Virus record (IMG/VR): IMGVR_UViG_3300026521_000471
Span: 1-64,000 of that record
DNA length: 64,000 nt
Reading direction: 5' to 3' (one strand)
Shown: piece by piece, positions 1-64,000 of the stretch
How the letters are laid out: the number at the start of each line of letters is the position of its first letter
Numbering within the stretch: position 1 is the first letter of the stretch
Made by a program: the position numbers and the translations under genes
Notes under the pieces: generated by a model
What the model saw: only the letters and a program-made list of their open reading frames with translations
Told to the model about the DNA's origin: nothing
Databases searched by the model: none

Positions 1-208
1 TGCTATCACACAAGCAGAGGAAAAAGTTAAAAATGAACTTTCAACAAAAGCTGATTTAGAAGCTGAAAAAGAAAGTCTTGAAAAAGTGCTTATGGAAGTA
101 ATGCAAAAACAAGCTCAAGCACAACAAGCGGATCAACAACCAAATGAAGCATCTGGATACGCTGAAAAGGTTGATGATTCAGATGTAATTGACGCTGAAA
201 TCGAGTAA
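1..208 (+). CDS. dnaK: DnaK (Hsp70), C-terminal end only (gene starts before the window)
   Basis: Frame 2 is open to TAA at 206-208 and ends ...QQADQQPNEASGYAEKVDDSDVIDAEIE, a typical DnaK tail; grpE and a J-protein follow. Confidence 0.85.
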   Translation, partial: AITQAEEKVKNELSTKADLEAEKESLEKVLMEVMQKQAQAQQADQQPNEASGYAEKVDDSDVIDAEIE

Positions 209-210
209 AT

Positions 211-426
211 TTGAGCTATATCTATTTCAAAGATGGGAAACCTATTTCCCATCGTTCTGCTATAAAAATTCTATTTAATCCGTTGTTAAGAAGATTATTT
301 GGAATTGCTATAGCATCTGAAATAGATAATAATAGATTCAAAAGGTATAAGATTATAAAACAAAGTGAGCCAAAAGATTGGTCATTTAAAATACCTTTTG
401 AATATGATTACAGAATAAAACAATAA
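211..426 (+). CDS. hypothetical protein
   Basis: 71-aa ORF filling the gap between dnaK and grpE. Confidence 0.5.
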   Translation: MSYIYFKDGKPISHRSAIKILFNPLLRRLFGIAIASEIDNNRFKRYKIIKQSEPKDWSFKIPFEYDYRIKQ

Positions 427-436
427 GGAGTTAGAA

Positions 437-949
437 ATGGCTACAAAAGTTCACGAAGATTTAACTGAAAATGAAAAATTAGATACAGTTGAAGTGGAAG
501 AAAGAGAGCAACCAGATGCCCCTGATGAAATTACAAAACTTAAAGATAAAGTTAAAGAGTTAGAAGATGAAAATCTAAGAACTCATGCTGAATTTCAGAA
601 TGTGAAGAAAAGACTTGAAAAAGAAAAGTTACAAGCTATCAAACATTCACATGAAAAGTTTTCATTGGATTTACTTGAAGTGTTAGATACTCTTTACTTA
701 GCAGAAACGGCTATTAAAGATGAAAAAGAAAAAGAAGGTATTTCTAATACAATTAAAAAATTAGAAACGGTTTTTAAAAAATATAATATTACAGAAACAC
801 TTTATGATATTTTTGATCCAAATGACCACCAAGCAATTCAAACAGTTGAATCTGATAAAGAAAGTGGTGAAATTGTAGAAGTACACCGTAAAGGTTATAA
901 AATCCATGATAAAATTTTAAGACCTGCTATGGTTTCTGTTGCGAGTTAA
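437..949 (+). CDS. grpE: GrpE nucleotide exchange factor
   Basis: LRTHAEFQNVKKR, LLEVLD, FDPNDHQA, GYKIHDKILRPAMVSV motifs; AAGGAG RBS. Confidence 0.95.
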   Translation: MATKVHEDLTENEKLDTVEVEEREQPDAPDEITKLKDKVKELEDENLRTHAEFQNVKKRLEKEKLQAIKHSHEKFSLDLLEVLDTLYLAETAIKDEKEKEGISNTIKKLETVFKKYNITETLYDIFDPNDHQAIQTVESDKESGEIVEVHRKGYKIHDKILRPAMVSVAS

Positions 950-1154
950 GGAGATGATTATGGAATTTGCTAAAAAGTTTAAGGAAAAGCTTAAAAAATA
1001 TGACGATTTAACCATGAAAGATAAGAAAAGTATTCTCCAATCTAATCTTGAAAAAGTTAAAGGGATTATAACTAGGTTAAAAACTAAAGAAGATAAATTC
1101 CAAAAATCACACCCTCAACATGATCCAAAATATAGTGGTTCTTGGGATTGGTAG
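939..1154 (+). CDS. hypothetical protein (true start probably ATG after AAGGAG, ~954-960)
   Basis: ORF with RBS inside the chaperone cluster. Confidence 0.55.
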   Translation: MRVKEMIMEFAKKFKEKLKKYDDLTMKDKKSILQSNLEKVKGIITRLKTKEDKFQKSHPQHDPKYSGSWDW

Positions 1155-1161
1155 GTAAAAT

Positions 1162-1980
1162 ATGAAAGAATTATATAAAACATTAGGTGTTCAGGAGAAT
1201 GCTACTGAACAAGAGATTAAGAAAGCATATAGAAAGTTAGCCAAACAGTATCATCCTGATAAGTGTAAAACTCCTGAGTGCGAGGAAAAGTTTAAAGAAA
1301 TCAACGCAGCTCATGAGGTTCTTTCTGATAAAGAAAAGAGAGCACAATACGATCGAGTAGGTGATGCTGCATTTGGACAGGGTGGCTTTCATCAGTATTC
1401 TCAACAGCATGCTGATGTAGACATTAGTGATATTCTTAATCAGATGTTTGGACAAGGTGGTTTTGGGAGAGGATTTAAGTCTTCATTTGATCCATTTGGA
1501 CAGGCAGGATTTAGTAACCGACCTATAAATTTAGATAGAGTTATTAGGGTTAGGATACCATTAGAGAAAGCTATCACAGGTGGTAAAATGAACATCGAAG
1601 GTGATACAGTTACTATCCCAAAAGGTGTTGGTCAGGGAACTAAATTAAGAGTTAAGGGGAAAGGTCATTCTCACGAAGGGAAAACTGGTGATTTGTACAT
1701 TCAGCTTGTAATTTCACCAGATATGAACTTTGATTTAGAGGGGAATACAATACATACTTCTTTAACTCTTAATATCAAAGAAGCAATCTTTGGGAGTTCT
1801 AAAGAAATTGATTTGTATGGTGAAAAGATAAAAATCAAGACCCCTAAAGATATTAAGTATGGACAACAACTTAGAGTAGCTGGAAAAGGCTTAAAAGGTG
1901 GAAACCTAATAGTACATGTAATTTATGAGTTACCTAAATCAACAGAAATTAAAGAATCTGATTTAAATTTTATAAAATAG
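1162..1980 (+). CDS. cbpA: DnaJ-family co-chaperone, class B (CbpA-like, no Zn finger)
   Basis: J-domain with HPD ([14 protein letters not shown]), G/F-rich linker, C-terminal domain GDLYIQL; no CxxCxGxG repeats. Confidence 0.85.
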
Positions 1981-2241
1981 TTAGATGAATTCTTCAGGGA
2001 ATTCATCTTCTAATGCTTCAATCATTTTTATATAAGTTTTTATATATTCCTTTGATTTTATACCTTCATCAACTAAATATACTACCATTTTTTTAGCACT
2101 TTCTACTTCGGCTTTAATAGCTGATCGTCCAATACACTCATATCCCCATATGTTTTGAGCAGTACGAGATTCTGTATCACCGGTTACTGAATCAATGTCA
2201 AATGGATAATTAATATTCACATAATATTCTTTATATTTCAT
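1981..2241 (-). CDS. small protein with C-terminal PE-tail (FPEEFI)
   Basis: ORF track; AGAGGA RBS; shared terminal motif. Confidence 0.7.
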   Translation of the reverse strand: MKYKEYYVNINYPFDIDSVTGDTESRTAQNIWGYECIGRSAIKAEVESAKKMVVYLVDEGIKSKEYIKTYIKMIEALEDEFPEEFI

Positions 2242-2260
2242 TAATCCTCTTTAATTCAAA

Positions 2261-2282
2261 TTAAGTTTTTATATGATATAAT
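2261..2282 (+). promoter_or_regulatory. class I (host sigma70-type, early) promoter TTAAG-N11-TATAAT
   Basis: Identically spaced motif recurs upstream of 12 transcription units in the window. Confidence 0.7.
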
Positions 2283-2313
2283 ACCAAATATTAAATTAAA
2301 AAGGTCTTAAAAA

Positions 2314-3339
2314 ATGTACGAACTTAAACCATATTTTTATAAAAAATTAAATATTCCCTCTGAAGAAGATTATATTTCTAAACAGTTCTCAAAAATGCCA
2401 CCATCGAATGATTATAAAGTTATAAAAGAAAAGGAACAAGAACTAAGAAAATATTATTTTAAAATAATCAACTTTATTAGAAACAAGACTAATGCTACGG
2501 ATGAAATAAATAAAAAAATTGAAAAAATGAATTTGATTCATAATTTACCATATTTTAAGAAATTACTATTAGTTACCTTTGTAGAAGAATATGAATTCCA
2601 TTCATCTCATAACCCATTTGATTATGAAACAAAACCTAAATCTTTTAAAGATATAAATGATTATCTATTGATACCTCCATTAGATTATCTCAAAAATTAT
2701 CTTGAAAAAGTTGAATCGTATAATAAGCGGTTTGACAGTTTAATTGAAAAATTGATGGTATCAGTCAATAGTTTTAGTGATAAATTTACTAAGAATAGAA
2801 TTTTAGTAAAATATCTACAAGCGATTAAGCAAGATAATAGGTTGGAATCTATTTTTTATATGGGTGTAATAAAGCCTCATATTAAATTAAAAATTTTTCA
2901 TAAAGAGAATCTTTTATTACCGTTTAATAAAAAGAGATTTGATTTAATAGAAAAACTATTTACTAAATTTGGAAATGGTAATTATTATAAGTATGGTGAA
3001 TTATGGGATGTTTATTATCAAGATGATTTGAATAAGGTATTGCAATTTAATAAAGACGAAGTGTTATCATTATATGATTTAGTAATGTCCGATAAAATTT
3101 CTGCGAGATTGAACCAACGAGTTATTTTGCTTATTTTGATAGAATTATTGAATAAGCATAATGAAAGTGAGTTAGTAGAAAATTTATTTTTGAAATTTTA
3201 TTACGTCTTTAATAAAGTAGTTGTTGGTCGAATGGATTTTGATAGCTATGAAGATGATGATCTTTGGTTTATAAGACAAAATGTATCAACTGAAACTTAT
3301 AACAAGATTGTAGAAATTATAAAGTCGAGAAAAGATTAA
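2314..3339 (+). CDS. hypothetical protein
   Basis: 341-aa ORF with RBS behind a class I promoter. Confidence 0.7.
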   Translation: MYELKPYFYKKLNIPSEEDYISKQFSKMPPSNDYKVIKEKEQELRKYYFKIINFIRNKTNATDEINKKIEKMNLIHNLPYFKKLLLVTFVEEYEFHSSHNPFDYETKPKSFKDINDYLLIPPLDYLKNYLEKVESYNKRFDSLIEKLMVSVNSFSDKFTKNRILVKYLQAIKQDNRLESIFYMGVIKPHIKLKIFHKENLLLPFNKKRFDLIEKLFTKFGNGNYYKYGELWDVYYQDDLNKVLQFNKDEVLSLYDLVMSDKISARLNQRVILLILIELLNKHNESELVENLFLKFYYVFNKVVVGRMDFDSYEDDDLWFIRQNVSTETYNKIVEIIKSRKD

Positions 3340-3692
3340 TGAAATCTGAAAAAATATATACTCCCAACGGTCTTTATTTAACAAAATCTGGAAGATTACA
3401 TATTCCTTGTAAATTCAATGATATTAGAATACCGGATAGTTTAGAAAATAAATATGTTGTAATAGTTGCATATGGTGGAAGAATCAACCTTAAAAAAGTA
3501 GGGAAAGTTATTAAGGAGATAGAACATAATTATGGTTCACAAGCTTGTTTCTTACCTCCTAAATTTTCTACTATTAAATCGTATGAGATTGAATTACTTG
3601 ATGGTACTATCGTTTCGGATATTTATAACGATCAAGTTTATCCTTTAACGGGTGGAGAGTTAGAGGACATATTAAATTTTATACAAGATTAA
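3339..3692 (+). CDS. hypothetical protein
   Basis: TAATG coupling to the upstream ORF. Confidence 0.65.
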   Translation: MKSEKIYTPNGLYLTKSGRLHIPCKFNDIRIPDSLENKYVVIVAYGGRINLKKVGKVIKEIEHNYGSQACFLPPKFSTIKSYEIELLDGTIVSDIYNDQVYPLTGGELEDILNFIQD

Positions 3693-3710
3693 GTATAAAT
3701 TTAATATAAT
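3689..3710 (+). promoter_or_regulatory. class I promoter TTAAG-N11-TATAAT
   Basis: Motif match upstream of 3744. Confidence 0.65.
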
Positions 3711-3743
3711 TTAATATAATTTAAAAAAATAAGAAGGATTAAA

Positions 3744-4298
3744 ATGGATTTTGGTATTGTAACAGGTTTTTTCGCCGCAATGGTATGGTGGGAGATTATT
3801 ATTTTTGTCGGGTTATTTATGGTATTCTCTGCGTTCGTATTTGATGAACGAGGTAGTATCCCTTTTATTGCTGCAGCAATTATGCTTTTTGTTGATTGGA
3901 CTGGGAAAGGACCAATAATTTCATTCCATTCTACTTTAGATAGTTGGATATGGATTCTAGGATATTTACTAATTGGATTGATTTGGTCTTTCTTTAAATG
4001 GGGTAGATATGTTAAATATGCTATTGACAGATATGATGATGAAGAAGATGTTCGTCGGAAATTAAAGCAATTTTCAAATGACACAATCGCCTATTGGATT
4101 ATTTGGTGGCCATTTAGCTTAATCGGATTTATTTTTGAAGATGCAATTGATTGGGTTATTCATAGATTTAAAGGAGTTTATAATCTTATTGCAGATAAGA
4201 TGATTGTATCTGCTTTAAATTCAAAAAAATTGGATACTAATAGTTCTAATCTTGAAAAAAAAGTTAAAACAAATTTGGAAACTGATTGGAGGACTTAA
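3744..4298 (+). CDS. multi-pass membrane protein
   Basis: Several hydrophobic segments; AAGGA RBS. Confidence 0.75.
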   Translation: MDFGIVTGFFAAMVWWEIIIFVGLFMVFSAFVFDERGSIPFIAAAIMLFVDWTGKGPIISFHSTLDSWIWILGYLLIGLIWSFFKWGRYVKYAIDRYDDEEDVRRKLKQFSNDTIAYWIIWWPFSLIGFIFEDAIDWVIHRFKGVYNLIADKMIVSALNSKKLDTNSSNLEKKVKTNLETDWRT

Positions 4299-4321
4299 AT
4301 CCTCCAACTAAGGAAATATAA

Positions 4322-4663
4322 ATGTACTATGAAACACATATTACTTACAATAAACCTCTTTCACATATACGTAATCTACTACCAAATTTAAAATCGACAA
4401 AGCAACAAATTATTTCTGTAAAAATTATTAAAACTGAATCAATGACAGAAAATAATAAAGGTGTTTATTGTGTATTAAAAGATTATAATTTTGAAACTAT
4501 TGGTTTTATATCGACTACTCGCAAAGCTGCTTATGATATAGCACTTAAACATTGTGTACTTCCAGAAGAGAATAGTAGACTAATATATGATTTTAAAGCT
4601 ATGGATGATAGAAAAGAAATTTTAGAGACAGTTTCTAAAGATTTTCCAGAGTTATTAATATGA
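4322..4663 (+). CDS. small protein with PE-tail (FPELLI)
   Basis: Terminal motif; its C-terminal ~25 aa resemble the next ORF (F.A.DD.....L..(V/I)S..(F/Y)PEL). Confidence 0.7.
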   Translation: MYYETHITYNKPLSHIRNLLPNLKSTKQQIISVKIIKTESMTENNKGVYCVLKDYNFETIGFISTTRKAAYDIALKHCVLPEENSRLIYDFKAMDDRKEILETVSKDFPELLI

Positions 4664-4989
4664 TTACTGTGTTGGAACTATTATATCTTAATCGTACAGA
4701 CCAAACTATTCTACATACATTATATACTGATAATGTTTTGATAGGTATGGATTTATATGAAGTTGATGAAGAATTATCATCAAAAGCGATAACAGAATCA
4801 ACTTCTATTAATGTATCAGATCAGTTTGAAAAACTTATTATTAAAGGTGAACGTAAAGCTGTATTGATAGAAGCATTAAAAACATTTAGACCCCCAAAAG
4901 GGGAATGTGTAGAAAAATTTGATGCCGAAGATGATAAAGAAAAAATACTAAAAATAATTAGTGATGAATATCCAGAACTAATTATTTAA
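4660..4989 (+). CDS. small protein with PE-tail (YPELII)
   Basis: ATGA overlap; terminal motif. Confidence 0.7.
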   Translation: MITVLELLYLNRTDQTILHTLYTDNVLIGMDLYEVDEELSSKAITESTSINVSDQFEKLIIKGERKAVLIEALKTFRPPKGECVEKFDAEDDKEKILKIISDEYPELII

Positions 4990-5031
4990 AAAAATGTAAA
5001 ATATATTATATACCAATAAAAGAGGAAACAA

Positions 5032-5241
5032 TTGACAAAGCAAGAAAAAGAGTTAGTGAAAAAAATTGAGGCTGTAATGGCTAGAAAAAAGATTGATGGA
5101 AATCCACAAGATTTTTATTCAGTTGAAAAAAAATCAACTAACAATTATGAAGGCACAGTTGAAGTCGGAAATATATTTATAATCGCAAAGGGTAAAGATA
5201 TTAAATCGACGATTAAACAGTTATCAAAAGAATTAAATTAG
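5032..5241 (+). CDS. hypothetical protein
   Basis: TTG start with GAGGA RBS, TGTAAAAT motif at 4995. Confidence 0.6.
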   Translation: MTKQEKELVKKIEAVMARKKIDGNPQDFYSVEKKSTNNYEGTVEVGNIFIIAKGKDIKSTIKQLSKELN

Positions 5242-5250
5242 AAGGTAAGT

Positions 5251-6222
5251 ATGAATACTATCATAGAAACGATTTTAGAAGAAAGATACCCAGAATATAA
5301 AATGTTACCGATCATTGAAGATTTAGATATGGATAATCCACGAGAAGATTTCTGGGATAATCTATCTGAAAAAGAGGTTTATGATATTAATAAAGAATAC
5401 CTAGAAAAAATCGCTAATCCTAAATATGATTATCTTGTGTGTTGGGAACCTGGTAGATTAAATGAAGATGAAAAAATTACCGATTTTAACTCTCTTTATG
5501 AATTTGATTATAGCTGGTGGGATTATCAAAAGCAGGCTAGATATGATAGTGTTACAGAATATAAAGAATGGATGGAAAAGGGTAGCGAATATTGGACACC
5601 TGAAAGAGTAGCTACAACTATTAATGAATTAAATGCAGAATATGAAAATGGTTATTCAATTTATTGTACAGGAGATTGGATTCGTTTAATTGAATATGGT
5701 ATTTTTAGATACGCTCAAATTATCTCTGCTAAATGGTTTATATATTATCGTTTAGAATCTTTAATTTCAGATCTACAAGATAAATATTTGCCATATTCTC
5801 TTAATGAAGAAAAGATGGATTTTACCCAGCTTTTAAATGAACCAGATCCAACTAAGAAATATAAAGCGAACGGTAGAGAATTAGAATTAGAATCTTTACA
5901 AGAAAAAATTAGAGAATATGAGAGAAAACAATTAGGACGAATTATAGATAATGAGATGAAAAAATATAATTTTTCTGGTAAAGTATTTCGAGAAGATAAA
6001 GGTTACAATGAAGGAAAAGATTTTGATCCTTTTACAAGTTATATTTTTTGGGATGAAGAGTCATTAAAAAATATAAATCCTAAATCATTTGTTAAAGATA
6101 TTAATGCTAATTTGGAAGATATTGATAAATTAGAGTCTATTATAAAAGACTTAGAACATATAGTTGAAGATGATTTTATGAGATTTTATAATGCAAATAG
6201 AGATAGATACTTATCAAAATAA
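5251..6222 (+). CDS. hypothetical protein
   Basis: 323-aa ORF. Confidence 0.7.
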   Translation: MNTIIETILEERYPEYKMLPIIEDLDMDNPREDFWDNLSEKEVYDINKEYLEKIANPKYDYLVCWEPGRLNEDEKITDFNSLYEFDYSWWDYQKQARYDSVTEYKEWMEKGSEYWTPERVATTINELNAEYENGYSIYCTGDWIRLIEYGIFRYAQIISAKWFIYYRLESLISDLQDKYLPYSLNEEKMDFTQLLNEPDPTKKYKANGRELELESLQEKIREYERKQLGRIIDNEMKKYNFSGKVFREDKGYNEGKDFDPFTSYIFWDEESLKNINPKSFVKDINANLEDIDKLESIIKDLEHIVEDDFMRFYNANRDRYLSK

Positions 6223-6574
6223 TAAATTATATTATGGTATGAAAGGTTCTGATCAACGTACTAGATTATTGGCATTTAGGCGACAAAAATTCATGAATAC
6301 ATTTCTAGATGATTACCCTGATATTTATTTAAAATTACAAACTAATGAACTTATGTTTCTAAAAATTATATATCAAATGAGAAAATTAAAATTTAATGAT
6401 ATGTCGAAGTTAGTATATTCAATGAATAGTAGTTATTTAGAAGTAGTGAATACTAAAGAGTTTAAACTTTTAATTAAAAGGTTTAAACATTACTTAAAAT
6501 ATGGTGAAAATACAAAAGAAGAGCTAAAAGAAGTTATGAGTATAAATTTTAGAGCTCTTCCATCATATTGGTAA
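6191..6574 (+). CDS. hypothetical protein
   Basis: ORF track. Confidence 0.55.
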   Translation: MQIEIDTYQNNKLYYGMKGSDQRTRLLAFRRQKFMNTFLDDYPDIYLKLQTNELMFLKIIYQMRKLKFNDMSKLVYSMNSSYLEVVNTKEFKLLIKRFKHYLKYGENTKEELKEVMSINFRALPSYW

Positions 6575-6575
6575 T

Positions 6576-6893
6576 TTACTCGTTATTCTCTGAAGCTGTT
6601 GGAGCCTGAAATTTATCTATTTTCATATACTCGATATAATATTTTTTTATACCATTAACTTCATCTTTTTCATTTTCAAATCCTGCATCAGTAATAGAAA
6701 ATTTATTCATTGGGTTATTCTCTAACTCTCTTAGTGTAAAATTATCTAGTTTTATATACAATCCATCATCATCATCAAATTTTACTTCTGGTGCTTCTGA
6801 GTTAAAAATTCTTTCTAATTCATTTTTAACCATATCGATTTTAATGAAGTTATTTGGATAAATTTTTGTTTCTAGTAGATCTTTTAATTTCAT
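6576..6893 (-). CDS. putative late protein with MKLKDLLE leader
   Basis: AAGGA RBS; GATAAATA at 6912-6919 (minus); leader resembles those of 13283 and 13658. Confidence 0.65.
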   Translation of the reverse strand: MKLKDLLETKIYPNNFIKIDMVKNELERIFNSEAPEVKFDDDDGLYIKLDNFTLRELENNPMNKFSITDAGFENEKDEVNGIKKYYIEYMKIDKFQAPTASENNE

Positions 6894-6917
6894 ATTATTT
6901 CCTTTTTCTTTTATTTA

Positions 6918-7442
6918 TCAAAATACAAATATATCTTGGACATCTTTTGGTAAATATTGTGGATCATCTGTCAATTCATAAAGAATTAAATCTAATTCAT
7001 TTTTAGGTTTGTTCATTATAGATGAAAAATGTTCATAAAATTCACTACCATATTTTTCTAAAGTATCTACAAATAATAATAGTTTTCCTCCACCCATATA
7101 ATCCATTTCTAATTCATTATTTTTAAATCCTGAACTTACAATAATTGTTAAATCTGCATCTAATATATTAAAATTATTAAGATATTCTTCATCAAATTTA
7201 ATATCGTAAGGGTTATATAAATCTCTAATTAATACATTGATATTATCATATACATTATCTATATTTAAACCTATATACCAACTGATAGGTTCATTGACAT
7301 CTTCAAAATACATTTCACTATCATAGTTTGCTTCATATTTTTCAGCTATATTTTGAAAGATTTTATCTAGTTGTTTTTTTACAGGATTAGATGACTTTTC
7401 CAGCCAATTACTTAATTTTTCTATATCGTTCATACTTAACAC
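6918..7442 (-). CDS. protein with second tail family (YELTDDPQYLPKDVQDIFVF)
   Basis: C-terminus aligns with 10238..10996; AATAAATA upstream. Confidence 0.7.
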   Translation of the reverse strand: MLSMNDIEKLSNWLEKSSNPVKKQLDKIFQNIAEKYEANYDSEMYFEDVNEPISWYIGLNIDNVYDNINVLIRDLYNPYDIKFDEEYLNNFNILDADLTIIVSSGFKNNELEMDYMGGGKLLLFVDTLEKYGSEFYEHFSSIMNKPKNELDLILYELTDDPQYLPKDVQDIFVF

Positions 7443-7502
7443 CTTATCTATTTTTAAGTATTTATTATGTATAATTGATAAAATAAATAAAAAGGATAAA
7501 AT

Positions 7503-7829
7503 ATGTGGACATCGGAAAGAATTAAATTAACTGATAATTCTATGCATTTAGTTTCAAGGTTGATTATATGGTTTTTATTTTGGGAATTTATTTTTAGTAT
7601 TGTATTTTTAATTAATGGTAATGCTGACTTTATAGGATTTGGCCTGATTCTAATAACGATTGTTGGTGAATATATTTTAGCAAAGACTAGCCCCAGTAGA
7701 GTTCCAGTTGAGGTATCAAATTATATTGTTTCACTTATCAAAAATAAACCTGCTGTAGTTACCTACTATCTTCCTGATGGTGTTGAAAAAGATGAAGAAG
7801 ATATGAAAAAAAGAATTTATAAACTATGA
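7503..7829 (+). CDS. membrane protein
   Basis: Two hydrophobic helices; AAGGA RBS. Confidence 0.65.
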   Translation: MWTSERIKLTDNSMHLVSRLIIWFLFWEFIFSIVFLINGNADFIGFGLILITIVGEYILAKTSPSRVPVEVSNYIVSLIKNKPAVVTYYLPDGVEKDEEDMKKRIYKL

Positions 7830-8257
7830 GAGAATTTATACCATTTGTTAAAGATATTGAAAAAGGTGTAGATTATTTTTGGGTTAGTTTAAAAGATGGA
7901 TGTTTTTATAGAATTAGATTAAATTCACTTACTTCACAAGATAACTACGATATGAGAATAATCGAATTAATAGATATTGGATATTATACTGATAAACCTA
8001 TGGAAGAATTATTGAGTATAAAATCATTTCATAAAAATGAGTTACAAGTACATTATTCATATGATGATGCAAAATTAAATTATCTCCTTTATGCCATTAC
8101 TAATAATATACTATTTGAATTTGAAAAGATGATCGATATAAGTTTTGAGTTGTATGTTATACTAATAAAACGTCCGGAAGTCTATATAAAATATATCGAT
8201 AAACTGATGGTATCTAGTATTTTTAAAACTATGTTAGAAGGTAAGTTTAAGCGATAA
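7826..8257 (+). CDS. hypothetical protein (internal RPEVYI motif)
   Basis: ATGA overlap. Confidence 0.65.
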   Translation: MREFIPFVKDIEKGVDYFWVSLKDGCFYRIRLNSLTSQDNYDMRIIELIDIGYYTDKPMEELLSIKSFHKNELQVHYSYDDAKLNYLLYAITNNILFEFEKMIDISFELYVILIKRPEVYIKYIDKLMVSSIFKTMLEGKFKR

Positions 8258-8420
8258 GTGCTATATAAATAGCCAATAGTAATAAAGCTATACTGTTTAT
8301 ACTTAGAACCACAATTATTATTTTTATACTTTTTTCTAATTGTTCTGCTGTGCTAGTATCTATATTCATTTTTTCTAATTCATCCTTGATTCGTTGTTGT
8401 AATTGTGCCATTTTATACCC

Positions 8421-8678
8421 TTAAATAAAAAATTCGGGATATTTCTTTATCCCTGTATCTATCAAATATTTATCAGATTTTTTAATAAAATAAAACCCTT
8501 TTTTATAGCTCTTAGCAAGGTAACTATAAAATTCACTTTCTATATTAGTTTCAAATTCTTGAATATTATCAAAATTATGAGTAATATTGAAAACATTTAT
8601 ATATGGTTCTTTCTTATTATCAATATCTATACGTATTTCCATATCACTACCATACTTTAGTTTTATAAACCATTTCAT
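8421..8678 (-). CDS. small protein with PE-tail (YPEFFI)
   Basis: Terminal motif; coupled array. Confidence 0.7.
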   Translation of the reverse strand: MKWFIKLKYGSDMEIRIDIDNKKEPYINVFNITHNFDNIQEFETNIESEFYSYLAKSYKKGFYFIKKSDKYLIDTGIKKYPEFFI

Positions 8679-9037
8679 ATGAATAGCTCTGGAAATTTAT
8701 TAATTAGATAATATTTATTTTTATTTATGATTGAATATTTCCAATCCAAATAAATAGCTTCCATATAAATCAATGATAGAATATCATCTTCCCCTCGTTT
8801 TTTTAAAAGACCTGTTTCTAAGAATCTTTTTAGTCGAATTTGTTTTTCTAATGATGTAGTCTGTTCGATAATATTAAAGTGTTCATCGAGAGTAATAAGA
8901 GTTAGTTCATAGACACTTTTATCCATATCAAGTAATTCTTGCTTTATACTAGTATTTGATATATCTTGAATAAAAGCCTCTTTATCATCTTCCGTCATAG
9001 AATTATACAGTCGTCTAATACGTTTTAAAAGAATCAT
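8675..9037 (-). CDS. small protein with PE-tail (FPELFI)
   Basis: Terminal motif; coupled array. Confidence 0.7.
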   Translation of the reverse strand: MILLKRIRRLYNSMTEDDKEAFIQDISNTSIKQELLDMDKSVYELTLITLDEHFNIIEQTTSLEKQIRLKRFLETGLLKKRGEDDILSLIYMEAIYLDWKYSIINKNKYYLINKFPELFI

Positions 9038-9327
9038 ATAAAATCCTCAGGACACATATTTGCAGCAGTATTTATAAACGGTTTAAGAGTTCTAATAGCA
9101 TCTCTTGACATATTATTTTGTCGTTTATATAATGCTGCAATTATTTTATGAAATTCATTTTCTTCTTCAATTTTTAAAACTTGATATACTACTGTATCAA
9201 ATCCTCCACCAGGATTAAAATGATTTTCTTTTCTTTTATAATTTGTTTCGTATGGTATTTTTGTTATATAAAGATCTAAAATAAAATCAGATTTACCAAT
9301 AACTGCGATTTTCCATAATTTTTTCAT
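9034..9327 (-). CDS. small protein with PE-tail (CPEDFI)
   Basis: Terminal motif; coupled array. Confidence 0.7.
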   Translation of the reverse strand: MKKLWKIAVIGKSDFILDLYITKIPYETNYKRKENHFNPGGGFDTVVYQVLKIEEENEFHKIIAALYKRQNNMSRDAIRTLKPFINTAANMCPEDFI

Positions 9328-9626
9328 AAGTAATACTCCGGAAATTTATTTAGAGGATATGTTTTATCAAATTCATATTTTAGATTTTCAAGCGTATTGA
9401 CTAGCAAAGTATATTTTGTTGCTATTGAATTATTTAATGTTGGACAATCTAAAGACCCTTTAGCAATTTTTTGCTGAAACGTATATTCTTTAAGAAAACG
9501 ATTAGGTGACATAATTTGTAAGACATCACCCAAATCTTTTTTTTCATATAGAAAATATTTCATATCTATTAATTGTGCATACTTATCTAAAATTAAAAAT
9601 GGTAGATCTATTTTATTTTCTTTCAT
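9324..9626 (-). CDS. small protein with PE-tail (FPEYYL)
   Basis: Terminal motif; coupled array. Confidence 0.7.
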   Translation of the reverse strand: MKENKIDLPFLILDKYAQLIDMKYFLYEKKDLGDVLQIMSPNRFLKEYTFQQKIAKGSLDCPTLNNSIATKYTLLVNTLENLKYEFDKTYPLNKFPEYYL

Positions 9627-9641
9627 AATTCATTCCTATTT

Positions 9642-10022
9642 TTAAACATATAATTCTGGATACTTTTCAGAAAATATTTTATAATGTTTTGTGAAATTAG
9701 TTTGTTTATCAAAATCTTCTAATCGTTTTTTAAGTTCTATATATTTTTTACGTTGTAGTTTAGTAGCATAAGCTTGAGCTTTTTCAAATTCATCTTCAAA
9801 GAAAAAAAGACCAGCACTTGCATCACAACCAAAACCACCTTCAAAATCTAAGAATTTTTTCTTTTTTGTTTCACTAATTGCTATAGTAACAGATGATTTA
9901 TAAGGGAATTGATAATCATCAACATGATGACGATATTTAAGATCCTTTGGAACAATATAAAAAGTGTATGTGCCTAATTTGAGTTCTCTTTTGAGTCTAT
10001 ATTTAAATTCGTGAAAGTTCAT
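9642..10022 (-). CDS. small protein with PE-tail (YPELYV)
   Basis: Terminal motif. Confidence 0.7.
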   Translation of the reverse strand: MNFHEFKYRLKRELKLGTYTFYIVPKDLKYRHHVDDYQFPYKSSVTIAISETKKKKFLDFEGGFGCDASAGLFFFEDEFEKAQAYATKLQRKKYIELKKRLEDFDKQTNFTKHYKIFSEKYPELYV

Positions 10023-10023
10023 C

Positions 10024-10185
10024 CTAACCCCTTTTATAAATAATGAAGATAACTACAATAACCAATGTTGTTATTAAGATTGCAGGTACACCAGCGGCTT
10101 GTGAAGTAACCAATTCAGCTTCACTAACTTCAGCATTATAAAAAATATTAGCAGGGTGCCATGAAAAAGCTGGATTAGTTATCAT
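10024..10185 (-). CDS. 53-aa single-TM protein (not in ORF track)
   Basis: MITNPAFSWHPANIFY...PAILITTLVIVVIFIIYKRG; AAGGA RBS; first gene after the minus-strand class I promoter. Confidence 0.55.
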   Translation of the reverse strand: MITNPAFSWHPANIFYNAEVSEAELVTSQAAGVPAILITTLVIVVIFIIYKRG

Positions 10186-10208
10186 AATTATCCTTTTTAA
10201 TTTGGATA

Positions 10209-10230
10209 ATTATAACATAATGAGTCTTAA
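10209..10230 (-). promoter_or_regulatory. class I promoter TTAAG-N11-TATAAT (minus strand)
   Basis: Reverse complement reads TTAAG ACTCATTATGT TATAAT; heads the minus-strand PE-tail array. Confidence 0.7.
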
Positions 10231-10237
10231 GGGTAAA

Positions 10238-10996
10238 TTAAAAGATAAATAAATCTGTTACTATTTTTGGACGATATTTTTCATCATTTGTTTCTAAATA
10301 ATATTCACCTAGTAATATATGATTATCATTTAACGATTTAATTTCATCCAAAACCCATGTACGTTTTGAACTATTTGATGGGAGACTTTTATAAATTATC
10401 TCGAGCACTTCTAAATTTTTACTAAATTTCTTAATTAGGCTAATGATGATATTAGATTCATTTAAAGAAATTAATAATGGTATTATACTTTTAGAAATAT
10501 TTCCATTTTTAACAATAGTGCTTAAAATATATCCCTTATCATTAGAAAAGAATGCATCATCTATAGCTCTTTTTAAAAATATTTCCATTTTAGTTTCAGA
10601 TAATGAAGGGGCTATTTTTTGATAAAAATGTATAAGAAAATCAGATTTAGGATTTTGACTTGGATATGCTGAGTTATCATTTTCTATTTTAGATTTTCTT
10701 TCTTCGTCTGCTTTTGAAAATAAGTTATCTATAAATTTTTTAAATTCGTTATCATTTAATCTTTCTATAAAAGGAATTGCGTCATAATTGCTAATTAAAT
10801 CATAAGGGACTTCTTCTATAAACCAATCTTTTACTTTTTTAGAGAGTTCATTATTTTTTAGAATTTTTGAAAAACTATAAAAGTCATCAAATTCAATAGC
10901 CTTTTGTAAAAGTTGATTTTGTTCATCGTCTGAAATTTTACCAATATTGTCTAATTCATAAGAAAAATTCATATCATTTAGTTTGTCTATATTCAT
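10238..10996 (-). CDS. protein with second tail family (YLETNDEKYRPKIVTDLFIF)
   Basis: C-terminus aligns with 6918..7442; AATAAATA at 11018-11025. Confidence 0.7.
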   Translation of the reverse strand: MNIDKLNDMNFSYELDNIGKISDDEQNQLLQKAIEFDDFYSFSKILKNNELSKKVKDWFIEEVPYDLISNYDAIPFIERLNDNEFKKFIDNLFSKADEERKSKIENDNSAYPSQNPKSDFLIHFYQKIAPSLSETKMEIFLKRAIDDAFFSNDKGYILSTIVKNGNISKSIIPLLISLNESNIIISLIKKFSKNLEVLEIIYKSLPSNSSKRTWVLDEIKSLNDNHILLGEYYLETNDEKYRPKIVTDLFIF

Positions 10997-11081
10997 TTTT
11001 TAATCCATTTTTATTTTTATTTATTATTGTAAGAATTATAAAAAATGTAAAATAGAGAATATAACTAAAATAGGAGATTAT

Positions 11082-12120
11082 ATGACAAAAGAGGAATTAT
11101 TAAAAAGAAGAAAGGAAATTAAGTCCCAGATGTGGGATATTGAGAAAATATTAAAAGATAAGACATTCGTATCATCAGTTGACTTCGCTTCCATAAACTA
11201 ATGTGGCTTCTCTTGGTAACAAGGGAATGAAACAGAGTGTAAACTGCTGGAAACCCCTAAAGCTCGATTTCCTATTTTTAAAATAGGTGTGAGAACAGAA
11301 ACAATTATCGAGATGACTTAAAAGTGGAAACAGATTTGGGTTGGGTTAATTAAGTTTAACTAAAAATGGGCAATCAGCATCCAAGCTCTCTACCGGTTAG
11401 ATTAATACGTGAGTATTATTAAAGAGAGAAGGTTCAGAGACTATAATCACTCAGTCCTTAATTAAATTTGAAGGATTATTGTATAGTCCAGCGAAAAAAA
11501 TAATTACTAATTATTTCTGTGAAAGCAGATATTTTCGTAGGTACCCGAGCGTGATACGCCTCCTTAATGCCTCTATTGAAAATTTAGTTGGGTTTTTAGA
11601 TAATGACCCAATTGCATATAGAAAATTAGGGCTATCTAAAACTGTTAAGAAAGCAAAAGATATTTCAAAAGAACTAGTACGAACTGATTTACGGGAAAGT
11701 GATTATGTTAAATTTGTAGGTAAGAATGAAGATAAAATTTCATTACGTTTAGATTTATATAATGGAAAATATGCTGAGGCTGATATTACAGAAATTACAG
11801 AAACACCATTTGAACGATATTTTTTAGCAATATTATTTGGTGATGATGAGCAACTATTTAAGTTTCAAGATCAGACTTATACTGCTCAAGAATTTCAGGC
11901 TTTTCTTAAAGAGAATAATTTAAGTTTAAGTGGTAGTGGAGCAATCTATAAAGCCTATAAAATGGGTGATGATAAGAATAACCAAGGTATTATTCCTAGT
12001 TATTTAGAATACCTATTTTTGGAGCGAAAAAAAGTGAAGAAGGTGATGTTTACGCATTACCGACATAAAATTTTATTACAAAAATTTAAAAATGCTATGG
12101 AAGAAGATGGAAGATGGTAA
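11082..12120 (+). CDS. family B DNA polymerase middle fragment, two exons: join(11082..11194,11541..12120), 230 aa
   Basis: AGGAG RBS; splicing restores motif A FVSSVDFASMYPSVIRLLN; GIIPSYLEYLFLERKKVKK is the pre-motif-B fingers helix; no exonuclease, motif B or motif C in this ORF. Confidence 0.85.
11195..11540 (+). ncRNA. group I intron (346 nt, no ORF) in PolB motif A
   Basis: Exon-terminal U in P1 (CCAU/GUGG, U.G), terminal G, P3 GAGTG/CACTC, P4 TGCTG/CAGCA, GTTCAGAGACTA and ATAGTCC (P7); removal restores frame and motif. Confidence 0.92.
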
Positions 12121-12130
12121 GGGTTAAAAA

Positions 12131-12460
12131 TTGTTTCAAGAAGATGAAGAAGATTTATCTATATTAGAATTTTATAAACGTTTACCATATAATAAAATGA
12201 AAGAATGTGAAATTTTTATAACACCTGAGAAAATATATGGTATTCAATATGCTGATGATGCAGATACACGTATTTTGGCGGAATCATTAAATATTCTCAA
12301 AACATTAAAATCTAATGAGCTTAAAGACAAAATTGAACTCCATAGGACTGAGGGTGTATGGCGAGAGTTTTATACGTTCAAAAATGTAGTAAAAGCAATA
12401 AGAGAATATTTGCAGTTGCGACCAAATTTAATAGAAGAGTATCCAGAATGTATGATTTAA
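12131..12460 (+). CDS. small protein with PE-tail (YPECMI)
   Basis: Terminal motif. Confidence 0.7.
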   Translation: MFQEDEEDLSILEFYKRLPYNKMKECEIFITPEKIYGIQYADDADTRILAESLNILKTLKSNELKDKIELHRTEGVWREFYTFKNVVKAIREYLQLRPNLIEEYPECMI

Positions 12461-12690
12461 ACAATTTAAATAAAGGTGATATAATTGAATTTCAAATGTC
12501 CTTTGGAAAACTCCACGGTGTTATAGAAGTTAAAACAGAAGATTTAATACATGTTCGTAGTTTTTCTTTGGATAAAACTGCACATCGATGGTTTATGTTT
12601 TATCAAGAAACTTTTAAACATGTAAAAAATAATTATGGGGCTCAACTTGAAGACGACTTCATTACATCAAATCCTGAGAGGTTTATATGA
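12448..12690 (+). CDS. small protein with PE-tail (NPERFI); start moved from 12358 to ATG 12448
   Basis: GAAGAG upstream of 12448; avoids a long overlap. Confidence 0.65.
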   Translation: MYDLNNLNKGDIIEFQMSFGKLHGVIEVKTEDLIHVRSFSLDKTAHRWFMFYQETFKHVKNNYGAQLEDDFITSNPERFI

Positions 12691-12938
12691 AGAATATATA
12701 TGAAATAGCCAATGAATGTTATCCTATGTTATTAGTACACCCTGCAACAAACTGGGAACAGGAAATTCATAATTATAGAGCTCTAATTATCATAGAGATT
12801 TCAAAGCATTACCCTGATATTCTTGATAACTGTGAAGATTGCGTTAAAGTTATTCAAAATTCTGATGTACTAGAATATAAATTTAGTGATAAATTTATAA
12901 AACGGATTTTAGAAAAGTATCCTGAAGCATTAATATGA
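12687..12938 (+). CDS. small protein with PE-tail (YPEALI)
   Basis: Terminal motif; ATGA overlap. Confidence 0.7.
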   Translation: MKNIYEIANECYPMLLVHPATNWEQEIHNYRALIIIEISKHYPDILDNCEDCVKVIQNSDVLEYKFSDKFIKRILEKYPEALI

Positions 12939-13246
12939 AGTGTTCTGAAGAAGAAGCGATCGCTGTTAATTTTTTTAGAAAATTACCACCGGAAGTAAAG
13001 GTTGAAATTGATGAATATTTTTTACCTGAATTATCTGATGATACAAAAAATGCCCTTTTAAAAAATATTACTTTAATTGGTGAAGTTTTTAAAATGACAC
13101 CTAATTTAGCAGAATATTATACAAAATACGCTCAAGATTGTGATTACTTTCGATTGTTAGGATTTTGGGAAGAAATTAGTACTGTACTTGTAACTATATT
13201 TAATTCAACTGATTACTATGAAAGATACCCAGAATATTTGGTTTAA
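12935..13246 (+). CDS. small protein with PE-tail (YPEYLV)
   Basis: Terminal motif; ATGA overlap. Confidence 0.7.
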   Translation: MKCSEEEAIAVNFFRKLPPEVKVEIDEYFLPELSDDTKNALLKNITLIGEVFKMTPNLAEYYTKYAQDCDYFRLLGFWEEISTVLVTIFNSTDYYERYPEYLV

Positions 13247-13249
13247 ATG

Positions 13250-13257
13250 TATAAATA
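13250..13257 (+). promoter_or_regulatory. T4-like late promoter TATAAATA
   Basis: Exact T4 gp55 consensus 25 nt before 13283; chance matches are common in AT-rich DNA. Confidence 0.55.
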
Positions 13258-13282
13258 AATAAAAAATGAAAAGGTTAATAAT

Positions 13283-13657
13283 ATGAAATTAAATGATATT
13301 CTCTTTGAAAAAGAATTATCGGATTTAGCAAAAGAATTTGATCATGCCAAACAAGAATTAAAAAAAGATACAAATATAAGAATTACATTGGATGAAGTTA
13401 AACAATTTGTTAGAAAGTGGAAAAATTTTACTGATAAATTTGATATTACAAAAAAACGTATCTCTGTTATTAAAAAAACTGGGGATAAATTACTAAAATA
13501 TCTAAATTATAGAATTGATAAAATGGAAGAAGTAAAAACTATTGATAAAAGTGAGATTGAACCTCTTAGAAGTTATTTAGATGAATTAAAATTTGATATA
13601 GATTCACACATTGAAATACAACAAATAAAATATGATTCAACAGCTAGGAGAGTATAA
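13283..13657 (+). CDS. putative late helical protein, MKLNDILFE leader
   Basis: Late-type promoter, RBS, leader. Confidence 0.7.
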   Translation: MKLNDILFEKELSDLAKEFDHAKQELKKDTNIRITLDEVKQFVRKWKNFTDKFDITKKRISVIKKTGDKLLKYLNYRIDKMEEVKTIDKSEIEPLRSYLDELKFDIDSHIEIQQIKYDSTARRV

Positions 13658-14182
13658 ATGCAATTAGAAGATTTAAATAACGAATTACTATTAGAAAAAA
13701 CTTTTTATAAAATCAATAAAACCCTTAGTAAACATTTAGATAAACTGGAAGATGATGCGAGAGAAGTAAATTTGAATGTAGTTAATCTTTTAGTTAAAAA
13801 AGCAGAAAAGTTTTTGGATGATTTGGATGAAAAACTTAAAGATAAAAATGCTCCTATTCTTGAGTTAGACGACCTTATGGCAAAATATAAGAAACCTTTA
13901 CTTTTTTTCAAAAAACGTTTTGAAGATTTAGTTGATCAATATAGCGACAATGCATTTCAACGAGAAATAATGACTGAGGTTAGAATAATACTTACTAATT
14001 TAATAAATAGAATCGATTCAAGCCTAACTGGATTTGAAGGTGAAATTAAAAGAAAAATTAAAGCTACGGCACAAGAAGTATCTTCAGAAGTTACACAAAA
14101 AGGAAAAGGTATTAGAGTTCCACACGGTCTGGCACAGGATTTACATTCAAAAAAACATTATATTCATAAAGAGAAAAAATAA
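13658..14182 (+). CDS. putative late helical protein, MQLEDLNNELLLE leader
   Basis: AGGAG RBS; similar leader and composition to 13283. Confidence 0.7.
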   Translation: MQLEDLNNELLLEKTFYKINKTLSKHLDKLEDDAREVNLNVVNLLVKKAEKFLDDLDEKLKDKNAPILELDDLMAKYKKPLLFFKKRFEDLVDQYSDNAFQREIMTEVRIILTNLINRIDSSLTGFEGEIKRKIKATAQEVSSEVTQKGKGIRVPHGLAQDLHSKKHYIHKEKK

Positions 14183-14227
14183 TTTTTATTGTAAAATAAT
14201 TATAAAAGAATTAAGGGATTGAATTAA

Positions 14228-14611
14228 ATGACTCGTTATAATCTTGAGCTTGATAAAAAGCAATTAGAACTCATTATGAAATCGCTAGATTTTTATTCAA
14301 GAATACAAATGGGTCAAGTTTCAGAATTAGTTAATCCATTTGTACTACCTTTACCAGACGCTAATTATGATGATGTTGAAGAATTAATAATCGAATTAAA
14401 AAAAGCTATGTTTCCAAACTTAGATACCAATTCATACTATGCTATAAAATCAAATCATATACCTGATTCTACTCGTCAAATGATTGATATTATGGAAGTT
14501 ATACGATATAATTTAAATGATAAAAATGGTGATCGACCATATCAATGGTCAAATGAATTAGACGCCCCATCAATTACAAAAATAGGAGAAGATAATGAAA
14601 CTGCATCATAA
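14228..14611 (+). CDS. hypothetical phage protein
   Basis: ORF with RBS after TGTAAAAT at 14190. Confidence 0.65.
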   Translation: MTRYNLELDKKQLELIMKSLDFYSRIQMGQVSELVNPFVLPLPDANYDDVEELIIELKKAMFPNLDTNSYYAIKSNHIPDSTRQMIDIMEVIRYNLNDKNGDRPYQWSNELDAPSITKIGEDNETAS

Positions 14612-15035
14612 AACATTAGCAAAAATTGAGAAACTTTTTAGTATAAGTTTATCATATACCGAGACACAAGAAGAACAGTATAACACATACCCCGATATGA
14701 TGTTTATTATAGAATCTTATGTCGATTTTGTTTCATCATTAAAATTTAGATTGAAAAACAAAGAAGATTATACTCAGGAAAATTACCATGATGAAATCTA
14801 TGAATATGATTCAATGATTAGTGCATGGAGAGAACATTTAGTTTATCAATTGCCAGATGAAAATAATGAAAATCATAATGATTTATACTCTGTTTTATTC
14901 TCAACTTTACAAGCTGTTGACTCTTTAATTGATGATGATCATTTTTATTGGGAAGAAGATGAATCTAATGAAATAGATCTTCAAGATACTGACGAATCTT
15001 CTTCTGAAGAATTTGAGTTAGATAGAACATTCTAA
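14595..15035 (+). CDS. hypothetical acidic protein
   Basis: AGGAG RBS. Confidence 0.65.
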   Translation: MKLHHKTLAKIEKLFSISLSYTETQEEQYNTYPDMMFIIESYVDFVSSLKFRLKNKEDYTQENYHDEIYEYDSMISAWREHLVYQLPDENNENHNDLYSVLFSTLQAVDSLIDDDHFYWEEDESNEIDLQDTDESSSEEFELDRTF

Positions 15036-15041
15036 CTCAAA

Positions 15042-16229
15042 TTATTTCTTTCTCAGTTTATTTTTTAATTCTTCTATTTGCTTAATTTTTTTCTCAGTAA
15101 TATCTTGTTTGATTGAAATATAACCAATCTTTACCCCATCTTTATCATAATATGGTGAAATCACATTATTTGACCAATAAGCACCACCATTTTTCTTTTT
15201 AGATTTAATTTCTCCTACCCAGTTTTTATCCGCTTCAATAGTTTCCCATAATTTCTTAAAAACATTTGCATTCATATCCGGATGTCTTATAATATTATGT
15301 GGTTCGCCTAATAATTCTGTTTTTGAATAGCCTGTTGTTTTACAAAAAGCTGATGATACATCTACAATTACTCCAAATAAATTCGTCTTGGTAAATATGA
15401 CATGTTTTTCAAAATCAGAATGCATACTAGTTAGTTGTGTATTAAGAATATCATTTTGTGTCATTAAGTCCGAAAAATCTTTGCTGTATTCATCGGCGAT
15501 TTTTTCATTTTCAAAATCAGCCCTTTCTTTTATTTTAATCATTGAATATATATAAATTATTCCAGAAATAAGCATGATCATAGAGACAATGAATAAAACA
15601 AATAACTGTAAATGTTTAATATTATCATTAATATCATTTATTGGTATCGTAGCTTCAGTAACCCCTCTAGCATCCCCTATTTTCCATTTAAAATCCCAAG
15701 TCTTTAACGGGTGGTGATTATGGCATTGGACACAAGATTTATTAGTCATATATTCGGTTTTCGCATACGTTAGATAATCTGTCCCGTCCTTTTCCGTTCT
15801 TAAAAATAGTTCCTTATGACCCTTTATATTTTTTAAGACCTTCAGCTGTAATTTTGTCAGAACTCTATCAGATTGATTTTTAAATGGAAAATTACTATAA
15901 ACAGATATACGTAAATTTGGATCGTCTATCATTGAAGCTACATCATGCATAAATGTTGCAGGATACGGTATTGTATTATTATCTTTATGTTCTGTACTAA
16001 ATTTTATACCATTAATATTATATATATCATCAACTACGTATTTGGCATAGTATTCTTTCGTTTTTAAAAGTAGATTTACTACTGATTTAGTTTTATCTTC
16101 TGCTAAATCAACTGCATATTCATGCATTTTATATGGAATAAAGACGTAAAGTGATATTAATGTAACAATATAAGATATAGTCACTCCAATTAAAAATTTA
16201 TTAGAAAACATTTGTAAAATATTTTTCAT
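15042..16229 (-). CDS. membrane sensor: periplasmic c-type heme domain (DUF3365/Tll0287-like) plus cytoplasmic PAS, no output domain
   Basis: TM helix, IPYPATF, YSNFPFKN, CVQCH (CxxCH), WKIGDARG, TM helix, PAS (HNIIRHPDM...LWETI...WVGEIKS); start at ATG 16229 after GAGGGA. Confidence 0.85.
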   Translation of the reverse strand: MKNILQMFSNKFLIGVTISYIVTLISLYVFIPYKMHEYAVDLAEDKTKSVVNLLLKTKEYYAKYVVDDIYNINGIKFSTEHKDNNTIPYPATFMHDVASMIDDPNLRISVYSNFPFKNQSDRVLTKLQLKVLKNIKGHKELFLRTEKDGTDYLTYAKTEYMTNKSCVQCHNHHPLKTWDFKWKIGDARGVTEATIPINDINDNIKHLQLFVLFIVSMIMLISGIIYIYSMIKIKERADFENEKIADEYSKDFSDLMTQNDILNTQLTSMHSDFEKHVIFTKTNLFGVIVDVSSAFCKTTGYSKTELLGEPHNIIRHPDMNANVFKKLWETIEADKNWVGEIKSKKKNGGAYWSNNVISPYYDKDGVKIGYISIKQDITEKKIKQIEELKNKLRKK

Positions 16230-16293
16230 AAGTCCCTCAGTTTGTTGATTTATCAACTTATTTATTTTCGGATTTACTTTCTTTAATTTATGA

Positions 16294-16315
16294 TTAAGGT
16301 CTAATATAATATAAT
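16294..16315 (+). promoter_or_regulatory. class I promoter TTAAG-N11-TATAAT
   Basis: Motif match upstream of 16338. Confidence 0.65.
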
Positions 16316-16337
16316 ATAAAAAATTAAAAAAGGATAT

Positions 16338-16736
16338 ATGATGCATATACGTAGTTTAGATTATTTTGATAAAGTGGGTCTGGTAACAAGCGGACTCTCT
16401 ATTTTTATTTCAAGTATTTTTTTACTTATGAGTTTTAGTTATTTAACAGAGAATTATTTAGTTATTTTAGGGTTGGTAAGTATTTCTTTAGTCCTAAATA
16501 ATTACTACCTTACCATAACTACACCAGAAATATTTAAAAAGATTAATGATGATCCCTGGAAATTTATTTTAGAACAAAGACCTATACTCGGACCTATTGC
16601 CGTTTTATTAAGTTTTTTATTAATAGGGACATTAATTAGTGGTAATCTTTTTGCATGGCAAATATATATTATATATTTTATTATGCTTATGCTTATGAAT
16701 CATACCTATTCAAAAAAATATAAACTTAGAGATTAG
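16338..16736 (+). CDS. membrane protein (about 4 TM)
   Basis: Hydrophobic segments. Confidence 0.7.
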   Translation: MMHIRSLDYFDKVGLVTSGLSIFISSIFLLMSFSYLTENYLVILGLVSISLVLNNYYLTITTPEIFKKINDDPWKFILEQRPILGPIAVLLSFLLIGTLISGNLFAWQIYIIYFIMLMLMNHTYSKKYKLRD

Positions 16737-16737
16737 T

Positions 16738-17064
16738 ATGAAATTAAAGGATATTAATTATACTGGTATCTTTTTTAATGATGGTATGCATATGACTTGG
16801 AATTATGGATTACCTAGAAAATATCCTAGTAACATTCAATCTGGAGAGCTTGCAGAAGTTACTGTAATTGGGAAATATGAAGATGACCAAGTAGCGTGTT
16901 GGGTTGTTAAATATGGAAGATATACTCATCAACCGTCAGGAACTTTATTGCATGTTACTACTAAAGTTACTAATGGTGGTAAAGCTGTAATGAGTGGTCA
17001 AAGAGCAACAAAGAATGGTTATGAGAAAATTAAATCGTTTAAATTAAAAGGTGTATGGAGATGA
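16738..17064 (+). CDS. 2H phosphoesterase (cyclic phosphodiesterase-like)
   Basis: Two HxT motifs (HMT, HVT) followed by NGGKAVMSG; near the RNA ligase. Confidence 0.6.
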   Translation: MKLKDINYTGIFFNDGMHMTWNYGLPRKYPSNIQSGELAEVTVIGKYEDDQVACWVVKYGRYTHQPSGTLLHVTTKVTNGGKAVMSGQRATKNGYEKIKSFKLKGVWR

Positions 17065-17324
17065 ATTTAAAAAAGAGTGACATAGTCTTATTTAATTCTA
17101 ATATGTCTAATAATAAAATAGTTAAAACCACAGGTATTGTTATGGACAATGAAGATATTAATGGTATTATTAGTATTCAAGCTGTTGATGAAGTTGGAAG
17201 TATACGTTCTATTTTTGGAGCCTTTACATCGAATCCAACGGACATCCATAAGAGAAATATTATATCAGTCTTGGGTAATCTAAATGATTTAGTCATAGAA
17301 AAATTCCCTGAATATACAATTTGA
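17055..17324 (+). CDS. small protein with PE-tail (FPEYTI)
   Basis: Terminal motif. Confidence 0.7.
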   Translation: MEMNLKKSDIVLFNSNMSNNKIVKTTGIVMDNEDINGIISIQAVDEVGSIRSIFGAFTSNPTDIHKRNIISVLGNLNDLVIEKFPEYTI

Positions 17325-17337
17325 AAGGTAGGTACAA

Positions 17338-17721
17338 ATGGCACAACAAATAATTATGAGTGAAGATGGACAAGAAGATTTAAATAAAATAAGAGATGTT
17401 TATTTTGATTTAATGAATTATGGTATAATGCATGAAGATACAATTAATTCCATAGAAGAAGCATTCTTAACTTTGGTTACGAGAGATTTAGGAGCAGGTG
17501 GATTGACACTTGAAATGAACGAATCAGAGGATGAATATACTGATGCTTCAGAATTTCTTATAGATAACTACGGGTATTATGGTGTGTTTGAAGTTTTAAG
17601 TTTAGAAGATAATGAAACTCAACAAAAATATGCAAATTATCTTAGAGATATTTTTGCACTTGTTCTATATTCAGACAAATATTTGAATACAGAGGAAATT
17701 ATAGAAAAAATAGAGAGGTAG
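17338..17721 (+). CDS. hypothetical acidic protein
   Basis: ORF with RBS. Confidence 0.65.
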   Translation: MAQQIIMSEDGQEDLNKIRDVYFDLMNYGIMHEDTINSIEEAFLTLVTRDLGAGGLTLEMNESEDEYTDASEFLIDNYGYYGVFEVLSLEDNETQQKYANYLRDIFALVLYSDKYLNTEEIIEKIER

Positions 17722-17727
17722 AACGTT

Positions 17728-18390
17728 ATGAAAAAATATCCAAGAACATTTCATTTTCAGTTTTCTCCAGAAGTACATGATGATGATAAAGTTATATCTA
17801 TGAGATATCTTGGAAATTTTCTACAAGACGAAATAGTTATCCTAGAAAAATTAGATGGTGCTAATAGTTGTCTGAAAGGTCATCAAGGTGTATTTGGAAG
17901 AAGTCATACTTTACCAACTAAAGAACCTTGGTACGACCACCTAAAAGGTTTATACTATTCTAAATTGGATAACCTGAATCCGGACTATTGGTATTTTGGA
18001 GAAAATACCTATGCTATTCATAGCATTAAATATACTAATATGGATAGTTATTTTTATCTATTCGCTATCTATGATACAGTTAATAAAATATGGCTGTCTT
18101 GGGATGATTTAGTAGAAGAAGCAAAAAGAGTTGATATACCTACTGTACCTGTATTATTTAGAGGTACAGTTATCTCAATGGCTGAAGTAAATAAATGGAT
18201 GGATAAACACATTACCGATGAATCTCAATTAGGTGGTGAATTAGAAGGTTTTGTTATGAGAGTAACAAAAGCAATCCCAGGAGATAAATTCAATGAGTTT
18301 GTAGCAAAATACGTTAGAAAAGGTCATGTGCAGACTGATGACCATTGGACAAAAAATTGGAAACCTCAAACTTTAAAGGTAAATAAATGA
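17728..18390 (+). CDS. ATP-dependent RNA ligase family protein
   Basis: KYPRTFH, motif I EKLDGAN, FGEN, FYLFAI, motif IV EGFVMR, motif V AKYVR. Confidence 0.85.
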   Translation: MKKYPRTFHFQFSPEVHDDDKVISMRYLGNFLQDEIVILEKLDGANSCLKGHQGVFGRSHTLPTKEPWYDHLKGLYYSKLDNLNPDYWYFGENTYAIHSIKYTNMDSYFYLFAIYDTVNKIWLSWDDLVEEAKRVDIPTVPVLFRGTVISMAEVNKWMDKHITDESQLGGELEGFVMRVTKAIPGDKFNEFVAKYVRKGHVQTDDHWTKNWKPQTLKVNK

Positions 18391-18635
18391 GTGCATCGGA
18401 CTACTTAGATCCAGAAATTAAAGATTTTGTTAGAGGGTATTCTAGAATAAATGTTGAATTAAAAAGAATACCTCCTAAGCTTTTAAAAACTAAGTTGGTT
18501 TCTTCATATGAGTCTGTTTCTTCAGCATCATATTTAGGTGATATTGAAAAAAATAATATGTTATGGTGTATAACTCAAGCTATTGAGGAATTGCATAATG
18601 AGATTTCAGAAGTTTATCCAGAGATTTGTATATGA
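18387..18635 (+). CDS. small protein with PE-tail (YPEICI)
   Basis: Terminal motif. Confidence 0.7.
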   Translation: MSASDYLDPEIKDFVRGYSRINVELKRIPPKLLKTKLVSSYESVSSASYLGDIEKNNMLWCITQAIEELHNEISEVYPEICI

Positions 18636-18898
18636 ATAATTTATCAAAAATAAAAGAGAAAGTTGAAAATGAATTAGAGAAGGTATCTAGAGAGATCTTC
18701 GATATGAAGATAGTAAATGATATGACAATAAGATTCTTTCAGATGAATTATACTAAATGTGAAATTAAACCTGATTATATTAAATGTATGAAATGTCACA
18801 ATATGGAAGATCCTTTTAAATCAACCAATATAGAGATAATTCTTTCAGACGCTTTTATAAATGAGTTAAAAAAACATTACCCGGAAGATCTAATATGA
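18626..18898 (+). CDS. small protein with PE-tail (YPEDLI)
   Basis: Terminal motif; likely start ATG 18632. Confidence 0.7.
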   Translation: MYMNNLSKIKEKVENELEKVSREIFDMKIVNDMTIRFFQMNYTKCEIKPDYIKCMKCHNMEDPFKSTNIEIILSDAFINELKKHYPEDLI

Positions 18899-19161
18899 AC
18901 ACTTTAAAAGAATACGTGAATTATTGTGCACAACTTTTTAAAGCCTTTAGATTTAAAGAGACTGAAATTAGTACTATATTTTTATCAAAATTACAAAAGA
19001 AGTATCCATTAACTAAAAATCTATCAAAAGATGATTTTGAAATACATTTTGAATACTGTATTAGAGAATGGGATGACGTTAAAACTAGACATTGCTTTAT
19101 TGATATTAAACACTCTCTAGTAGATAAAATTTCTGAGGAGTACCCCGAATCATGCATATAA
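18895..19161 (+). CDS. small protein with PE-tail (YPESCI)
   Basis: Terminal motif. Confidence 0.7.
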   Translation: MNTLKEYVNYCAQLFKAFRFKETEISTIFLSKLQKKYPLTKNLSKDDFEIHFEYCIREWDDVKTRHCFIDIKHSLVDKISEEYPESCI

Positions 19162-19406
19162 AAGATTTTATAGATAGTATGGAACATGCACTACATCAAG
19201 ATAATATAATATCTAAGGAAGAAGTGGTTATAAAATACGTAGAAGCCGTATATCCAAAATTAAAAAATAAAATTCCTAAAAATGATATAATTATTACTGA
19301 AAATAAAATAACATTAAACTTTATCCCTCCAACAAAATATACTGTATCATTTAGAGAAAAGTTTTATGACGCATTTAAAATACATTATCCTGAATACATG
19401 ATTTAA
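19152..19406 (+). CDS. small protein with PE-tail (YPEYMI)
   Basis: Terminal motif. Confidence 0.7.
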   Translation: MHIKDFIDSMEHALHQDNIISKEEVVIKYVEAVYPKLKNKIPKNDIIITENKITLNFIPPTKYTVSFREKFYDAFKIHYPEYMI

Positions 19407-19413
19407 TTTTCAT

Positions 19414-19435
19414 TTAAGCCTTTTTATGTTATAAT
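19414..19435 (+). promoter_or_regulatory. class I promoter TTAAG-N11-TATAAT
   Basis: Motif match with extended TG. Confidence 0.7.
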
Positions 19436-19464
19436 CTTATTATAAGAAATAAAAGGAGATTGTT

Positions 19465-19848
19465 ATGGGTTGGTTTGGAACTGGAGCTTTAGATGGTGAT
19501 GATGGAATGGATTTACAAGATGAGTTGTTTAACTTTGTAGGTGTAAATTTTGATGATGATTATAATATTATTCAATCCGATGATGAGGTTAGAGTACTTT
19601 TAGAATCTAAACAAAATGAAATCTATGACTGGTTAAAAAATTATGACTGGGGGAATTATAATCCAGGTTTTAAACAAGCTGTTTACATTCAAGCTGTGGC
19701 TCAAATCTTCATTAATTATGGAGTAAAAATCAATGAAAGAGGGAGACAAGTTTTCCTAAGATTTATTAAAAATGATTTATGGGCTCAAGAAGATTCCAAT
19801 AGAAAAGAATCTATGGATAAACTCTACAATGAAGTAGAAGCAAATTAA
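19465..19848 (+). CDS. DUF4259-like protein
   Basis: N-terminus MGWFGTGALDGDDGMD resembles the MGxWGxGxFxxDxAxD pattern. Confidence 0.55.
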   Translation: MGWFGTGALDGDDGMDLQDELFNFVGVNFDDDYNIIQSDDEVRVLLESKQNEIYDWLKNYDWGNYNPGFKQAVYIQAVAQIFINYGVKINERGRQVFLRFIKNDLWAQEDSNRKESMDKLYNEVEAN

Positions 19849-19860
19849 AAAGGATTAAAA

Positions 19861-20127
19861 ATGAAATATGAAACACTCTACGCTATGGATATTGTTAATC
19901 CATTTACTAAAACGGTTAAAATGGATGGTTTAAAAGAACTTAATAGTCGTATTGTAAAAGAGGCTTGCTGGGATAAAGTTGGTGAAGATTATTACAAAAT
20001 TTCAGGGAGGGTTGTACTCAATGAAGTTCCAGATACGGATTTAGTTATTAAATTTTTAAATGAACTACACAATCGTCCTACTACAAGAGAAAGAGTAGGT
20101 TTTAAACTAGATGAATCAGGAGTATAA
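19861..20127 (+). CDS. hypothetical protein
   Basis: AAGGA RBS. Confidence 0.6.
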   Translation: MKYETLYAMDIVNPFTKTVKMDGLKELNSRIVKEACWDKVGEDYYKISGRVVLNEVPDTDLVIKFLNELHNRPTTRERVGFKLDESGV

Positions 20128-20470
20128 AATGGAGAATTTTAAAGTTATCATCGCAACAGAAATCGATACTGGAAAAACAGTTTATCTTGGAACAGATGAA
20201 AGAAGTGGAGGATACCCATATTGGTCTTCTACAATATTTGGAGCTAAGCGTTCTATTTCTAATAGAGATATTGAAGAAGTTTCAGCTGATTTTGGTAAGC
20301 AAGAAGGTTATACATATAGAAAAAATCTAGTAAATCCGAGAATTGCCACAATCGGTATAATTTCTGAAGAATCTATTGATCTTACTATGGAAACATCTGA
20401 AGAAAAACTAGCTAAAGTTCTAGCTAAACTTAGTTCAGATGAAATAGAAGTTCTTAAAGAAAATCTTTAA
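20111..20470 (+). CDS. hypothetical protein (likely start ATG 20129)
   Basis: AGGAG RBS before MENFK. Confidence 0.6.
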   Translation: MNQEYKMENFKVIIATEIDTGKTVYLGTDERSGGYPYWSSTIFGAKRSISNRDIEEVSADFGKQEGYTYRKNLVNPRIATIGIISEESIDLTMETSEEKLAKVLAKLSSDEIEVLKENL

Positions 20471-20480
20471 GGGTACTATA

Positions 20481-21176
20481 ATGGATTTAATTAGTACAGA
20501 TAACGAGTGGTTTTATACAGATAATATAGAGACTCTTTTTAAGTATATTGATTCGGAGAAAAATACAAATAGAGAGCAGTATCTTTATGAGTCTATTCTA
20601 TCGTATGAAAATCATCCATCACATGTAGAAATTAAGGATAAAGCTTCTTATACTTCTCATATCGTTTCGATAGCCTTAGATGCTGCTAAAAATATTGCTA
20701 TTGGAGATGAGAATAGAATCAAAAGTTTACAAAAACATGGATTTATTTATCTTAACCGTAATGGCGGATATAACTCTATTCTAGGATTTATTGATTTAGA
20801 TGATATGACAATTTCTAATAAATTCAATACTATTGATGACCCAAAAATAGATGGACCTATTTTATTTTTAGAAAACTCGAAAGAGATTGAAAATTTGGAC
20901 ACCTTTAGATCCATCTTAAAATTTGAAAACTATTCATCAATTACGATGCTTAAAGAAAATATGGAAAGAGGGATTATCATACCAACTATTAAAAAATTGA
21001 TAAGTCAGTATGGTAAAATAACTATTTGTTTTTCAACAACTCAAAAAGAATTGTCAGATGAACAATTAAAACTTTTTACATCATTTAAAGATTATATTGA
21101 AAGTATCTATTATATTGGTTCTGAAAAAATAGGTAATCAACTTAATGCACTTAGCATTGAAACTAAGGAAATTTGA
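20481..21176 (+). CDS. hypothetical protein
   Basis: 231-aa ORF. Confidence 0.65.
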   Translation: MDLISTDNEWFYTDNIETLFKYIDSEKNTNREQYLYESILSYENHPSHVEIKDKASYTSHIVSIALDAAKNIAIGDENRIKSLQKHGFIYLNRNGGYNSILGFIDLDDMTISNKFNTIDDPKIDGPILFLENSKEIENLDTFRSILKFENYSSITMLKENMERGIIIPTIKKLISQYGKITICFSTTQKELSDEQLKLFTSFKDYIESIYYIGSEKIGNQLNALSIETKEI

Positions 21177-21559
21177 TGGATGAGTTATATTTCGTTTATG
21201 GTACTCTTAAAAAAGGTATGAGAAACCATACAGTTCTCCAAAGGTGTAATGCTGAGTTAATCGCTGAGGTAGAAACAATAGAAAAGTATCCGATGTTTGA
21301 CCTTGGTAATGGATTCCCATTTTTACAAAATAAAGTTGGAGTCGGTTCCATAATTCAAGGAGAGTTATATAAAATCAACTCTAGGTATAGAAAACTTTTA
21401 GATGAGTTTGAAGGGGTTCCAACCCTTTATAAAAAAGGTGTTTTAACAGTAGAAATTGAGAATATTAAATACTCCAATGTAAACTGTTATTTTATAACTG
21501 ATGAATTGTCAGATGAAGAATTAAATCAAGTTGATTTATTCGATAATTGGGAGGAATAA
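21173..21559 (+). CDS. gamma-glutamylcyclotransferase (AIG2/GGCT-like)
   Basis: FVYGTLKKG, FPFL, GELY, LDEFEG...Y. Confidence 0.9.
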   Translation: MMDELYFVYGTLKKGMRNHTVLQRCNAELIAEVETIEKYPMFDLGNGFPFLQNKVGVGSIIQGELYKINSRYRKLLDEFEGVPTLYKKGVLTVEIENIKYSNVNCYFITDELSDEELNQVDLFDNWEE

Positions 21560-21812
21560 AATGCAACCAACATTACTAAAAAATAAAGAAACAAAAGAAG
21601 TTATTATCGCTTACAAATTTGACAATCTATGGTGTACCGCAAAAGCATTAGATGCTAATGGTAGAAAAGTAGTAGGAGAAACATCGGACTATTTGATTGA
21701 AGATTTTCATATCTACACAGGATCACTAACAGAAAGTCAAGAAGCAGTAGTTGCTCAAGTACAGAAATGGTTTATTGACGAACTTTTAACTCATTACAAC
21801 TCAAAGGATTAG
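21531..21812 (+). CDS. hypothetical protein (likely start ATG 21561)
   Basis: GGAGG RBS before MQPTLL. Confidence 0.6.
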   Translation: MIYSIIGRNKMQPTLLKNKETKEVIIAYKFDNLWCTAKALDANGRKVVGETSDYLIEDFHIYTGSLTESQEAVVAQVQKWFIDELLTHYNSKD

Positions 21813-21814
21813 TT

Positions 21815-22450
21815 ATGGAAATGATAGACGTTTTAATCTATGAAATTACTAAATGTCACAAACTAATAAATTTTGATGAAGTAATCACTATTACACCTTA
21901 TGGTTCTAAAGTTTATGGTACTACTACTGAGAAATCAGATTTAGATTTTGTAGTAATTCATTCAGGAACAAACGATGAGCTTTATACCTCTGATTTGATC
22001 GATGTTCATTTCATCTCATTAAACACTTTTAAAGAGTTATTAGACAAACATGATATTATGGCTTTAGAAGTTTATTATTGGAATAAACAACATGTTCCAA
22101 AATCTAAAATTTTAGATTTAGTGGAATTTAAATTAGATAAAGTGAAACTTAGAAAATCTATTTCTGCCATTGTTAATAATTCATGGGTTAAAGCTAAAAA
22201 GAAGATGACATTACCAGAGGAAAATTCTTATATTGGTTTGAAGTCGTTATTTCATTCTTTCAGAATTTTAGATTTTGGTATCCAATTAGCAAAAAGTAAT
22301 AAGATTAATTTCTCATCTAAAAATCAATTTTGGGAAGAATTAAAAGAGTTATGGAGTGCTACTCAAGAGTGGGATAATTTCTATAAGCAATATAAACAAG
22401 AGCACAACCATTTAATGACTGAGTTCAGAAAAGTAGCACCAAAGGAATAG
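21815..22450 (+). CDS. Pol-beta superfamily nucleotidyltransferase
   Basis: YGSKVYGT...SDLDFVV motif, helical C-terminal domain KSLFHSFRIL. Confidence 0.85.
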   Translation: MEMIDVLIYEITKCHKLINFDEVITITPYGSKVYGTTTEKSDLDFVVIHSGTNDELYTSDLIDVHFISLNTFKELLDKHDIMALEVYYWNKQHVPKSKILDLVEFKLDKVKLRKSISAIVNNSWVKAKKKMTLPEENSYIGLKSLFHSFRILDFGIQLAKSNKINFSSKNQFWEELKELWSATQEWDNFYKQYKQEHNHLMTEFRKVAPKE

Positions 22451-22452
22451 AT

Positions 22453-22806
22453 ATGATATATTCAAAAAAAGAGATAGATAATATGATAACCAATAGAAAA
22501 ATACGTGGGGCTAAATTTGATCTTGAACTAGTTCCAAAAGAATTAGCTAGTGAATGGTTGATTGATTTTGAAAATGGTTTTGTTCTTGCAGATACTGAAT
22601 TTGTTAAAGATACAAGACATAGAATATCAGAGTCCTATATTATTAAGAAAATAAGTGAAGAATATCCAGAAATTTTAGTTGCTGCAAATGAAACATTAAT
22701 TAACGGTATTTCTTTAAGTGATATGATTATGAATGAGTGTATAAGAAGTTCGCCTATTCCTAGACAGGAAGATGTAAACAATTATTGTGAAAATTGTACT
22801 GCTTAA
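22453..22806 (+). CDS. hypothetical protein (internal EEYPEILV plus extension)
   Basis: ORF with RBS. Confidence 0.6.
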   Translation: MIYSKKEIDNMITNRKIRGAKFDLELVPKELASEWLIDFENGFVLADTEFVKDTRHRISESYIIKKISEEYPEILVAANETLINGISLSDMIMNECIRSSPIPRQEDVNNYCENCTA

Positions 22807-22813
22807 TAATGAT

Positions 22814-22835
22814 TTAAGGTTTATTATTATATAAT
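22814..22835 (+). promoter_or_regulatory. class I promoter TTAAG-N11-TATAAT
   Basis: Motif match. Confidence 0.7.
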
Positions 22836-22865
22836 TACTTATCTAAACAACAAAAAGGAGATGAG

Positions 22866-23132
22866 ATGACTGATTTAAATTCACCTCAAACTTACGTTGA
22901 AGCTATTAGAAAGGCTTCGGATGAAATGAATATTAGTGCTTTAATTACTATTCATGATGAGTTGGTTAAAACAAATATAACAACAGTAAGTAAAGTTATG
23001 AAAGTGATTAAAAAAGACCCTGTTGATTATGAAGTATTTGCTAATGCTTCTGCAATGTCAAAAAATGCAAAAAATGGTGTTTTTAAATTGATTGTCGCTC
23101 AAGCTCTTCAAAGAGAAAATATAGGAGGCTAA
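22866..23132 (+). CDS. hypothetical protein
   Basis: AAGGAG RBS. Confidence 0.65.
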   Translation: MTDLNSPQTYVEAIRKASDEMNISALITIHDELVKTNITTVSKVMKVIKKDPVDYEVFANASAMSKNAKNGVFKLIVAQALQRENIGG

Positions 23133-23191
23133 CAATGGCTTTAACATTAGATGAAATGAATACTATTATCGCATACCTATCAAAGAAGTAA

Positions 23192-23569
23192 GTGATGACA
23201 GTACAATCAAATAAATCAAAGAAAAAGACTGAAAACCAAGGTGTTAAAAAAATTAAATCGTTCTATAATGAATATGGTGCTGGACCAATTCTATTGGTAT
23301 TATTGGTATTTGCAGTCTTATTTGGCGCAGTTATGGATGAACAAAATAAACTTGAGTTGGAGAAGTATAAAGTATCCGTAATTAAAAAATCGAAACCCCG
23401 TTTACTCCTTCCAAAAAGAGCGTTTATTAATGATGAAGAGGTAATCACAAATTATACTTTAGTAAAGATGGATGATGAATATAAAATTGATGTTTTAGAT
23501 AGTAAAAATAATCATGTAAAATTTGTACCTCTTTTTGAAGTTAAAGTTGTAGAAAAAATTAAGGATTAG
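23192..23569 (+). CDS. single-TM protein
   Basis: Hydrophobic helix ILLVLLVFAVLFG. Confidence 0.6.
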   Translation: MMTVQSNKSKKKTENQGVKKIKSFYNEYGAGPILLVLLVFAVLFGAVMDEQNKLELEKYKVSVIKKSKPRLLLPKRAFINDEEVITNYTLVKMDDEYKIDVLDSKNNHVKFVPLFEVKVVEKIKD

Positions 23570-23573
23570 AAAG

Positions 23574-24068
23574 ATGACTATAAAATCGCCAAAAATATTT
23601 AAAATGCCTTCATTCGATAATATAAATTTGAATAAAATGTTTTTATTTATGCTTGTATTTGCAACAATACTCTTAACAACATTAAGTATGATTTTACCAT
23701 TAGAAACAATTGCTAAATTAAATTTTTTTAGTTTTTTATTCTTATGTGCAACAGGTTATTTTTTCATTGTAGATTATGATAAACTAGGTCTAACACATAA
23801 GAACCATATTATAATTATTATATCCTTATTTTTCATGTTAATTATTACGAGTTTGAATATTCATTCTTCACATAAAACTATGTTTGTGGATATGATAAAA
23901 AAAGAGCATCCTCAACTTTCAACAGATTTTAGCAACTGTTCTGGAAAGAAAAATATTATTTTAGAGGATTATAAATTAATACGTGAAAATTCAAGATATT
24001 ATATTGTTAATGACGGTATAAAATATAATTTAGATGATGTAGCTAAATACGAATATGAGGAATTTTAG
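23574..24068 (+). CDS. membrane protein
   Basis: Three hydrophobic segments. Confidence 0.65.
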   Translation: MTIKSPKIFKMPSFDNINLNKMFLFMLVFATILLTTLSMILPLETIAKLNFFSFLFLCATGYFFIVDYDKLGLTHKNHIIIIISLFFMLIITSLNIHSSHKTMFVDMIKKEHPQLSTDFSNCSGKKNIILEDYKLIRENSRYYIVNDGIKYNLDDVAKYEYEEF

Positions 24069-24302
24069 ATGGAAATTATTTTAAAAGTTCGTGAAGGAAT
24101 TCATAAGAAGCCTAGTTTCTTTAATAAAAAAACATTCCAAAAAGTTATCCAATGTGAAGATTGTAAGTTTACAATTTCTGAGGATGAGGGGTATTTTTAT
24201 CAACCTTGTCCTAATTGTGGTGGAAGATTTTCTGGCTTTCTGTCATTTACAGGAATATGGAAAGATACAGCATGGGTAGAAAGAGTTGGAGTTAAGAATT
24301 AA
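24069..24302 (+). CDS. zinc-ribbon protein
   Basis: CEDC...CPNCG; GAGGA RBS. Confidence 0.65.
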   Translation: MEIILKVREGIHKKPSFFNKKTFQKVIQCEDCKFTISEDEGYFYQPCPNCGGRFSGFLSFTGIWKDTAWVERVGVKN

Positions 24303-24309
24303 TTTTTCT

Positions 24310-24331
24310 TTAAGCGAAATTGGTATATAAT
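24310..24331 (+). promoter_or_regulatory. class I promoter TTAAG-N11-TATAAT
   Basis: Motif match. Confidence 0.7.
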
Positions 24332-24353
24332 AAAAGAAATTAAAGGGTATATT

Positions 24354-24584
24354 ATGGATCTAATAGAAAAAATGATAGAAGCAGCAAAAGATTCAAATTC
24401 AATCGATGCAATTGCTATTGAAGATGATCTTCTTAGAATGGATGTTGAAAAAGCTAAGGGTATTCTTTTAGAATTTAAACAAAACCATAACATTAAGTTA
24501 TATTATGAATTCGCTAAATTATTACCTAAAAAAGATATTTTTAAAAAAATCTTGGCACACGAGAAAAAACAGGCTCACAAATGA
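24354..24584 (+). CDS. hypothetical protein
   Basis: ORF after promoter. Confidence 0.6.
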   Translation: MDLIEKMIEAAKDSNSIDAIAIEDDLLRMDVEKAKGILLEFKQNHNIKLYYEFAKLLPKKDIFKKILAHEKKQAHK

Positions 24585-24931
24585 AAGTAGCAATTATTAA
24601 ATCGACTAATGAAGCAATGCATAACTTAATAGTTGATACTCTTAATGATATAAATGATAATATTGAAATTATTGAAATAGATGAGACAAACCTAGATATT
24701 ATCGCTGATGGTGTTTTAGCTACATCAGTAAGAGATATTGAAATGTTAGATCAAATGATGACTCATAATGATTACGGTATGCTTATAACGGGGGGCAAAA
24801 TAGTCAACGGTGTAGTACCCAGTACACAGCAACACGTTTTAAAATATAGTAAAAAAATTTTATGGCGTGATAAAATACATTTTAAAAAAGTACTTAATGA
24901 AATGTATAAAGTTTTAAAAGGAAAGAGATGA
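24581..24931 (+). CDS. hypothetical protein
   Basis: ATGA overlap. Confidence 0.6.
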   Translation: MKVAIIKSTNEAMHNLIVDTLNDINDNIEIIEIDETNLDIIADGVLATSVRDIEMLDQMMTHNDYGMLITGGKIVNGVVPSTQQHVLKYSKKILWRDKIHFKKVLNEMYKVLKGKR

Positions 24932-26436
24932 AATTTACTTATCAGGGAAAACAATACACACTTATTTTATTTACTTTAGCAGGTTCAAGATTCTATGGAA
25001 CGCATTTCAATGGAAAAGGTACTGATAGAGAACATCCACTAAAACCTGATTATGTATCCGATAGTGACTATCGCGGAATCTTTGTCGCCGACGTAGATAC
25101 AAAAATCGGTTTAATGGGAACTATCGAACAAATCGAAGTTAAAAAAGGTAAAAATGGTATCGTTCCAAAAGAGCAACAAGAACTGATTAAAGAGTTAAAT
25201 GAAAAACTTGGTTTAGATATGCCGATGGATGAGGATATTACTCTTTATGAAACAAGAAAATTTGTAAGTATGGCTATTGAGAATAACCCAAACATCCTTG
25301 ATTTACTTTTTGCTGATGATGAAGCTATCATTTATTCTAATAAAAGAGGTAGAAAACTTCTTAAAAATAAAGATATTTTTCTAAGTAAAAAAACAAAACA
25401 TACTTTTTCAGGCTATGCAGCGAGCCAGTTAGGACGTATCCGTGGACATTACAAAATGCTTACAAAATACCCAAAAGTAAATACTGTAATTAGACAATTA
25501 AAACAAGCTTTTGAAGATAAAGTTATTGATTTTAATTGGATTACAGATCACTTCGGTGGTAACGTTTCACAATTCGTAACGGGCATGACACAAGAAGAAG
25601 CTTCAGAATTAGGTAAAATTCCATCAATTTCTTGGGAAGATTTTATCAAAGATAGAGAAGCAGATTTCTCAACTTTCTCTGATGGTGCAAAGTATATGGA
25701 TTATTCTGATGAAGAATATGAAGAAATGAAGAACTCTGTCATGTTTAAGGGTGAGTGGAATCTTTATAGAAAACCTCAAGCAATCGATTACTGTACTGCT
25801 AAAGATTTGAAAGCTCATAAACTTGATATGAATGATGGTGTATGGAGTTTAGATGGGGAAAGAGTAGTTACAAAGGAAGATGGTGAAATTATGACTATTA
25901 GAGAATTTCTTTTAACTGAAGCATCTTTTAGAACTATCTCTAAAACTCAATTTAATATCTTTACACCACCTGAAGGAAAATACAACGGTGGTATCTTTGC
26001 TAGAAATGGTAAACTTCGTTCAAATGATCCTAAAGAAGTTGGTGAATTTGTATTCCAACTTAGTTTCAATGAAAATGAATTTAAAAAACAAACGGATGCT
26101 ATAGCAAAACTTTGGGAGTGGCGTGTTAAAAGAAATGAAAAAAGAAGTATTTTAGAGGAAGCTTTCGGTTATGATACTAAACACGCAGCACATCTTGTAA
26201 GATTACTATTAGGTGCTAAAAATATCCTTGAAAAAGGTACTTATGAACCTCGGTTGAAAGGTAAAAACCTTAAATTAGTTAGAGATGTTTTAGCGGGAAA
26301 ATACACTTATAATGAAGTGGTAAAAATGGGAGAAGAATTAGAGAAAGAATTAGAACCTCTCTATGAAGCTTCTACTTTACCATTTAGTGCTGATAAAGTA
26401 AAAGCAAATGAGCTGCTACTAAAGCTTAGTAAGTGA
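24928..26436 (+). CDS. YcgL/RlaP-like nucleotidyltransferase with a large internal insertion
   Basis: AGSRFYG...SDSDYRGIF, NNPNILDLLF, TFSGYAASQL, GYDTKHAAHLVRLL. Confidence 0.85.
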   Translation: MKFTYQGKQYTLILFTLAGSRFYGTHFNGKGTDREHPLKPDYVSDSDYRGIFVADVDTKIGLMGTIEQIEVKKGKNGIVPKEQQELIKELNEKLGLDMPMDEDITLYETRKFVSMAIENNPNILDLLFADDEAIIYSNKRGRKLLKNKDIFLSKKTKHTFSGYAASQLGRIRGHYKMLTKYPKVNTVIRQLKQAFEDKVIDFNWITDHFGGNVSQFVTGMTQEEASELGKIPSISWEDFIKDREADFSTFSDGAKYMDYSDEEYEEMKNSVMFKGEWNLYRKPQAIDYCTAKDLKAHKLDMNDGVWSLDGERVVTKEDGEIMTIREFLLTEASFRTISKTQFNIFTPPEGKYNGGIFARNGKLRSNDPKEVGEFVFQLSFNENEFKKQTDAIAKLWEWRVKRNEKRSILEEAFGYDTKHAAHLVRLLLGAKNILEKGTYEPRLKGKNLKLVRDVLAGKYTYNEVVKMGEELEKELEPLYEASTLPFSADKVKANELLLKLSK

Positions 26437-26443
26437 CTGAAAC

Positions 26444-26806
26444 ATGAAATTTATTAATTTTTATAATAATTTAGATTTACAAACTGGGCACAAACTTTCA
26501 TTCTTTGTTGAAATGATTTTAGTGCCCTCTATACTTTCTTTGGTTATCACATTTGGTTTTGATAGTATTTTCTTTCTTACGTCTATAATTGATAATTCAT
26601 GGACTATTTATATTGTAGCGTTGATAGTGAATTATATAATTGTAGTTGGATTATTTTTACTTTGTGCTATTGTTTATATTATTATATCTTCAGAAATATT
26701 AGATTTCAAATTATCGAAAACTAGTTTTTTAAACTTTAAACGCATGATTAAGAAAGCATCACAAGAAGAATTAATAGAATCTAAAGTAAATTTAACTCCA
26801 GAATGA
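26444..26806 (+). CDS. membrane protein
   Basis: Hydrophobic segments. Confidence 0.6.
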   Translation: MKFINFYNNLDLQTGHKLSFFVEMILVPSILSLVITFGFDSIFFLTSIIDNSWTIYIVALIVNYIIVVGLFLLCAIVYIIISSEILDFKLSKTSFLNFKRMIKKASQEELIESKVNLTPE

Positions 26807-26841
26807 AAATTGTTTAATAAATAAAAGAAAAAGGGTTAATT

Positions 26842-28137
26842 GTGGAAAATATTGATATAGGTATTATTGATGTAGAATCTTTAAAAACCTTAAATAAAAT
26901 TTTAGAATCAAAAAAAGAATATATTATAAATTATTGGCTAGATGATGAAAAACTCAAGCCAATTTTTGAGATGTTGGAAATAGAAAAAGAAACATTTAAA
27001 AGCAAATACGCATATCATATTTTTCATCATTTTCAATCCATTGATTATGATAATATGTATTTTAAAACATATATCGATGAAATGGAAGACAAACAGCATT
27101 TAATAAAATATTTTTACCGATTAATCGCTCATCTAAAGAATAAGATTATATTATTTTTAATACAGTATAACATAGATAACAATGATAAAATATTTATGGA
27201 TGATTCACTGCTATATACGATTGATAATGCTATATCTGAATTATTAGATTCTATAACAAAACATCTTCAAAGAGATTATACTGCAAATACAAAAAAATTA
27301 AAGATATTAGAAAATGCTGCATTAGTTACTAGAACTGATAAAGACGGTAGCATATTATTTATGAGCCCACCATTATTAGAGTTACTAGGATATTCAGAAG
27401 AGGAAATGCTTGGAGCAGGTTTTAATAAAATCAGACATCCCAGAGTTTCTTCTAAATTTTATGAAAAACTATGGAGGACATTAAAATCTGGTAAACCTTT
27501 CAAAGGGACTATTAAAAATTTAACTAAGAATAGAAAAGAAGTAATATTTCATACACAAATTGTTCCTGATTTTAATTTTGATGGAGAAATAGTTGGTTAT
27601 ACAGCTATAAAAACAGATTTAACCGATAAAACAAGAGCAAGAACTGACACATTAACAGGTCTTTTAAATCGTTCAGCATTTAATGATCGATTATCTGAAC
27701 TTATAGATAGATATAACAATTTTCATATTCCAGTTTCTTTAATAATGATTGATATTGATTATTTTAGTGAAGTAAATAATAACTACGGTCATATTACTGG
27801 TGATAAAACTCTAAAACATTTTGTTAAACTAATTAAAGAGATAATTAGACCTACTGATACATTTGCAAGATGGGGAGGGGAAGAATTTATTATAATTCAA
27901 AATAATACATTAGATAATTCTATTAAAACTGCTGAAAGAATAAGAAAACATATAGCAGAAAGCACGTTCCCAGAAGTAGGACAAAAAACATGTAGTCTAG
28001 GTGTGGCAGAATTTAATAATAGTTATGCAGATATAGATTCATTTATAAATGAACTTGATAAAGCATTATATTATTCAAAAGAACATGGACGTAATAAGGT
28101 CTCATACGTAGTTAAAAATGGTATAGAATCTGTTTAA
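26842..28137 (+). CDS. PAS-GGDEF diguanylate cyclase
   Basis: PAS (FNKIRHP...LWRTL), DTLTGLLNR, DIDYFSEVNNNYGHITGD, I-site RPTD, active site RWGGEEF. Confidence 0.93.
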   Translation: MENIDIGIIDVESLKTLNKILESKKEYIINYWLDDEKLKPIFEMLEIEKETFKSKYAYHIFHHFQSIDYDNMYFKTYIDEMEDKQHLIKYFYRLIAHLKNKIILFLIQYNIDNNDKIFMDDSLLYTIDNAISELLDSITKHLQRDYTANTKKLKILENAALVTRTDKDGSILFMSPPLLELLGYSEEEMLGAGFNKIRHPRVSSKFYEKLWRTLKSGKPFKGTIKNLTKNRKEVIFHTQIVPDFNFDGEIVGYTAIKTDLTDKTRARTDTLTGLLNRSAFNDRLSELIDRYNNFHIPVSLIMIDIDYFSEVNNNYGHITGDKTLKHFVKLIKEIIRPTDTFARWGGEEFIIIQNNTLDNSIKTAERIRKHIAESTFPEVGQKTCSLGVAEFNNSYADIDSFINELDKALYYSKEHGRNKVSYVVKNGIESV

Positions 28138-28166
28138 AATGTATAATTCATATAAAGGATTAATAC

Positions 28167-28868
28167 ATGGTTAAACACAATTTAGAATTAAAATATTTTC
28201 ATGGATGTAATAATTGTAGAGATTGCTGCAATGGTAAATTGTTTTCAATGGGAGATGTCACATACTCAGATTTCACTAATATAATAAAATTGTTTCCTAC
28301 TGCTTTTAATATAAAAACAAAAAAGATGGTATTTTTTTACTCTTTGTTTCCATTTTTAGGATGTCATTATTTTAGGGATGGAAATTGTACCATTTATGAA
28401 ACCATTGATAGACCTAATACCTGTATAAACTATCCATTCGGTATAGATTCAAATCATACTATTCAATATGATCCCATACATTGTCCAGAATTAAATGATA
28501 ATATCTCTAAAACCCCTACAATTATAAACAATGAAATAAATCCAGACATAATGAATAATTTTTTTACGGAAAAACAGTATTTATCAAACATTAATAACCA
28601 TGATAAAATATTAGATGATTTTACTAAAATGGTATTTGAAACAGAATCGCTTTTGGATTTTCCAACATTTAAAACTTTAGACGGAGATATTATTAATATA
28701 AATGAATTAGAGGCTAATAGAGATATGAAAATATTGGATACTGATAATTTTTTAAAAATACTTAAACGACAAAAATTAGAGATGTATAGTCGATTTGTAT
28801 ATGGTCATTTATTTTCACTAGATAACTTACCACAATTTGGCACTAGATTATTAGAACAACTTAAATAA
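28167..28868 (+). CDS. YkgJ/FliB-like cysteine-cluster (CxxCxxCC) protein
   Basis: CNNCRDCC...CHYF...CTIY...RPNTCINYPF. Confidence 0.85.
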   Translation: MVKHNLELKYFHGCNNCRDCCNGKLFSMGDVTYSDFTNIIKLFPTAFNIKTKKMVFFYSLFPFLGCHYFRDGNCTIYETIDRPNTCINYPFGIDSNHTIQYDPIHCPELNDNISKTPTIINNEINPDIMNNFFTEKQYLSNINNHDKILDDFTKMVFETESLLDFPTFKTLDGDIININELEANRDMKILDTDNFLKILKRQKLEMYSRFVYGHLFSLDNLPQFGTRLLEQLK

Positions 28869-28895
28869 TTATTAAGGTAGATTTATGTATTATGT

Positions 28896-29219
28896 TTGAA
28901 AAAGGTTAAATGCATGAATCAAATAAAAGATAGAATTCCGTCAGAAGTTGCTATGAGCAATTTTGTAATTATATATCATAAAGGTAGAAAAGTTTTTAGA
29001 ATATTTGATCAAAGTCGTAGAAGTAAATGGAATAAGGTTTTAAAATATTGTCAAAAATCATTAGAATATGCTGCATCTGATGAAATGATTACTAGAACTT
29101 TAAACGAATATGAAAAAAATCAAGCTTTATACGCTATATTTTATACAGATAATACTGATGAATTAGAAATACGTTCAATGGATGATATGTATAAACAGCA
29201 TCCAGAAATTTTCATCTAA
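28896..29219 (+). CDS. small protein with PE-tail (HPEIFI)
   Basis: Terminal motif; likely start ATG 28914. Confidence 0.7.
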   Translation: MKKVKCMNQIKDRIPSEVAMSNFVIIYHKGRKVFRIFDQSRRSKWNKVLKYCQKSLEYAASDEMITRTLNEYEKNQALYAIFYTDNTDELEIRSMDDMYKQHPEIFI

Positions 29220-29287
29220 AAAATGTAAAATTCTAAAAAACAGTTGTACTCTGAATAGAGACACTATCAAAATTTAAGGTCATTATT

Positions 29288-30892
29288 ATGGCAAAATATG
29301 AAATAGATTTAAATGGTAATCCATTTAGTGAATTCGCTCAAGGTGAGGAAAAGATTAGAGTTACAAAATTACTTACAAATAATTGGCATACCGAACAGGA
29401 TGTCTTTAGAATATCTAAAGTCAAAAATTCAAAGCCTAAACATTCAGTTGATATTACAGAAGTAAATTTTAAAAAAATATATAAAGCATCAAAAGATCTA
29501 CCAAACTATACCTTTGAGATTGGTGGTGCTATAGAATCAGTTGAAGGCCCATTTATCATTGTTGACATTTATGATAATAGTTTACTTTATACTGTTGGAT
29601 TAGGTCGAACAGCTCCAATTAGATTAGGTTATAAACTTGATGAAGGTGAGAAATATATACATAAAGATAAGTTTGAGCTTGCTCTTCATAATAAGTTAAA
29701 GGGACGTGATTGGATTATTTGGGAAAATGGTGATTTCTTCCTATTATTTCACTTTGAAGACAAAGTATATAAGAAAATAAAATTTGATAGGAATTTTAAT
29801 CCTGCAAGTTTTTACCCTAGTTCACCTATTGTAGGAAATCCCGAGTACATTGTTAAACCGTATCAAATAGATAAAGCGATATTTATAGAGGATGTCACTT
29901 ATAATGATTCTCCTCAAGCATTAGATTCAGAAGAACGAGATTTGAATAATCCATATCAATCATATAATATTCCATTTAATAGTGAAGATCCTAGATTTGC
30001 AATACTAAATCAATATATTTTTAATAAATATCCAAATGATTTTGTTTCTAGTCAATGGTCAACATCATCATGGGCGGATAAATTTAATAAAGAAATGGAT
30101 AGAGAAATTGGATGGTTTAATTCTAAATATGACTTAATACAACCATTAAAAGAGTTTAACTACTCGCCTTTTAGAATTAGTATCATTTCATTCGATAATA
30201 TAGAAATGTACGTTAGTTTATTTGAAAAAAAAGCCGATGAAATATGGACTTGTTGTAATAAAACATTAGAGGAATTTATTTATCCTGGTAAATATAAACA
30301 TGAAAAGCAATTTTTACATATTTCTATAAAAGATAGAAAATCATCAGATGAATATAAAGAATATATCAATCCATCACCTTTAAAAGAAGGATACCTTAAA
30401 CTTAAAAATTCTCCATCTAGTAATTTTGAGTTGGTAAAAGATAGAATCAAGCCGATACATGAATTTGATGAGCCCATGATTTATTGCCTATACAGGGAAT
30501 TAAAAGACGATGAAGTTGAAGATAGATTGGCTTTAGATTTCAAACCACGATTTAAACAAAATGATAAGGTTGAGTTAAAAGAATCTCAATGGGAGGATAT
30601 AACTGATCATATAGAAACTATTGATAATTCTAAACTTACATTAGATGAGCAATATAAAATTATGGAAGATATTATCAAAGACGATTCATTGTTACAAAAT
30701 GCGGAATTGAAAATAGAAAACAATAAACTCATGCTAAATAAGAATTTATCATACCGAAATAGAATTTATTATATTACAAAAGTAGTATTTCGTGATGGGT
30801 ATTTCCTTTATTATGGTTATACACCTCAAAATATAAAAGATGATAAATATTTTTATGTTTCTGATATTGAAGTTAAATGTAAAATAGATTAA
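29288..30892 (+). CDS. hypothetical protein
   Basis: 534-aa ORF; TGTAAAAT at 29224. Confidence 0.75.
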   Translation: MAKYEIDLNGNPFSEFAQGEEKIRVTKLLTNNWHTEQDVFRISKVKNSKPKHSVDITEVNFKKIYKASKDLPNYTFEIGGAIESVEGPFIIVDIYDNSLLYTVGLGRTAPIRLGYKLDEGEKYIHKDKFELALHNKLKGRDWIIWENGDFFLLFHFEDKVYKKIKFDRNFNPASFYPSSPIVGNPEYIVKPYQIDKAIFIEDVTYNDSPQALDSEERDLNNPYQSYNIPFNSEDPRFAILNQYIFNKYPNDFVSSQWSTSSWADKFNKEMDREIGWFNSKYDLIQPLKEFNYSPFRISIISFDNIEMYVSLFEKKADEIWTCCNKTLEEFIYPGKYKHEKQFLHISIKDRKSSDEYKEYINPSPLKEGYLKLKNSPSSNFELVKDRIKPIHEFDEPMIYCLYRELKDDEVEDRLALDFKPRFKQNDKVELKESQWEDITDHIETIDNSKLTLDEQYKIMEDIIKDDSLLQNAELKIENNKLMLNKNLSYRNRIYYITKVVFRDGYFLYYGYTPQNIKDDKYFYVSDIEVKCKID

Positions 30893-30897
30893 AATAT

Positions 30898-30921
30898 AAA
30901 TACCCTTAAAAGAGGGTATTT
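30898..30921 (+). terminator. hairpin, possible terminator
   Basis: AAATACCCT-taaaag-AGGGTATTT directly after the 29288 ORF. Confidence 0.45.
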
Positions 30922-31207
30922 ATGGATTTTTTTATTTTCATTTTATATAGTCTAGCAGCTTATAATGTTTTTCTTATAGCTCCGCTTTTTTTTTAAAATC
31001 CTTTCTATTCTTGGATTTGTCTATATAAATTATTTGATATGGTGAGATAGATGTATGAAGTTATAGCAATATCAAAAGATAATCATAAGTACAGAGTAAT
31101 ACTAAATTGTAATATTAAAGATATTCCATCAGTATTCAAAGATTTTATTATTGATAAAGGGTGGGATCATTATGAATATAAAATACATTCTATTAATGAG
31201 ATAACCG

Positions 31208-31555
31208 ATGACTAGAATTGATAATAATTCATTCAAAGAAGCATTGGATAATATTTTAAATAAAAGTAGGATAGCTGTAATATTATCTGGTAGATTAAAC
31301 TGTATAAACTGCCAATTAACAAAAGCTAATATCCTAAATTATTTAAAAAAAAATCCAAAGACAAATATAGATTTTTTATATTTAAATGGTAGCATAGATG
31401 ATATTTTAGAGTCCTCTTATTATCAAATGGAAGAGCTTAATGAATACCCTAAAACTGCTATATTTTCAAGTTCAAATAATCCAACTTTTAAAGAAGGTAT
31501 TATTACAGAAGAAGATTTGTCTAAGATTGAACAATTAAAGAAAAACTGTTTATAA
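31208..31555 (+). CDS. thioredoxin-fold protein
   Basis: CINC near the N-terminus, EYPKT cis-Pro region. Confidence 0.6.
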   Translation: MTRIDNNSFKEALDNILNKSRIAVILSGRLNCINCQLTKANILNYLKKNPKTNIDFLYLNGSIDDILESSYYQMEELNEYPKTAIFSSSNNPTFKEGIITEEDLSKIEQLKKNCL

Positions 31556-31562
31556 CCGATAT
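31536..31562 (+). promoter_or_regulatory. sigma28 (FliA)-type promoter
   Basis: TAAA-N15-ACCGATAT versus consensus TAAA-N15-GCCGATAA, 28 nt before ATG 31591. Confidence 0.65.
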
Positions 31563-31590
31563 AGGAATTATAACGATTAAAGGAAAGAAA

Positions 31591-31818
31591 ATGAATGGGA
31601 TTAACTCGTATAATCAAATTTCTCATACGTATAAAGTAAATGATGTAGCTACGCATAAAAAAGAGAATAACATTGCAGATAATACAAAAGAACCTATGTC
31701 AAAAGAAGATATTATAAGTTCTAAGGATTTATCACCGGAACAAAAACTAGATATGTTAGGAATAAAGAAGATGTCGTCTGACGAATTAGCGAAAAAATTA
31801 GCTGATGAATTAATATAG
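31591..31818 (+). CDS. FlgM-like anti-sigma28 factor (putative)
   Basis: 75 aa, disordered N-half, C-terminal amphipathic DELAKKLADELI resembling short Campylobacterota FlgM ends; sigma28 promoter upstream. Confidence 0.55.
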   Translation: MNGINSYNQISHTYKVNDVATHKKENNIADNTKEPMSKEDIISSKDLSPEQKLDMLGIKKMSSDELAKKLADELI

Positions 31819-31820
31819 AT

Positions 31821-31842
31821 TTAAGAATAATTTTCATATAAT
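31821..31842 (+). promoter_or_regulatory. class I promoter TTAAG-N11-TATAAT
   Basis: Motif match; ATG 31849 lies 6 nt downstream, implying a leaderless mRNA. Confidence 0.65.
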
Positions 31843-31848
31843 TACAGT

Positions 31849-32268
31849 ATGAAAAAATTATTTAAAACTTCATTTTTTAGTATAAAAGTTAGTGATTCAA
31901 GACAGTCTATGTTTGGAAAAGGTGTTCAAGTTGCTGATATAACAATTCGTAGTAGCAATGAAATAGAGCTTAATCCATTAGAGAATCAATGGCATATACC
32001 AGTCAAAGTACCCTTCTGGTACGTAATACTTGAAACGATAAGTCAGTTAGAAGATGAATTTCATATCAATTTAGAGAAGCCAGTTTATGGTAATCTCACT
32101 ATGATTGAAAACAAAGAAACTGGATTATATAGTATTTCTGATCTAATATCAGAATATAATAATATACAGGAAAATCATCCTGATCTAATTTTAAAATACT
32201 ATCATGTAAATATTAATAACTTAAATATCTTTGATTCTAATGGTGCTTATACCAATATCAACATTTAA
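31849..32268 (+). CDS. hypothetical protein (internal HPDLIL)
   Basis: ORF track. Confidence 0.6.
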   Translation: MKKLFKTSFFSIKVSDSRQSMFGKGVQVADITIRSSNEIELNPLENQWHIPVKVPFWYVILETISQLEDEFHINLEKPVYGNLTMIENKETGLYSISDLISEYNNIQENHPDLILKYYHVNINNLNIFDSNGAYTNINI

Positions 32269-32305
32269 TTTGTATAATTAAATTATAAACCAACAAGGAA
32301 TAAAA

Positions 32306-33604
32306 ATGGCAAAAAAAACATACACAGTTATTGAACGTAATGGACATAAATATAATCTTTTAGCACTACCAGATACAAATTTTTTTAAGTTTGAAATAAT
32401 TAATTTGTGGGGTTCTAATATCGAACGTTTGTATGAAACAAAGTTTGGTAAAAATGTTTATGGTATCTCTCACTTTATAGAACACTTAGGTTTTAGAAAC
32501 CCCAAAGATTTCAGTACAGCAGAACTTTTAAACCATTTGAAAAACGACGGTACTTATAATGCTTCAACAGATTATGACCGCATCAATTATTGGTTTCAAA
32601 CTACAATGGATAGAGTTGATTTAGCTATAAAATTAGTTGCAAACTATGCTTTAAATACATTAGATAATATCCCATCAGATGAATTTGAAATCGAAAAGAA
32701 AGTAGTGTATAATGAAGCGAAACGTTATGCTGATGATGACCAAACGATGTTTTGGTTTAATAGTACTAGAGCACTAACAGGTTATAAAGAAGAAGATAAT
32801 ATTATAGGTATTCCTGAAACAATTGACACTTTTGAAATTGATGATTGTATAAGAATTAAAGATTTATTTTTAAGTAATGCACAAAATATTTTTAATGTTA
32901 CTTACGATCCAAGTATTCTAACTGCCAATGAAGTAATCGATAAGATAGAGCTTGAACTACATAGACATAAACCATTAGGTATTATGGATAAAATTTCTGA
33001 AGAAGAATATAAAGGAGTTGTAATTCAACCTAAACATATCAAAACTACGTTGAGTAATGAGAGTGAACAACATATAACTTATCTAAATTTTGATATTGTT
33101 GAAAATATAGAGGTTGCAAGAGCCGGAAATCAATATTTAGCAAGATATGCCGAAGGAACTTCTTTAGATGATGTAATTAGAGAGCAGAACGGTCTAACTT
33201 ATGGAATTACGTTAGGTGCAGCAAACATTTCGTATAAACCATATACTTATTTTGGGTGTGATGTTTCAAAAGGCGATGAGGAACTACTACTTAAATTATT
33301 TAAAGAAAGTATTAATGCTTCAGTTGATGCTTGGAATGAGAAAACACATAAAAAATTTATGGACGCTAAAAAATTGAAAAGAGTTATGAATTTATTAGAC
33401 CAAAAAAATTATGGTGGTTGGCATAATAATGGGACATGGTATCCAGAGATTATTGAAGAAATGAAAGAAGTATTAGCAACAGATTTAGATAATGCATATG
33501 AAGTCGCAGATGAAAAATATGCTACTGTTGAAAGAGTAAGAGATTATTTAGAAAAATTTAGAAAAGCAGTCAATGAAGATGATTTTGCATTAGTAACAAA
33601 TTGA
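32306..33604 (+). CDS. M16 (insulinase) family zinc peptidase
   Basis: GISHFIEHL (HxxEH), NASTDYD, EKKVVYNE, IREQNGLTY. Confidence 0.9.
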   Translation: MAKKTYTVIERNGHKYNLLALPDTNFFKFEIINLWGSNIERLYETKFGKNVYGISHFIEHLGFRNPKDFSTAELLNHLKNDGTYNASTDYDRINYWFQTTMDRVDLAIKLVANYALNTLDNIPSDEFEIEKKVVYNEAKRYADDDQTMFWFNSTRALTGYKEEDNIIGIPETIDTFEIDDCIRIKDLFLSNAQNIFNVTYDPSILTANEVIDKIELELHRHKPLGIMDKISEEEYKGVVIQPKHIKTTLSNESEQHITYLNFDIVENIEVARAGNQYLARYAEGTSLDDVIREQNGLTYGITLGAANISYKPYTYFGCDVSKGDEELLLKLFKESINASVDAWNEKTHKKFMDAKKLKRVMNLLDQKNYGGWHNNGTWYPEIIEEMKEVLATDLDNAYEVADEKYATVERVRDYLEKFRKAVNEDDFALVTN

Positions 33605-33619
33605 AGATAAAGGATTAAA

Positions 33620-33820
33620 ATGGAACCAAATTCTTGGAACGATTATTTAATGAGAAATACTCATTTAGTAGATGAATTATCGACGTATGTTTCAAATACA
33701 ATGGATAAAACTGAGTTAGAAGCTGAAAACATAAAGTTAAAATATACACTACGTGAAATTCTTTCTAAGGTGGGTACAACCCACCCAGATTTATTAATAA
33801 AATATAGTGAATTTGTTTAA
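33620..33820 (+). CDS. hypothetical protein (near-terminal HPDLLI)
   Basis: AAGGA RBS. Confidence 0.6.
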   Translation: MEPNSWNDYLMRNTHLVDELSTYVSNTMDKTELEAENIKLKYTLREILSKVGTTHPDLLIKYSEFV

Positions 33821-34037
33821 ATATGTGTAAATATGATATAAAATCTATAAATCCTAGATATAATATTACTAAAAAGACCGATGATAGAGACATTAATGAA
33901 ATCTATAACGATTAATATGGTATAAGAGATGATGACAACGACTTTATAAATATAATTGATATTTTCGCAACCACATTAACATGGTTTATATATTTGAGTT
34001 TACTTTTATCAATTTCCTTCTATTTTTTAAGTAAGAC

Positions 34038-34059
34038 TTAAGCACTTTTATTATATAAT
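34038..34059 (+). promoter_or_regulatory. class I promoter TTAAG-N11-TATAAT
   Basis: Motif match. Confidence 0.7.
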
Positions 34060-34084
34060 TTATAATTAAATTAAGGAGAATAGT

Positions 34085-34453
34085 ATGGATTACAATACTG
34101 TTACAGAAAAAGTGTTAGAAGGTTTATCAATAGGTGAAGAATTATTTTATTTTGAAGTTCCTACTTGCAAAATAGATTATATAGAAATCCCTCAAATTAT
34201 CAAAATCATTAAAAAAGATGACGACTCATTTTTTTGTCCCACATATGATTTAAATCGTAGTAAAGATACATTACTTAATCTTTTTTCAAAAGAAAATAAA
34301 TCGATTATGATTGCTAGAAGTGAATTGGAAGCTAAACAATTATTCTTATCGTATTATGAAAACTACTTAGAATCTCTTAGAGGAGAATTAGAATTTCTTG
34401 AAGAAGCAATACCAAATCTTAAAAAAACAGATTTTTTAAAAGATCTCCAGTAA
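34085..34453 (+). CDS. hypothetical protein
   Basis: AAGGAG RBS. Confidence 0.65.
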   Translation: MDYNTVTEKVLEGLSIGEELFYFEVPTCKIDYIEIPQIIKIIKKDDDSFFCPTYDLNRSKDTLLNLFSKENKSIMIARSELEAKQLFLSYYENYLESLRGELEFLEEAIPNLKKTDFLKDLQ

Positions 34454-34466
34454 TTTAGGATACCCT

Positions 34467-35093
34467 ATGAAGATCAAAAGTAACTTAAAATCTAAAGGTC
34501 GTAGATCCAATATCTTATTCGATAAAATGAGAGAATATATTTCATTACAACCAATACTAATCCGAAGTTTAGTAATTGGTGTGATTTTAATGATTTCATA
34601 CTTTATATGGTCATATTCTGGATTATTAGCAATAGGTTTTTTTGTATTGGCTAGTATTTTAACAGGACAGGCGGACCCAGGTGATAAACTGGGTATGGGT
34701 TTTCTCTCTATTTTAGCTATTTTTTCATTCGGTTTATTTGATGTTTATAAAGTATCCGAGGATAAAATTCCCATAGAGTTTAATAAAGTTGTTTATACAG
34801 ATAGTACAGAGAAAATTGTGCTATATGCCAATAAGCCCATTAACGAAGCTTTAGTAGTACATCCAGAATCAAAACTGTATTATGATTTTAAATTATATGA
34901 CCAAAATTTATCAGCATACATTAAAGAAGAATCTAGAAGATCACATTGGGCTAATCTTTTAAATCTCGAACCAACCACATATCAATACGATTTAATAATA
35001 AATGCTGGAAAGAAACAAATTAAAATTACTTCTTGGAAAAGTTCAAAAACAAAAATGTTATTTGGGAGAATAAATCATGAAAAAAATAATTAA
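34467..35093 (+). CDS. membrane protein
   Basis: N-terminal TM segments. Confidence 0.65.
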   Translation: MKIKSNLKSKGRRSNILFDKMREYISLQPILIRSLVIGVILMISYFIWSYSGLLAIGFFVLASILTGQADPGDKLGMGFLSILAIFSFGLFDVYKVSEDKIPIEFNKVVYTDSTEKIVLYANKPINEALVVHPESKLYYDFKLYDQNLSAYIKEESRRSHWANLLNLEPTTYQYDLIINAGKKQIKITSWKSSKTKMLFGRINHEKNN

Positions 35094-35415
35094 TTTAGGA
35101 TTAATATTTATTTTACTTGTATCGTTTACAGGTTGTGCTGATAGAAAAACCATCAATAATGTTACTTATGACACATACGGATTATTCAATGCCAATTCTA
35201 AGGAAAATCCGAATATTGAATATGAACTATCAGTAGGTAATGTTATTTGGGGAGTATTATTATTTGAAACACTTATAGCTCCAATTTATTTTTTCGGTTT
35301 TTCATTATGGGAGCCAGTCGGTCCAAAAATAACCAATCCAAACCTTAAAGGTGTAATTCGAGGCAATCCCGAAATGGTTAATGATACACCAAATGTTATA
35401 ATATATAAAAATTAG
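35077..35415 (+). CDS. lipoprotein
   Basis: Signal peptide with lipobox-like FTGC. Confidence 0.7.
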   Translation: MKKIINLGLIFILLVSFTGCADRKTINNVTYDTYGLFNANSKENPNIEYELSVGNVIWGVLLFETLIAPIYFFGFSLWEPVGPKITNPNLKGVIRGNPEMVNDTPNVIIYKN

Positions 35416-35424
35416 GACTTTGAT

Positions 35425-35607
35425 ATGAAAAAAGACTTTTTACTAATGAGTATAGAATCAGCTTGTAAGAATAGAACCCTTGTTTTACAAGATTTAGCAA
35501 AATATGGTGTGGATGAGAAACATCGTCCACAACTAGAAGAAAATCTGGAATACTTTTTGTTACGGTATAAAGAATTAACAGGAAATAATTTTGTCTTAAC
35601 TTCTTAA
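35425..35607 (+). CDS. hypothetical protein
   Basis: AGGA RBS. Confidence 0.55.
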   Translation: MKKDFLLMSIESACKNRTLVLQDLAKYGVDEKHRPQLEENLEYFLLRYKELTGNNFVLTS

Positions 35608-35614
35608 ATTTCCT

Positions 35615-35635
35615 TTAAGGTTATTATGGTATAAT
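35615..35635 (+). promoter_or_regulatory. class I promoter variant TTAAG-N10-TATAAT
   Basis: Spacer one base shorter, extended TG. Confidence 0.6.
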
Positions 35636-35665
35636 TATAGTAATCAAAGAAAAAAAGGTGAAATT

Positions 35666-35986
35666 ATGAAAATCGTTACAAAAGCATCAACACTAGGAAA
35701 AGGTATTGTACATAATACACAAGTTGAATTAAAATCAGAATGTGATAAAGTATTTTATTTCTATACACCACAATTAGAAAAAGCTGATGTAGAACCTACT
35801 TATTATTCTCCAATGGCGAAACATATTCCAGATTACATTGAATTTATTAAAAATAATTCAGATAAAAAAATAGGGATTATCTTAGAGTCTAGAAAAGATG
35901 ATTTTAGTACACGAGATTTGATTTTAGAGCAGATTAAATTGCTGGACAATACAAATGTGATTATCCACAATCTAATTCAGAAATAA
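35666..35986 (+). CDS. hypothetical protein
   Basis: AAGGTG RBS. Confidence 0.65.
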   Translation: MKIVTKASTLGKGIVHNTQVELKSECDKVFYFYTPQLEKADVEPTYYSPMAKHIPDYIEFIKNNSDKKIGIILESRKDDFSTRDLILEQIKLLDNTNVIIHNLIQK

Positions 35987-35995
35987 GGATTAAAA

Positions 35996-36766
35996 ATGAG
36001 ATATGGTATAGAGAAATTTGATGATGTGATCGCAGTTTATGTATCGCCAACTTTAGATGATAATGAATATTCAATAAGTGATGTTGAAAATACTTCAAAA
36101 CAATATACTTTAGAAAAAGATATAGAATCTATTCCAGGATATAGTACTGATTTTGAAATTGATGGAAGTGCAGAGAATACTATTTTTATTGTTTCTACAA
36201 AATCATTTTCAGAGATCGAGGAATTAATTGTTTCTAATCTCAAACACACTCTAGTATCAAATGATAAACATTTGAAAAAACTATCAAGAGAAGCTAAGAG
36301 TGAATCATCTTCAGATACACCAATAGATTTAGAAACTTATGAGGGTTTAAAAAAATATTTAGAAACACAAAAATACACTATCAAAAAAGCCAAAGAACTT
36401 TTAAATACCGAAACAGCTAAAAATCATTTAGATTTAATTGCGATTGTTCTTGATAAGATCTTTATGAAGTATAGTACAGAAGAAAAGTTTTTTAAATCTA
36501 TTGAATGGTTATCTGATTTTGATTTATCAAATGAAATTGAAAGTATTATTGAATACCGTTCAAAAGCAAAAGATGGTTATGCTGATGATAATAAAATGTC
36601 GACAATTCTTAGTAGATATGTTGGAGCTTCATCAAATGTTGAAGTATTAGAGAAAATAAAAGATAAGTTGGAGCCTGTTAAAAATGACCAATTCTTTTCA
36701 GGGGTTTATGAAGATGCAGATAACCAAATAAAAATACTTAAAGATTTATTTTTTAAGTTGGATTAA
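35996..36766 (+). CDS. hypothetical protein
   Basis: 256-aa ORF, AAGGA RBS. Confidence 0.7.
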   Translation: MRYGIEKFDDVIAVYVSPTLDDNEYSISDVENTSKQYTLEKDIESIPGYSTDFEIDGSAENTIFIVSTKSFSEIEELIVSNLKHTLVSNDKHLKKLSREAKSESSSDTPIDLETYEGLKKYLETQKYTIKKAKELLNTETAKNHLDLIAIVLDKIFMKYSTEEKFFKSIEWLSDFDLSNEIESIIEYRSKAKDGYADDNKMSTILSRYVGASSNVEVLEKIKDKLEPVKNDQFFSGVYEDADNQIKILKDLFFKLD

Positions 36767-36784
36767 GTTAGTATTCGATATAAT
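36763..36784 (+). promoter_or_regulatory. class I promoter TTAAG-N11-TATAAT
   Basis: Motif match. Confidence 0.7.
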
Positions 36785-36813
36785 AACAGAAGAAATCTAA
36801 AAGGATTAGTATA

Positions 36814-38268
36814 ATGAATGAAAATGATGTTAAAGAAGAAATTAAAGAAGCTTGGAAAGATTTAAAAAACGGTACAAAAGTTAAAGCTAAGCTTACTGAA
36901 AAAATGGATGAGAAGCTCGACGGTTTAGTAGCAGCAGCAAAAGCTGGAAATTGGAAAACTCAGCTGGAAGAAGCAATAGTACAGATGATTACTTATAATT
37001 ATTCAAGTAATGAAAGTTTAATGTGGTATGGACATTTAGTAACTCAATGTGAAATAAAAAGAGATTTAACTATGCCAAGTCCTGCTGGGGTAAGATTTAT
37101 GTTTAATAAATACGAGATGTTTATTAATCCTTTACTTTTTGGTTTATATTCAACCGATGAACAAATTGCTATATTGAAACATGAAATGTTACATATTATC
37201 AATTTGCACATTGTAAGACAAAAAGATAGAGACCATAAAAAATGGAATTATGGTACTGATTTATCTATCAACCAATTAATCCCAAACATTCCTGAAGATG
37301 GATTACAACCTGAAAAATTTGATTTTGCAAAAAACCTTAATGCAGAACAGTATTATGATATGATACCTACAAACTATGAGAGTGAAGAACCTCAAGAAGG
37401 TAATGAAGACGGTGAGGGTGGTGGAAGTTGTTCTGCACAAGGTTCCGGAGATGGAGAGCCACAAGATGGTGATGGTTCTGGAAACGGTGATGGTTCTGAT
37501 GTAATTGATGATGAGAAAAAACTTAAAGATCTAATCTCCCAAGCATTAAATGCAGCTCAAGAAGGAATGATTGGTGATCATGGTAAGTGGCAAAATTCTG
37601 AAGGTGATGAACAGGCCGCAAAAGAAATTACAAGACAGATGTGTGAAACAGCTACTAATAAATCCAGAGGTATGACACCAGGTGAAGTAGAAGGAGCAAT
37701 CCAATTACTTAAAATGCAGGAGCAAATTAACTGGAAGAAAGAGCTGAGAAGAATTGTTGGTAATAGAAAAGCATTTTCTAAACTTACAATTAAGAAAAAT
37801 GATAGAAGATTTCCAGGTCGTAAGGATTTAAGAGGTAAAACAAAAGATCATACAAAAGATATTGTAGTTATCTTAGATGTATCGGGTTCTATGAGTGATG
37901 AGGAAGTTCTCTATGGTTTAAATGAAATTAAGGCTATTGCAGAAAAAGCTAGAGCTGGGGTTACTATTATTCAAGTTGATACAGAGCCAAAAATTGTAGA
38001 AGATTTTGATCCAAAAGCAAAAACTTTTAATCGTAGAGGTTATGGTGGTACTTATATGACTCCTGGAATTGAAATGATTAAGGAACAGAAATTAAAATGT
38101 GACTGTATTTTGTGTATAACTGATGGTTACATTGAATCAACTTTTGATATTGATTTACCAAGAGTACCATTTATTTTCTTAGTTACACAAGATGCAGATA
38201 ATTTATCTATTGATGTAGGTTCATATCCGAGAATGAAAAAACATACATTGAAAATTGGTGATAAGTAG
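36814..38268 (+). CDS. DUF2201-type HExxH metallopeptidase plus VWA domain protein
   Basis: LKHEMLHI, WNYGTDLSIN, G/D-rich linker, MIDAS DVSGS, GYGGT, TDGY. Confidence 0.9.
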   Translation: MNENDVKEEIKEAWKDLKNGTKVKAKLTEKMDEKLDGLVAAAKAGNWKTQLEEAIVQMITYNYSSNESLMWYGHLVTQCEIKRDLTMPSPAGVRFMFNKYEMFINPLLFGLYSTDEQIAILKHEMLHIINLHIVRQKDRDHKKWNYGTDLSINQLIPNIPEDGLQPEKFDFAKNLNAEQYYDMIPTNYESEEPQEGNEDGEGGGSCSAQGSGDGEPQDGDGSGNGDGSDVIDDEKKLKDLISQALNAAQEGMIGDHGKWQNSEGDEQAAKEITRQMCETATNKSRGMTPGEVEGAIQLLKMQEQINWKKELRRIVGNRKAFSKLTIKKNDRRFPGRKDLRGKTKDHTKDIVVILDVSGSMSDEEVLYGLNEIKAIAEKARAGVTIIQVDTEPKIVEDFDPKAKTFNRRGYGGTYMTPGIEMIKEQKLKCDCILCITDGYIESTFDIDLPRVPFIFLVTQDADNLSIDVGSYPRMKKHTLKIGDK

Positions 38269-38524
38269 AGTTATTATGTGGGCTTATAAGTTTACAGATT
38301 CAAGAGGAAATGATTACTATGAGTTTCCTTTTGAAATATCTAGTTCAACATTTCTTAATTCAAATGAATATCAAATAGTAAATACTGAAAGAGAAGCTGT
38401 TAAAGAATTTAAAAAAGCAATTGATTTCAATATACCATATAAAGCTCATTATGAAGATATGCAAAAACTTAATAAAGAATTGGCTAAATTATATCTTAAA
38501 AAGTATCCGGAGATATTTATATAA
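38255..38524 (+). CDS. small protein with PE-tail (YPEIFI)
   Basis: Terminal motif. Confidence 0.7.
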   Translation: MVISRVIMWAYKFTDSRGNDYYEFPFEISSSTFLNSNEYQIVNTEREAVKEFKKAIDFNIPYKAHYEDMQKLNKELAKLYLKKYPEIFI

Positions 38525-38865
38525 TGTATCATTTTAAATTAAAACTTAGAGATATTCACAAAAATGCGTATAGATCATTTTTATTTCCAGAAAAAGCACC
38601 TAAAAATTCTACTAGTCATTGTGCGAAAATCAATTCGTTATATACAGAAGGTTGGTTTGCTGATAAATCATTGATAGAATCTGAAATCCACTTTATTAAA
38701 TCTGTTAAATTTTTTTTAAATGGTGCAATTAAAGATTTAAAGAAAAATAACACTTATACAGGGTGGGATGAATCATATCTTAAAGATGATGTTGCATTTT
38801 TAGAAAATGTATGGAAATTAACAATTCAAAAATATGCGGATAAATATCCGGAGCTAGTATTATGA
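38524..38865 (+). CDS. small protein with PE-tail (YPELVL)
   Basis: Terminal motif; TAATG overlap. Confidence 0.7.
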   Translation: MYHFKLKLRDIHKNAYRSFLFPEKAPKNSTSHCAKINSLYTEGWFADKSLIESEIHFIKSVKFFLNGAIKDLKKNNTYTGWDESYLKDDVAFLENVWKLTIQKYADKYPELVL

Positions 38866-39101
38866 GTTTTATCAAATTCACATTTAAAAATAACAGCTAT
38901 GCTATAGGACGTTTATTTTCAAAGATTGGAAAAGATAACTGGGCAAATATTGAAATAGTTAAGCCGTATAATGGTAGAAATGAGACTTTAAAAAAATATT
39001 ATACTAAGGGTAGAACATTTCAAGCTGATACATCTAGTACTTCAGATTATGTTAAAACTGCATTTATAGATCCAAAGTCTCACCCAGAATATTTTATTTA
39101 A
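38862..39101 (+). CDS. small protein with PE-tail (HPEYFI)
   Basis: Terminal motif; ATGA overlap. Confidence 0.7.
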   Translation: MSFIKFTFKNNSYAIGRLFSKIGKDNWANIEIVKPYNGRNETLKKYYTKGRTFQADTSSTSDYVKTAFIDPKSHPEYFI

Positions 39102-39106
39102 AAAGG

Positions 39107-39469
39107 TTGTTGATGTATTTCTCATATCAAGCACATACTTTAGATGGAAAATCTCTTAAAATTTATTTACCATTACCAACTAAAAAATCACAATATGAAG
39201 ATAGACTGAAATTTTATAAACAAATAGATGATAGAAAATTATATGTCGTGAAAGATACTAAAGATATTATTAGAGAATGTCATATACATAATACTTTAAA
39301 AGAATCAATAAATTATATAAGAAAAGATCTAATATATTCGATTGAATGGATAAGTGATGATAAAAATGCACCTCCTGGTAATCCTGATGTTTATGTGGCT
39401 AAATGTAGAGATGCTTTAACTGAATTAGAAAATAAATATATCAATAAATTCCCGGAGATATTCTTATGA
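39107..39469 (+). CDS. small protein with PE-tail (FPEIFL)
   Basis: Terminal motif. Confidence 0.7.
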   Translation: MLMYFSYQAHTLDGKSLKIYLPLPTKKSQYEDRLKFYKQIDDRKLYVVKDTKDIIRECHIHNTLKESINYIRKDLIYSIEWISDDKNAPPGNPDVYVAKCRDALTELENKYINKFPEIFL

Positions 39470-39654
39470 TTGTAGATGTAGATAAAAAGGCAATCCAACA
39501 ACAAATAAAGTTTTTAGTTAAAATAATAAACCAATATCAAAAAAGATTAGAAACTGAACCTCAATTTTTAACTAGAGAAGTTGAAGAAAATTTAGAAAGA
39601 GCTAAAGCAAAATATGATTATATTATTAAAGAATATCCAGACTTAATCATCTAG
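39466..39654 (+). CDS. small protein with PE-tail (YPDLII)
   Basis: Terminal motif; ATGA overlap. Confidence 0.7.
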   Translation: MIVDVDKKAIQQQIKFLVKIINQYQKRLETEPQFLTREVEENLERAKAKYDYIIKEYPDLII

Positions 39655-41301
39655 ACTATTTTTTAAATCTAATATATTACCGAATGATTTTTTATGAGTT
39701 ATTTGAGCAAAAATATTTTTCATATCATTACCTGAAAGATGACCTCGTTCTGCTTCTCTCATTAAATTTTTTGTTATTTTAAACTCGCCATTATATTTAA
39801 ATAATTCAAATGCTAAATTTATAATATGACCTTGTATTTGTAACGTATTAGAAGCACTAGCATATCCAAATTCTCTGGCTACTGCAATAATTTTTTTCAT
39901 GTTTTGTGGCATATTCCAAATACTAAAAAGCTTCTCAACAGCGTGTAAATTATTAAATCCTAATAGATTCATTTCTAAACTAGTTATAGATTTTGACGAT
40001 TTTTGTAAATTTTTAAAACGATCTACTCTCTCATTAATAATTAAAGCCTGATTTGTCAGGAGCATACCTAGTGGTAATATATGCATAACAGCAGTTAAAT
40101 CATCTTTATCATCTTGGGGTATATCTATAAATTTAATCCATTCTGAAACAAATTTAACTCGGTATTTTGAAACTTCAATTAACTCTTCTAATGAAATATC
40201 ATATGCGTCTAAATATAAACTGTCAAATGTTTCGTTAGCTACCTCTGTTATTGCTAATGCCCCTATTTGTTTTTTACCTAGTAATGATACAGCAATAGAG
40301 ATTTTTGATACTCGATTTGGTAGGCCTATATACGGGGAATTAATTTCCCGTAAAATAATTGCTGAGAACATTGGATCTTGTTCAACAACTTTTACTATTT
40401 GGTTGATATTTGAATTGCTATCAAAACACAATTCTTTTAACTTAGTTAATGTACTAGGTAAAGGTTCAATTGCTTCAGCTAGTTCAACTAATGTAATCTG
40501 CCCTTTATTAATAGGTATTTCAATCTCCGTATTACTACGTTCATATTTTTTAACAATCATAGTCTTAAAATCAGCCATTTTCATATTATGTGTATTATAA
40601 ACATTTTCGATTGCTAATTTTTCTTTAACTAAGTTTAAAGAACTTTCTTTACTGAATTTACTCAAAACATATAAATTTTCAAAATCGAATTCAATATCAT
40701 TTAAACAAACTATGAGATCTATGATATGCCCATCGGGGTATTTTAAATCAGTTATTAAAATTTTTTTACCGGGCATTTTTATAAGGTCAATTGCCTCGGA
40801 TTTAGTAGAAACACTATCCACAAATTTAAATTTTGTACTAAGAATTTCTGTTAATAATTTTGATACTTTTGGATCTCGATTAAGGATCACAATATCATAA
40901 TATTCATTAAGTTTTGGGGAAGTGTAATTTTTACATTGAACGATTGGCGCAGTATCAAATTCAATAGCATAAAATTCTGGATCTTCATGTTGTTGAATTT
41001 GAGTTACCCACCTTTCAATTTGAATAGAAAAGTTTTCAAACCAATTAATCACATCTTGATTAAAAGCACAAGTATAATTTTTTATAAAAAACAAAATATC
41101 TTCTGTTTTTTCAAGGAGAATAGAAATTTCTTCAAATTTATGATAGTAAGTAATAGCTTTTAATGAATGTATCGACCTAAATAATGTGTCGATCAATTTT
41201 GATGAATTAATTTCATCATTTCTAAAATCAATAATAGTGTTATTAATAATTATAGACAAATTATCTAATCTTATAATATAATCTTCAAGTTCTTCAGTCA
41301 T
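39643..41301 (-). CDS. Hpt + receiver-like + HDOD signalling protein
   Basis: CheA-P1-like LFRSIHSLKA; REC-like ILITDLKYPDG; HDOD PLPSTL...VEQDPMFSAIILREINSP...AVSLLG...WNMP. Confidence 0.85.
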   Translation of the reverse strand: MTEELEDYIIRLDNLSIIINNTIIDFRNDEINSSKLIDTLFRSIHSLKAITYYHKFEEISILLEKTEDILFFIKNYTCAFNQDVINWFENFSIQIERWVTQIQQHEDPEFYAIEFDTAPIVQCKNYTSPKLNEYYDIVILNRDPKVSKLLTEILSTKFKFVDSVSTKSEAIDLIKMPGKKILITDLKYPDGHIIDLIVCLNDIEFDFENLYVLSKFSKESSLNLVKEKLAIENVYNTHNMKMADFKTMIVKKYERSNTEIEIPINKGQITLVELAEAIEPLPSTLTKLKELCFDSNSNINQIVKVVEQDPMFSAIILREINSPYIGLPNRVSKISIAVSLLGKKQIGALAITEVANETFDSLYLDAYDISLEELIEVSKYRVKFVSEWIKFIDIPQDDKDDLTAVMHILPLGMLLTNQALIINERVDRFKNLQKSSKSITSLEMNLLGFNNLHAVEKLFSIWNMPQNMKKIIAVAREFGYASASNTLQIQGHIINLAFELFKYNGEFKITKNLMREAERGHLSGNDMKNIFAQITHKKSFGNILDLKNSLDD

Positions 41302-41469
41302 TACATTAAAAACCTATTTTAATTTTATTTATAATGAATATGCAATATTTTCCCAGTCAATGTCATTCCATGTCAAATACATTTTACCCTCCTATTTTTG
41401 GTATCTATAAAATATTTATATTAATTATAATATATTTTAAGCAAAAATCTGATTAAATTTTAAGCAAAA

Positions 41470-42027
41470 TTATTTACGTTTCATTATAATTTGCCCTTTA
41501 ACATTAACTAATGATTTTTTTCTAGTTAATTTATGCTCCCTTATAAAAATTTTAGAACGATATTCATAAGCATTATAAATTTCATCTCCAATTTTCAAAC
41601 TTATAAGTTGTTCTCTATAAAGTGATGCTAATCGTTCATCTGTTATATTCCATATTTCACCAAAATGAGCAAGTCGTACTCTTTCAGCAAGTACTTGAAA
41701 ATCATCAATACTAATATTTTTCTTTTTTAATTCTTCTTCTTTTTCTGGAGTAATTACAAATCTTTTATTTTTATCTTCATGAAAAACTAACTTAGTGTAT
41801 GCTGGATATTTTACAGCATCAACTTTTGTATGACCAAATCGTAATATCGGTTGTTTATTTTTAAAACGTTCAATATAGTCAATATCCATAAGATGCCAGG
41901 TATTTTGATGTTCAAAATTTGGATATGAAATAGCAATAAGTGACCACTCTTTTTTATCATGATATTTATAAAATTCATTCTTTAATTCGAGAAGTATTTC
42001 GTTTAAATTATGATAATATTCATTCAT
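41470..42027 (-). CDS. hypothetical protein
   Basis: AAGGGA RBS; TATAAATA at 42051-42058 (minus). Confidence 0.65.
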   Translation of the reverse strand: MNEYYHNLNEILLELKNEFYKYHDKKEWSLIAISYPNFEHQNTWHLMDIDYIERFKNKQPILRFGHTKVDAVKYPAYTKLVFHEDKNKRFVITPEKEEELKKKNISIDDFQVLAERVRLAHFGEIWNITDERLASLYREQLISLKIGDEIYNAYEYRSKIFIREHKLTRKKSLVNVKGQIIMKRK

Positions 42028-42065
42028 ATATTTCCCTTTTTATTTTAAATTATTTATATTTTTTT

Positions 42066-42073
42066 TGTAAAAT
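42066..42073 (+). promoter_or_regulatory. class II motif TGTAAAAT upstream of tuf
   Basis: Same 8-mer precedes the polB fragment, parM-like, PRTase, SSB and others. Confidence 0.5.
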
Positions 42074-42109
42074 ATAATATACCAAAAAAATTAAATTTAA
42101 GGATGAAAT

Positions 42110-43682
42110 ATGGCAAAAGAGAAATTTGTTAGGGGTGAAAAACCTCATGTTAATGTGGGAACAGTAGGGCATAGACTATGTGCCATCTCTTGGTAACAAG
42201 GGATTAAAAAGAGTTTAAATTGTCTGGAAACCCCTAAAGCTTCTTTTACTAAAACAGAGCCAGAAATGGCATATGGTATAGTTAATGAAAATTAGAAAGA
42301 AAAAAGAAGATGGAATATGTGGAAACGCTAAGTTCTTTATAATGGGCAATCAGCAGCCAAGTTACCTAACTCAAATATATTGAGATTTCTATGTGAATAG
42401 AATTTAAGGTAGAAGGTTCAGAGACTGTAATAACTCAGTCCGTTAATCTTAATTGAATTTCGGATTATGGTACAGTCCAGACTACAACAACTTTACTTAG
42501 TTAGTTGGCTTATGAAAGTAAGTGTAGTAATTGGTAGATCATGGCAAGACTACTTTAACTGCAGCAATTACAGCAGTAATGGCAGTTAAAAACGGTGCAG
42601 CATTTATGGATTACGATCAAATCGATAATGCACCAGAAGAAAGAGAAAGAGGTATCACTATTGCTACTTCTCATGTTGAATATGAAACTGATAAAAGACA
42701 TTATGCTCATGTTGATTGTCCAGGTCACGCAGATTATGTTAAAAATATGATTACTGGTGCTGCACAAATGGATGGTGCTATTCTTGTTATTGCTGCTACT
42801 GATGGACCTATGGCTCAAACGAGAGAACATATCCTTCTTTCAAAACAAGTTGGTGTACCAGCAATTGTTGTTTTTATGAACAAAGAGGACCAACTTGATG
42901 ATGAAGATAAAGATGAAATGGCTGAACTTGTAGAAATGGAGATTAGAGAACTTCTTGACCAATACGGTTTTGATGGTGATAACACTCCTGTTATTCTTGG
43001 TAGTGCATTTCAAGCTCTTGAAGAAGCAAAAACCGGTACTTTAGGTGAGTGGTCAGAAAAGATTGTACAACTTATGGATTCAGTAGATGAGTGGATTCCA
43101 GAACCAGTTAGAGATACTGATAAGGATTTCTTAATGCCTATTGAAGATGTATTCTCAATTGCAGGTAGAGGTACAGTTGTTACTGGTAAAATTGAGAGAG
43201 GTACAATCAAACTTGGTGAAACAGTAGAAATTGTAGGTATTAAAGACACTCAAACATCAACTGTTACAGGAATTGAGATGTTCCGTAAAGAGATGGAAGA
43301 AGGTTTAGCTGGGGATAATGCAGGTATTCTTCTAAGAGGAATTTCAAAAGATGATGTTGAAAGAGGTCAAGTTCTTTGTAAACCTGGTTCAATAACACCA
43401 CATACAAAGTTCAAAGCGGAAGTTTATGTTCTAAGTAAAGATGAGGGTGGTCGTCATACTCCATTCTTTAATAATTATAGACCTCAGTTCTATTTCTATA
43501 CATCTGATATTACTGGTGCAATTACACTAGAAGAAGGTGTTGAAATGGCTATGCCTGGTGATAATGTGACTATTACGGTAGAACTTATTGCTCCAATGGC
43601 TATCGAAAAAGGAACAACTTTTGCTATTAGAGAAGGTGGTAGAACTGTCGGCTCTGGTATGATTGGAGAAATTATCGAGTAA
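42110..43682 (+). CDS. tuf: elongation factor Tu, two exons: join(42110..42172,42534..43682), 403 aa
   Basis: Exon 1 [21 protein letters not shown] plus exon 2 VDHGKTT; [30 protein letters not shown]. Confidence 0.97.
42173..42533 (+). ncRNA. group I intron (361 nt, no ORF) in the tuf P-loop
   Basis: P1 GGCAU/GUGCC with U.G at the splice site; P10 CUAU/GUAG; GGGCAATCAGCAGCCAAG; GTTCAGAGACTG and ACAGTCC (P7); terminal G; removal restores GHVDHGKT. Confidence 0.95.
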
Positions 43683-43704
43683 ATCTCCTCTCGATAATTT
43701 TTTT
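43668..43704 (+). terminator. intrinsic terminator after tuf
   Basis: AAATTATCGAG...CTCGATAATTT followed by a T-run. Confidence 0.55.
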
Positions 43705-43738
43705 GTAAAATAAGTAATAAACTAAAGGAATTTAATAA

Positions 43739-44713
43739 ATGATAGATTATACAAGATGGAACACATTTCTACCAGTAGATTTGGGCTATGGAGATGTTAA
43801 AATCGCCCTTAAAAAAGAAGATGGTACTTTAATGATTGCTAAGTATCCGTCAGCAGTAGCTAAAGTCAATCCAAAGAGATTTGGTGCCGGCGAAGCAGTT
43901 GAATTTGAAGGCGATTATTACTTAATTGGCGAGAATGCTATAAACTACAAACCCGTAGAAATGAATGATTATGAAACATTAGAAAAGTACGCACCATTAC
44001 TTATTTTTCATGCATTTAGAAAATATGGAGAATTCAATACTATTGTAACAGGACTTTCAATTAGACAAGAGGATAATTCTCAATCATTTAAAGATAGGCT
44101 TTCTAGTTTTGAAATTGATGGTCAAGAATATAATATGGATGTAAAATTACTACCCCAAGGTATTGGAGCTAAAATTGTAGTACAAAAACAATTTAATGAA
44201 ATCCAAAACTATTTAGTTTGTGATGGTGGCTTTAATACTGTTGATTTAGTTCCTGTATTTGATGGAAAAGCAGATTTACACTCTGTTGATGCTTTAGAAA
44301 ATAGAGGCATTATTGAGGTTGTAAATGAATTAATTGAATATATTGCAGGTGAGTATAATATAGAACTATCACCAAAAGAAGCTAAGTATGCCTTAGATAA
44401 TCAACGCATTGATATTTATGGAAAAGAAATTGATTTAACAGATATTATTGCACATATTACAACAGATTATTCTAAAGACTTAGTAAGACAAATAGAAAGA
44501 AAGTTTAAAAAATCATGGCATAAATTCCAAAAAGTTATTATTGTTGGTGGGTTATCTCATTTTGTAGATGCTTCTGTTTATGAACATTTAGCAACTGTAC
44601 CTAAAGGTGAATACTTTAATGCTGTTGGGTTCCACCAATACGCTGATGAAAAATTAGGGGATACGACACCTCAAAAACCAAAGGTTACTAGAAGACGAGT
44701 GAGTAAACTCTAA
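43739..44713 (+). CDS. ParM/StbA-family actin-like ATPase
   Basis: VDLGYGDVK (phosphate 1), TGLS, LPQGIG, CDGGFNTVD (phosphate 2), IVGG, NAVGF. Confidence 0.88.
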   Translation: MIDYTRWNTFLPVDLGYGDVKIALKKEDGTLMIAKYPSAVAKVNPKRFGAGEAVEFEGDYYLIGENAINYKPVEMNDYETLEKYAPLLIFHAFRKYGEFNTIVTGLSIRQEDNSQSFKDRLSSFEIDGQEYNMDVKLLPQGIGAKIVVQKQFNEIQNYLVCDGGFNTVDLVPVFDGKADLHSVDALENRGIIEVVNELIEYIAGEYNIELSPKEAKYALDNQRIDIYGKEIDLTDIIAHITTDYSKDLVRQIERKFKKSWHKFQKVIIVGGLSHFVDASVYEHLATVPKGEYFNAVGFHQYADEKLGDTTPQKPKVTRRRVSKL

Positions 44714-44730
44714 TCTTCACTAATTTTTAT

Positions 44731-44752
44731 TTAAGGCTTTATACGATATAAT
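44731..44752 (+). promoter_or_regulatory. class I promoter TTAAG-N11-TATAAT
   Basis: Motif match. Confidence 0.7.
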
Positions 44753-44782
44753 ACATATACAAATCAATTAAAGGGACAGTTT

Positions 44783-45436
44783 ATGGCTTGTATTAAAGTT
44801 TTAAATAATTTAAGTGCTTTTTCAAAAAGCACTAAACTATATAAAAAAATAGATGGAGCGGATAAAACTCCATCTATAAACTACACACTACATTTTTCAA
44901 AACATCTTAACACTCCAAGAAAAATATCAAATTCAAAAGGTTATCAGTCAAGAATAGTTGATGGGTTAAGATTAAAAAGTTTTAAAATAATCATTGAAGA
45001 TATTTTACCTAAATTAATAGAAAAGGGAGAGGGAAAATATGTTATTTCATTACTTAAATCGGATAATGGTCCAATTCTAAATTTATTAATAGCATTTGAA
45101 AAAAATAAATTTATTGAAAACGAATGGTTTATATTATTAATAACTACCTTAGTTAAAAATGAATCAATGATGTCATTTAAAGATATTCCTGTTGATAATA
45201 GATTGTTTTCTAATATTATTTTTGATGATTTAATGGAAGTACCTATTATTGAACAGACTAAAAATAAACAAGCACAAGAACAATTTAAAAAAAATAAAAA
45301 GAATCAGTATGATCCTGAATACGTCAAGCGAAAATTATTACGACCTGGATTACGTATTAAAAAGAAAGTAAATCCAGGTATTAAACGTAGAGGTTTACGT
45401 ATTGTTAAAAAAAGAAGTGAAAAATATGATGTTTGA
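44783..45436 (+). CDS. hypothetical basic protein
   Basis: ORF after promoter. Confidence 0.65.
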   Translation: MACIKVLNNLSAFSKSTKLYKKIDGADKTPSINYTLHFSKHLNTPRKISNSKGYQSRIVDGLRLKSFKIIIEDILPKLIEKGEGKYVISLLKSDNGPILNLLIAFEKNKFIENEWFILLITTLVKNESMMSFKDIPVDNRLFSNIIFDDLMEVPIIEQTKNKQAQEQFKKNKKNQYDPEYVKRKLLRPGLRIKKKVNPGIKRRGLRIVKKRSEKYDV

Positions 45437-45712
45437 ATATAGTCCAGAATATAAAGTCGAACCAATCAGTACAAAATTCAATGACGATGAATTTTATTAT
45501 ATCGGGTATATAAACCAAAATGGAAAGGTTGATATTTTAGAAATTATGATAGGAGAATTATATTCTGAATCATCACCATATTCACATAGCAAAAGATATT
45601 ATGTAAAAGTGTTAATTCCCCAAGAATACTACAAAAGTTTCTTTCATAAATGGATGGATTTAACACATACAAAATATTATTTAAACGATACTAAAATTGA
45701 TATTGCGTTTAT

Positions 45713-47100
45713 ACACCTCGCTGAGAAAACCCAATGGCTAAAGACCATTGGGATGAATCAGCAATTATTTGACATTTTACATTAATTTATTGTAAAATAA
45801 GTATATAGATATAGAGTTTAAGGAGGATTGAGTTGAAATTTCATCGTAATTACAAATTCAGATTACAACCAAATACTGAACAATCCGATTTCCTTAATCA
45901 TTATTTCTTTACTGCAAATCAAGCCTGGAACTTTGCTTTGAATTTAAAAATCAAAGACCTTTCTGTCAATTCTTCTCTGCCGAAGGCAGATAGGAAATAC
46001 TTAAAGTTCAAAGATATTTATTCTCTTACAAAAGAACACCTTAAAGAACGAGGAATTAAATACAATTCAGGTGTAATTCAAGATGAACTAAGAAAATTAG
46101 ATGATACGTTTTCTCGATTCCATAAGAAAATTGGTGGATTTCCTAAATTCAAGTCCTCAAAGAAAATCGAACAATCAATCATCATCAGGAATCAAGCAAC
46201 TTATTGGGATGAAATGGAATTGGAGATCTTCAGAAAGAAAATCAGAACTAAATTCCATCGAGAAATTCCTTTGGAATCTAAATTTACTGGTGGTATTGTA
46301 AAAAGAGAGTCAGATGGAAACTATTATTTTATTGCTAATTTGATCATTAATGATAAAAATCAATATCCAAAAACAGGAACAGAATGTGCTCTTGATTTGA
46401 ATGTAGAAAATATAGCTATTTCAGATTCAAATGGAAATCGAAGATTGATTAAATTGGAGGATTTTTCAAAAAGTAAATATTCAAAGAACTTTTTAAAGTT
46501 ACAAAGAAAACTTTCAAAAAGATACAAAGAAAAGAACTTTTCTAAAAATACCAAACGATTACAAAAGAAATCAAATCGAATGTACAAGAAAATCAAAAAC
46601 AAAAAAGAGGATTTTTTTCACAAGCTCAGTAATGAGCTGACTAATCAATATGATAGAATCACAATAGAAGATCTGGAAATCAAAAAGATGAAAGAATCGA
46701 AATCAAATCGACTCAATCGTCTGATTTCAGATGTAAGTTGGGGTTCGTTGATACAAAAAATCAAATATAAACAAGAACAAAAGAACAAATTGATTAGAGA
46801 ATTAAATCCAGCTTTTAGCAGTCAGAGATGCTTCAAATGTGGTCATATCAGTAAGAACAATAGAAAAACGCAAAGCGTTTTTAATTGTGAAAACTGTGGA
46901 TACACTACTCATGCAGACCTGAATGCTTCAGATAATCTCTTAGATTATGATAATTGGTCTCTGGAACAGATGACCTTGATCCAGCAATGGAATCAGAATC
47001 TTTGTATCGAGAATGTCAGTTAATTCTGAAATTCGATGATTGGAGTGCCTCTCGGCACTCCCTTAGAAGCCCAATCGTCTTTAGCGGTTGGGTAGTTCAC
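45713..47100 (+). mobile_element. IS200/IS605-family non-autonomous (tnpB-only, IS1341-like) element, 1388 bp
   Basis: TTTAT target at 45708-45712; left hairpin CCCAATGG/CCATTGGG 45730-45752; right hairpin 47070-47092 then TTCAC; no target duplication; no tnpA. Confidence 0.9.
45833..47023 (+). CDS. tnpB: TnpB RNA-guided endonuclease
   Basis: YKFRLQP HTH, GFPKFKS, RuvC D (ALDLN), E (IEDL), Zn finger CFKC/CENC, D (ADLNAS). Confidence 0.95.
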   Translation: MKFHRNYKFRLQPNTEQSDFLNHYFFTANQAWNFALNLKIKDLSVNSSLPKADRKYLKFKDIYSLTKEHLKERGIKYNSGVIQDELRKLDDTFSRFHKKIGGFPKFKSSKKIEQSIIIRNQATYWDEMELEIFRKKIRTKFHREIPLESKFTGGIVKRESDGNYYFIANLIINDKNQYPKTGTECALDLNVENIAISDSNGNRRLIKLEDFSKSKYSKNFLKLQRKLSKRYKEKNFSKNTKRLQKKSNRMYKKIKNKKEDFFHKLSNELTNQYDRITIEDLEIKKMKESKSNRLNRLISDVSWGSLIQKIKYKQEQKNKLIRELNPAFSSQRCFKCGHISKNNRKTQSVFNCENCGYTTHADLNASDNLLDYDNWSLEQMTLIQQWNQNLCIENVS

Positions 47101-47120
47101 AAAAGACACACCATTAGAAG
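46950..47120 (+). ncRNA. TnpB omega/reRNA scaffold plus flanking guide (boundaries approximate)
   Basis: Hairpins 47042-47061 and 47070-47092 at the right end; by known TnpB biology the guide is the ~16-20 nt after TTCAC. Confidence 0.55.
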
Positions 47121-47377
47121 CCGAAATAGCCTTTTATTCAATATTGCAACGCCCTCATAAAGATTTCATGGAAATTATTAAAAGGTCAGAAGAAGGTTTC
47201 GCTATTAAATATCCGGATATTTATTTAAATAGGGTTCTTACTAAACAAAAAATGACCTGTTCACATCCTCCATTTTTAGAAGGAAAATCTATAAAGATAA
47301 TCAATAATTCTGCGAGTTTTATTTCATATAATTAAAAAAAATTGTAAAATTATTAATAAATATATTAAGGATTTACA

Positions 47378-47833
47378 ATGGCTGATAAAATCTATATGGA
47401 TTGGGCTACATTTGATAATGATGTGCAAATATTTATAGATTACTTGCACTCTTTTAATAGATTAGATAATGCAGTTATCTTATCTTTAAAACGAGGAGCA
47501 TTTCCTACTTCAACTACTCTTTCAAATAAATTAAATATACCTATTTCGGTAGTATCTTTCCAAACCAGGGATGGTAAAGATACCGAACCTACTTTTTTAG
47601 AACCGGATATTTTTAAAGATGCTAAAAACATTATCATCCCTGATGATATTTATGATACTGGTAAAACTATTGAAATAGTAATTGAAAAACTAATAAATGA
47701 CTATGGATTTAAATTAGAAAATTTAACAGGTTTATTTCATTATAGATCCGATAATATTTTTAAATCATCATTAAAATTTTATAGAAGTATTCGATACAAT
47801 GAAAACAAATGGGTTGTTATGCCATGGGAATAG
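47378..47833 (+). CDS. type I phosphoribosyltransferase (xanthine/guanine PRT-like)
   Basis: LKRGA, PRPP-binding IIIPDDIYDTGKT, WVVMPWE. Confidence 0.88.
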   Translation: MADKIYMDWATFDNDVQIFIDYLHSFNRLDNAVILSLKRGAFPTSTTLSNKLNIPISVVSFQTRDGKDTEPTFLEPDIFKDAKNIIIPDDIYDTGKTIEIVIEKLINDYGFKLENLTGLFHYRSDNIFKSSLKFYRSIRYNENKWVVMPWE

Positions 47834-48207
47834 ATAATATTGATGAATTTAAAAAGATAATATCAGACTGTGGTTCTATTTCTAAAAATTTTTCAGATAA
47901 AGATATTAATGGCGAATTATCCATAGAAGACCTTTTACAAAAAGGATTTGATAAACATATAGGTTCATTTGAAATTCCAGAAACTATTAAAAATATTATG
48001 GAAATAGATGAAATAAATGCAATAATAACATGGTATTTATCTTGGAAAATATCTTGCCCAATAGAAGAACAAAATACATGTACTATCAGAGATACTTTTG
48101 GTTATAAAGAAAGTATAAAAGTAATAATAGCAATAAATTTTTACAAATATCTAAGAAATAAGGGTTATGACCCCGATATTGTCGAAATTTTTTTAAAACA
48201 ACAATAA
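47809..48207 (+). CDS. hypothetical protein
   Basis: ORF track. Confidence 0.55.
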   Translation: MGCYAMGIDNIDEFKKIISDCGSISKNFSDKDINGELSIEDLLQKGFDKHIGSFEIPETIKNIMEIDEINAIITWYLSWKISCPIEEQNTCTIRDTFGYKESIKVIIAINFYKYLRNKGYDPDIVEIFLKQQ

Positions 48208-48232
48208 ATATAAATATAAGGAAATTAAGGCA

Positions 48233-48598
48233 ATGAATATGAATCAAAATAGAGTAGAGCACAAACAAAGTGTTGCAGAAGAATTTATTAGACAAGTTTT
48301 ATTCGTTAAGGATGATGATAAAGTACTTGCTGTATTCCCATTTTATCATGAAATAAGTGACTTAGAATATAATTCATTAGTCGAAAGTTTTTATGAAACA
48401 TCTGATGAAGAAGACCCTAAAATTCCAAAGAGACATGAATTTTGTTTAATGAATGAGGAAGAATTTGGATGGGGTTGGATACATAGTAAAATGATTCAAT
48501 ATTTGGATGTAGCTGAATTTGATGAATATGATACTTTTAGAAACGCTTTAGTCGATTCAAAAGTAATCAAAAGTACATTTATTCTAAATGAGGAATAA
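48233..48598 (+). CDS. hypothetical protein
   Basis: ORF with RBS. Confidence 0.65.
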   Translation: MNMNQNRVEHKQSVAEEFIRQVLFVKDDDKVLAVFPFYHEISDLEYNSLVESFYETSDEEDPKIPKRHEFCLMNEEEFGWGWIHSKMIQYLDVAEFDEYDTFRNALVDSKVIKSTFILNEE

Positions 48599-48600
48599 CT

Positions 48601-49119
48601 ATGGCTGTATTAGGAAGCCCAAATTATAGAGTAGGACTTATTATCGCTAATGCTCAACCATTTCATAATGGGCATTTAAAAATTATAGGTGATGCGTTAA
48701 TGATGTGTGATGAAGTCATAATTTCATTTAAAGATTATGATACATCATATTTTAATTATGATATTAATCAACAAATTGCAAGAAAAGTTTTTGACCTCAA
48801 TCCAAGAATAGCATTTTTTGGAACTGAATATGATCCTTTATTAGGCACACCTAAACATTTTATTTCTAGAACTCTTGATAAGTTGGAAGAAGCTAATTAT
48901 AATATGCCAACACATTTTTTTACAAATTATGATTTATGGGTTGAACCTGCAAAAGAATTACAACTAGAAACCATAAGAGTATCAACTTTAGCAGATACAA
49001 ATTCATTAGATATAATCAATTCTATCGAATCAAAAACAGATCTATGGAAAGAGAAAGTCCCTTACTCGGCTATTGATATTATCGAAACGTATATAGCTAC
49101 TAAAAATAGAAATTTTTAA
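48601..49119 (+). CDS. HxGH nucleotidyltransferase, NMN adenylyltransferase (NadM)-like
   Basis: AQPFHNGHLKII and WKEKVP; the GRFQP and SxT motifs are divergent. Confidence 0.7.
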   Translation: MAVLGSPNYRVGLIIANAQPFHNGHLKIIGDALMMCDEVIISFKDYDTSYFNYDINQQIARKVFDLNPRIAFFGTEYDPLLGTPKHFISRTLDKLEEANYNMPTHFFTNYDLWVEPAKELQLETIRVSTLADTNSLDIINSIESKTDLWKEKVPYSAIDIIETYIATKNRNF

Positions 49120-49160
49120 ATTAATTGTAAAATATTCCATATAAAACTGAAGGGATTTTA

Positions 49161-49961
49161 ATGGATTTAACTTATAAAAACAAAGAGGGTATTTCACTTA
49201 ATGATATTGTGAATGCCTTAAATTCAAAAAAACTAGCAAAGAAAGAAATCATTACAAGCGTCTCTGCTAAAAAATCAATCGATACGCTTCTTAAAAAATT
49301 ACTAGAAAATAATATTATTATTAAGGAACAAAGTGGTCGGTCAGTTTTTTATAAATTAAATGAAAGTAAAATCGATTATAAAACTAATCAACTTAATGAG
49401 ATGAAATCGGTTGTTTCAAAAGATAATCAGATAACAAAAATTATTGAAGTAGAACCCATAAAAGAAGATAAAAAAATTTCGGATGAAGTAGATGAAGAAA
49501 ATTTAAATTACCTTAAAAAAGAAATGGAAAGTAAATTAGGAAAAGAAGTTACTGCTATTTTACATCATAGAAATGAGCCTAAAGAAAAAGTAGAAGTTTC
49601 TAATCCTAAAAAAATTTATGATGATTTGGAAGAAGAAATATTAAAAGAGAATCCATATCGATTCGTTTTAAATTTTTTTAATACTACATTGAACAACGAA
49701 AAAGCTACAGGTTATTTTAGAAGACGAGATAGCTATGTTGTAAAATCAATATATAATAAATTTAAGACAAAAGCCGATAAGATTAAAGAATATGATGTTG
49801 ATCAACAACACCAACCATTTTATAGAGCATTTACTATTGTTAATGGTATTGTAAAGATTTATCATATAGATATGAATCGTATGATAAGAGCAAGCTATGA
49901 AATATTTAAAATAAAAGATGAAGATATGAAATTTTTTAAGGGTGAAAATAATGAAAATTAA
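49161..49961 (+). CDS. protein with N-terminal winged-helix-like domain
   Basis: SIDTLLKKLLENNIIIKEQSGRSVFYKL. Confidence 0.55.
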   Translation: MDLTYKNKEGISLNDIVNALNSKKLAKKEIITSVSAKKSIDTLLKKLLENNIIIKEQSGRSVFYKLNESKIDYKTNQLNEMKSVVSKDNQITKIIEVEPIKEDKKISDEVDEENLNYLKKEMESKLGKEVTAILHHRNEPKEKVEVSNPKKIYDDLEEEILKENPYRFVLNFFNTTLNNEKATGYFRRRDSYVVKSIYNKFKTKADKIKEYDVDQQHQPFYRAFTIVNGIVKIYHIDMNRMIRASYEIFKIKDEDMKFFKGENNEN

Positions 49962-50220
49962 AAGTGATGCACCATCTAATCCAAAAGATTTAACTCTTCA
50001 TGAAGAGTTAAGTGAACGAGGTATATCTATAACTCTTTTTTGGATTTTTATAATGTCATTTGGCATGATATTAATGTGGGTGGCTCTTATGAGTCCACAA
50101 ATAACAGGTTTAGTAGCATTTATAGTCTTCTTCATAGGTTTAAATAGAGTAGATGCTTCTATTGATTGGTTTAGAGGAATAGATGATAAAGTTTCAATTA
50201 GTGAAAAGGATATAATATAA
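49942..50220 (+). CDS. membrane protein (2 TM)
   Basis: Hydrophobic segments. Confidence 0.6.
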   Translation: MKIMKIKSDAPSNPKDLTLHEELSERGISITLFWIFIMSFGMILMWVALMSPQITGLVAFIVFFIGLNRVDASIDWFRGIDDKVSISEKDII

Positions 50221-50426
50221 TGGCTAAAAAAATATGTATGGAACACTTAAATGGTGAATGTAGAAATCCTGCAAAAGGAATAGTACCAGGTTTAACACCT
50301 ATTGAGGGATTAGAGTGTCCTCATTGCTTGAGAGAAGATGGGAAAGATGGAAACGGCAACCAATTAATACCCGAAGAAAAAGCTAAAAAAGTTTTTGAAA
50401 TATTAAAAGATAAAATTGAAGAATAA
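50220..50426 (+). CDS. small Cys-containing protein
   Basis: TAATG overlap; CPHC. Confidence 0.55.
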   Translation: MAKKICMEHLNGECRNPAKGIVPGLTPIEGLECPHCLREDGKDGNGNQLIPEEKAKKVFEILKDKIEE

Positions 50427-50428
50427 CT

Positions 50429-50713
50429 ATGAATACTAGTAGAGAAAGTTTTCAATTAGATTTAGAACGTACTACATCAACAGAATTAGAAGAAGTCGTA
50501 ATATGTTCAAAATGTAATGGTTATGGTTCTTCACAATTAAAAGGTGATTTTATTGTTTACGGGAATGATACAGATCTTAAACAAAATAATATTTGTTCAT
50601 CTTGCAATGGTACTGGAAAATTAATCAAACAAACCGTAGTATCATTTGTATCATTTGACCCAAATTTAGCAATAAAAACACATATCGTTTCAAATCCAGA
50701 AAATTTTATTTAA
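50429..50713 (+). CDS. DnaJ-type CxxCxGxG zinc-finger protein with PE-tail (NPENFI)
   Basis: CSKCNGYG, CSSCNGTG. Confidence 0.75.
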   Translation: MNTSRESFQLDLERTTSTELEEVVICSKCNGYGSSQLKGDFIVYGNDTDLKQNNICSSCNGTGKLIKQTVVSFVSFDPNLAIKTHIVSNPENFI

Positions 50714-50757
50714 TTTTAAAGTATAACATAGTATAATTAAAGAAAATAGGATTATGC

Positions 50758-51024
50758 ATGTTTATCAAAATGGAATTTGAAGATGATTATTATTTGATCG
50801 TGCCACCAGACTCAATAAATAATAATTTTTTAATTAAAGTAATATCTGAAAAAGATAAAATTGATTTTCCACATCTACATAATCATATTTATAATAATAA
50901 AATTAAGGCTGAAATTGAATGTCTTAAATTGGAAATAATGCGTACTAATAACGAAGAAACTAAATCTAGATTTAGAGAAATGTTATCTGTCTATACAAAA
51001 TTATATCCTGAATATATTATATAA
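50758..51024 (+). CDS. small protein with PE-tail (YPEYII)
   Basis: Terminal motif. Confidence 0.7.
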   Translation: MFIKMEFEDDYYLIVPPDSINNNFLIKVISEKDKIDFPHLHNHIYNNKIKAEIECLKLEIMRTNNEETKSRFREMLSVYTKLYPEYII

Positions 51025-51035
51025 GAAGGTGATTT

Positions 51036-51410
51036 ATGAAACGAACATTAACAAGTACATTTGATAATATGGTTGCATTGATTAAAAGAAAAGAACCTCA
51101 TATCGATGCCATTAAAAAAGCAGAAGAAGAATTCAAGAATCAAAATATCAAATTAAAATACTATGTTACTACAATAGGTATGCCAAAATTATCAGATATA
51201 GCAGAAGGTACATTAGTCAAAACACCTGCTAAGTATTTTGATAATTTGATACAAGCAAAATTATTTCAAGATAAAATAATTTTAGATGAAAGTAAGAAAA
51301 ATATTGATGAGCGACATATTTGGTTTGATAGTATTACAAATGATGAACTAAATTTTGTCAAAAATGAATTTAATAATCTAATAAAGAATTATCCAGAATA
51401 TGCAATTTAA
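51036..51410 (+). CDS. small protein with PE-tail (YPEYAI)
   Basis: Terminal motif. Confidence 0.7.
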   Translation: MKRTLTSTFDNMVALIKRKEPHIDAIKKAEEEFKNQNIKLKYYVTTIGMPKLSDIAEGTLVKTPAKYFDNLIQAKLFQDKIILDESKKNIDERHIWFDSITNDELNFVKNEFNNLIKNYPEYAI

Positions 51411-51651
51411 TAATATAGAAATAGGTTCTATAATTATTACAAAGTATGGTGCATTTAAAGTATTTGCTTCCCCAAGTATGAAACAAATCAATGGAAATAA
51501 TATATTATCCATACCATCAATAAACTTATTACATAAGGCATCAAAACCATTTGATATTGGTATTAAATATATACCTATTAGTCATATAATAGAGAAATTT
51601 AATATCTCTATCAATGAATTTATAAAAGAATACCCGGAGAAAATTATATGA
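51400..51651 (+). CDS. small protein with PE-tail (YPEKII)
   Basis: Terminal motif. Confidence 0.7.
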   Translation: MQFNNIEIGSIIITKYGAFKVFASPSMKQINGNNILSIPSINLLHKASKPFDIGIKYIPISHIIEKFNISINEFIKEYPEKII

Positions 51652-52262
51652 AATTAGATGATATTACTATGAGTGAATTTGACTGGTGTATCCACGCTAT
51701 TTTAGTTGCTGGAAAATCAGCAAAATTTGGAACTTCAAAAATTACTATATTAAAAAAATTTGCAAGTAATATGGATTTAACCATGGAAGATTATTTATTT
51801 AAGTTGTGGAATGAAGATAAATTGATTGATAAATTGAAAGAAATTAAAACTGGTAAATATCAGTTACTTGGTAAAACTTTCGATTACTTGTTTAAGAATA
51901 AATTAAATATTTTTTCAAATTTAGATACTACTGAATTAGAAAAAATCCCTGGTATTGGAATGAAGTCATCAAGATTTTTAAAGTCATTAGTTGAATCAAA
52001 TCATAATGATTTCGCAATATTGGATGTTCATATTTTGAAATGGATGAAAACATTAGACTTAAACTTAGAAATTAAAATACCTAGTTCAACACCTAATAAA
52101 AAGGAATATTTAATATTAGAAAAAGTCTTTATAGCTGAGGCAAATAAAAGAGGCAAAACTTCATTTGAATTAGATAGAGAAATATGGTATAATTATACTA
52201 AAGATTCAGGTTTGCAAAAGTTGGAAAAAAATAAAGTTGAGGGTATAAACTATGAAAATTAA
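51648..52262 (+). CDS. HhH-GPD DNA glycosylase (Ogg-like)
   Basis: LEKIPGIGMKSSRF, AILDVHILK, YLILEK, ELDREIW. Confidence 0.85.
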   Translation: MKLDDITMSEFDWCIHAILVAGKSAKFGTSKITILKKFASNMDLTMEDYLFKLWNEDKLIDKLKEIKTGKYQLLGKTFDYLFKNKLNIFSNLDTTELEKIPGIGMKSSRFLKSLVESNHNDFAILDVHILKWMKTLDLNLEIKIPSSTPNKKEYLILEKVFIAEANKRGKTSFELDREIWYNYTKDSGLQKLEKNKVEGINYEN

Positions 52263-53031
52263 AGCTGTTTTTAATAGAGATGATAAAAGACAACAAACAT
52301 ATATAAAATATTTAGAAAGAACTTTTCCAGAAATAATCAATGAGCCTAACCCAGATTTATTTTTGGTTGTTGGTGGTGACGGTGCTATGCTACATGCTCA
52401 TAAAGAGTATGGTCATTTAGGAAAACCATTTCTAGGAAAAGGTTTTGGGACTCTTAATTTCATTATGAATCATTTTGAAAATGATTTTGAAATTATTGAT
52501 GGATTACTAGAAGGAACTATGGTTCCAACCATAATAAAGACTGAAAAAATTAAGGTTATAGTCAAGAAAACCAACGGTAAAAAAATTATAAAAGAGGCAA
52601 TAAATGATATTGTGATTGGTAATGATATAATGGATTATCATCATTTTCAAATTGATTCGGAAAGAGGATCTTTTGAAAGATTTAACTTTTCTGGATTAGG
52701 TATTTGTATTTCAACTCCATTAGGTTCAACAGCATTTAACCTTAATAATGGTGGTAAAGTTTTGCCACCAGATGCTGAAATGTGGAGCATTACATCCGTA
52801 GTATCTGACCATAATGTGAATGAAGTTATGATGGCTCAAACAGTTGATATAAAAATAAAAAGTTCTAGACATTCACCAACATTGTACGTTGATGGAACAG
52901 CAACAGCAATACCATTAGAATACGGTGATAAAATTAAGTTAAAAAAATTTAAGCATAAGTTTAAACTCGCTTTTATCGAACCAAAGGTATTCTTTAAAAA
53001 AAGAATGAAACTTATTCAAAAAAAGAGATAA
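52252..53031 (+). CDS. nadK: NAD kinase
   Basis: VGGDGAML, GTLNF, AINDIV, ISTPLGSTAFNLNNGG, VDG. Confidence 0.9.
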   Translation: MKIKAVFNRDDKRQQTYIKYLERTFPEIINEPNPDLFLVVGGDGAMLHAHKEYGHLGKPFLGKGFGTLNFIMNHFENDFEIIDGLLEGTMVPTIIKTEKIKVIVKKTNGKKIIKEAINDIVIGNDIMDYHHFQIDSERGSFERFNFSGLGICISTPLGSTAFNLNNGGKVLPPDAEMWSITSVVSDHNVNEVMMAQTVDIKIKSSRHSPTLYVDGTATAIPLEYGDKIKLKKFKHKFKLAFIEPKVFFKKRMKLIQKKR

Positions 53032-53038
53032 CTTTTTG

Positions 53039-53046
53039 TATAAATA
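53039..53046 (+). promoter_or_regulatory. T4-like late promoter TATAAATA
   Basis: Consensus 27 nt before 53074. Confidence 0.55.
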
Positions 53047-53073
53047 AAGTAAAATATACAAAGAGGTAAATTT

Positions 53074-53505
53074 ATGTCATGGATTTCAGACCATCATATC
53101 GATGTTGAGTGGTGTATCGTTGGACCAATTACAATCTTATATCATGCAAATCTATCGGTGAATACATCAGTAACTTATGATGAACGATCTGTTTTTGGTT
53201 CACATGGTGCTTATGCTGTATGGACTGGAACAGCTCCTAGGAGTTACTCATTATCGACTAATTTAGTTGGAGCGAATTCTGGAGAAGTAGCATTTAATAT
53301 GGGGTTAATTTATCTTGCGTACGATTGGACTCAACAGAGTCCCCCGAAATGCGAAGAATTAAAGGCTCCAGCGCCAGAGATATTTAATACTAAAGTTAGA
53401 ATAGAAAGTTATGATGCAAGTATTGAAGAGGGTACACATTTGGATATGAATATACCAATCCAAATATCATTAAGTTTATCACTTAAAGAATGTAAACCAA
53501 TTTAA
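53074..53505 (+). CDS. putative tail-tube/baseplate-fold structural protein
   Basis: WTGTAPRSYSLS...IESYD...PIQISLSLSLKE resembles tube-initiator patterns; late promoter. Confidence 0.5.
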   Translation: MSWISDHHIDVEWCIVGPITILYHANLSVNTSVTYDERSVFGSHGAYAVWTGTAPRSYSLSTNLVGANSGEVAFNMGLIYLAYDWTQQSPPKCEELKAPAPEIFNTKVRIESYDASIEEGTHLDMNIPIQISLSLSLKECKPI

Positions 53506-53524
53506 ATAAAATAAAGGATAGTTA

Positions 53525-53917
53525 ATGGGATTATATACAAGTTTTAGTACATCAGATTATTATGATGAACCAATTACAAAAAAGCAACCAGTACAAAAAA
53601 CTGAAGCACCAAAAAAAGTAGAACAGAAAGTTGAACCGATTAAAGAGGAAGTAAAAAAATCTCTTTATGCTCAAGCAACAGAAATAGCAACATCTTCAAT
53701 AGAATATAAAGGACCAGATTTTAGAGATATTTATAGAGTTGGTCAGTTAGTTGCAATACAAGGTCCTAATGGTAATTACCGAACAACTAAAGGTAGAATA
53801 GCTGAAATAGTAGCAGAGAATCTAATGTATGTATATATGGAAGATACATATAAAGATGCAACAGATCAATGGCTTGTTGATTTTGTAACAGATAAAGACA
53901 CGATTACACTTCTATAA
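53525..53917 (+). CDS. hypothetical protein
   Basis: AAGGA RBS. Confidence 0.65.
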   Translation: MGLYTSFSTSDYYDEPITKKQPVQKTEAPKKVEQKVEPIKEEVKKSLYAQATEIATSSIEYKGPDFRDIYRVGQLVAIQGPNGNYRTTKGRIAEIVAENLMYVYMEDTYKDATDQWLVDFVTDKDTITLL

Positions 53918-54152
53918 TTCTTTCTTCAAAAAACCAACTTATTTTTATTTTTTTTGTAAAATATATTATGAAATTTGTATAAATAAAAATAAGGTTGGAA
54001 ATTTCAACCGATTTTTAAACAGTCTATAAGACTTTAAACAAATTGACACAAAGTTATCAAAAATCAATTTTTTTATTGTAAAATGATAACAAGTCCAAGC
54101 GACTTTAAGCAATAAAATATTAGTGCATTGCACTTTAAACAAGGAGACCATT

Positions 54153-55091
54153 ATGGCAATTAATTTAAGAAAAACAGTAAACAAATCAAAGCTAAAAGCT
54201 AAATTTGAAGCAGAAGCTCAAGGTGGAAATCAAGGGTCATCAGACTTTTTACCATACTTTAAACTGAAAAATAAAGATTCAGTTACTCTACGATTCCTTT
54301 CGGATGCAAATCCAGATAATCAAGACTTTTTTACATATACAGAAGAAGTATTCAATTTCAATGGCAAAAATATGAAATTTGATGGACCATCAAAAGATTG
54401 TCCAGCTTCTAAAATTTCAGCAGATTTATTTGCAGAAGCTAAATCATTGGGTGAAGAAACTCCCGAAGGTAAAGAAGTTAGAGAAAGAGCACTTAAATTC
54501 TATAAAAAGAGAAAATATCTTGCAAATGCATATATCGTTGATGCACCTGAGTATTTTTGGATTGAAACTGGATTAGATCCAGATAATATTCAAGATAGAG
54601 TTAAAGTAGTTTCACTACCTAAAAAAGTTTATGATACTATTAAAGATACTGTTATGGATGAAGATTTTGATGATGTAGAATTCTATAACTTTGGTGATGA
54701 TGTTGTAAACTTCAAACTAACAGTTAAGAAAAATGCAGGTGGTTACAATGATTATTCTGCTTCTAAGTTTGAAATCAAACCTAAAGAATTAGATGTTGAT
54801 GATGATGAACTTGAAATTATTGCTGAAAGCTTAAAAGATTTATCAACTCTTTTCAAAACACATTCATTAGATGAATTCAATGAAGCAATTGAAATTGAAA
54901 TGTCGGATGATGAAGACGAGGATGAAGAAGAAGCTCCAGCTCCTAAAAAAAGAGCTACTAAGAAAAAAGCTCCTGTTGTAGAAGATGACGAAGATGATGA
55001 AGACGAGGATGAAGAAGAAGCTCCTAAGAAAGATATTAAATCATTAAGAAGTGGAATCTTAAACAAACTTAAAATTCAAGAAGAGTCGTAA
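54153..55091 (+). CDS. phage single-stranded DNA-binding protein (T4 gp32-like)
   Basis: AAGGAG RBS before MAINLRK; TLRFL, CP, RKYLANAYIV, NFKLTVKKNAGGYNDYSASKF, acidic tail. Confidence 0.8.
   Translation: MAINLRKTVNKSKLKAKFEAEAQGGNQGSSDFLPYFKLKNKDSVTLRFLSDANPDNQDFFTYTEEVFNFNGKNMKFDGPSKDCPASKISADLFAEAKSLGEETPEGKEVRERALKFYKKRKYLANAYIVDAPEYFWIETGLDPDNIQDRVKVVSLPKKVYDTIKDTVMDEDFDDVEFYNFGDDVVNFKLTVKKNAGGYNDYSASKFEIKPKELDVDDDELEIIAESLKDLSTLFKTHSLDEFNEAIEIEMSDDEDEDEEEAPAPKKRATKKKAPVVEDDEDDEDEDEEEAPKKDIKSLRSGILNKLKIQEES
54906..55024 (+). repeat. 32-bp perfect direct repeat in the SSB acidic tail
   Basis: GATGATGAAGACGAGGATGAAGAAGAAGCTCC at 54906-54937 and 54993-55024. Confidence 0.85.
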
Positions 55092-55096
55092 AAATC

Positions 55097-55336
55097 ATGG
55101 AAGAAGAATTTAAGGACAAACGAACAAAAAATGGGTGGGTTCTTAATTTGGTGAAAGTGAATGATATTCACATCACCTCTTCTTTATATGATGATGGTGG
55201 TTCTTTTGTTGAAAGTAAAACTTTTAATCTGAATTATGAAAATGATATGGATATTCTAAGAAAATATATTGAATTATTTGAAGAAAATCCAGAAAAAAAT
55301 AAAAAAACAATGCTAAGATTAATTCTTAGATCATAA
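55097..55336 (+). CDS. hypothetical protein
   Basis: ORF track. Confidence 0.6.
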   Translation: MEEEFKDKRTKNGWVLNLVKVNDIHITSSLYDDGGSFVESKTFNLNYENDMDILRKYIELFEENPEKNKKTMLRLILRS

Positions 55337-55346
55337 GGACTTTTTT

Positions 55347-55679
55347 ATGGAAAAAAATGAAAACCAACCTATTATTCTTAAAGGAGTTTATACTTTTACA
55401 TTTGGTAGAAATATATACACAATAAGATTGTCAGATATTAAAAAAATTACCTTATTAGAGCATAACTTTATGGAAAAAAGAGATGATACTGAAGATGTAA
55501 AAAAAAGTTTATATATTTTTTCTGTTATGGGTGATCAAATTCAAGGTGTAGTTGATGATAATGGTAAGCCTATGTATGAAACTATAATGGAAGTTAAAGC
55601 TGAAGAACCAGATTATGCATCCCTTTATAACATTTATGAAGATTTAGTTAAATGTTGGGATGCTTATTTAGATAGATAA
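55347..55679 (+). CDS. hypothetical protein
   Basis: AAGGA RBS. Confidence 0.65.
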   Translation: MEKNENQPIILKGVYTFTFGRNIYTIRLSDIKKITLLEHNFMEKRDDTEDVKKSLYIFSVMGDQIQGVVDDNGKPMYETIMEVKAEEPDYASLYNIYEDLVKCWDAYLDR

Positions 55680-55681
55680 TA

Positions 55682-56368
55682 TTAATTAGAATTTAAAAAT
55701 TTATTAATTTTTAATTTTGGAATAGTAAAATGTTCTGTATCTAATATATTTTCTTCGGAAAAAATATTAAATTTTACGGTTGAATTATCCGTCGTAACAT
55801 AAGTAAATACCAATGGATATGTTTGAATATCTACTCCAGCTACTGAATTTGGAAGTGTAAAATTTAATTGCTCTTTAAAATTTTTTTGAGTAATATCTTT
55901 ACCTTCCAATTCATCTGTACTAACAATTACATTCCCATATTCAGTTTCAAACTCCATACTATCAAATTTTCCACTCAATACTTTTTTCATATTTTTAAAA
56001 TTCATTTCAGAATATGGTATATTATAAGATTCTAAAATAGATTCAACTAGATGTTTATTTTTTAAAGTATAATTCAATGTAATTGAATAATCTATATAAT
56101 TGGCAGATGAAATAAAATTTGGAATGATGTTATTTGAAGACTCCTCATCATTATAAAATGTTTTCATATCAATTTCATATTGATAACTATTGTAATATTT
56201 CGGTAATTCTGCAAAAAGTTTTGTAAAATGTTTAATGTAAGTTGATTTAAGAATCTTGGAAACCTTTTTATTGTTTATCAAATACGCTAATATTTGAGCT
56301 TGTAACAATTTATTATCAAGTTTTTCAATTTTCTTAATCATTGCCGTGCCTTTATTTTCTTTTTTCAT
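55682..56368 (-). CDS. hypothetical protein (likely start ATG 56341)
   Basis: AAAGG before MIKK; CATAAATA at 56374-56381 (minus). Confidence 0.65.
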   Translation of the reverse strand: MKKENKGTAMIKKIEKLDNKLLQAQILAYLINNKKVSKILKSTYIKHFTKLFAELPKYYNSYQYEIDMKTFYNDEESSNNIIPNFISSANYIDYSITLNYTLKNKHLVESILESYNIPYSEMNFKNMKKVLSGKFDSMEFETEYGNVIVSTDELEGKDITQKNFKEQLNFTLPNSVAGVDIQTYPLVFTYVTTDNSTVKFNIFSEENILDTEHFTIPKLKINKFLNSN

Positions 56369-56427
56369 AAAATTATTTATGTTTAAAAAATAGAGATTAG
56401 TAAAACTTTCTATAAATTAGGAAAAAA

Positions 56428-56841
56428 ATGAATAAACCAATAATATATTTAGCAGGAAATATGACTCCATCACCAGAATCTTATAATAAATGGACAAAAA
56501 ATATAGAAGATAGCTTAAAATATAAATTTAGATGTACAGCATCACATTTTAAAAGTGGTAATAATTTTATAGTTCAACAAGATTTAGGACGTTTAAAAAA
56601 TGCTCATATTCTTATTGTTAATTTAGGAGTTAGTGATATTTCAAACCATTTAACGGGATTAGTAGTTGAATGTTATGAAGCATTTAAGCAGAACAAACCT
56701 GTTTATGCATTTGTATCTAATGATTTAATTAGAAGTAATCAAGCTGATTCACCGTGGATACAATCTTTTATCACTCACGAATTTAATAGTCAAAGCGAAA
56801 TGATAAATTATTTAATTAACGATGATAATTTAATAGTTTAA
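56428..56841 (+). CDS. nucleoside 2-deoxyribosyltransferase-like protein
   Basis: IYLAG, QQDL...AHILIVN, TGLVVECYEA...KPV. Confidence 0.75.
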   Translation: MNKPIIYLAGNMTPSPESYNKWTKNIEDSLKYKFRCTASHFKSGNNFIVQQDLGRLKNAHILIVNLGVSDISNHLTGLVVECYEAFKQNKPVYAFVSNDLIRSNQADSPWIQSFITHEFNSQSEMINYLINDDNLIV

Positions 56842-57494
56842 TGTATAATGAATATAAAAAAGGAGTAGTTATGGATGATAAAGCCAAGGATTTTGGAAGC
56901 ATCTGGGGAATTTCAGATGAAGTGATTAAAAAACAAAAAGAAGTAAAAGAAGAAATTTTATCAGAAGAAACAAATGAGGCAAAAGTTGCAGATAATATCA
57001 AAGGATATGTAATAAATGATGTTGGTAATATTGTAGCACAATTTGGTTTCTTTATTGATAGTCAGGATGAAGAAACTATTGATGTATTTGTTAGTAAAGA
57101 CGGTTTCTTATCAAAAATTTACAATGAAGATACTAATATTATTTTGGGATATGGACATCCATTAGGATTTACAGGTATGGTTGATCCAGAAAAATCTCAA
57201 ATTTTACACTTAGGACCAAAGGCTGCAAATGGGGGTGATATTATTATTAGTGTTTCAAATGATGAACTTCTCCAAGCTCAAGGAATGGTTATTATAATTA
57301 GAGATAATGATATAGATATAAATTTATTATCAGAAGATATTAAAGATAGTTATATTGAAAATGTAGAAGATGCAAAAGAACCAATGGGTGAATTGAATGA
57401 AATTGAACAAGCGTACAATAATTACATGATTCATATTTATAGTATTTTAGGTGAATCAGGTCCAGAAGTAGAAGAGGAAGAAGTTTATGAGTAG
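56841..57494 (+). CDS. hypothetical acidic protein (likely start ATG 56871)
   Basis: AAGGAG before MDDK. Confidence 0.65.
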   Translation: MYNEYKKGVVMDDKAKDFGSIWGISDEVIKKQKEVKEEILSEETNEAKVADNIKGYVINDVGNIVAQFGFFIDSQDEETIDVFVSKDGFLSKIYNEDTNIILGYGHPLGFTGMVDPEKSQILHLGPKAANGGDIIISVSNDELLQAQGMVIIIRDNDIDINLLSEDIKDSYIENVEDAKEPMGELNEIEQAYNNYMIHIYSILGESGPEVEEEEVYE

Positions 57495-58218
57495 TTTTTT
57501 ATCAGATACAGAAGTAATTAACAGTAATTTAAATTTAGAACCTAGCAATATTGAAATGACTGTTTTAAAAGCCGCTTTTCTACCTTATTATGTGGATCCA
57601 GTCAGTATGCGATTGACTGTTGTTTTGAAACGTAGTATTTTAAAAGGTATGGCTGCAAGAACAGATATAAAAATGGGATTGACAGCTTTAAAAATTGAAT
57701 TGCCAGAAGAAACACCTTTAACCATTGAGGAAGCTTATGATACATTACATATAAATGCAACTTTACAAGATCCTATACCATTCGGGAGTGTAATGCCTAA
57801 TCCAGAAAATTCTACCGAAACAATAGAAATGGTTTTAGCCCACATTGATCCACCACAACTGTTAGATGAATCAAGAGGCATTTTATTTCAAAAGGAAGGG
57901 GAATACGAAATCGGTATTGTTGCCTTTGATGAATTATTAGAAGCTATACAAAAAGGATTTATCCAAGATGTTATTACTAGAATGATGCTGAGCGAATTAT
58001 ATATTTTAGCAATTGATGAGGCTCAAAATCAAGAGCAAAATCCTCAGCAAATGTATGAATCTAAAAGTAGTGAAGGAGTTATTGGTGCAGGAAATAATTA
58101 CCCTAATACAACAACACCTATTTCAGAAAATGATTTACCATCAACTACTGATATTCCAGAAGAAATATTAGAACAAAATCAACAAATGGATTTTGGAGCA
58201 ATATACGCAAAAAAATAA
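57487..58218 (+). CDS. degenerate Nudix-fold-like protein (tentative)
   Basis: AAFLPY, FGSVMPNPENSTE, EGEYEIGIVAFDELLEAIQKGFIQD resemble ADP-ribose pyrophosphatase flanks; no intact Nudix box. Confidence 0.45.
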   Translation: MSSFLSDTEVINSNLNLEPSNIEMTVLKAAFLPYYVDPVSMRLTVVLKRSILKGMAARTDIKMGLTALKIELPEETPLTIEEAYDTLHINATLQDPIPFGSVMPNPENSTETIEMVLAHIDPPQLLDESRGILFQKEGEYEIGIVAFDELLEAIQKGFIQDVITRMMLSELYILAIDEAQNQEQNPQQMYESKSSEGVIGAGNNYPNTTTPISENDLPSTTDIPEEILEQNQQMDFGAIYAKK

Positions 58219-58347
58219 ATATTTACAACTTTTATATAAATAAAAGTAACATTAAAAAGAAAGCATTTATATGATTTTAAAATGAATAATATTTTTATTG
58301 TTCATATAAATAATTTTGAAATTTAATTATAATTAAGGAGAGTCAAA

Positions 58348-59172
58348 ATGACACAAGGTACAGATTTAGAAGTAATTGCATTCGTAGACGCTGGTATAGC
58401 TAGCGGTAATATAGATATGATGAGAGGGATCGCTGAAACAGTAACGGATTTAAGCGATGAGCAAATTAAAGGGTTATTATTTTCAGGTTCATTAGAAGTA
58501 GCTACTTCTATGATTGGTAAATTATCTGCAGGTTCAACAATTTTTGCTGAAATCGCACAAACAGCTTTAAGTGAAACTGAAATTGCAGGCGGAGCATTTG
58601 TAAAATATTTTGATGAGAATAATGCGGTTTTAGATACATTTATCGTAGTTAAACCTTCTTGTGACATTGATTTAGAAACAGCTCAAGATGCAGCATTAAG
58701 ATATGCAAAAGATAATATCGCACAAATTATTTTAGGACTTAACTTAGATAATTTAGATACTACTTCTACAACAGTTGCTGGTTTGGTTATGGAAATTGAA
58801 AAAGCATTACTTTCTAATCAAAATGCACCAACTGATGTTGTAACTCCATATTTAACTAACCCATCAGATACTTTAAGAGCTAAAGCATTTGTACATGCTA
58901 ATACTGATAATGCTGAAATCATTAATGTTATGACTGCTGAAGATACTGCTGGAAATAATATCGATGGATTTAAATTAGCAATGATTGAAGATTTAAATAC
59001 TGATGCTATGATTCAATCAAATGCAGCAATCGTTACATATTTATTAGGTGAAAATCAATCAACACCAGTAAGATATGCAATGTTTAAAAGTTATATTACT
59101 GTGGTTCTTAATGGTGGAACTGCTATTCCAGGTCTTGATACAGAAGCATTAATCGCTGCTTACGTAGGTTAA
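58348..59172 (+). CDS. Ala-rich putative late/virion protein
   Basis: TATAAATA at 58235 and 58305, AAGGAG RBS, own terminator. Confidence 0.7.
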   Translation: MTQGTDLEVIAFVDAGIASGNIDMMRGIAETVTDLSDEQIKGLLFSGSLEVATSMIGKLSAGSTIFAEIAQTALSETEIAGGAFVKYFDENNAVLDTFIVVKPSCDIDLETAQDAALRYAKDNIAQIILGLNLDNLDTTSTTVAGLVMEIEKALLSNQNAPTDVVTPYLTNPSDTLRAKAFVHANTDNAEIINVMTAEDTAGNNIDGFKLAMIEDLNTDAMIQSNAAIVTYLLGENQSTPVRYAMFKSYITVVLNGGTAIPGLDTEALIAAYVG

Positions 59173-59199
59173 TCTTTATTTGTAAAATTTAATTTACTT

Positions 59200-59227
59200 T
59201 AAAGGGGAGTTAAACTCCCCTTTTTTT
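59200..59227 (+). terminator. intrinsic terminator
   Basis: AAAGGGGAGT-taa-ACTCCCC followed by T7. Confidence 0.85.
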
Positions 59228-59256
59228 ATGTTCGCATTTTCATCATTTATTTTTTT

Positions 59257-59278
59257 TTAAGGTAGATTATATTATAAT
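59257..59278 (+). promoter_or_regulatory. class I promoter TTAAG-N11-TATAAT
   Basis: Motif match. Confidence 0.7.
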
Positions 59279-59308
59279 AAACTATTCAAAAAAATAAAGG
59301 ATTACAAA

Positions 59309-60442
59309 ATGGCAGAACATTTAATAGATGGTGAAGAATTTGTCGATGTACAATCAGTTGAAGAAAGTAAACCAAAGAAAGCAAAAAGAAAATCAAAAAA
59401 GAAAAAAGTAGAAACTGTTGCTCCCGCAGAGATAATGGATGAAACGGAAGATAAAATTGCTGAAATTCAACTCAAAATCGTTACTTTAAATGATGAGGCT
59501 GATTCAATTACAACCCAGGCATTATCAAATGCCAAAACTTCTGATCTAACACAATATCAAGAAACTCTTGTGACTGCTATTCTAGCTATTCAAGAAGCAA
59601 CGGGAGAGAAAATTGATGATGAAGAAGGCTTAATTGGGGGTCTTTGGAGCAAATTTACTTCAAGTTTTGGTTTGGCAAAAAAAATTCAACGTTCAGTAGA
59701 AGAAACTTTTATTGAAAATGCTTCTTTGCAAGAGAATATTGATAGAATTTTTGATAGTTTAGAGGGGTCTATTCAAGCTACTGAATCCGACTTCGTTACT
59801 CTTTCACATTTACAAGATTCTTTGACGAGAAGTGTTGATTATGGAGCTGAGCTTGTAAGTGAGATTACGAATCTTATTTCTGAATTGTCAGACAGTAATG
59901 ATGATCTAATGGAGCGTGCTAAACTAGACGGTCTTCTGAGAGAGCTAAAATCTATTAACTTAGTAAACTCTAATACTGCAGATCAAATTAGAGCACAAAT
60001 TACAACTACGGGTGGATTAGCACAAAACCTTAGAGAGGTTAGACCTATTCTTAAAAATCTTATTAAATCTCAAACCTTAGTTGCCCTTCAAAATGCAAGA
60101 ATGGGACAAGCAAAAGAAGTAAGAGATTTAGTTTCGGGTGTTGTTAATGATTTCATTACTAGAAATAATGCAAATACTAATGCTACTATCCTTGACGCTA
60201 TTGAATATAGTGGTAAAACTGTTATTGAAAAAGAAACAGTAGAAGAACTAGGTACACAACATGAACAATTTGTTAAAGAGTTACAACATATTGTGACAGA
60301 TCTTAATAGACAAAAAATCGAATACAATAAAACAGTAGATAGAGTTACTACACAGTTAGGTAAAGGGCTTACAGAATTACCTAGATTAATGGCCGGTGAA
60401 ACTTCTAGACCTGCTATTTCATCTGGAAAAACTGAGGCTTAA
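59309..60442 (+). CDS. TelA/KlaA-like coiled-coil protein (tentative)
   Basis: GLIGGLWSKF...SLQENIDRIFDSLE...ALQNARMGQAKE pattern, all-helical. Confidence 0.55.
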   Translation: MAEHLIDGEEFVDVQSVEESKPKKAKRKSKKKKVETVAPAEIMDETEDKIAEIQLKIVTLNDEADSITTQALSNAKTSDLTQYQETLVTAILAIQEATGEKIDDEEGLIGGLWSKFTSSFGLAKKIQRSVEETFIENASLQENIDRIFDSLEGSIQATESDFVTLSHLQDSLTRSVDYGAELVSEITNLISELSDSNDDLMERAKLDGLLRELKSINLVNSNTADQIRAQITTTGGLAQNLREVRPILKNLIKSQTLVALQNARMGQAKEVRDLVSGVVNDFITRNNANTNATILDAIEYSGKTVIEKETVEELGTQHEQFVKELQHIVTDLNRQKIEYNKTVDRVTTQLGKGLTELPRLMAGETSRPAISSGKTEA

Positions 60443-60447
60443 AGGTT

Positions 60448-61047
60448 ATGGGATATAGAGTCCCTCGACCCAAGAAACCGAATTTTGATAAATTTTCAAA
60501 TAACTTAAATACAAAAATAGAGACCGGTTTAAAAGAACGAATTTCTGAGCATATTAATAACTCGGTTAATTTTAAAGATGATTTACTTAAATACGTAAAA
60601 CCACAAGATAACATAAAAGGACACTCAATGAATCAATTCTTAACATTAGATATTGGTAGTAATAAAGCTACAATAGATCTTTCAAAAGTTCGTAAGCAAG
60701 GACTAATATTTGAAAAATCAATGTTTGGTAAAAAGCCTAAAATCGTTATTTATTATAATGACCGTCCAGATACACCAGAAGTAAATTTTGAACTTAATTC
60801 TGAAGAAGAAGCTGAAAAAGTGTACAACGATATTCAAAAAAAATTAAATCGTTGGGCTGAAGACTCAAATTCTGCAAGATTACAATTACTTGAAAAAGAA
60901 CTAGATATTATGAAAGAGCAAAAAGAAGCTCTCCTTGAAGAAAAACAGGTTCTAATGGATGTATTTAATCAATTTAAAGAAATGATGCAAATTATGGAAG
61001 ATGATACAAAAACTTCATCATTAGTTGATGTTATTAAAGAAATGTAG
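60448..61047 (+). CDS. hypothetical coiled-coil protein (alternative start ATG 60628)
   Basis: AAAGGA precedes MNQFLTL. Confidence 0.6.
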   Translation: MGYRVPRPKKPNFDKFSNNLNTKIETGLKERISEHINNSVNFKDDLLKYVKPQDNIKGHSMNQFLTLDIGSNKATIDLSKVRKQGLIFEKSMFGKKPKIVIYYNDRPDTPEVNFELNSEEEAEKVYNDIQKKLNRWAEDSNSARLQLLEKELDIMKEQKEALLEEKQVLMDVFNQFKEMMQIMEDDTKTSSLVDVIKEM

Positions 61048-62554
61048 AATGGAAAATATTGAGTATAGACCTAGATTTAAATCATATCATATCAATATAC
61101 CAACTATTATAGGTGGAGTTATAGACTATTCGCCTATAATGGATAAAATCGCTTCACCAAATATAAAATTTACTGATAATTTTAATAATAATTTCGATAA
61201 GCAAATAGTAATATCTAATCTTAATAATTTAAGTACCGATTTACTTATCGAAATTAGTATTTATTATAGAGGTGAGGTTTTAAACGTTAGATCTATAATC
61301 AATAGATACGATTTAATAGATATTAGTGAGCCGATAATTCTATTAAATGACCATTTAGAAAGAATGCTTTATAGTTTAAAAGAAGCTATGTATAATTTAT
61401 CACCCTTTAAGGATGAATTAGATAGAATATATAGAGAATTATATATGAATAGAACATTAATAAGCAATGATTATCTTGTTAATCGAGAATTTGAATTAAA
61501 GAAACGCATTGATAACTTAGAAGATATAATGAATAAAGAATTTGAAAGGATGATTATGAGTGAAACATATTTTGAATCTAGTCAATCTATCGACAAACCT
61601 CAAATTTCAAAAGAAGAAGAAACATTTGAAGAAATTGAGTCTAGACTTTTATCTAGTTCAGACACATTTAAATTAACTATCAAAACTATTAAAAGATTAG
61701 ATAAAGAGCGAACTGATAAATTTGTATTACCCTTAGAAAGAGGTAAAGATGGTGATGTTGATAAATTTGAACATTTAACAAAACAGCCATTTAGCTTCTT
61801 AAATTATAATGGTGCAACTTTCTGTGTGAATTTAAATACAGGTATTCATAGTGATTGGGATGAAGATAAAGATGAGAGTGTTTGGATAAGTAGCGTGAAA
61901 CGGTATTATGATTTATATAGTGAGAATACTAAAAAAATCAATACTAAAAAAACAGAAATTTATGAACGTATCTCAAAAGTTTCTGACTCATTCAAAGTGT
62001 TATCTGAACAAATAGATTATCTTAAAAAACAGTTTGAAGATAGAAGTAAGAAGTTTAAGAATTCAACATATGTAAAATTTTTAGGTGAACGAACTATTAA
62101 AAATATTGAAACTATACGCACTGCAGAATCTATTGCCAAAAGAAAATTAGAGGTACTAAAAAATAAAAATTTAATCAAGCGACCTATAGCTTTTTTTGAA
62201 AGAGCCGCAACATTATATCTTGGTAAAACAGGCGAAGATATTATGACCGATATGTATAAATTGGGTTATACAAGTAAAGATATTCATATATTAGCTATCG
62301 AATATTTATTCTTTTTACTAAAGGTAGTTAAATTAAATGAGGAAGGTGGACATTATACATCACCAATTTTACCTATTCTAAATGGTGAAGACACTAATAG
62401 TCTATCTTATATTGAACCAGATCTTCTTAGACTTATGGCAAATCATATGTTTATTCATACTATAAACATTACAACTGATTATAAATTTGATGACCCAGTT
62501 AAAAAAGAAGAAGATCCTATTGAAATTCCTAGTATAGTTTACGTTATGGAATAA
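61025..62554 (+). CDS. hypothetical coiled-coil protein (likely start ATG 61049)
   Basis: ~500-aa ORF. Confidence 0.7.
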   Translation: MMLLKKCRMENIEYRPRFKSYHINIPTIIGGVIDYSPIMDKIASPNIKFTDNFNNNFDKQIVISNLNNLSTDLLIEISIYYRGEVLNVRSIINRYDLIDISEPIILLNDHLERMLYSLKEAMYNLSPFKDELDRIYRELYMNRTLISNDYLVNREFELKKRIDNLEDIMNKEFERMIMSETYFESSQSIDKPQISKEEETFEEIESRLLSSSDTFKLTIKTIKRLDKERTDKFVLPLERGKDGDVDKFEHLTKQPFSFLNYNGATFCVNLNTGIHSDWDEDKDESVWISSVKRYYDLYSENTKKINTKKTEIYERISKVSDSFKVLSEQIDYLKKQFEDRSKKFKNSTYVKFLGERTIKNIETIRTAESIAKRKLEVLKNKNLIKRPIAFFERAATLYLGKTGEDIMTDMYKLGYTSKDIHILAIEYLFFLLKVVKLNEEGGHYTSPILPILNGEDTNSLSYIEPDLLRLMANHMFIHTINITTDYKFDDPVKKEEDPIEIPSIVYVME

Positions 62555-62566
62555 AAAAGGGTTATA

Positions 62567-62899
62567 ATGATTAATTCAATAGATTTTACAAAAGTACGAC
62601 CCAACCAAACATTATACTTGGTTCGATATAGTCAAAAAGAACATCCTGATGTAATTGATATAAAGTTTAAAGGATATGATAAGACAAAGCAAATTATAGA
62701 ATATGAGTATGAAACCCCAAAAGGATTAAAACTTAAACGTATTCCAATACGCAAGGCTAATTTCCGTATTTTTATAGATTCTGATGAGATGGCTAGAACA
62801 TTATATGATTGCTTTGAAAAACGAGAGATTAAACCGTCTGAAAAATATACTGAAATATTTAATCAAAGTCAAAATAATAGACCAGAAATATGGATATAA
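62567..62899 (+). CDS. small protein with PE-tail (RPEIWI)
   Basis: Terminal motif. Confidence 0.7.
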   Translation: MINSIDFTKVRPNQTLYLVRYSQKEHPDVIDIKFKGYDKTKQIIEYEYETPKGLKLKRIPIRKANFRIFIDSDEMARTLYDCFEKREIKPSEKYTEIFNQSQNNRPEIWI

Positions 62900-63198
62900 T
62901 ACCTGTAAGTTATGATAATGGTATAGGACGATTGTTAGTTTCTATTGAATCTATAACTGGGACATTTGCATATCAAAAAGTTATTAATAGACATATAATA
63001 GAAACGCTTAATTGGTTTTATGATGATATAGCATACACACCCCATAAAATAATTAAGGGATTGATTATAGAAAAAGCAGCACTTGAAAAGAATATTATAT
63101 TATGTCATTCATCAAAATATTATGCAGCTATTCTATTTACTATAAATCATTTAGAAAATAAATTCCCAGTTGAAACATATCCAGAATTATATATTTAA
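62890..63198 (+). CDS. small protein with PE-tail (YPELYI)
   Basis: Terminal motif. Confidence 0.7.
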   Translation: MDIIPVSYDNGIGRLLVSIESITGTFAYQKVINRHIIETLNWFYDDIAYTPHKIIKGLIIEKAALEKNIILCHSSKYYAAILFTINHLENKFPVETYPELYI

Positions 63199-63250
63199 TC
63201 TTTTTATAAGGTTTGATTATTTATAATTAATTATAAAGAAGGAGATAGAA

Positions 63251-63427
63251 ATGGACAGAACTAAATATACTGAAGAAATATTTAATGAGATAAAAAAATT
63301 ATCTGAAAGAGATTTACGAGTCGGACAAACCTTTGAAATTATAAGAGGACAGGCTGGAGATTTATTTTCTATGGAAAATTATAAATTGCTTGAACTCTTA
63401 AAAAATCTAAATGCATCCTTTAAATGA
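63251..63427 (+). CDS. 58-aa hypothetical protein (not in ORF track)
   Basis: AAGGAG RBS; MDRTKYTEEIF...DLRVGQ...; ATGA overlap with the next gene. Confidence 0.6.
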   Translation: MDRTKYTEEIFNEIKKLSERDLRVGQTFEIIRGQAGDLFSMENYKLLELLKNLNASFK

Positions 63428-64000
63428 TGAAATTAACACTTTCAGAACTTATTAATTTAATTGATGAAAATAACAGTCCATTTTATATTCTTGTAGCCGG
63501 TTCAGTAGGTAGTGGAAAATCTTATTTAGTTAATCAATATTTATCTCATTTAAAATTAATTGATCCGGATATGTTTACAATGCAATTGGGGGATGGGATA
63601 TATGATAGTAAAAATGTTGCTAAATCTATGAGTTTAGTTAAGAAAACAGTAAAAACATATTTAGATGATAAAATATCATTTATTCAACAAGGAACTTCAG
63701 CTAACTTACAATCAACAATTAATAAATTAATATTAGCAAAAGAAAAAGGGTATAATACTGTATTATTTTACGTCGATACCATTCCTGATAAAGCAGAAGA
63801 ATATATTAAAATGAGAGTATCAAATAATGGTCATGGTTCAACAATTACTAAAGATAAAATAAATCGTACTTATGAAGGATCGAATTTTACTTATCGATTT
63901 TTAACTTCTGAAGTTAAAAATGTCTTTTCAATAGAAGAAAAAGAAAGAATTGATGAAATATTGAATAAATTTAAGTTATCCAGAGATAAATTGAGAAGTA
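63424..64000 (+). CDS. zeta-toxin/AAA_33-like P-loop kinase, truncated by the window end
   Basis: ILVAGSVGSGKS Walker A, IDPD, QQGT, GYNTVLFYV, RVSNNGH. Confidence 0.75.
   Translation, partial: MMKLTLSELINLIDENNSPFYILVAGSVGSGKSYLVNQYLSHLKLIDPDMFTMQLGDGIYDSKNVAKSMSLVKKTVKTYLDDKISFIQQGTSANLQSTINKLILAKEKGYNTVLFYVDTIPDKAEEYIKMRVSNNGHGSTITKDKINRTYEGSNFTYRFLTSEVKNVFSIEEKERIDEILNKFKLSRDKLRS

What the first reader, a model, noticed from the sequence alone, without database searches (positions are those of the whole stretch)
42110..43682. Phage-encoded EF-Tu split by a group I intron inside the GTP-binding P-loop
Seen: the ORF track starts EF-Tu at VDHGKT. The missing 21 residues are at 42110-42172, separated by a 361-nt intron with canonical P1 U.G, P10, P4/P7 signatures and terminal G. 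Established: phage group I introns mostly sit in nucleotide-metabolism, DNA-metabolism, terminase or lysin genes, and splicing needs an exogenous guanosine. I do not know of one in tuf. Inference: production of a GTPase would depend on a guanosine-dependent ribozyme, a possible link to guanine nucleotide status. The C-terminal [10 protein letters not shown] also departs from the conserved FYFRTTDVTG.
Basis: partly seen in the sequence, partly recalled or inferred. Interest (0 to 1): 0.85.

Follow-up and report, generated by a model that had tools for sequence, protein, structure and literature searches.

The report
Group I intron in phage EF-Tu
A probable giant-phage copy of the translation factor EF-Tu is split, exactly inside its GTP-binding loop, by a genuine 361-base self-splicing group I intron that a close relative of the phage lacks; it is a new home for a familiar kind of selfish RNA element, not a new mechanism.

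Summary
A relative about 88% identical in DNA (L001) has an uninterrupted 403-aa EF-Tu with exactly the predicted junction. A 496-kb relative (L002) has a diverged copy (83% identical) of the intron at the same site. The intron belongs to a family of at least 30 copies in the same metagenomes, including one more in this window. Across 25 copies, 96% of pair cells are paired, 41 of 63 pairs show compensatory changes, and no shuffle matches this. Rfam RF00028 gives 27 bits for this copy, below threshold, but 56 bits for a homologue. The exons are under strong purifying selection (101 synonymous against 1 non-synonymous difference). The intron carries no endonuclease gene. The contig is an IMG/VR viral contig with jumbo-phage-like genes, but I found no structural gene in the window. 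EF-Tu genes and abundant group I introns are both already reported in huge phages; the tuf site appears new. The proposed link to guanine-nucleotide status has no support, because the intron is dispensable. [10 protein letters not shown] is shared by the whole clade and is unrelated to the intron.

The parts
42099..42103 (+). Shine-Dalgarno-like AAGGA, 6 nt upstream of the tuf start codon
   Evidence: Read directly. The same AAGGA precedes the start codon in L001, L002 and L004.
42110..42172 (+). tuf exon 1: 21 codons, [21 protein letters not shown], ending in the first two residues (GH) of the P-loop GHVDHGKT
   Evidence: It is identical to residues 1-21 of the intron-less P0003.
42173..42533 (+). 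Group I intron, 361 nt, with no ORF and a terminal G at 42533. An in-frame stop (TAA, 42194-42196) lies in loop L2.
   Evidence: RF00028 hit 42180-42497. Precise absence from L001. Homologous copy at the same site in L002. Covariation across the family. The longest internal ORFs are 32-44 aa.
42168..42184 (+). P1: exon GGCAU (42168-42172) paired with the internal guide GUGCC (42180-42184), with a U.G wobble at the 5' splice site. The same loop holds CUAU (42176-42179), which pairs with exon-2 GUAG (42534-42537) to form P10.
   Evidence: Read directly. In L002 the guide reads UUAU/GUGCC and still pairs.
42185..42204 (+). P2 hairpin (8 bp) with a GUAA tetraloop
   Evidence: 6 of its 8 pairs are formed in 23-25 of 25 copies (the outermost in 17), with many compensatory changes.
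42211..42215 (+). P3 5' strand GAGUU, paired with AACUC at 42432-42436
   Evidence: Two of the five pairs covary (UA/AU/CG and GC/AU/UA) with no broken pair.
42221..42355 (+). P4-P5 domain: P4 42221-42227/42350-42355; P5 42232-42234/42344-42346; extension P5a 42240-42247/42302-42309; P5b 42259-42262/42267-42270; and two small hairpins
   Evidence: P4 is invariant. P5a and P5b are rich in compensatory changes.
42363..42411 (+). P6 (42363-42366/42408-42411) with an extended loop
   Evidence: UA/CG and CG/AU covariation.
42423..42477 (+). P7 (42423-42429/42471-42477, crossing P3 to form the pseudoknot) enclosing the P3 3' strand and P8 (42437-42443/42460-42466)
   Evidence: all 7 P7 pairs are formed in 25 of 25 copies, with one G-C to A-U compensatory switch. 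P8.
42509..42522 (+). P9 hairpin with a GAAA tetraloop
   Evidence: A U-A to C-G compensatory change between the window and L002.
42534..43682 (+). tuf exon 2: VDHGKT... to the stop codon, 382 codons, covering EF-Tu domains 1-3
   Evidence: Pfam GTP_EFTU (E=6.8e-56), D2 and D3. 99.7% identical to P0003 residues 22-403.
43670..43704 (+). Terminator-like hairpin overlapping the stop codon: AATTATCGAG / CTCGATAATT followed by TTTTT
   Evidence: Read directly. The consensus scan did not call it because the stem has few G-C pairs.

Best explanation
A mobile, ORF-less group I intron has inserted in phase 0 between the His and Val codons of the P-loop (GH|VDHGKT) of a functional EF-Tu gene. That gene belongs to a roughly 224-kb AT-rich element, most probably a huge phage of Arcobacteraceae-like Campylobacterota. 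The tuf gene was captured from that host lineage. The intron comes from a family that circulates among huge phages of the same community and also sits in terminase-like, helicase-like and other genes, including a second gene in this window. After transcription the RNA folds into the standard P1-P10 architecture. An external guanosine attacks after the U of GGCAU. The terminal G (42533) then defines the 3' splice site, and ligation restores GGGCAU|GUAGAU and hence GHVDHGKT. Unspliced RNA can give only a 28-residue peptide, because of the stop at 42194-42196. The intron is a presence/absence polymorphism with no evident benefit to the phage. Its location reflects the general preference of homing elements for invariant functional motifs. 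It probably spreads between co-infecting phages by recombination, started by an endonuclease supplied in trans (an HNH-NUMOD3 gene lies next to tuf in the 496-kb relative) or by ordinary recombination. Shown: the boundaries, the fold, the polymorphism, selection on the exons and family membership. Inferred: actual splicing, the route of mobility and the host.
For: Boundaries: the intron-less allele L001/P0003 reads ...GTVGH|VDHGKT..., and the two genomes are collinear at 86-93% identity on both sides of a clean 361-nt gap. Fold: RF00028 aligns over its full length, E=6.7e-5, and homologues score up to 56.1 bits against a gathering score of 50. On a MAFFT alignment of 25 copies, RNAalifold recovers P2, P3, P4, P5, P5a, P5b, P6, P8 and P9, with 40 of 60 pairs showing compensatory changes. 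With P7 added, 96% of cells are paired and 41 of 63 pairs are compensatory, against 33-42% paired when the partners are slid; 0 of 500 shuffles reach the observed values. The single-sequence fold has z=-2.5. Function of the host gene: 101 synonymous against 1 non-synonymous codon difference versus L001, and 136 against 27 versus the other intron-bearing allele L002, with exon 1 intact in both. All three EF-Tu domains are present and the protein aligns end to end with solved EF-Tu structures. Not an artefact: the same intron appears in an independent assembly (L046, identical) and in a 496-kb relative (L002, 82.7% identical, 348 nt). Mobility: the intron is present in the window and L002 but absent from L001, which is the closer relative of the window. 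The two intron-bearing alleles share the 24 nt around the junction exactly, and show no synonymous difference in codons 13-23 (P about 0.01), whereas intron-less alleles differ there at 3-7 positions. Family: at least 30 related copies, many in tandem within one gene, next to intein-bearing terminase-like and DnaB-like genes. Origin of tuf: the nearest named cellular EF-Tu sequences are from Arcobacteraceae, at 81-82% identity, and sit in the usual tuf-rpmG-secE-nusG context, which this copy lacks.
Against: There is no RNA evidence of splicing. This copy scores below the Rfam gathering threshold (27.1 against 50 bits) and is missed in whole-window scans. No homing endonuclease gene lies in or next to the intron in this genome, and the L002 HNH protein has no homologue in the window, so the route of mobility is unproven. 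The identical exon flanks could reflect P1/P10 pairing constraints rather than co-conversion. No virion structural gene or terminase was found in the window, and two searches with a terminase fragment did not reach this contig. The element also carries many cell-like signalling genes, so 'phage' is not independently proven.
Confidence: 0.82

Rival explanations
1. Regulatory gate: splicing responds to guanosine nucleotides or translation status, so that phage EF-Tu is made only when the GTP pool or the ribosome state is right.
For: Splicing is needed to make a P-loop-complete EF-Tu. Group I splicing uses a guanosine cofactor (established knowledge). The 5' splice site is only 63 nt from the start codon, and an in-frame stop lies in L2, so translation and folding could interact.
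Against: The intron is dispensable: L001 encodes the same protein without it, as do L004, L006 and most clade members. Members of the same family sit in unrelated genes, so nothing about it is specific to tuf. From general knowledge, not tested here: group I introns are saturated by guanosine nucleotides at concentrations far below cellular GTP.
Confidence: 0.04
2. Dead intron, dead gene: the insertion inactivated tuf and the exons are a decaying pseudogene. Alternatively, a truncated protein is made from TTG 42531.
For: No splicing data exist. The Rfam score is sub-threshold. The ORF caller starts the gene at 42531.
Against: Exon 1, its Shine-Dalgarno sequence and exon 2 are intact in two intron-bearing lineages that differ by 16% in DNA, and substitutions are overwhelmingly synonymous. 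Every core helix of the ribozyme is intact and covaries. No Shine-Dalgarno sequence precedes TTG 42531, and a product starting there would lack the GH of the P-loop.
Confidence: 0.05
3. Weapon or immunity module: an endonuclease acting in trans (such as the HNH-NUMOD3 protein encoded beside tuf in L002) cuts intron-less tuf alleles of competing co-infecting phages. The intron marks and protects the carrier's own allele.
For: An HNH plus NUMOD3 gene lies 209 nt upstream of tuf exon 1 in L002. Relatives of its C-terminal region lie on two other contigs that carry this intron family. The intron-bearing alleles share identical flanks, as co-conversion would produce. A precedent exists for intron endonucleases in competition between jumbo phages (recalled from the literature, not checked here).
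Against: No such gene exists in the window. The L002 endonuclease's target is unknown. The tuf of a candidate host lineage differs at 9 of 30 positions around the site and has C, not U, at position -1, so nothing suggests host tuf is attacked.
Confidence: 0.1
4. The element is not a phage but a megaplasmid or another extrachromosomal element. The finding would then be a group I intron in a plasmid-borne accessory tuf.
For: No capsid, portal, tail or terminase gene was found in the 64 kb. The window holds many cell-like genes: GGDEF-PAS, HDOD, DnaJ and an Alp7A-like segregation actin here, and a chemoreceptor and an MFS transporter in relatives. The terminase-fragment searches did not hit the contig.
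Against: The contig is an IMG/VR viral genome, UViG_3300026521_000471. A gp32-like SSB matches only jumbo phages. There are several PHROG-only families, an RNA ligase and nucleotidyltransferases. Genes are compact and co-oriented at 28% GC, with no rRNA or tRNA. The intron family is otherwise found in terminase-like and helicase-like genes.
Confidence: 0.1

Closest known systems
Self-splicing group I introns of phages (T4 td, nrdB and sunY; SPO1 DNA polymerase; Twort orf142; Staphylococcus phage K lysin and polymerase), recalled from established literature
   Same: A P1-P10 ribozyme interrupts an essential, highly conserved coding motif. There is a U.G pair at the 5' splice site, a terminal G and an early in-frame stop. 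Presence varies among close relatives.
   Different: The host gene is a translation elongation factor, not a DNA- or nucleotide-metabolism gene, a terminase or a lysin. The intron holds no endonuclease ORF. There are no P7.1/P7.2 helices between P7 and P3' (only 2 nt), so it is not a typical IA2 phage intron. I did not assign a subgroup.
Group I introns of huge 'Jug' gut phages (PMC12880540)
   Same: Huge phages carry many group I introns and inteins that split essential genes such as terL, nrdD and DNA polymerase, mostly with stand-alone homing endonucleases. The family found here likewise sits in intein-bearing terminase-like genes, often several per gene.
   Different: Those introns average about 206 nt and come from phages of Bacteroides-like gut hosts. 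The paper's main text does not mention elongation factors. The intron here is 361 nt, has a long P5 extension, and sits in tuf.
EF-Tu genes of huge phages (Al-Shayeb et al. 2020, PMC7162821)
   Same: Huge phages encode elongation factors G, Tu and Ts. IMG/VR holds further large contigs (146-533 kb) with uninterrupted tuf genes.
   Different: Those other tuf genes are only 54-60% identical to this one, which suggests separate acquisitions, and none is interrupted (contiguous matches of about 1.16-1.19 kb). nhmmer found none of this intron family in their loci.
Cellular EF-Tu of Arcobacteraceae (for example Malaciobacter mytili, P0042)
   Same: 81-82% identical protein with the same three domains and G motifs, including the NKED variant of the G4 motif.
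   Different: The cellular gene sits in tuf-rpmG-secE-nusG-rplK and is uninterrupted. The phage clade has an extra residue near the N-terminus and [10 protein letters not shown] in place of FYVRTTDVTG.
Intron homing driven by a free-standing endonuclease ('collaborative homing' in T7-like phages; intron HNH endonuclease in nucleus-forming jumbo phages), recalled and not checked here
   Same: An ORF-less intron plus, in L002, a separate HNH-NUMOD3 endonuclease gene directly beside the interrupted gene.
   Different: The window genome has no such neighbour. Neither cleavage nor target has been tested.

Membership tests
Group I catalytic intron (Rfam RF00028) | Covariance-model match at or above the curated gathering score | tested here: inconclusive
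   This copy scores 27.1 bits against a gathering score of 50, with E=6.7e-5 on 601 nt and the full model length aligned; it is not reported in whole-window scans. Clear homologues (nhmmer E values 1e-23 to 1e-56) score 37.9, 48.8 and 56.1 bits, so the family passes through its best member. The threshold is an annotation criterion, not a structural definition.
Group I catalytic intron (Rfam RF00028) | Conserved core of paired regions P3-P8, including the P3/P7 pseudoknot, supported by covariation | tested here: met
   The RNAalifold consensus on 25 copies, with P7 added by hand, gives 63 pairs: 96% of cells paired, 41 pairs with compensatory changes, 33-42% paired in slid controls, and 0 of 500 shuffles reaching the observed values.
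Group I catalytic intron (Rfam RF00028) | P1 formed by the 5' exon end and an internal guide sequence, with a U.G wobble at the cleavage site | tested here: met
   GGCAU (42168-42172) pairs with GUGCC (42180-42184). The His codon is CAT in both intron-bearing alleles and CAC in the intron-less L001 and L004.
Group I catalytic intron (Rfam RF00028) | Terminal guanosine at the 3' end and P10 pairing with the 3' exon | tested here: met
   G at 42533 (and at the last base of the L002 copy). CUAU (42176-42179) pairs with GUAG (42534-42537).
Group I catalytic intron (Rfam RF00028) | Removing it restores an uninterrupted reading frame identical to intron-less homologues | tested here: met
   Exon 1 joined to exon 2 equals P0003 (403 aa) except for one residue. 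The DNA gap relative to L001 is exactly the 361 nt. This is a DNA-level inference, not RNA evidence.
Group I catalytic intron (Rfam RF00028) | Guanosine-initiated self-splicing activity | not testable with these tools
   This needs in-vitro transcription and splicing, or RNA-seq.
Mobile group I intron carrying its own homing endonuclease | An endonuclease ORF (LAGLIDADG, GIY-YIG, HNH, His-Cys box or similar) inside the intron | tested here: not met
   No ORF longer than 44 aa overlaps 42173-42533 on either strand. The intron is ORF-less. An HNH-NUMOD3 gene lies outside the intron, and only in L002.
Translation elongation factor Tu | Domain architecture GTP_EFTU + D2 + D3, with G motifs intact after splicing | tested here: met
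   Pfam E values are 6.8e-56, 1e-21 and 3e-37. GHVDHGKT (restored by splicing), DCPGH, NKED and SAF are visible. The protein aligns end to end with solved EF-Tu structures, E=4e-195.
Translation elongation factor Tu | Delivery of aminoacyl-tRNA to the ribosome | not testable with these tools
   Only strong purifying selection argues for function.
Tailed (huge) phage genome | Virion hallmark genes (major capsid, portal, terminase, tail) | tested here: inconclusive
   None was found among about 50 ORFs of the 64-kb window scanned with Pfam or PHROGs, and terminase-fragment searches did not reach this contig. Supporting a phage: IMG/VR lists the contig as viral, and the SSB, RNA ligase and several PHROG-only families match phages. 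The other 160 kb could not be read.

The most novel reading that the evidence does not exclude
The intron is not merely selfish. Because it lies 63 nt into the message and needs a guanosine cofactor, its splicing is rate-limiting and tuned to guanine-nucleotide or ribosome status, so that the phage's own EF-Tu is produced only at a particular stage or physiological state of infection. That would be a ribozyme-gated translation factor.
Probability: 0.04. Interest if true: 0.8.

Novelty: new member of a known kind. Interest (0 to 1): 0.45.

Why it matters
This appears to be the first documented self-splicing intron in an EF-Tu gene. It sits in one of the most conserved coding motifs in biology. 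It shows that a gene captured by a huge phage from its host becomes a target for the phage community's own intron family: the guide sequence is fitted to the tuf P-loop, while the ribozyme core is shared with copies in terminase-like and helicase-like genes. Natural alleles with and without the intron, plus a diverged second copy at the same site, form a ready-made system for studying how introns move to new sites and co-convert their flanks in uncultured huge phages. There is also a practical point. Gene callers truncate the gene at VDHGKT, and Rfam at default thresholds misses both introns in this window, so such interruptions are probably under-counted in phage metagenomes. It does not reveal a new mechanism.

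Tried and rejected
1. Rfam at gathering threshold and an E-value scan of the whole window found no intron. Only a local scan did.

2. An exact search for the P7 pattern in IMG/VR returned only the window's own contig.

3. The genome-contig scan with the core pattern returned one weak, unrelated Nomurabacteria hit, so there is no sign of this family in reference cellular genomes.

4. Two attempts to show a terminase on the same contig, one with a fragment and one with a two-sequence alignment, found other huge-phage contigs but not this one. This is inconclusive.

5. PHROGs and Pfam scans of about 50 window ORFs found no structural gene.

6. Looking for a homing endonuclease near the intron in the window found none. 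The 185-aa upstream gene is also present in the intron-less L001 (96% identical) and has no family hit.

7. The idea that the target is shared with host tuf was rejected for Malaciobacter, whose sequence differs at 9 of 30 positions.

8. Literature searches for the NCBI assembly and for phage EF-Tu introns gave nothing usable.

9. My first motif-based placement of P3 and P5b was wrong. I replaced it with the RNAalifold pairs.

10. I did not assign an intron subgroup, because no subgroup models were available.
Full report
**What is in the sequence**

The window is the first 64 kb of JGI contig Ga0256828_1000004 (224,467 bp), which is also IMGVR_UViG_3300026521_000471; locus coordinates returned by several tools coincide with window coordinates.

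At 42110-42172 a 21-codon ORF reads [21 protein letters not shown]. It is preceded by AAGGA six bases upstream. The annotated EF-Tu ORF begins at TTG 42531, so VDHGKT starts at 42534 and the gene runs to the stop at 43680-43682. Pfam finds all three EF-Tu domains in exon 2.

The 361 nt between the exons (42173-42533) end in G. The insertion is in phase 0 between His21 and Val22 of the G1 motif GHVDHGKT. An in-frame TAA at 42194-42196 would stop any ribosome that reads into the unspliced intron.

**Is it a group I intron?**

- Rfam reports nothing at gathering threshold, nor in an E-value scan of the whole window.
- A local scan aligns RF00028 over its entire length to 42180-42497: 27.1 bits, E=6.7e-5, against a gathering score of 50.
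- By eye, P1 is exon GGCAU paired with guide GUGCC, with U.G at the splice site. P10 is CUAU paired with exon-2 GUAG. P7 is GACUGUA paired with UACAGUC.

The decisive evidence is comparative:

- A core-pattern scan of metagenome contigs, followed by nhmmer, found at least 30 related copies. One is a second copy in this window at about 11197-11530.
- Members of this family score 37.9, 48.8 and 56.1 bits against RF00028, so the family passes Rfam's own threshold through its best member.
- On a plain MAFFT alignment of 25 copies (A3), RNAalifold recovers P2, P3, P4, P5, a P5 extension, P6, P8 and P9. 40 of 60 pairs show compensatory changes.
- After I added the P7 pseudoknot strand, which is formed in 25 of 25 copies with one G-C to A-U switch, 96% of cells are paired and 41 of 63 pairs are compensatory. 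Only 33-42% are paired when the partners are slid by 1-3 columns, and 0 of 500 column shuffles reach the observed values.
- The single-sequence fold has z=-2.5.
- Only two bases separate P7 from P3', so there are no P7.1/P7.2 helices. L2 is GUAA and L9 is GAAA. I did not assign a subgroup.

**Are the boundaries right?**

A protein search with exon 2 found a tight clade of EF-Tu sequences, 88-100% identical, on contigs of 54-496 kb.

- P0003, on a 221,509-bp contig from another sample (L001), is 403 aa, uninterrupted, and reads ...GTVGHVDHGKT....
- L001 is collinear with the window at 86-93% DNA identity. The alignment breaks at exactly 42171/42534 in the window against 10062/10064 in L001. The only other breaks are two TnpB insertion-sequence polymorphisms.
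- An independent ENA assembly (L046) carries an identical intron.
- A 496-kb NCBI contig (L002) carries a 348-nt copy, 82.7% identical, at the same codon boundary, with visible compensatory changes in P5b, P6 and P9.

The interruption is therefore neither an assembly artefact nor a chimera.

**Is the gene alive?**

- Against L001 the spliced coding sequence has 107 nucleotide differences: 101 synonymous codons and 1 non-synonymous.
- Against the other intron-bearing allele (L002) there are 136 synonymous and 27 non-synonymous codon differences, and exon 1 is intact in both.
- The protein aligns end to end with solved EF-Tu structures, E=4e-195.
- No Shine-Dalgarno sequence precedes TTG 42531, and a product starting there would lack part of the P-loop.

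Full-length EF-Tu therefore requires splicing, and selection on both exons implies that splicing happens. This is an inference; I have no RNA data.

**Mobility**

The intron has no ORF longer than 44 aa. In this genome its neighbours are an HDOD protein, a 185-aa protein that is also present (96% identical) in the intron-less L001, and an Alp7A-like actin.

In L002 an HNH plus NUMOD3 endonuclease gene lies 209 nt upstream of tuf exon 1 on the other strand. Relatives of its C-terminal region lie on two other contigs that carry this intron family, but not in the window.

The tuf distances are 8.8% between the window and L001, 16% from either to L002, and 19% to L004 and L006. The intron pattern across these five is +, -, +, -, -. 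At least two gain or loss events are therefore needed.

The two intron-bearing alleles share GTGGGAACAGTAGGGCAT|GTAGAT exactly and have no synonymous difference in codons 13-23 (P about 0.01). The closer but intron-less L001 differs at three of those codons, including CAC instead of CAT at the splice site. This fits homing with co-conversion, although constraint from P1/P10 pairing explains part of it.

**Context**

Family members elsewhere flank intein-bearing terminase-like exons, a DnaB-like helicase and other genes, and several often sit in one gene: four on L057 and three on L063. This is the classical target spectrum, and it shows that the tuf copy is an offshoot of a phage intron family.

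The nearest named cellular EF-Tu sequences come from Arcobacteraceae at 81-82% identity. In Malaciobacter the gene lies in tuf-rpmG-secE-nusG-rplK, and its DNA differs at 9 of 30 positions around the insertion site.

Other large IMG/VR contigs carry unrelated (54-60% identical), uninterrupted tuf genes.

**Phage or not?**

In favour of a phage:

- IMG/VR classifies the contig as viral.
- A gp32-like SSB matches only jumbo phages such as 121Q, PBECO4 and Phosso.
- The window holds an RNA ligase, nucleotidyltransferases and several PHROG-only families.
- Genes are compact and co-oriented at 28% GC, with no tRNA, rRNA or other Rfam family.

Against, or unresolved:

- No structural gene lies in the 64 kb.
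- Cell-like genes are common: GGDEF-PAS, HDOD, PAS sensors and DnaJ.
- Two terminase-based searches did not reach the contig.

I rate 'huge phage' at about 0.9.

**Comparison with what is known**

Huge phages are known to encode EF-Tu (PMC7162821). They are also known to be riddled with group I introns and inteins in terL, nrdD and polymerase genes, with splicing confirmed by metatranscriptomes (PMC12880540).

Full-text searches found no group I intron reported in tuf, tufA or EF-Tu. Organellar tufA introns in the listed papers are group II.

The element is thus an ordinary group I intron at a new site, in a new class of host gene.

The structural reading is right. The proposed coupling to guanine-nucleotide status is not supported:

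- The cofactor requirement is common to all group I introns.
- The intron is absent from a sister genome that makes the same protein.
- Members of the same family sit in unrelated genes.

[10 protein letters not shown] is conserved in every clade member listed, with or without the intron. It is a lineage trait of this phage EF-Tu and is unrelated to the intron.

**Verdict**

This is a real, well-supported and neatly polymorphic group I intron in the P-loop of a (probable) huge-phage tuf gene. It is a new member of a known kind, of moderate interest.

Noticed in passing
window 11082-11530 (+), with the downstream ORF 11479-12120: A second group I intron of the same family (nhmmer 80.9 bits against the tuf intron; RF00028 37.9 bits on a local scan) follows a short 5' exon (11082-11196, MTKEELLKRRKEIK...), with P1 CCAU/GUGG. 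The downstream 213-aa ORF has only weak PHROG 'DNA polymerase' hits and no Pfam hit. Rfam at default settings misses this intron. A near-identical arrangement exists on L059.
   Followed up: partly
L048-L069 (metagenome contigs), e.g. L057 1-1488, L063 4495-5296, L065 4283-5186, L060 145-824: A family of at least 30 related introns. Often 2-4 lie in tandem within one gene, separated by exons as short as about 10-40 nt. They sit in genes that also carry inteins (...YYTNGILSHN|T, ...FYCNGILTHN|S): terminase-large-subunit-like exons and a DnaB-like helicase (L069).
   Followed up: partly
window 45714-47100; L001 5250-7043: TnpB/IS605-type insertions are polymorphic between close relatives. The window's copy (ORF 45833-47023, with OrfB_IS605 and Cas12f1-like TNB domains) is absent from L001 and L046. 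L001 has a different copy that is absent from the window at 39132/39135.
   Followed up: partly
window 43739-44713; L001 11271-12245; L002 11454-12434: An actin-like gene (ALP_N, MreB-like_C and Alp7A_like_C domains) lies immediately downstream of tuf in the window, in L001 and in the much larger L002, but not in L004 or L006. A paper read here (PMC4877394) cites an EF-Tu-MreB interaction in Bacillus subtilis, so the conserved tuf-alp pairing may be functional.
   Followed up: no
L002 8818-9519 (-): A free-standing HNH plus NUMOD3 endonuclease gene lies 209 nt upstream of the intron-containing tuf in the 496-kb relative. Its C-terminal region has relatives on the intron-bearing contigs L053 and L051, and none in the window.
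   Followed up: partly
window 1162-1980, 15042-16346 (-), 26842-28137, 39643-41301 (-), 32306-33604, 36814-38268: There are many cell-like regulatory and chaperone genes for a viral contig: DnaJ, a PAS/Tll0287-like sensor, a PAS-GGDEF diguanylate cyclase, an HDOD protein, an M16 peptidase, and a DUF2201 metallopeptidase/VWA protein. Relatives L004 and L006 add a chemoreceptor, an MFS transporter, a CNNM/CBS protein and HD-domain proteins.
   Followed up: no
window 43450-43510 (EF-Tu residues [15 protein letters not shown]): A clade-wide substitution in EF-Tu domain 3 replaces the otherwise near-invariant Arg with Tyr (FYFRTTDVTG becomes [10 protein letters not shown]). GAGV also becomes GSGM near the C-terminus. 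Both changes are present in all eleven 90-100% relatives that I checked. Their functional meaning is unknown.
   Followed up: partly
window 17728-18390, 21815-22450, 24928-26436: An RNA ligase and two nucleotidyltransferase-like genes (RlaP, an RNA-repair pol-beta family) cluster here. This suggests an RNA or tRNA repair module alongside the phage's own EF-Tu.
   Followed up: no
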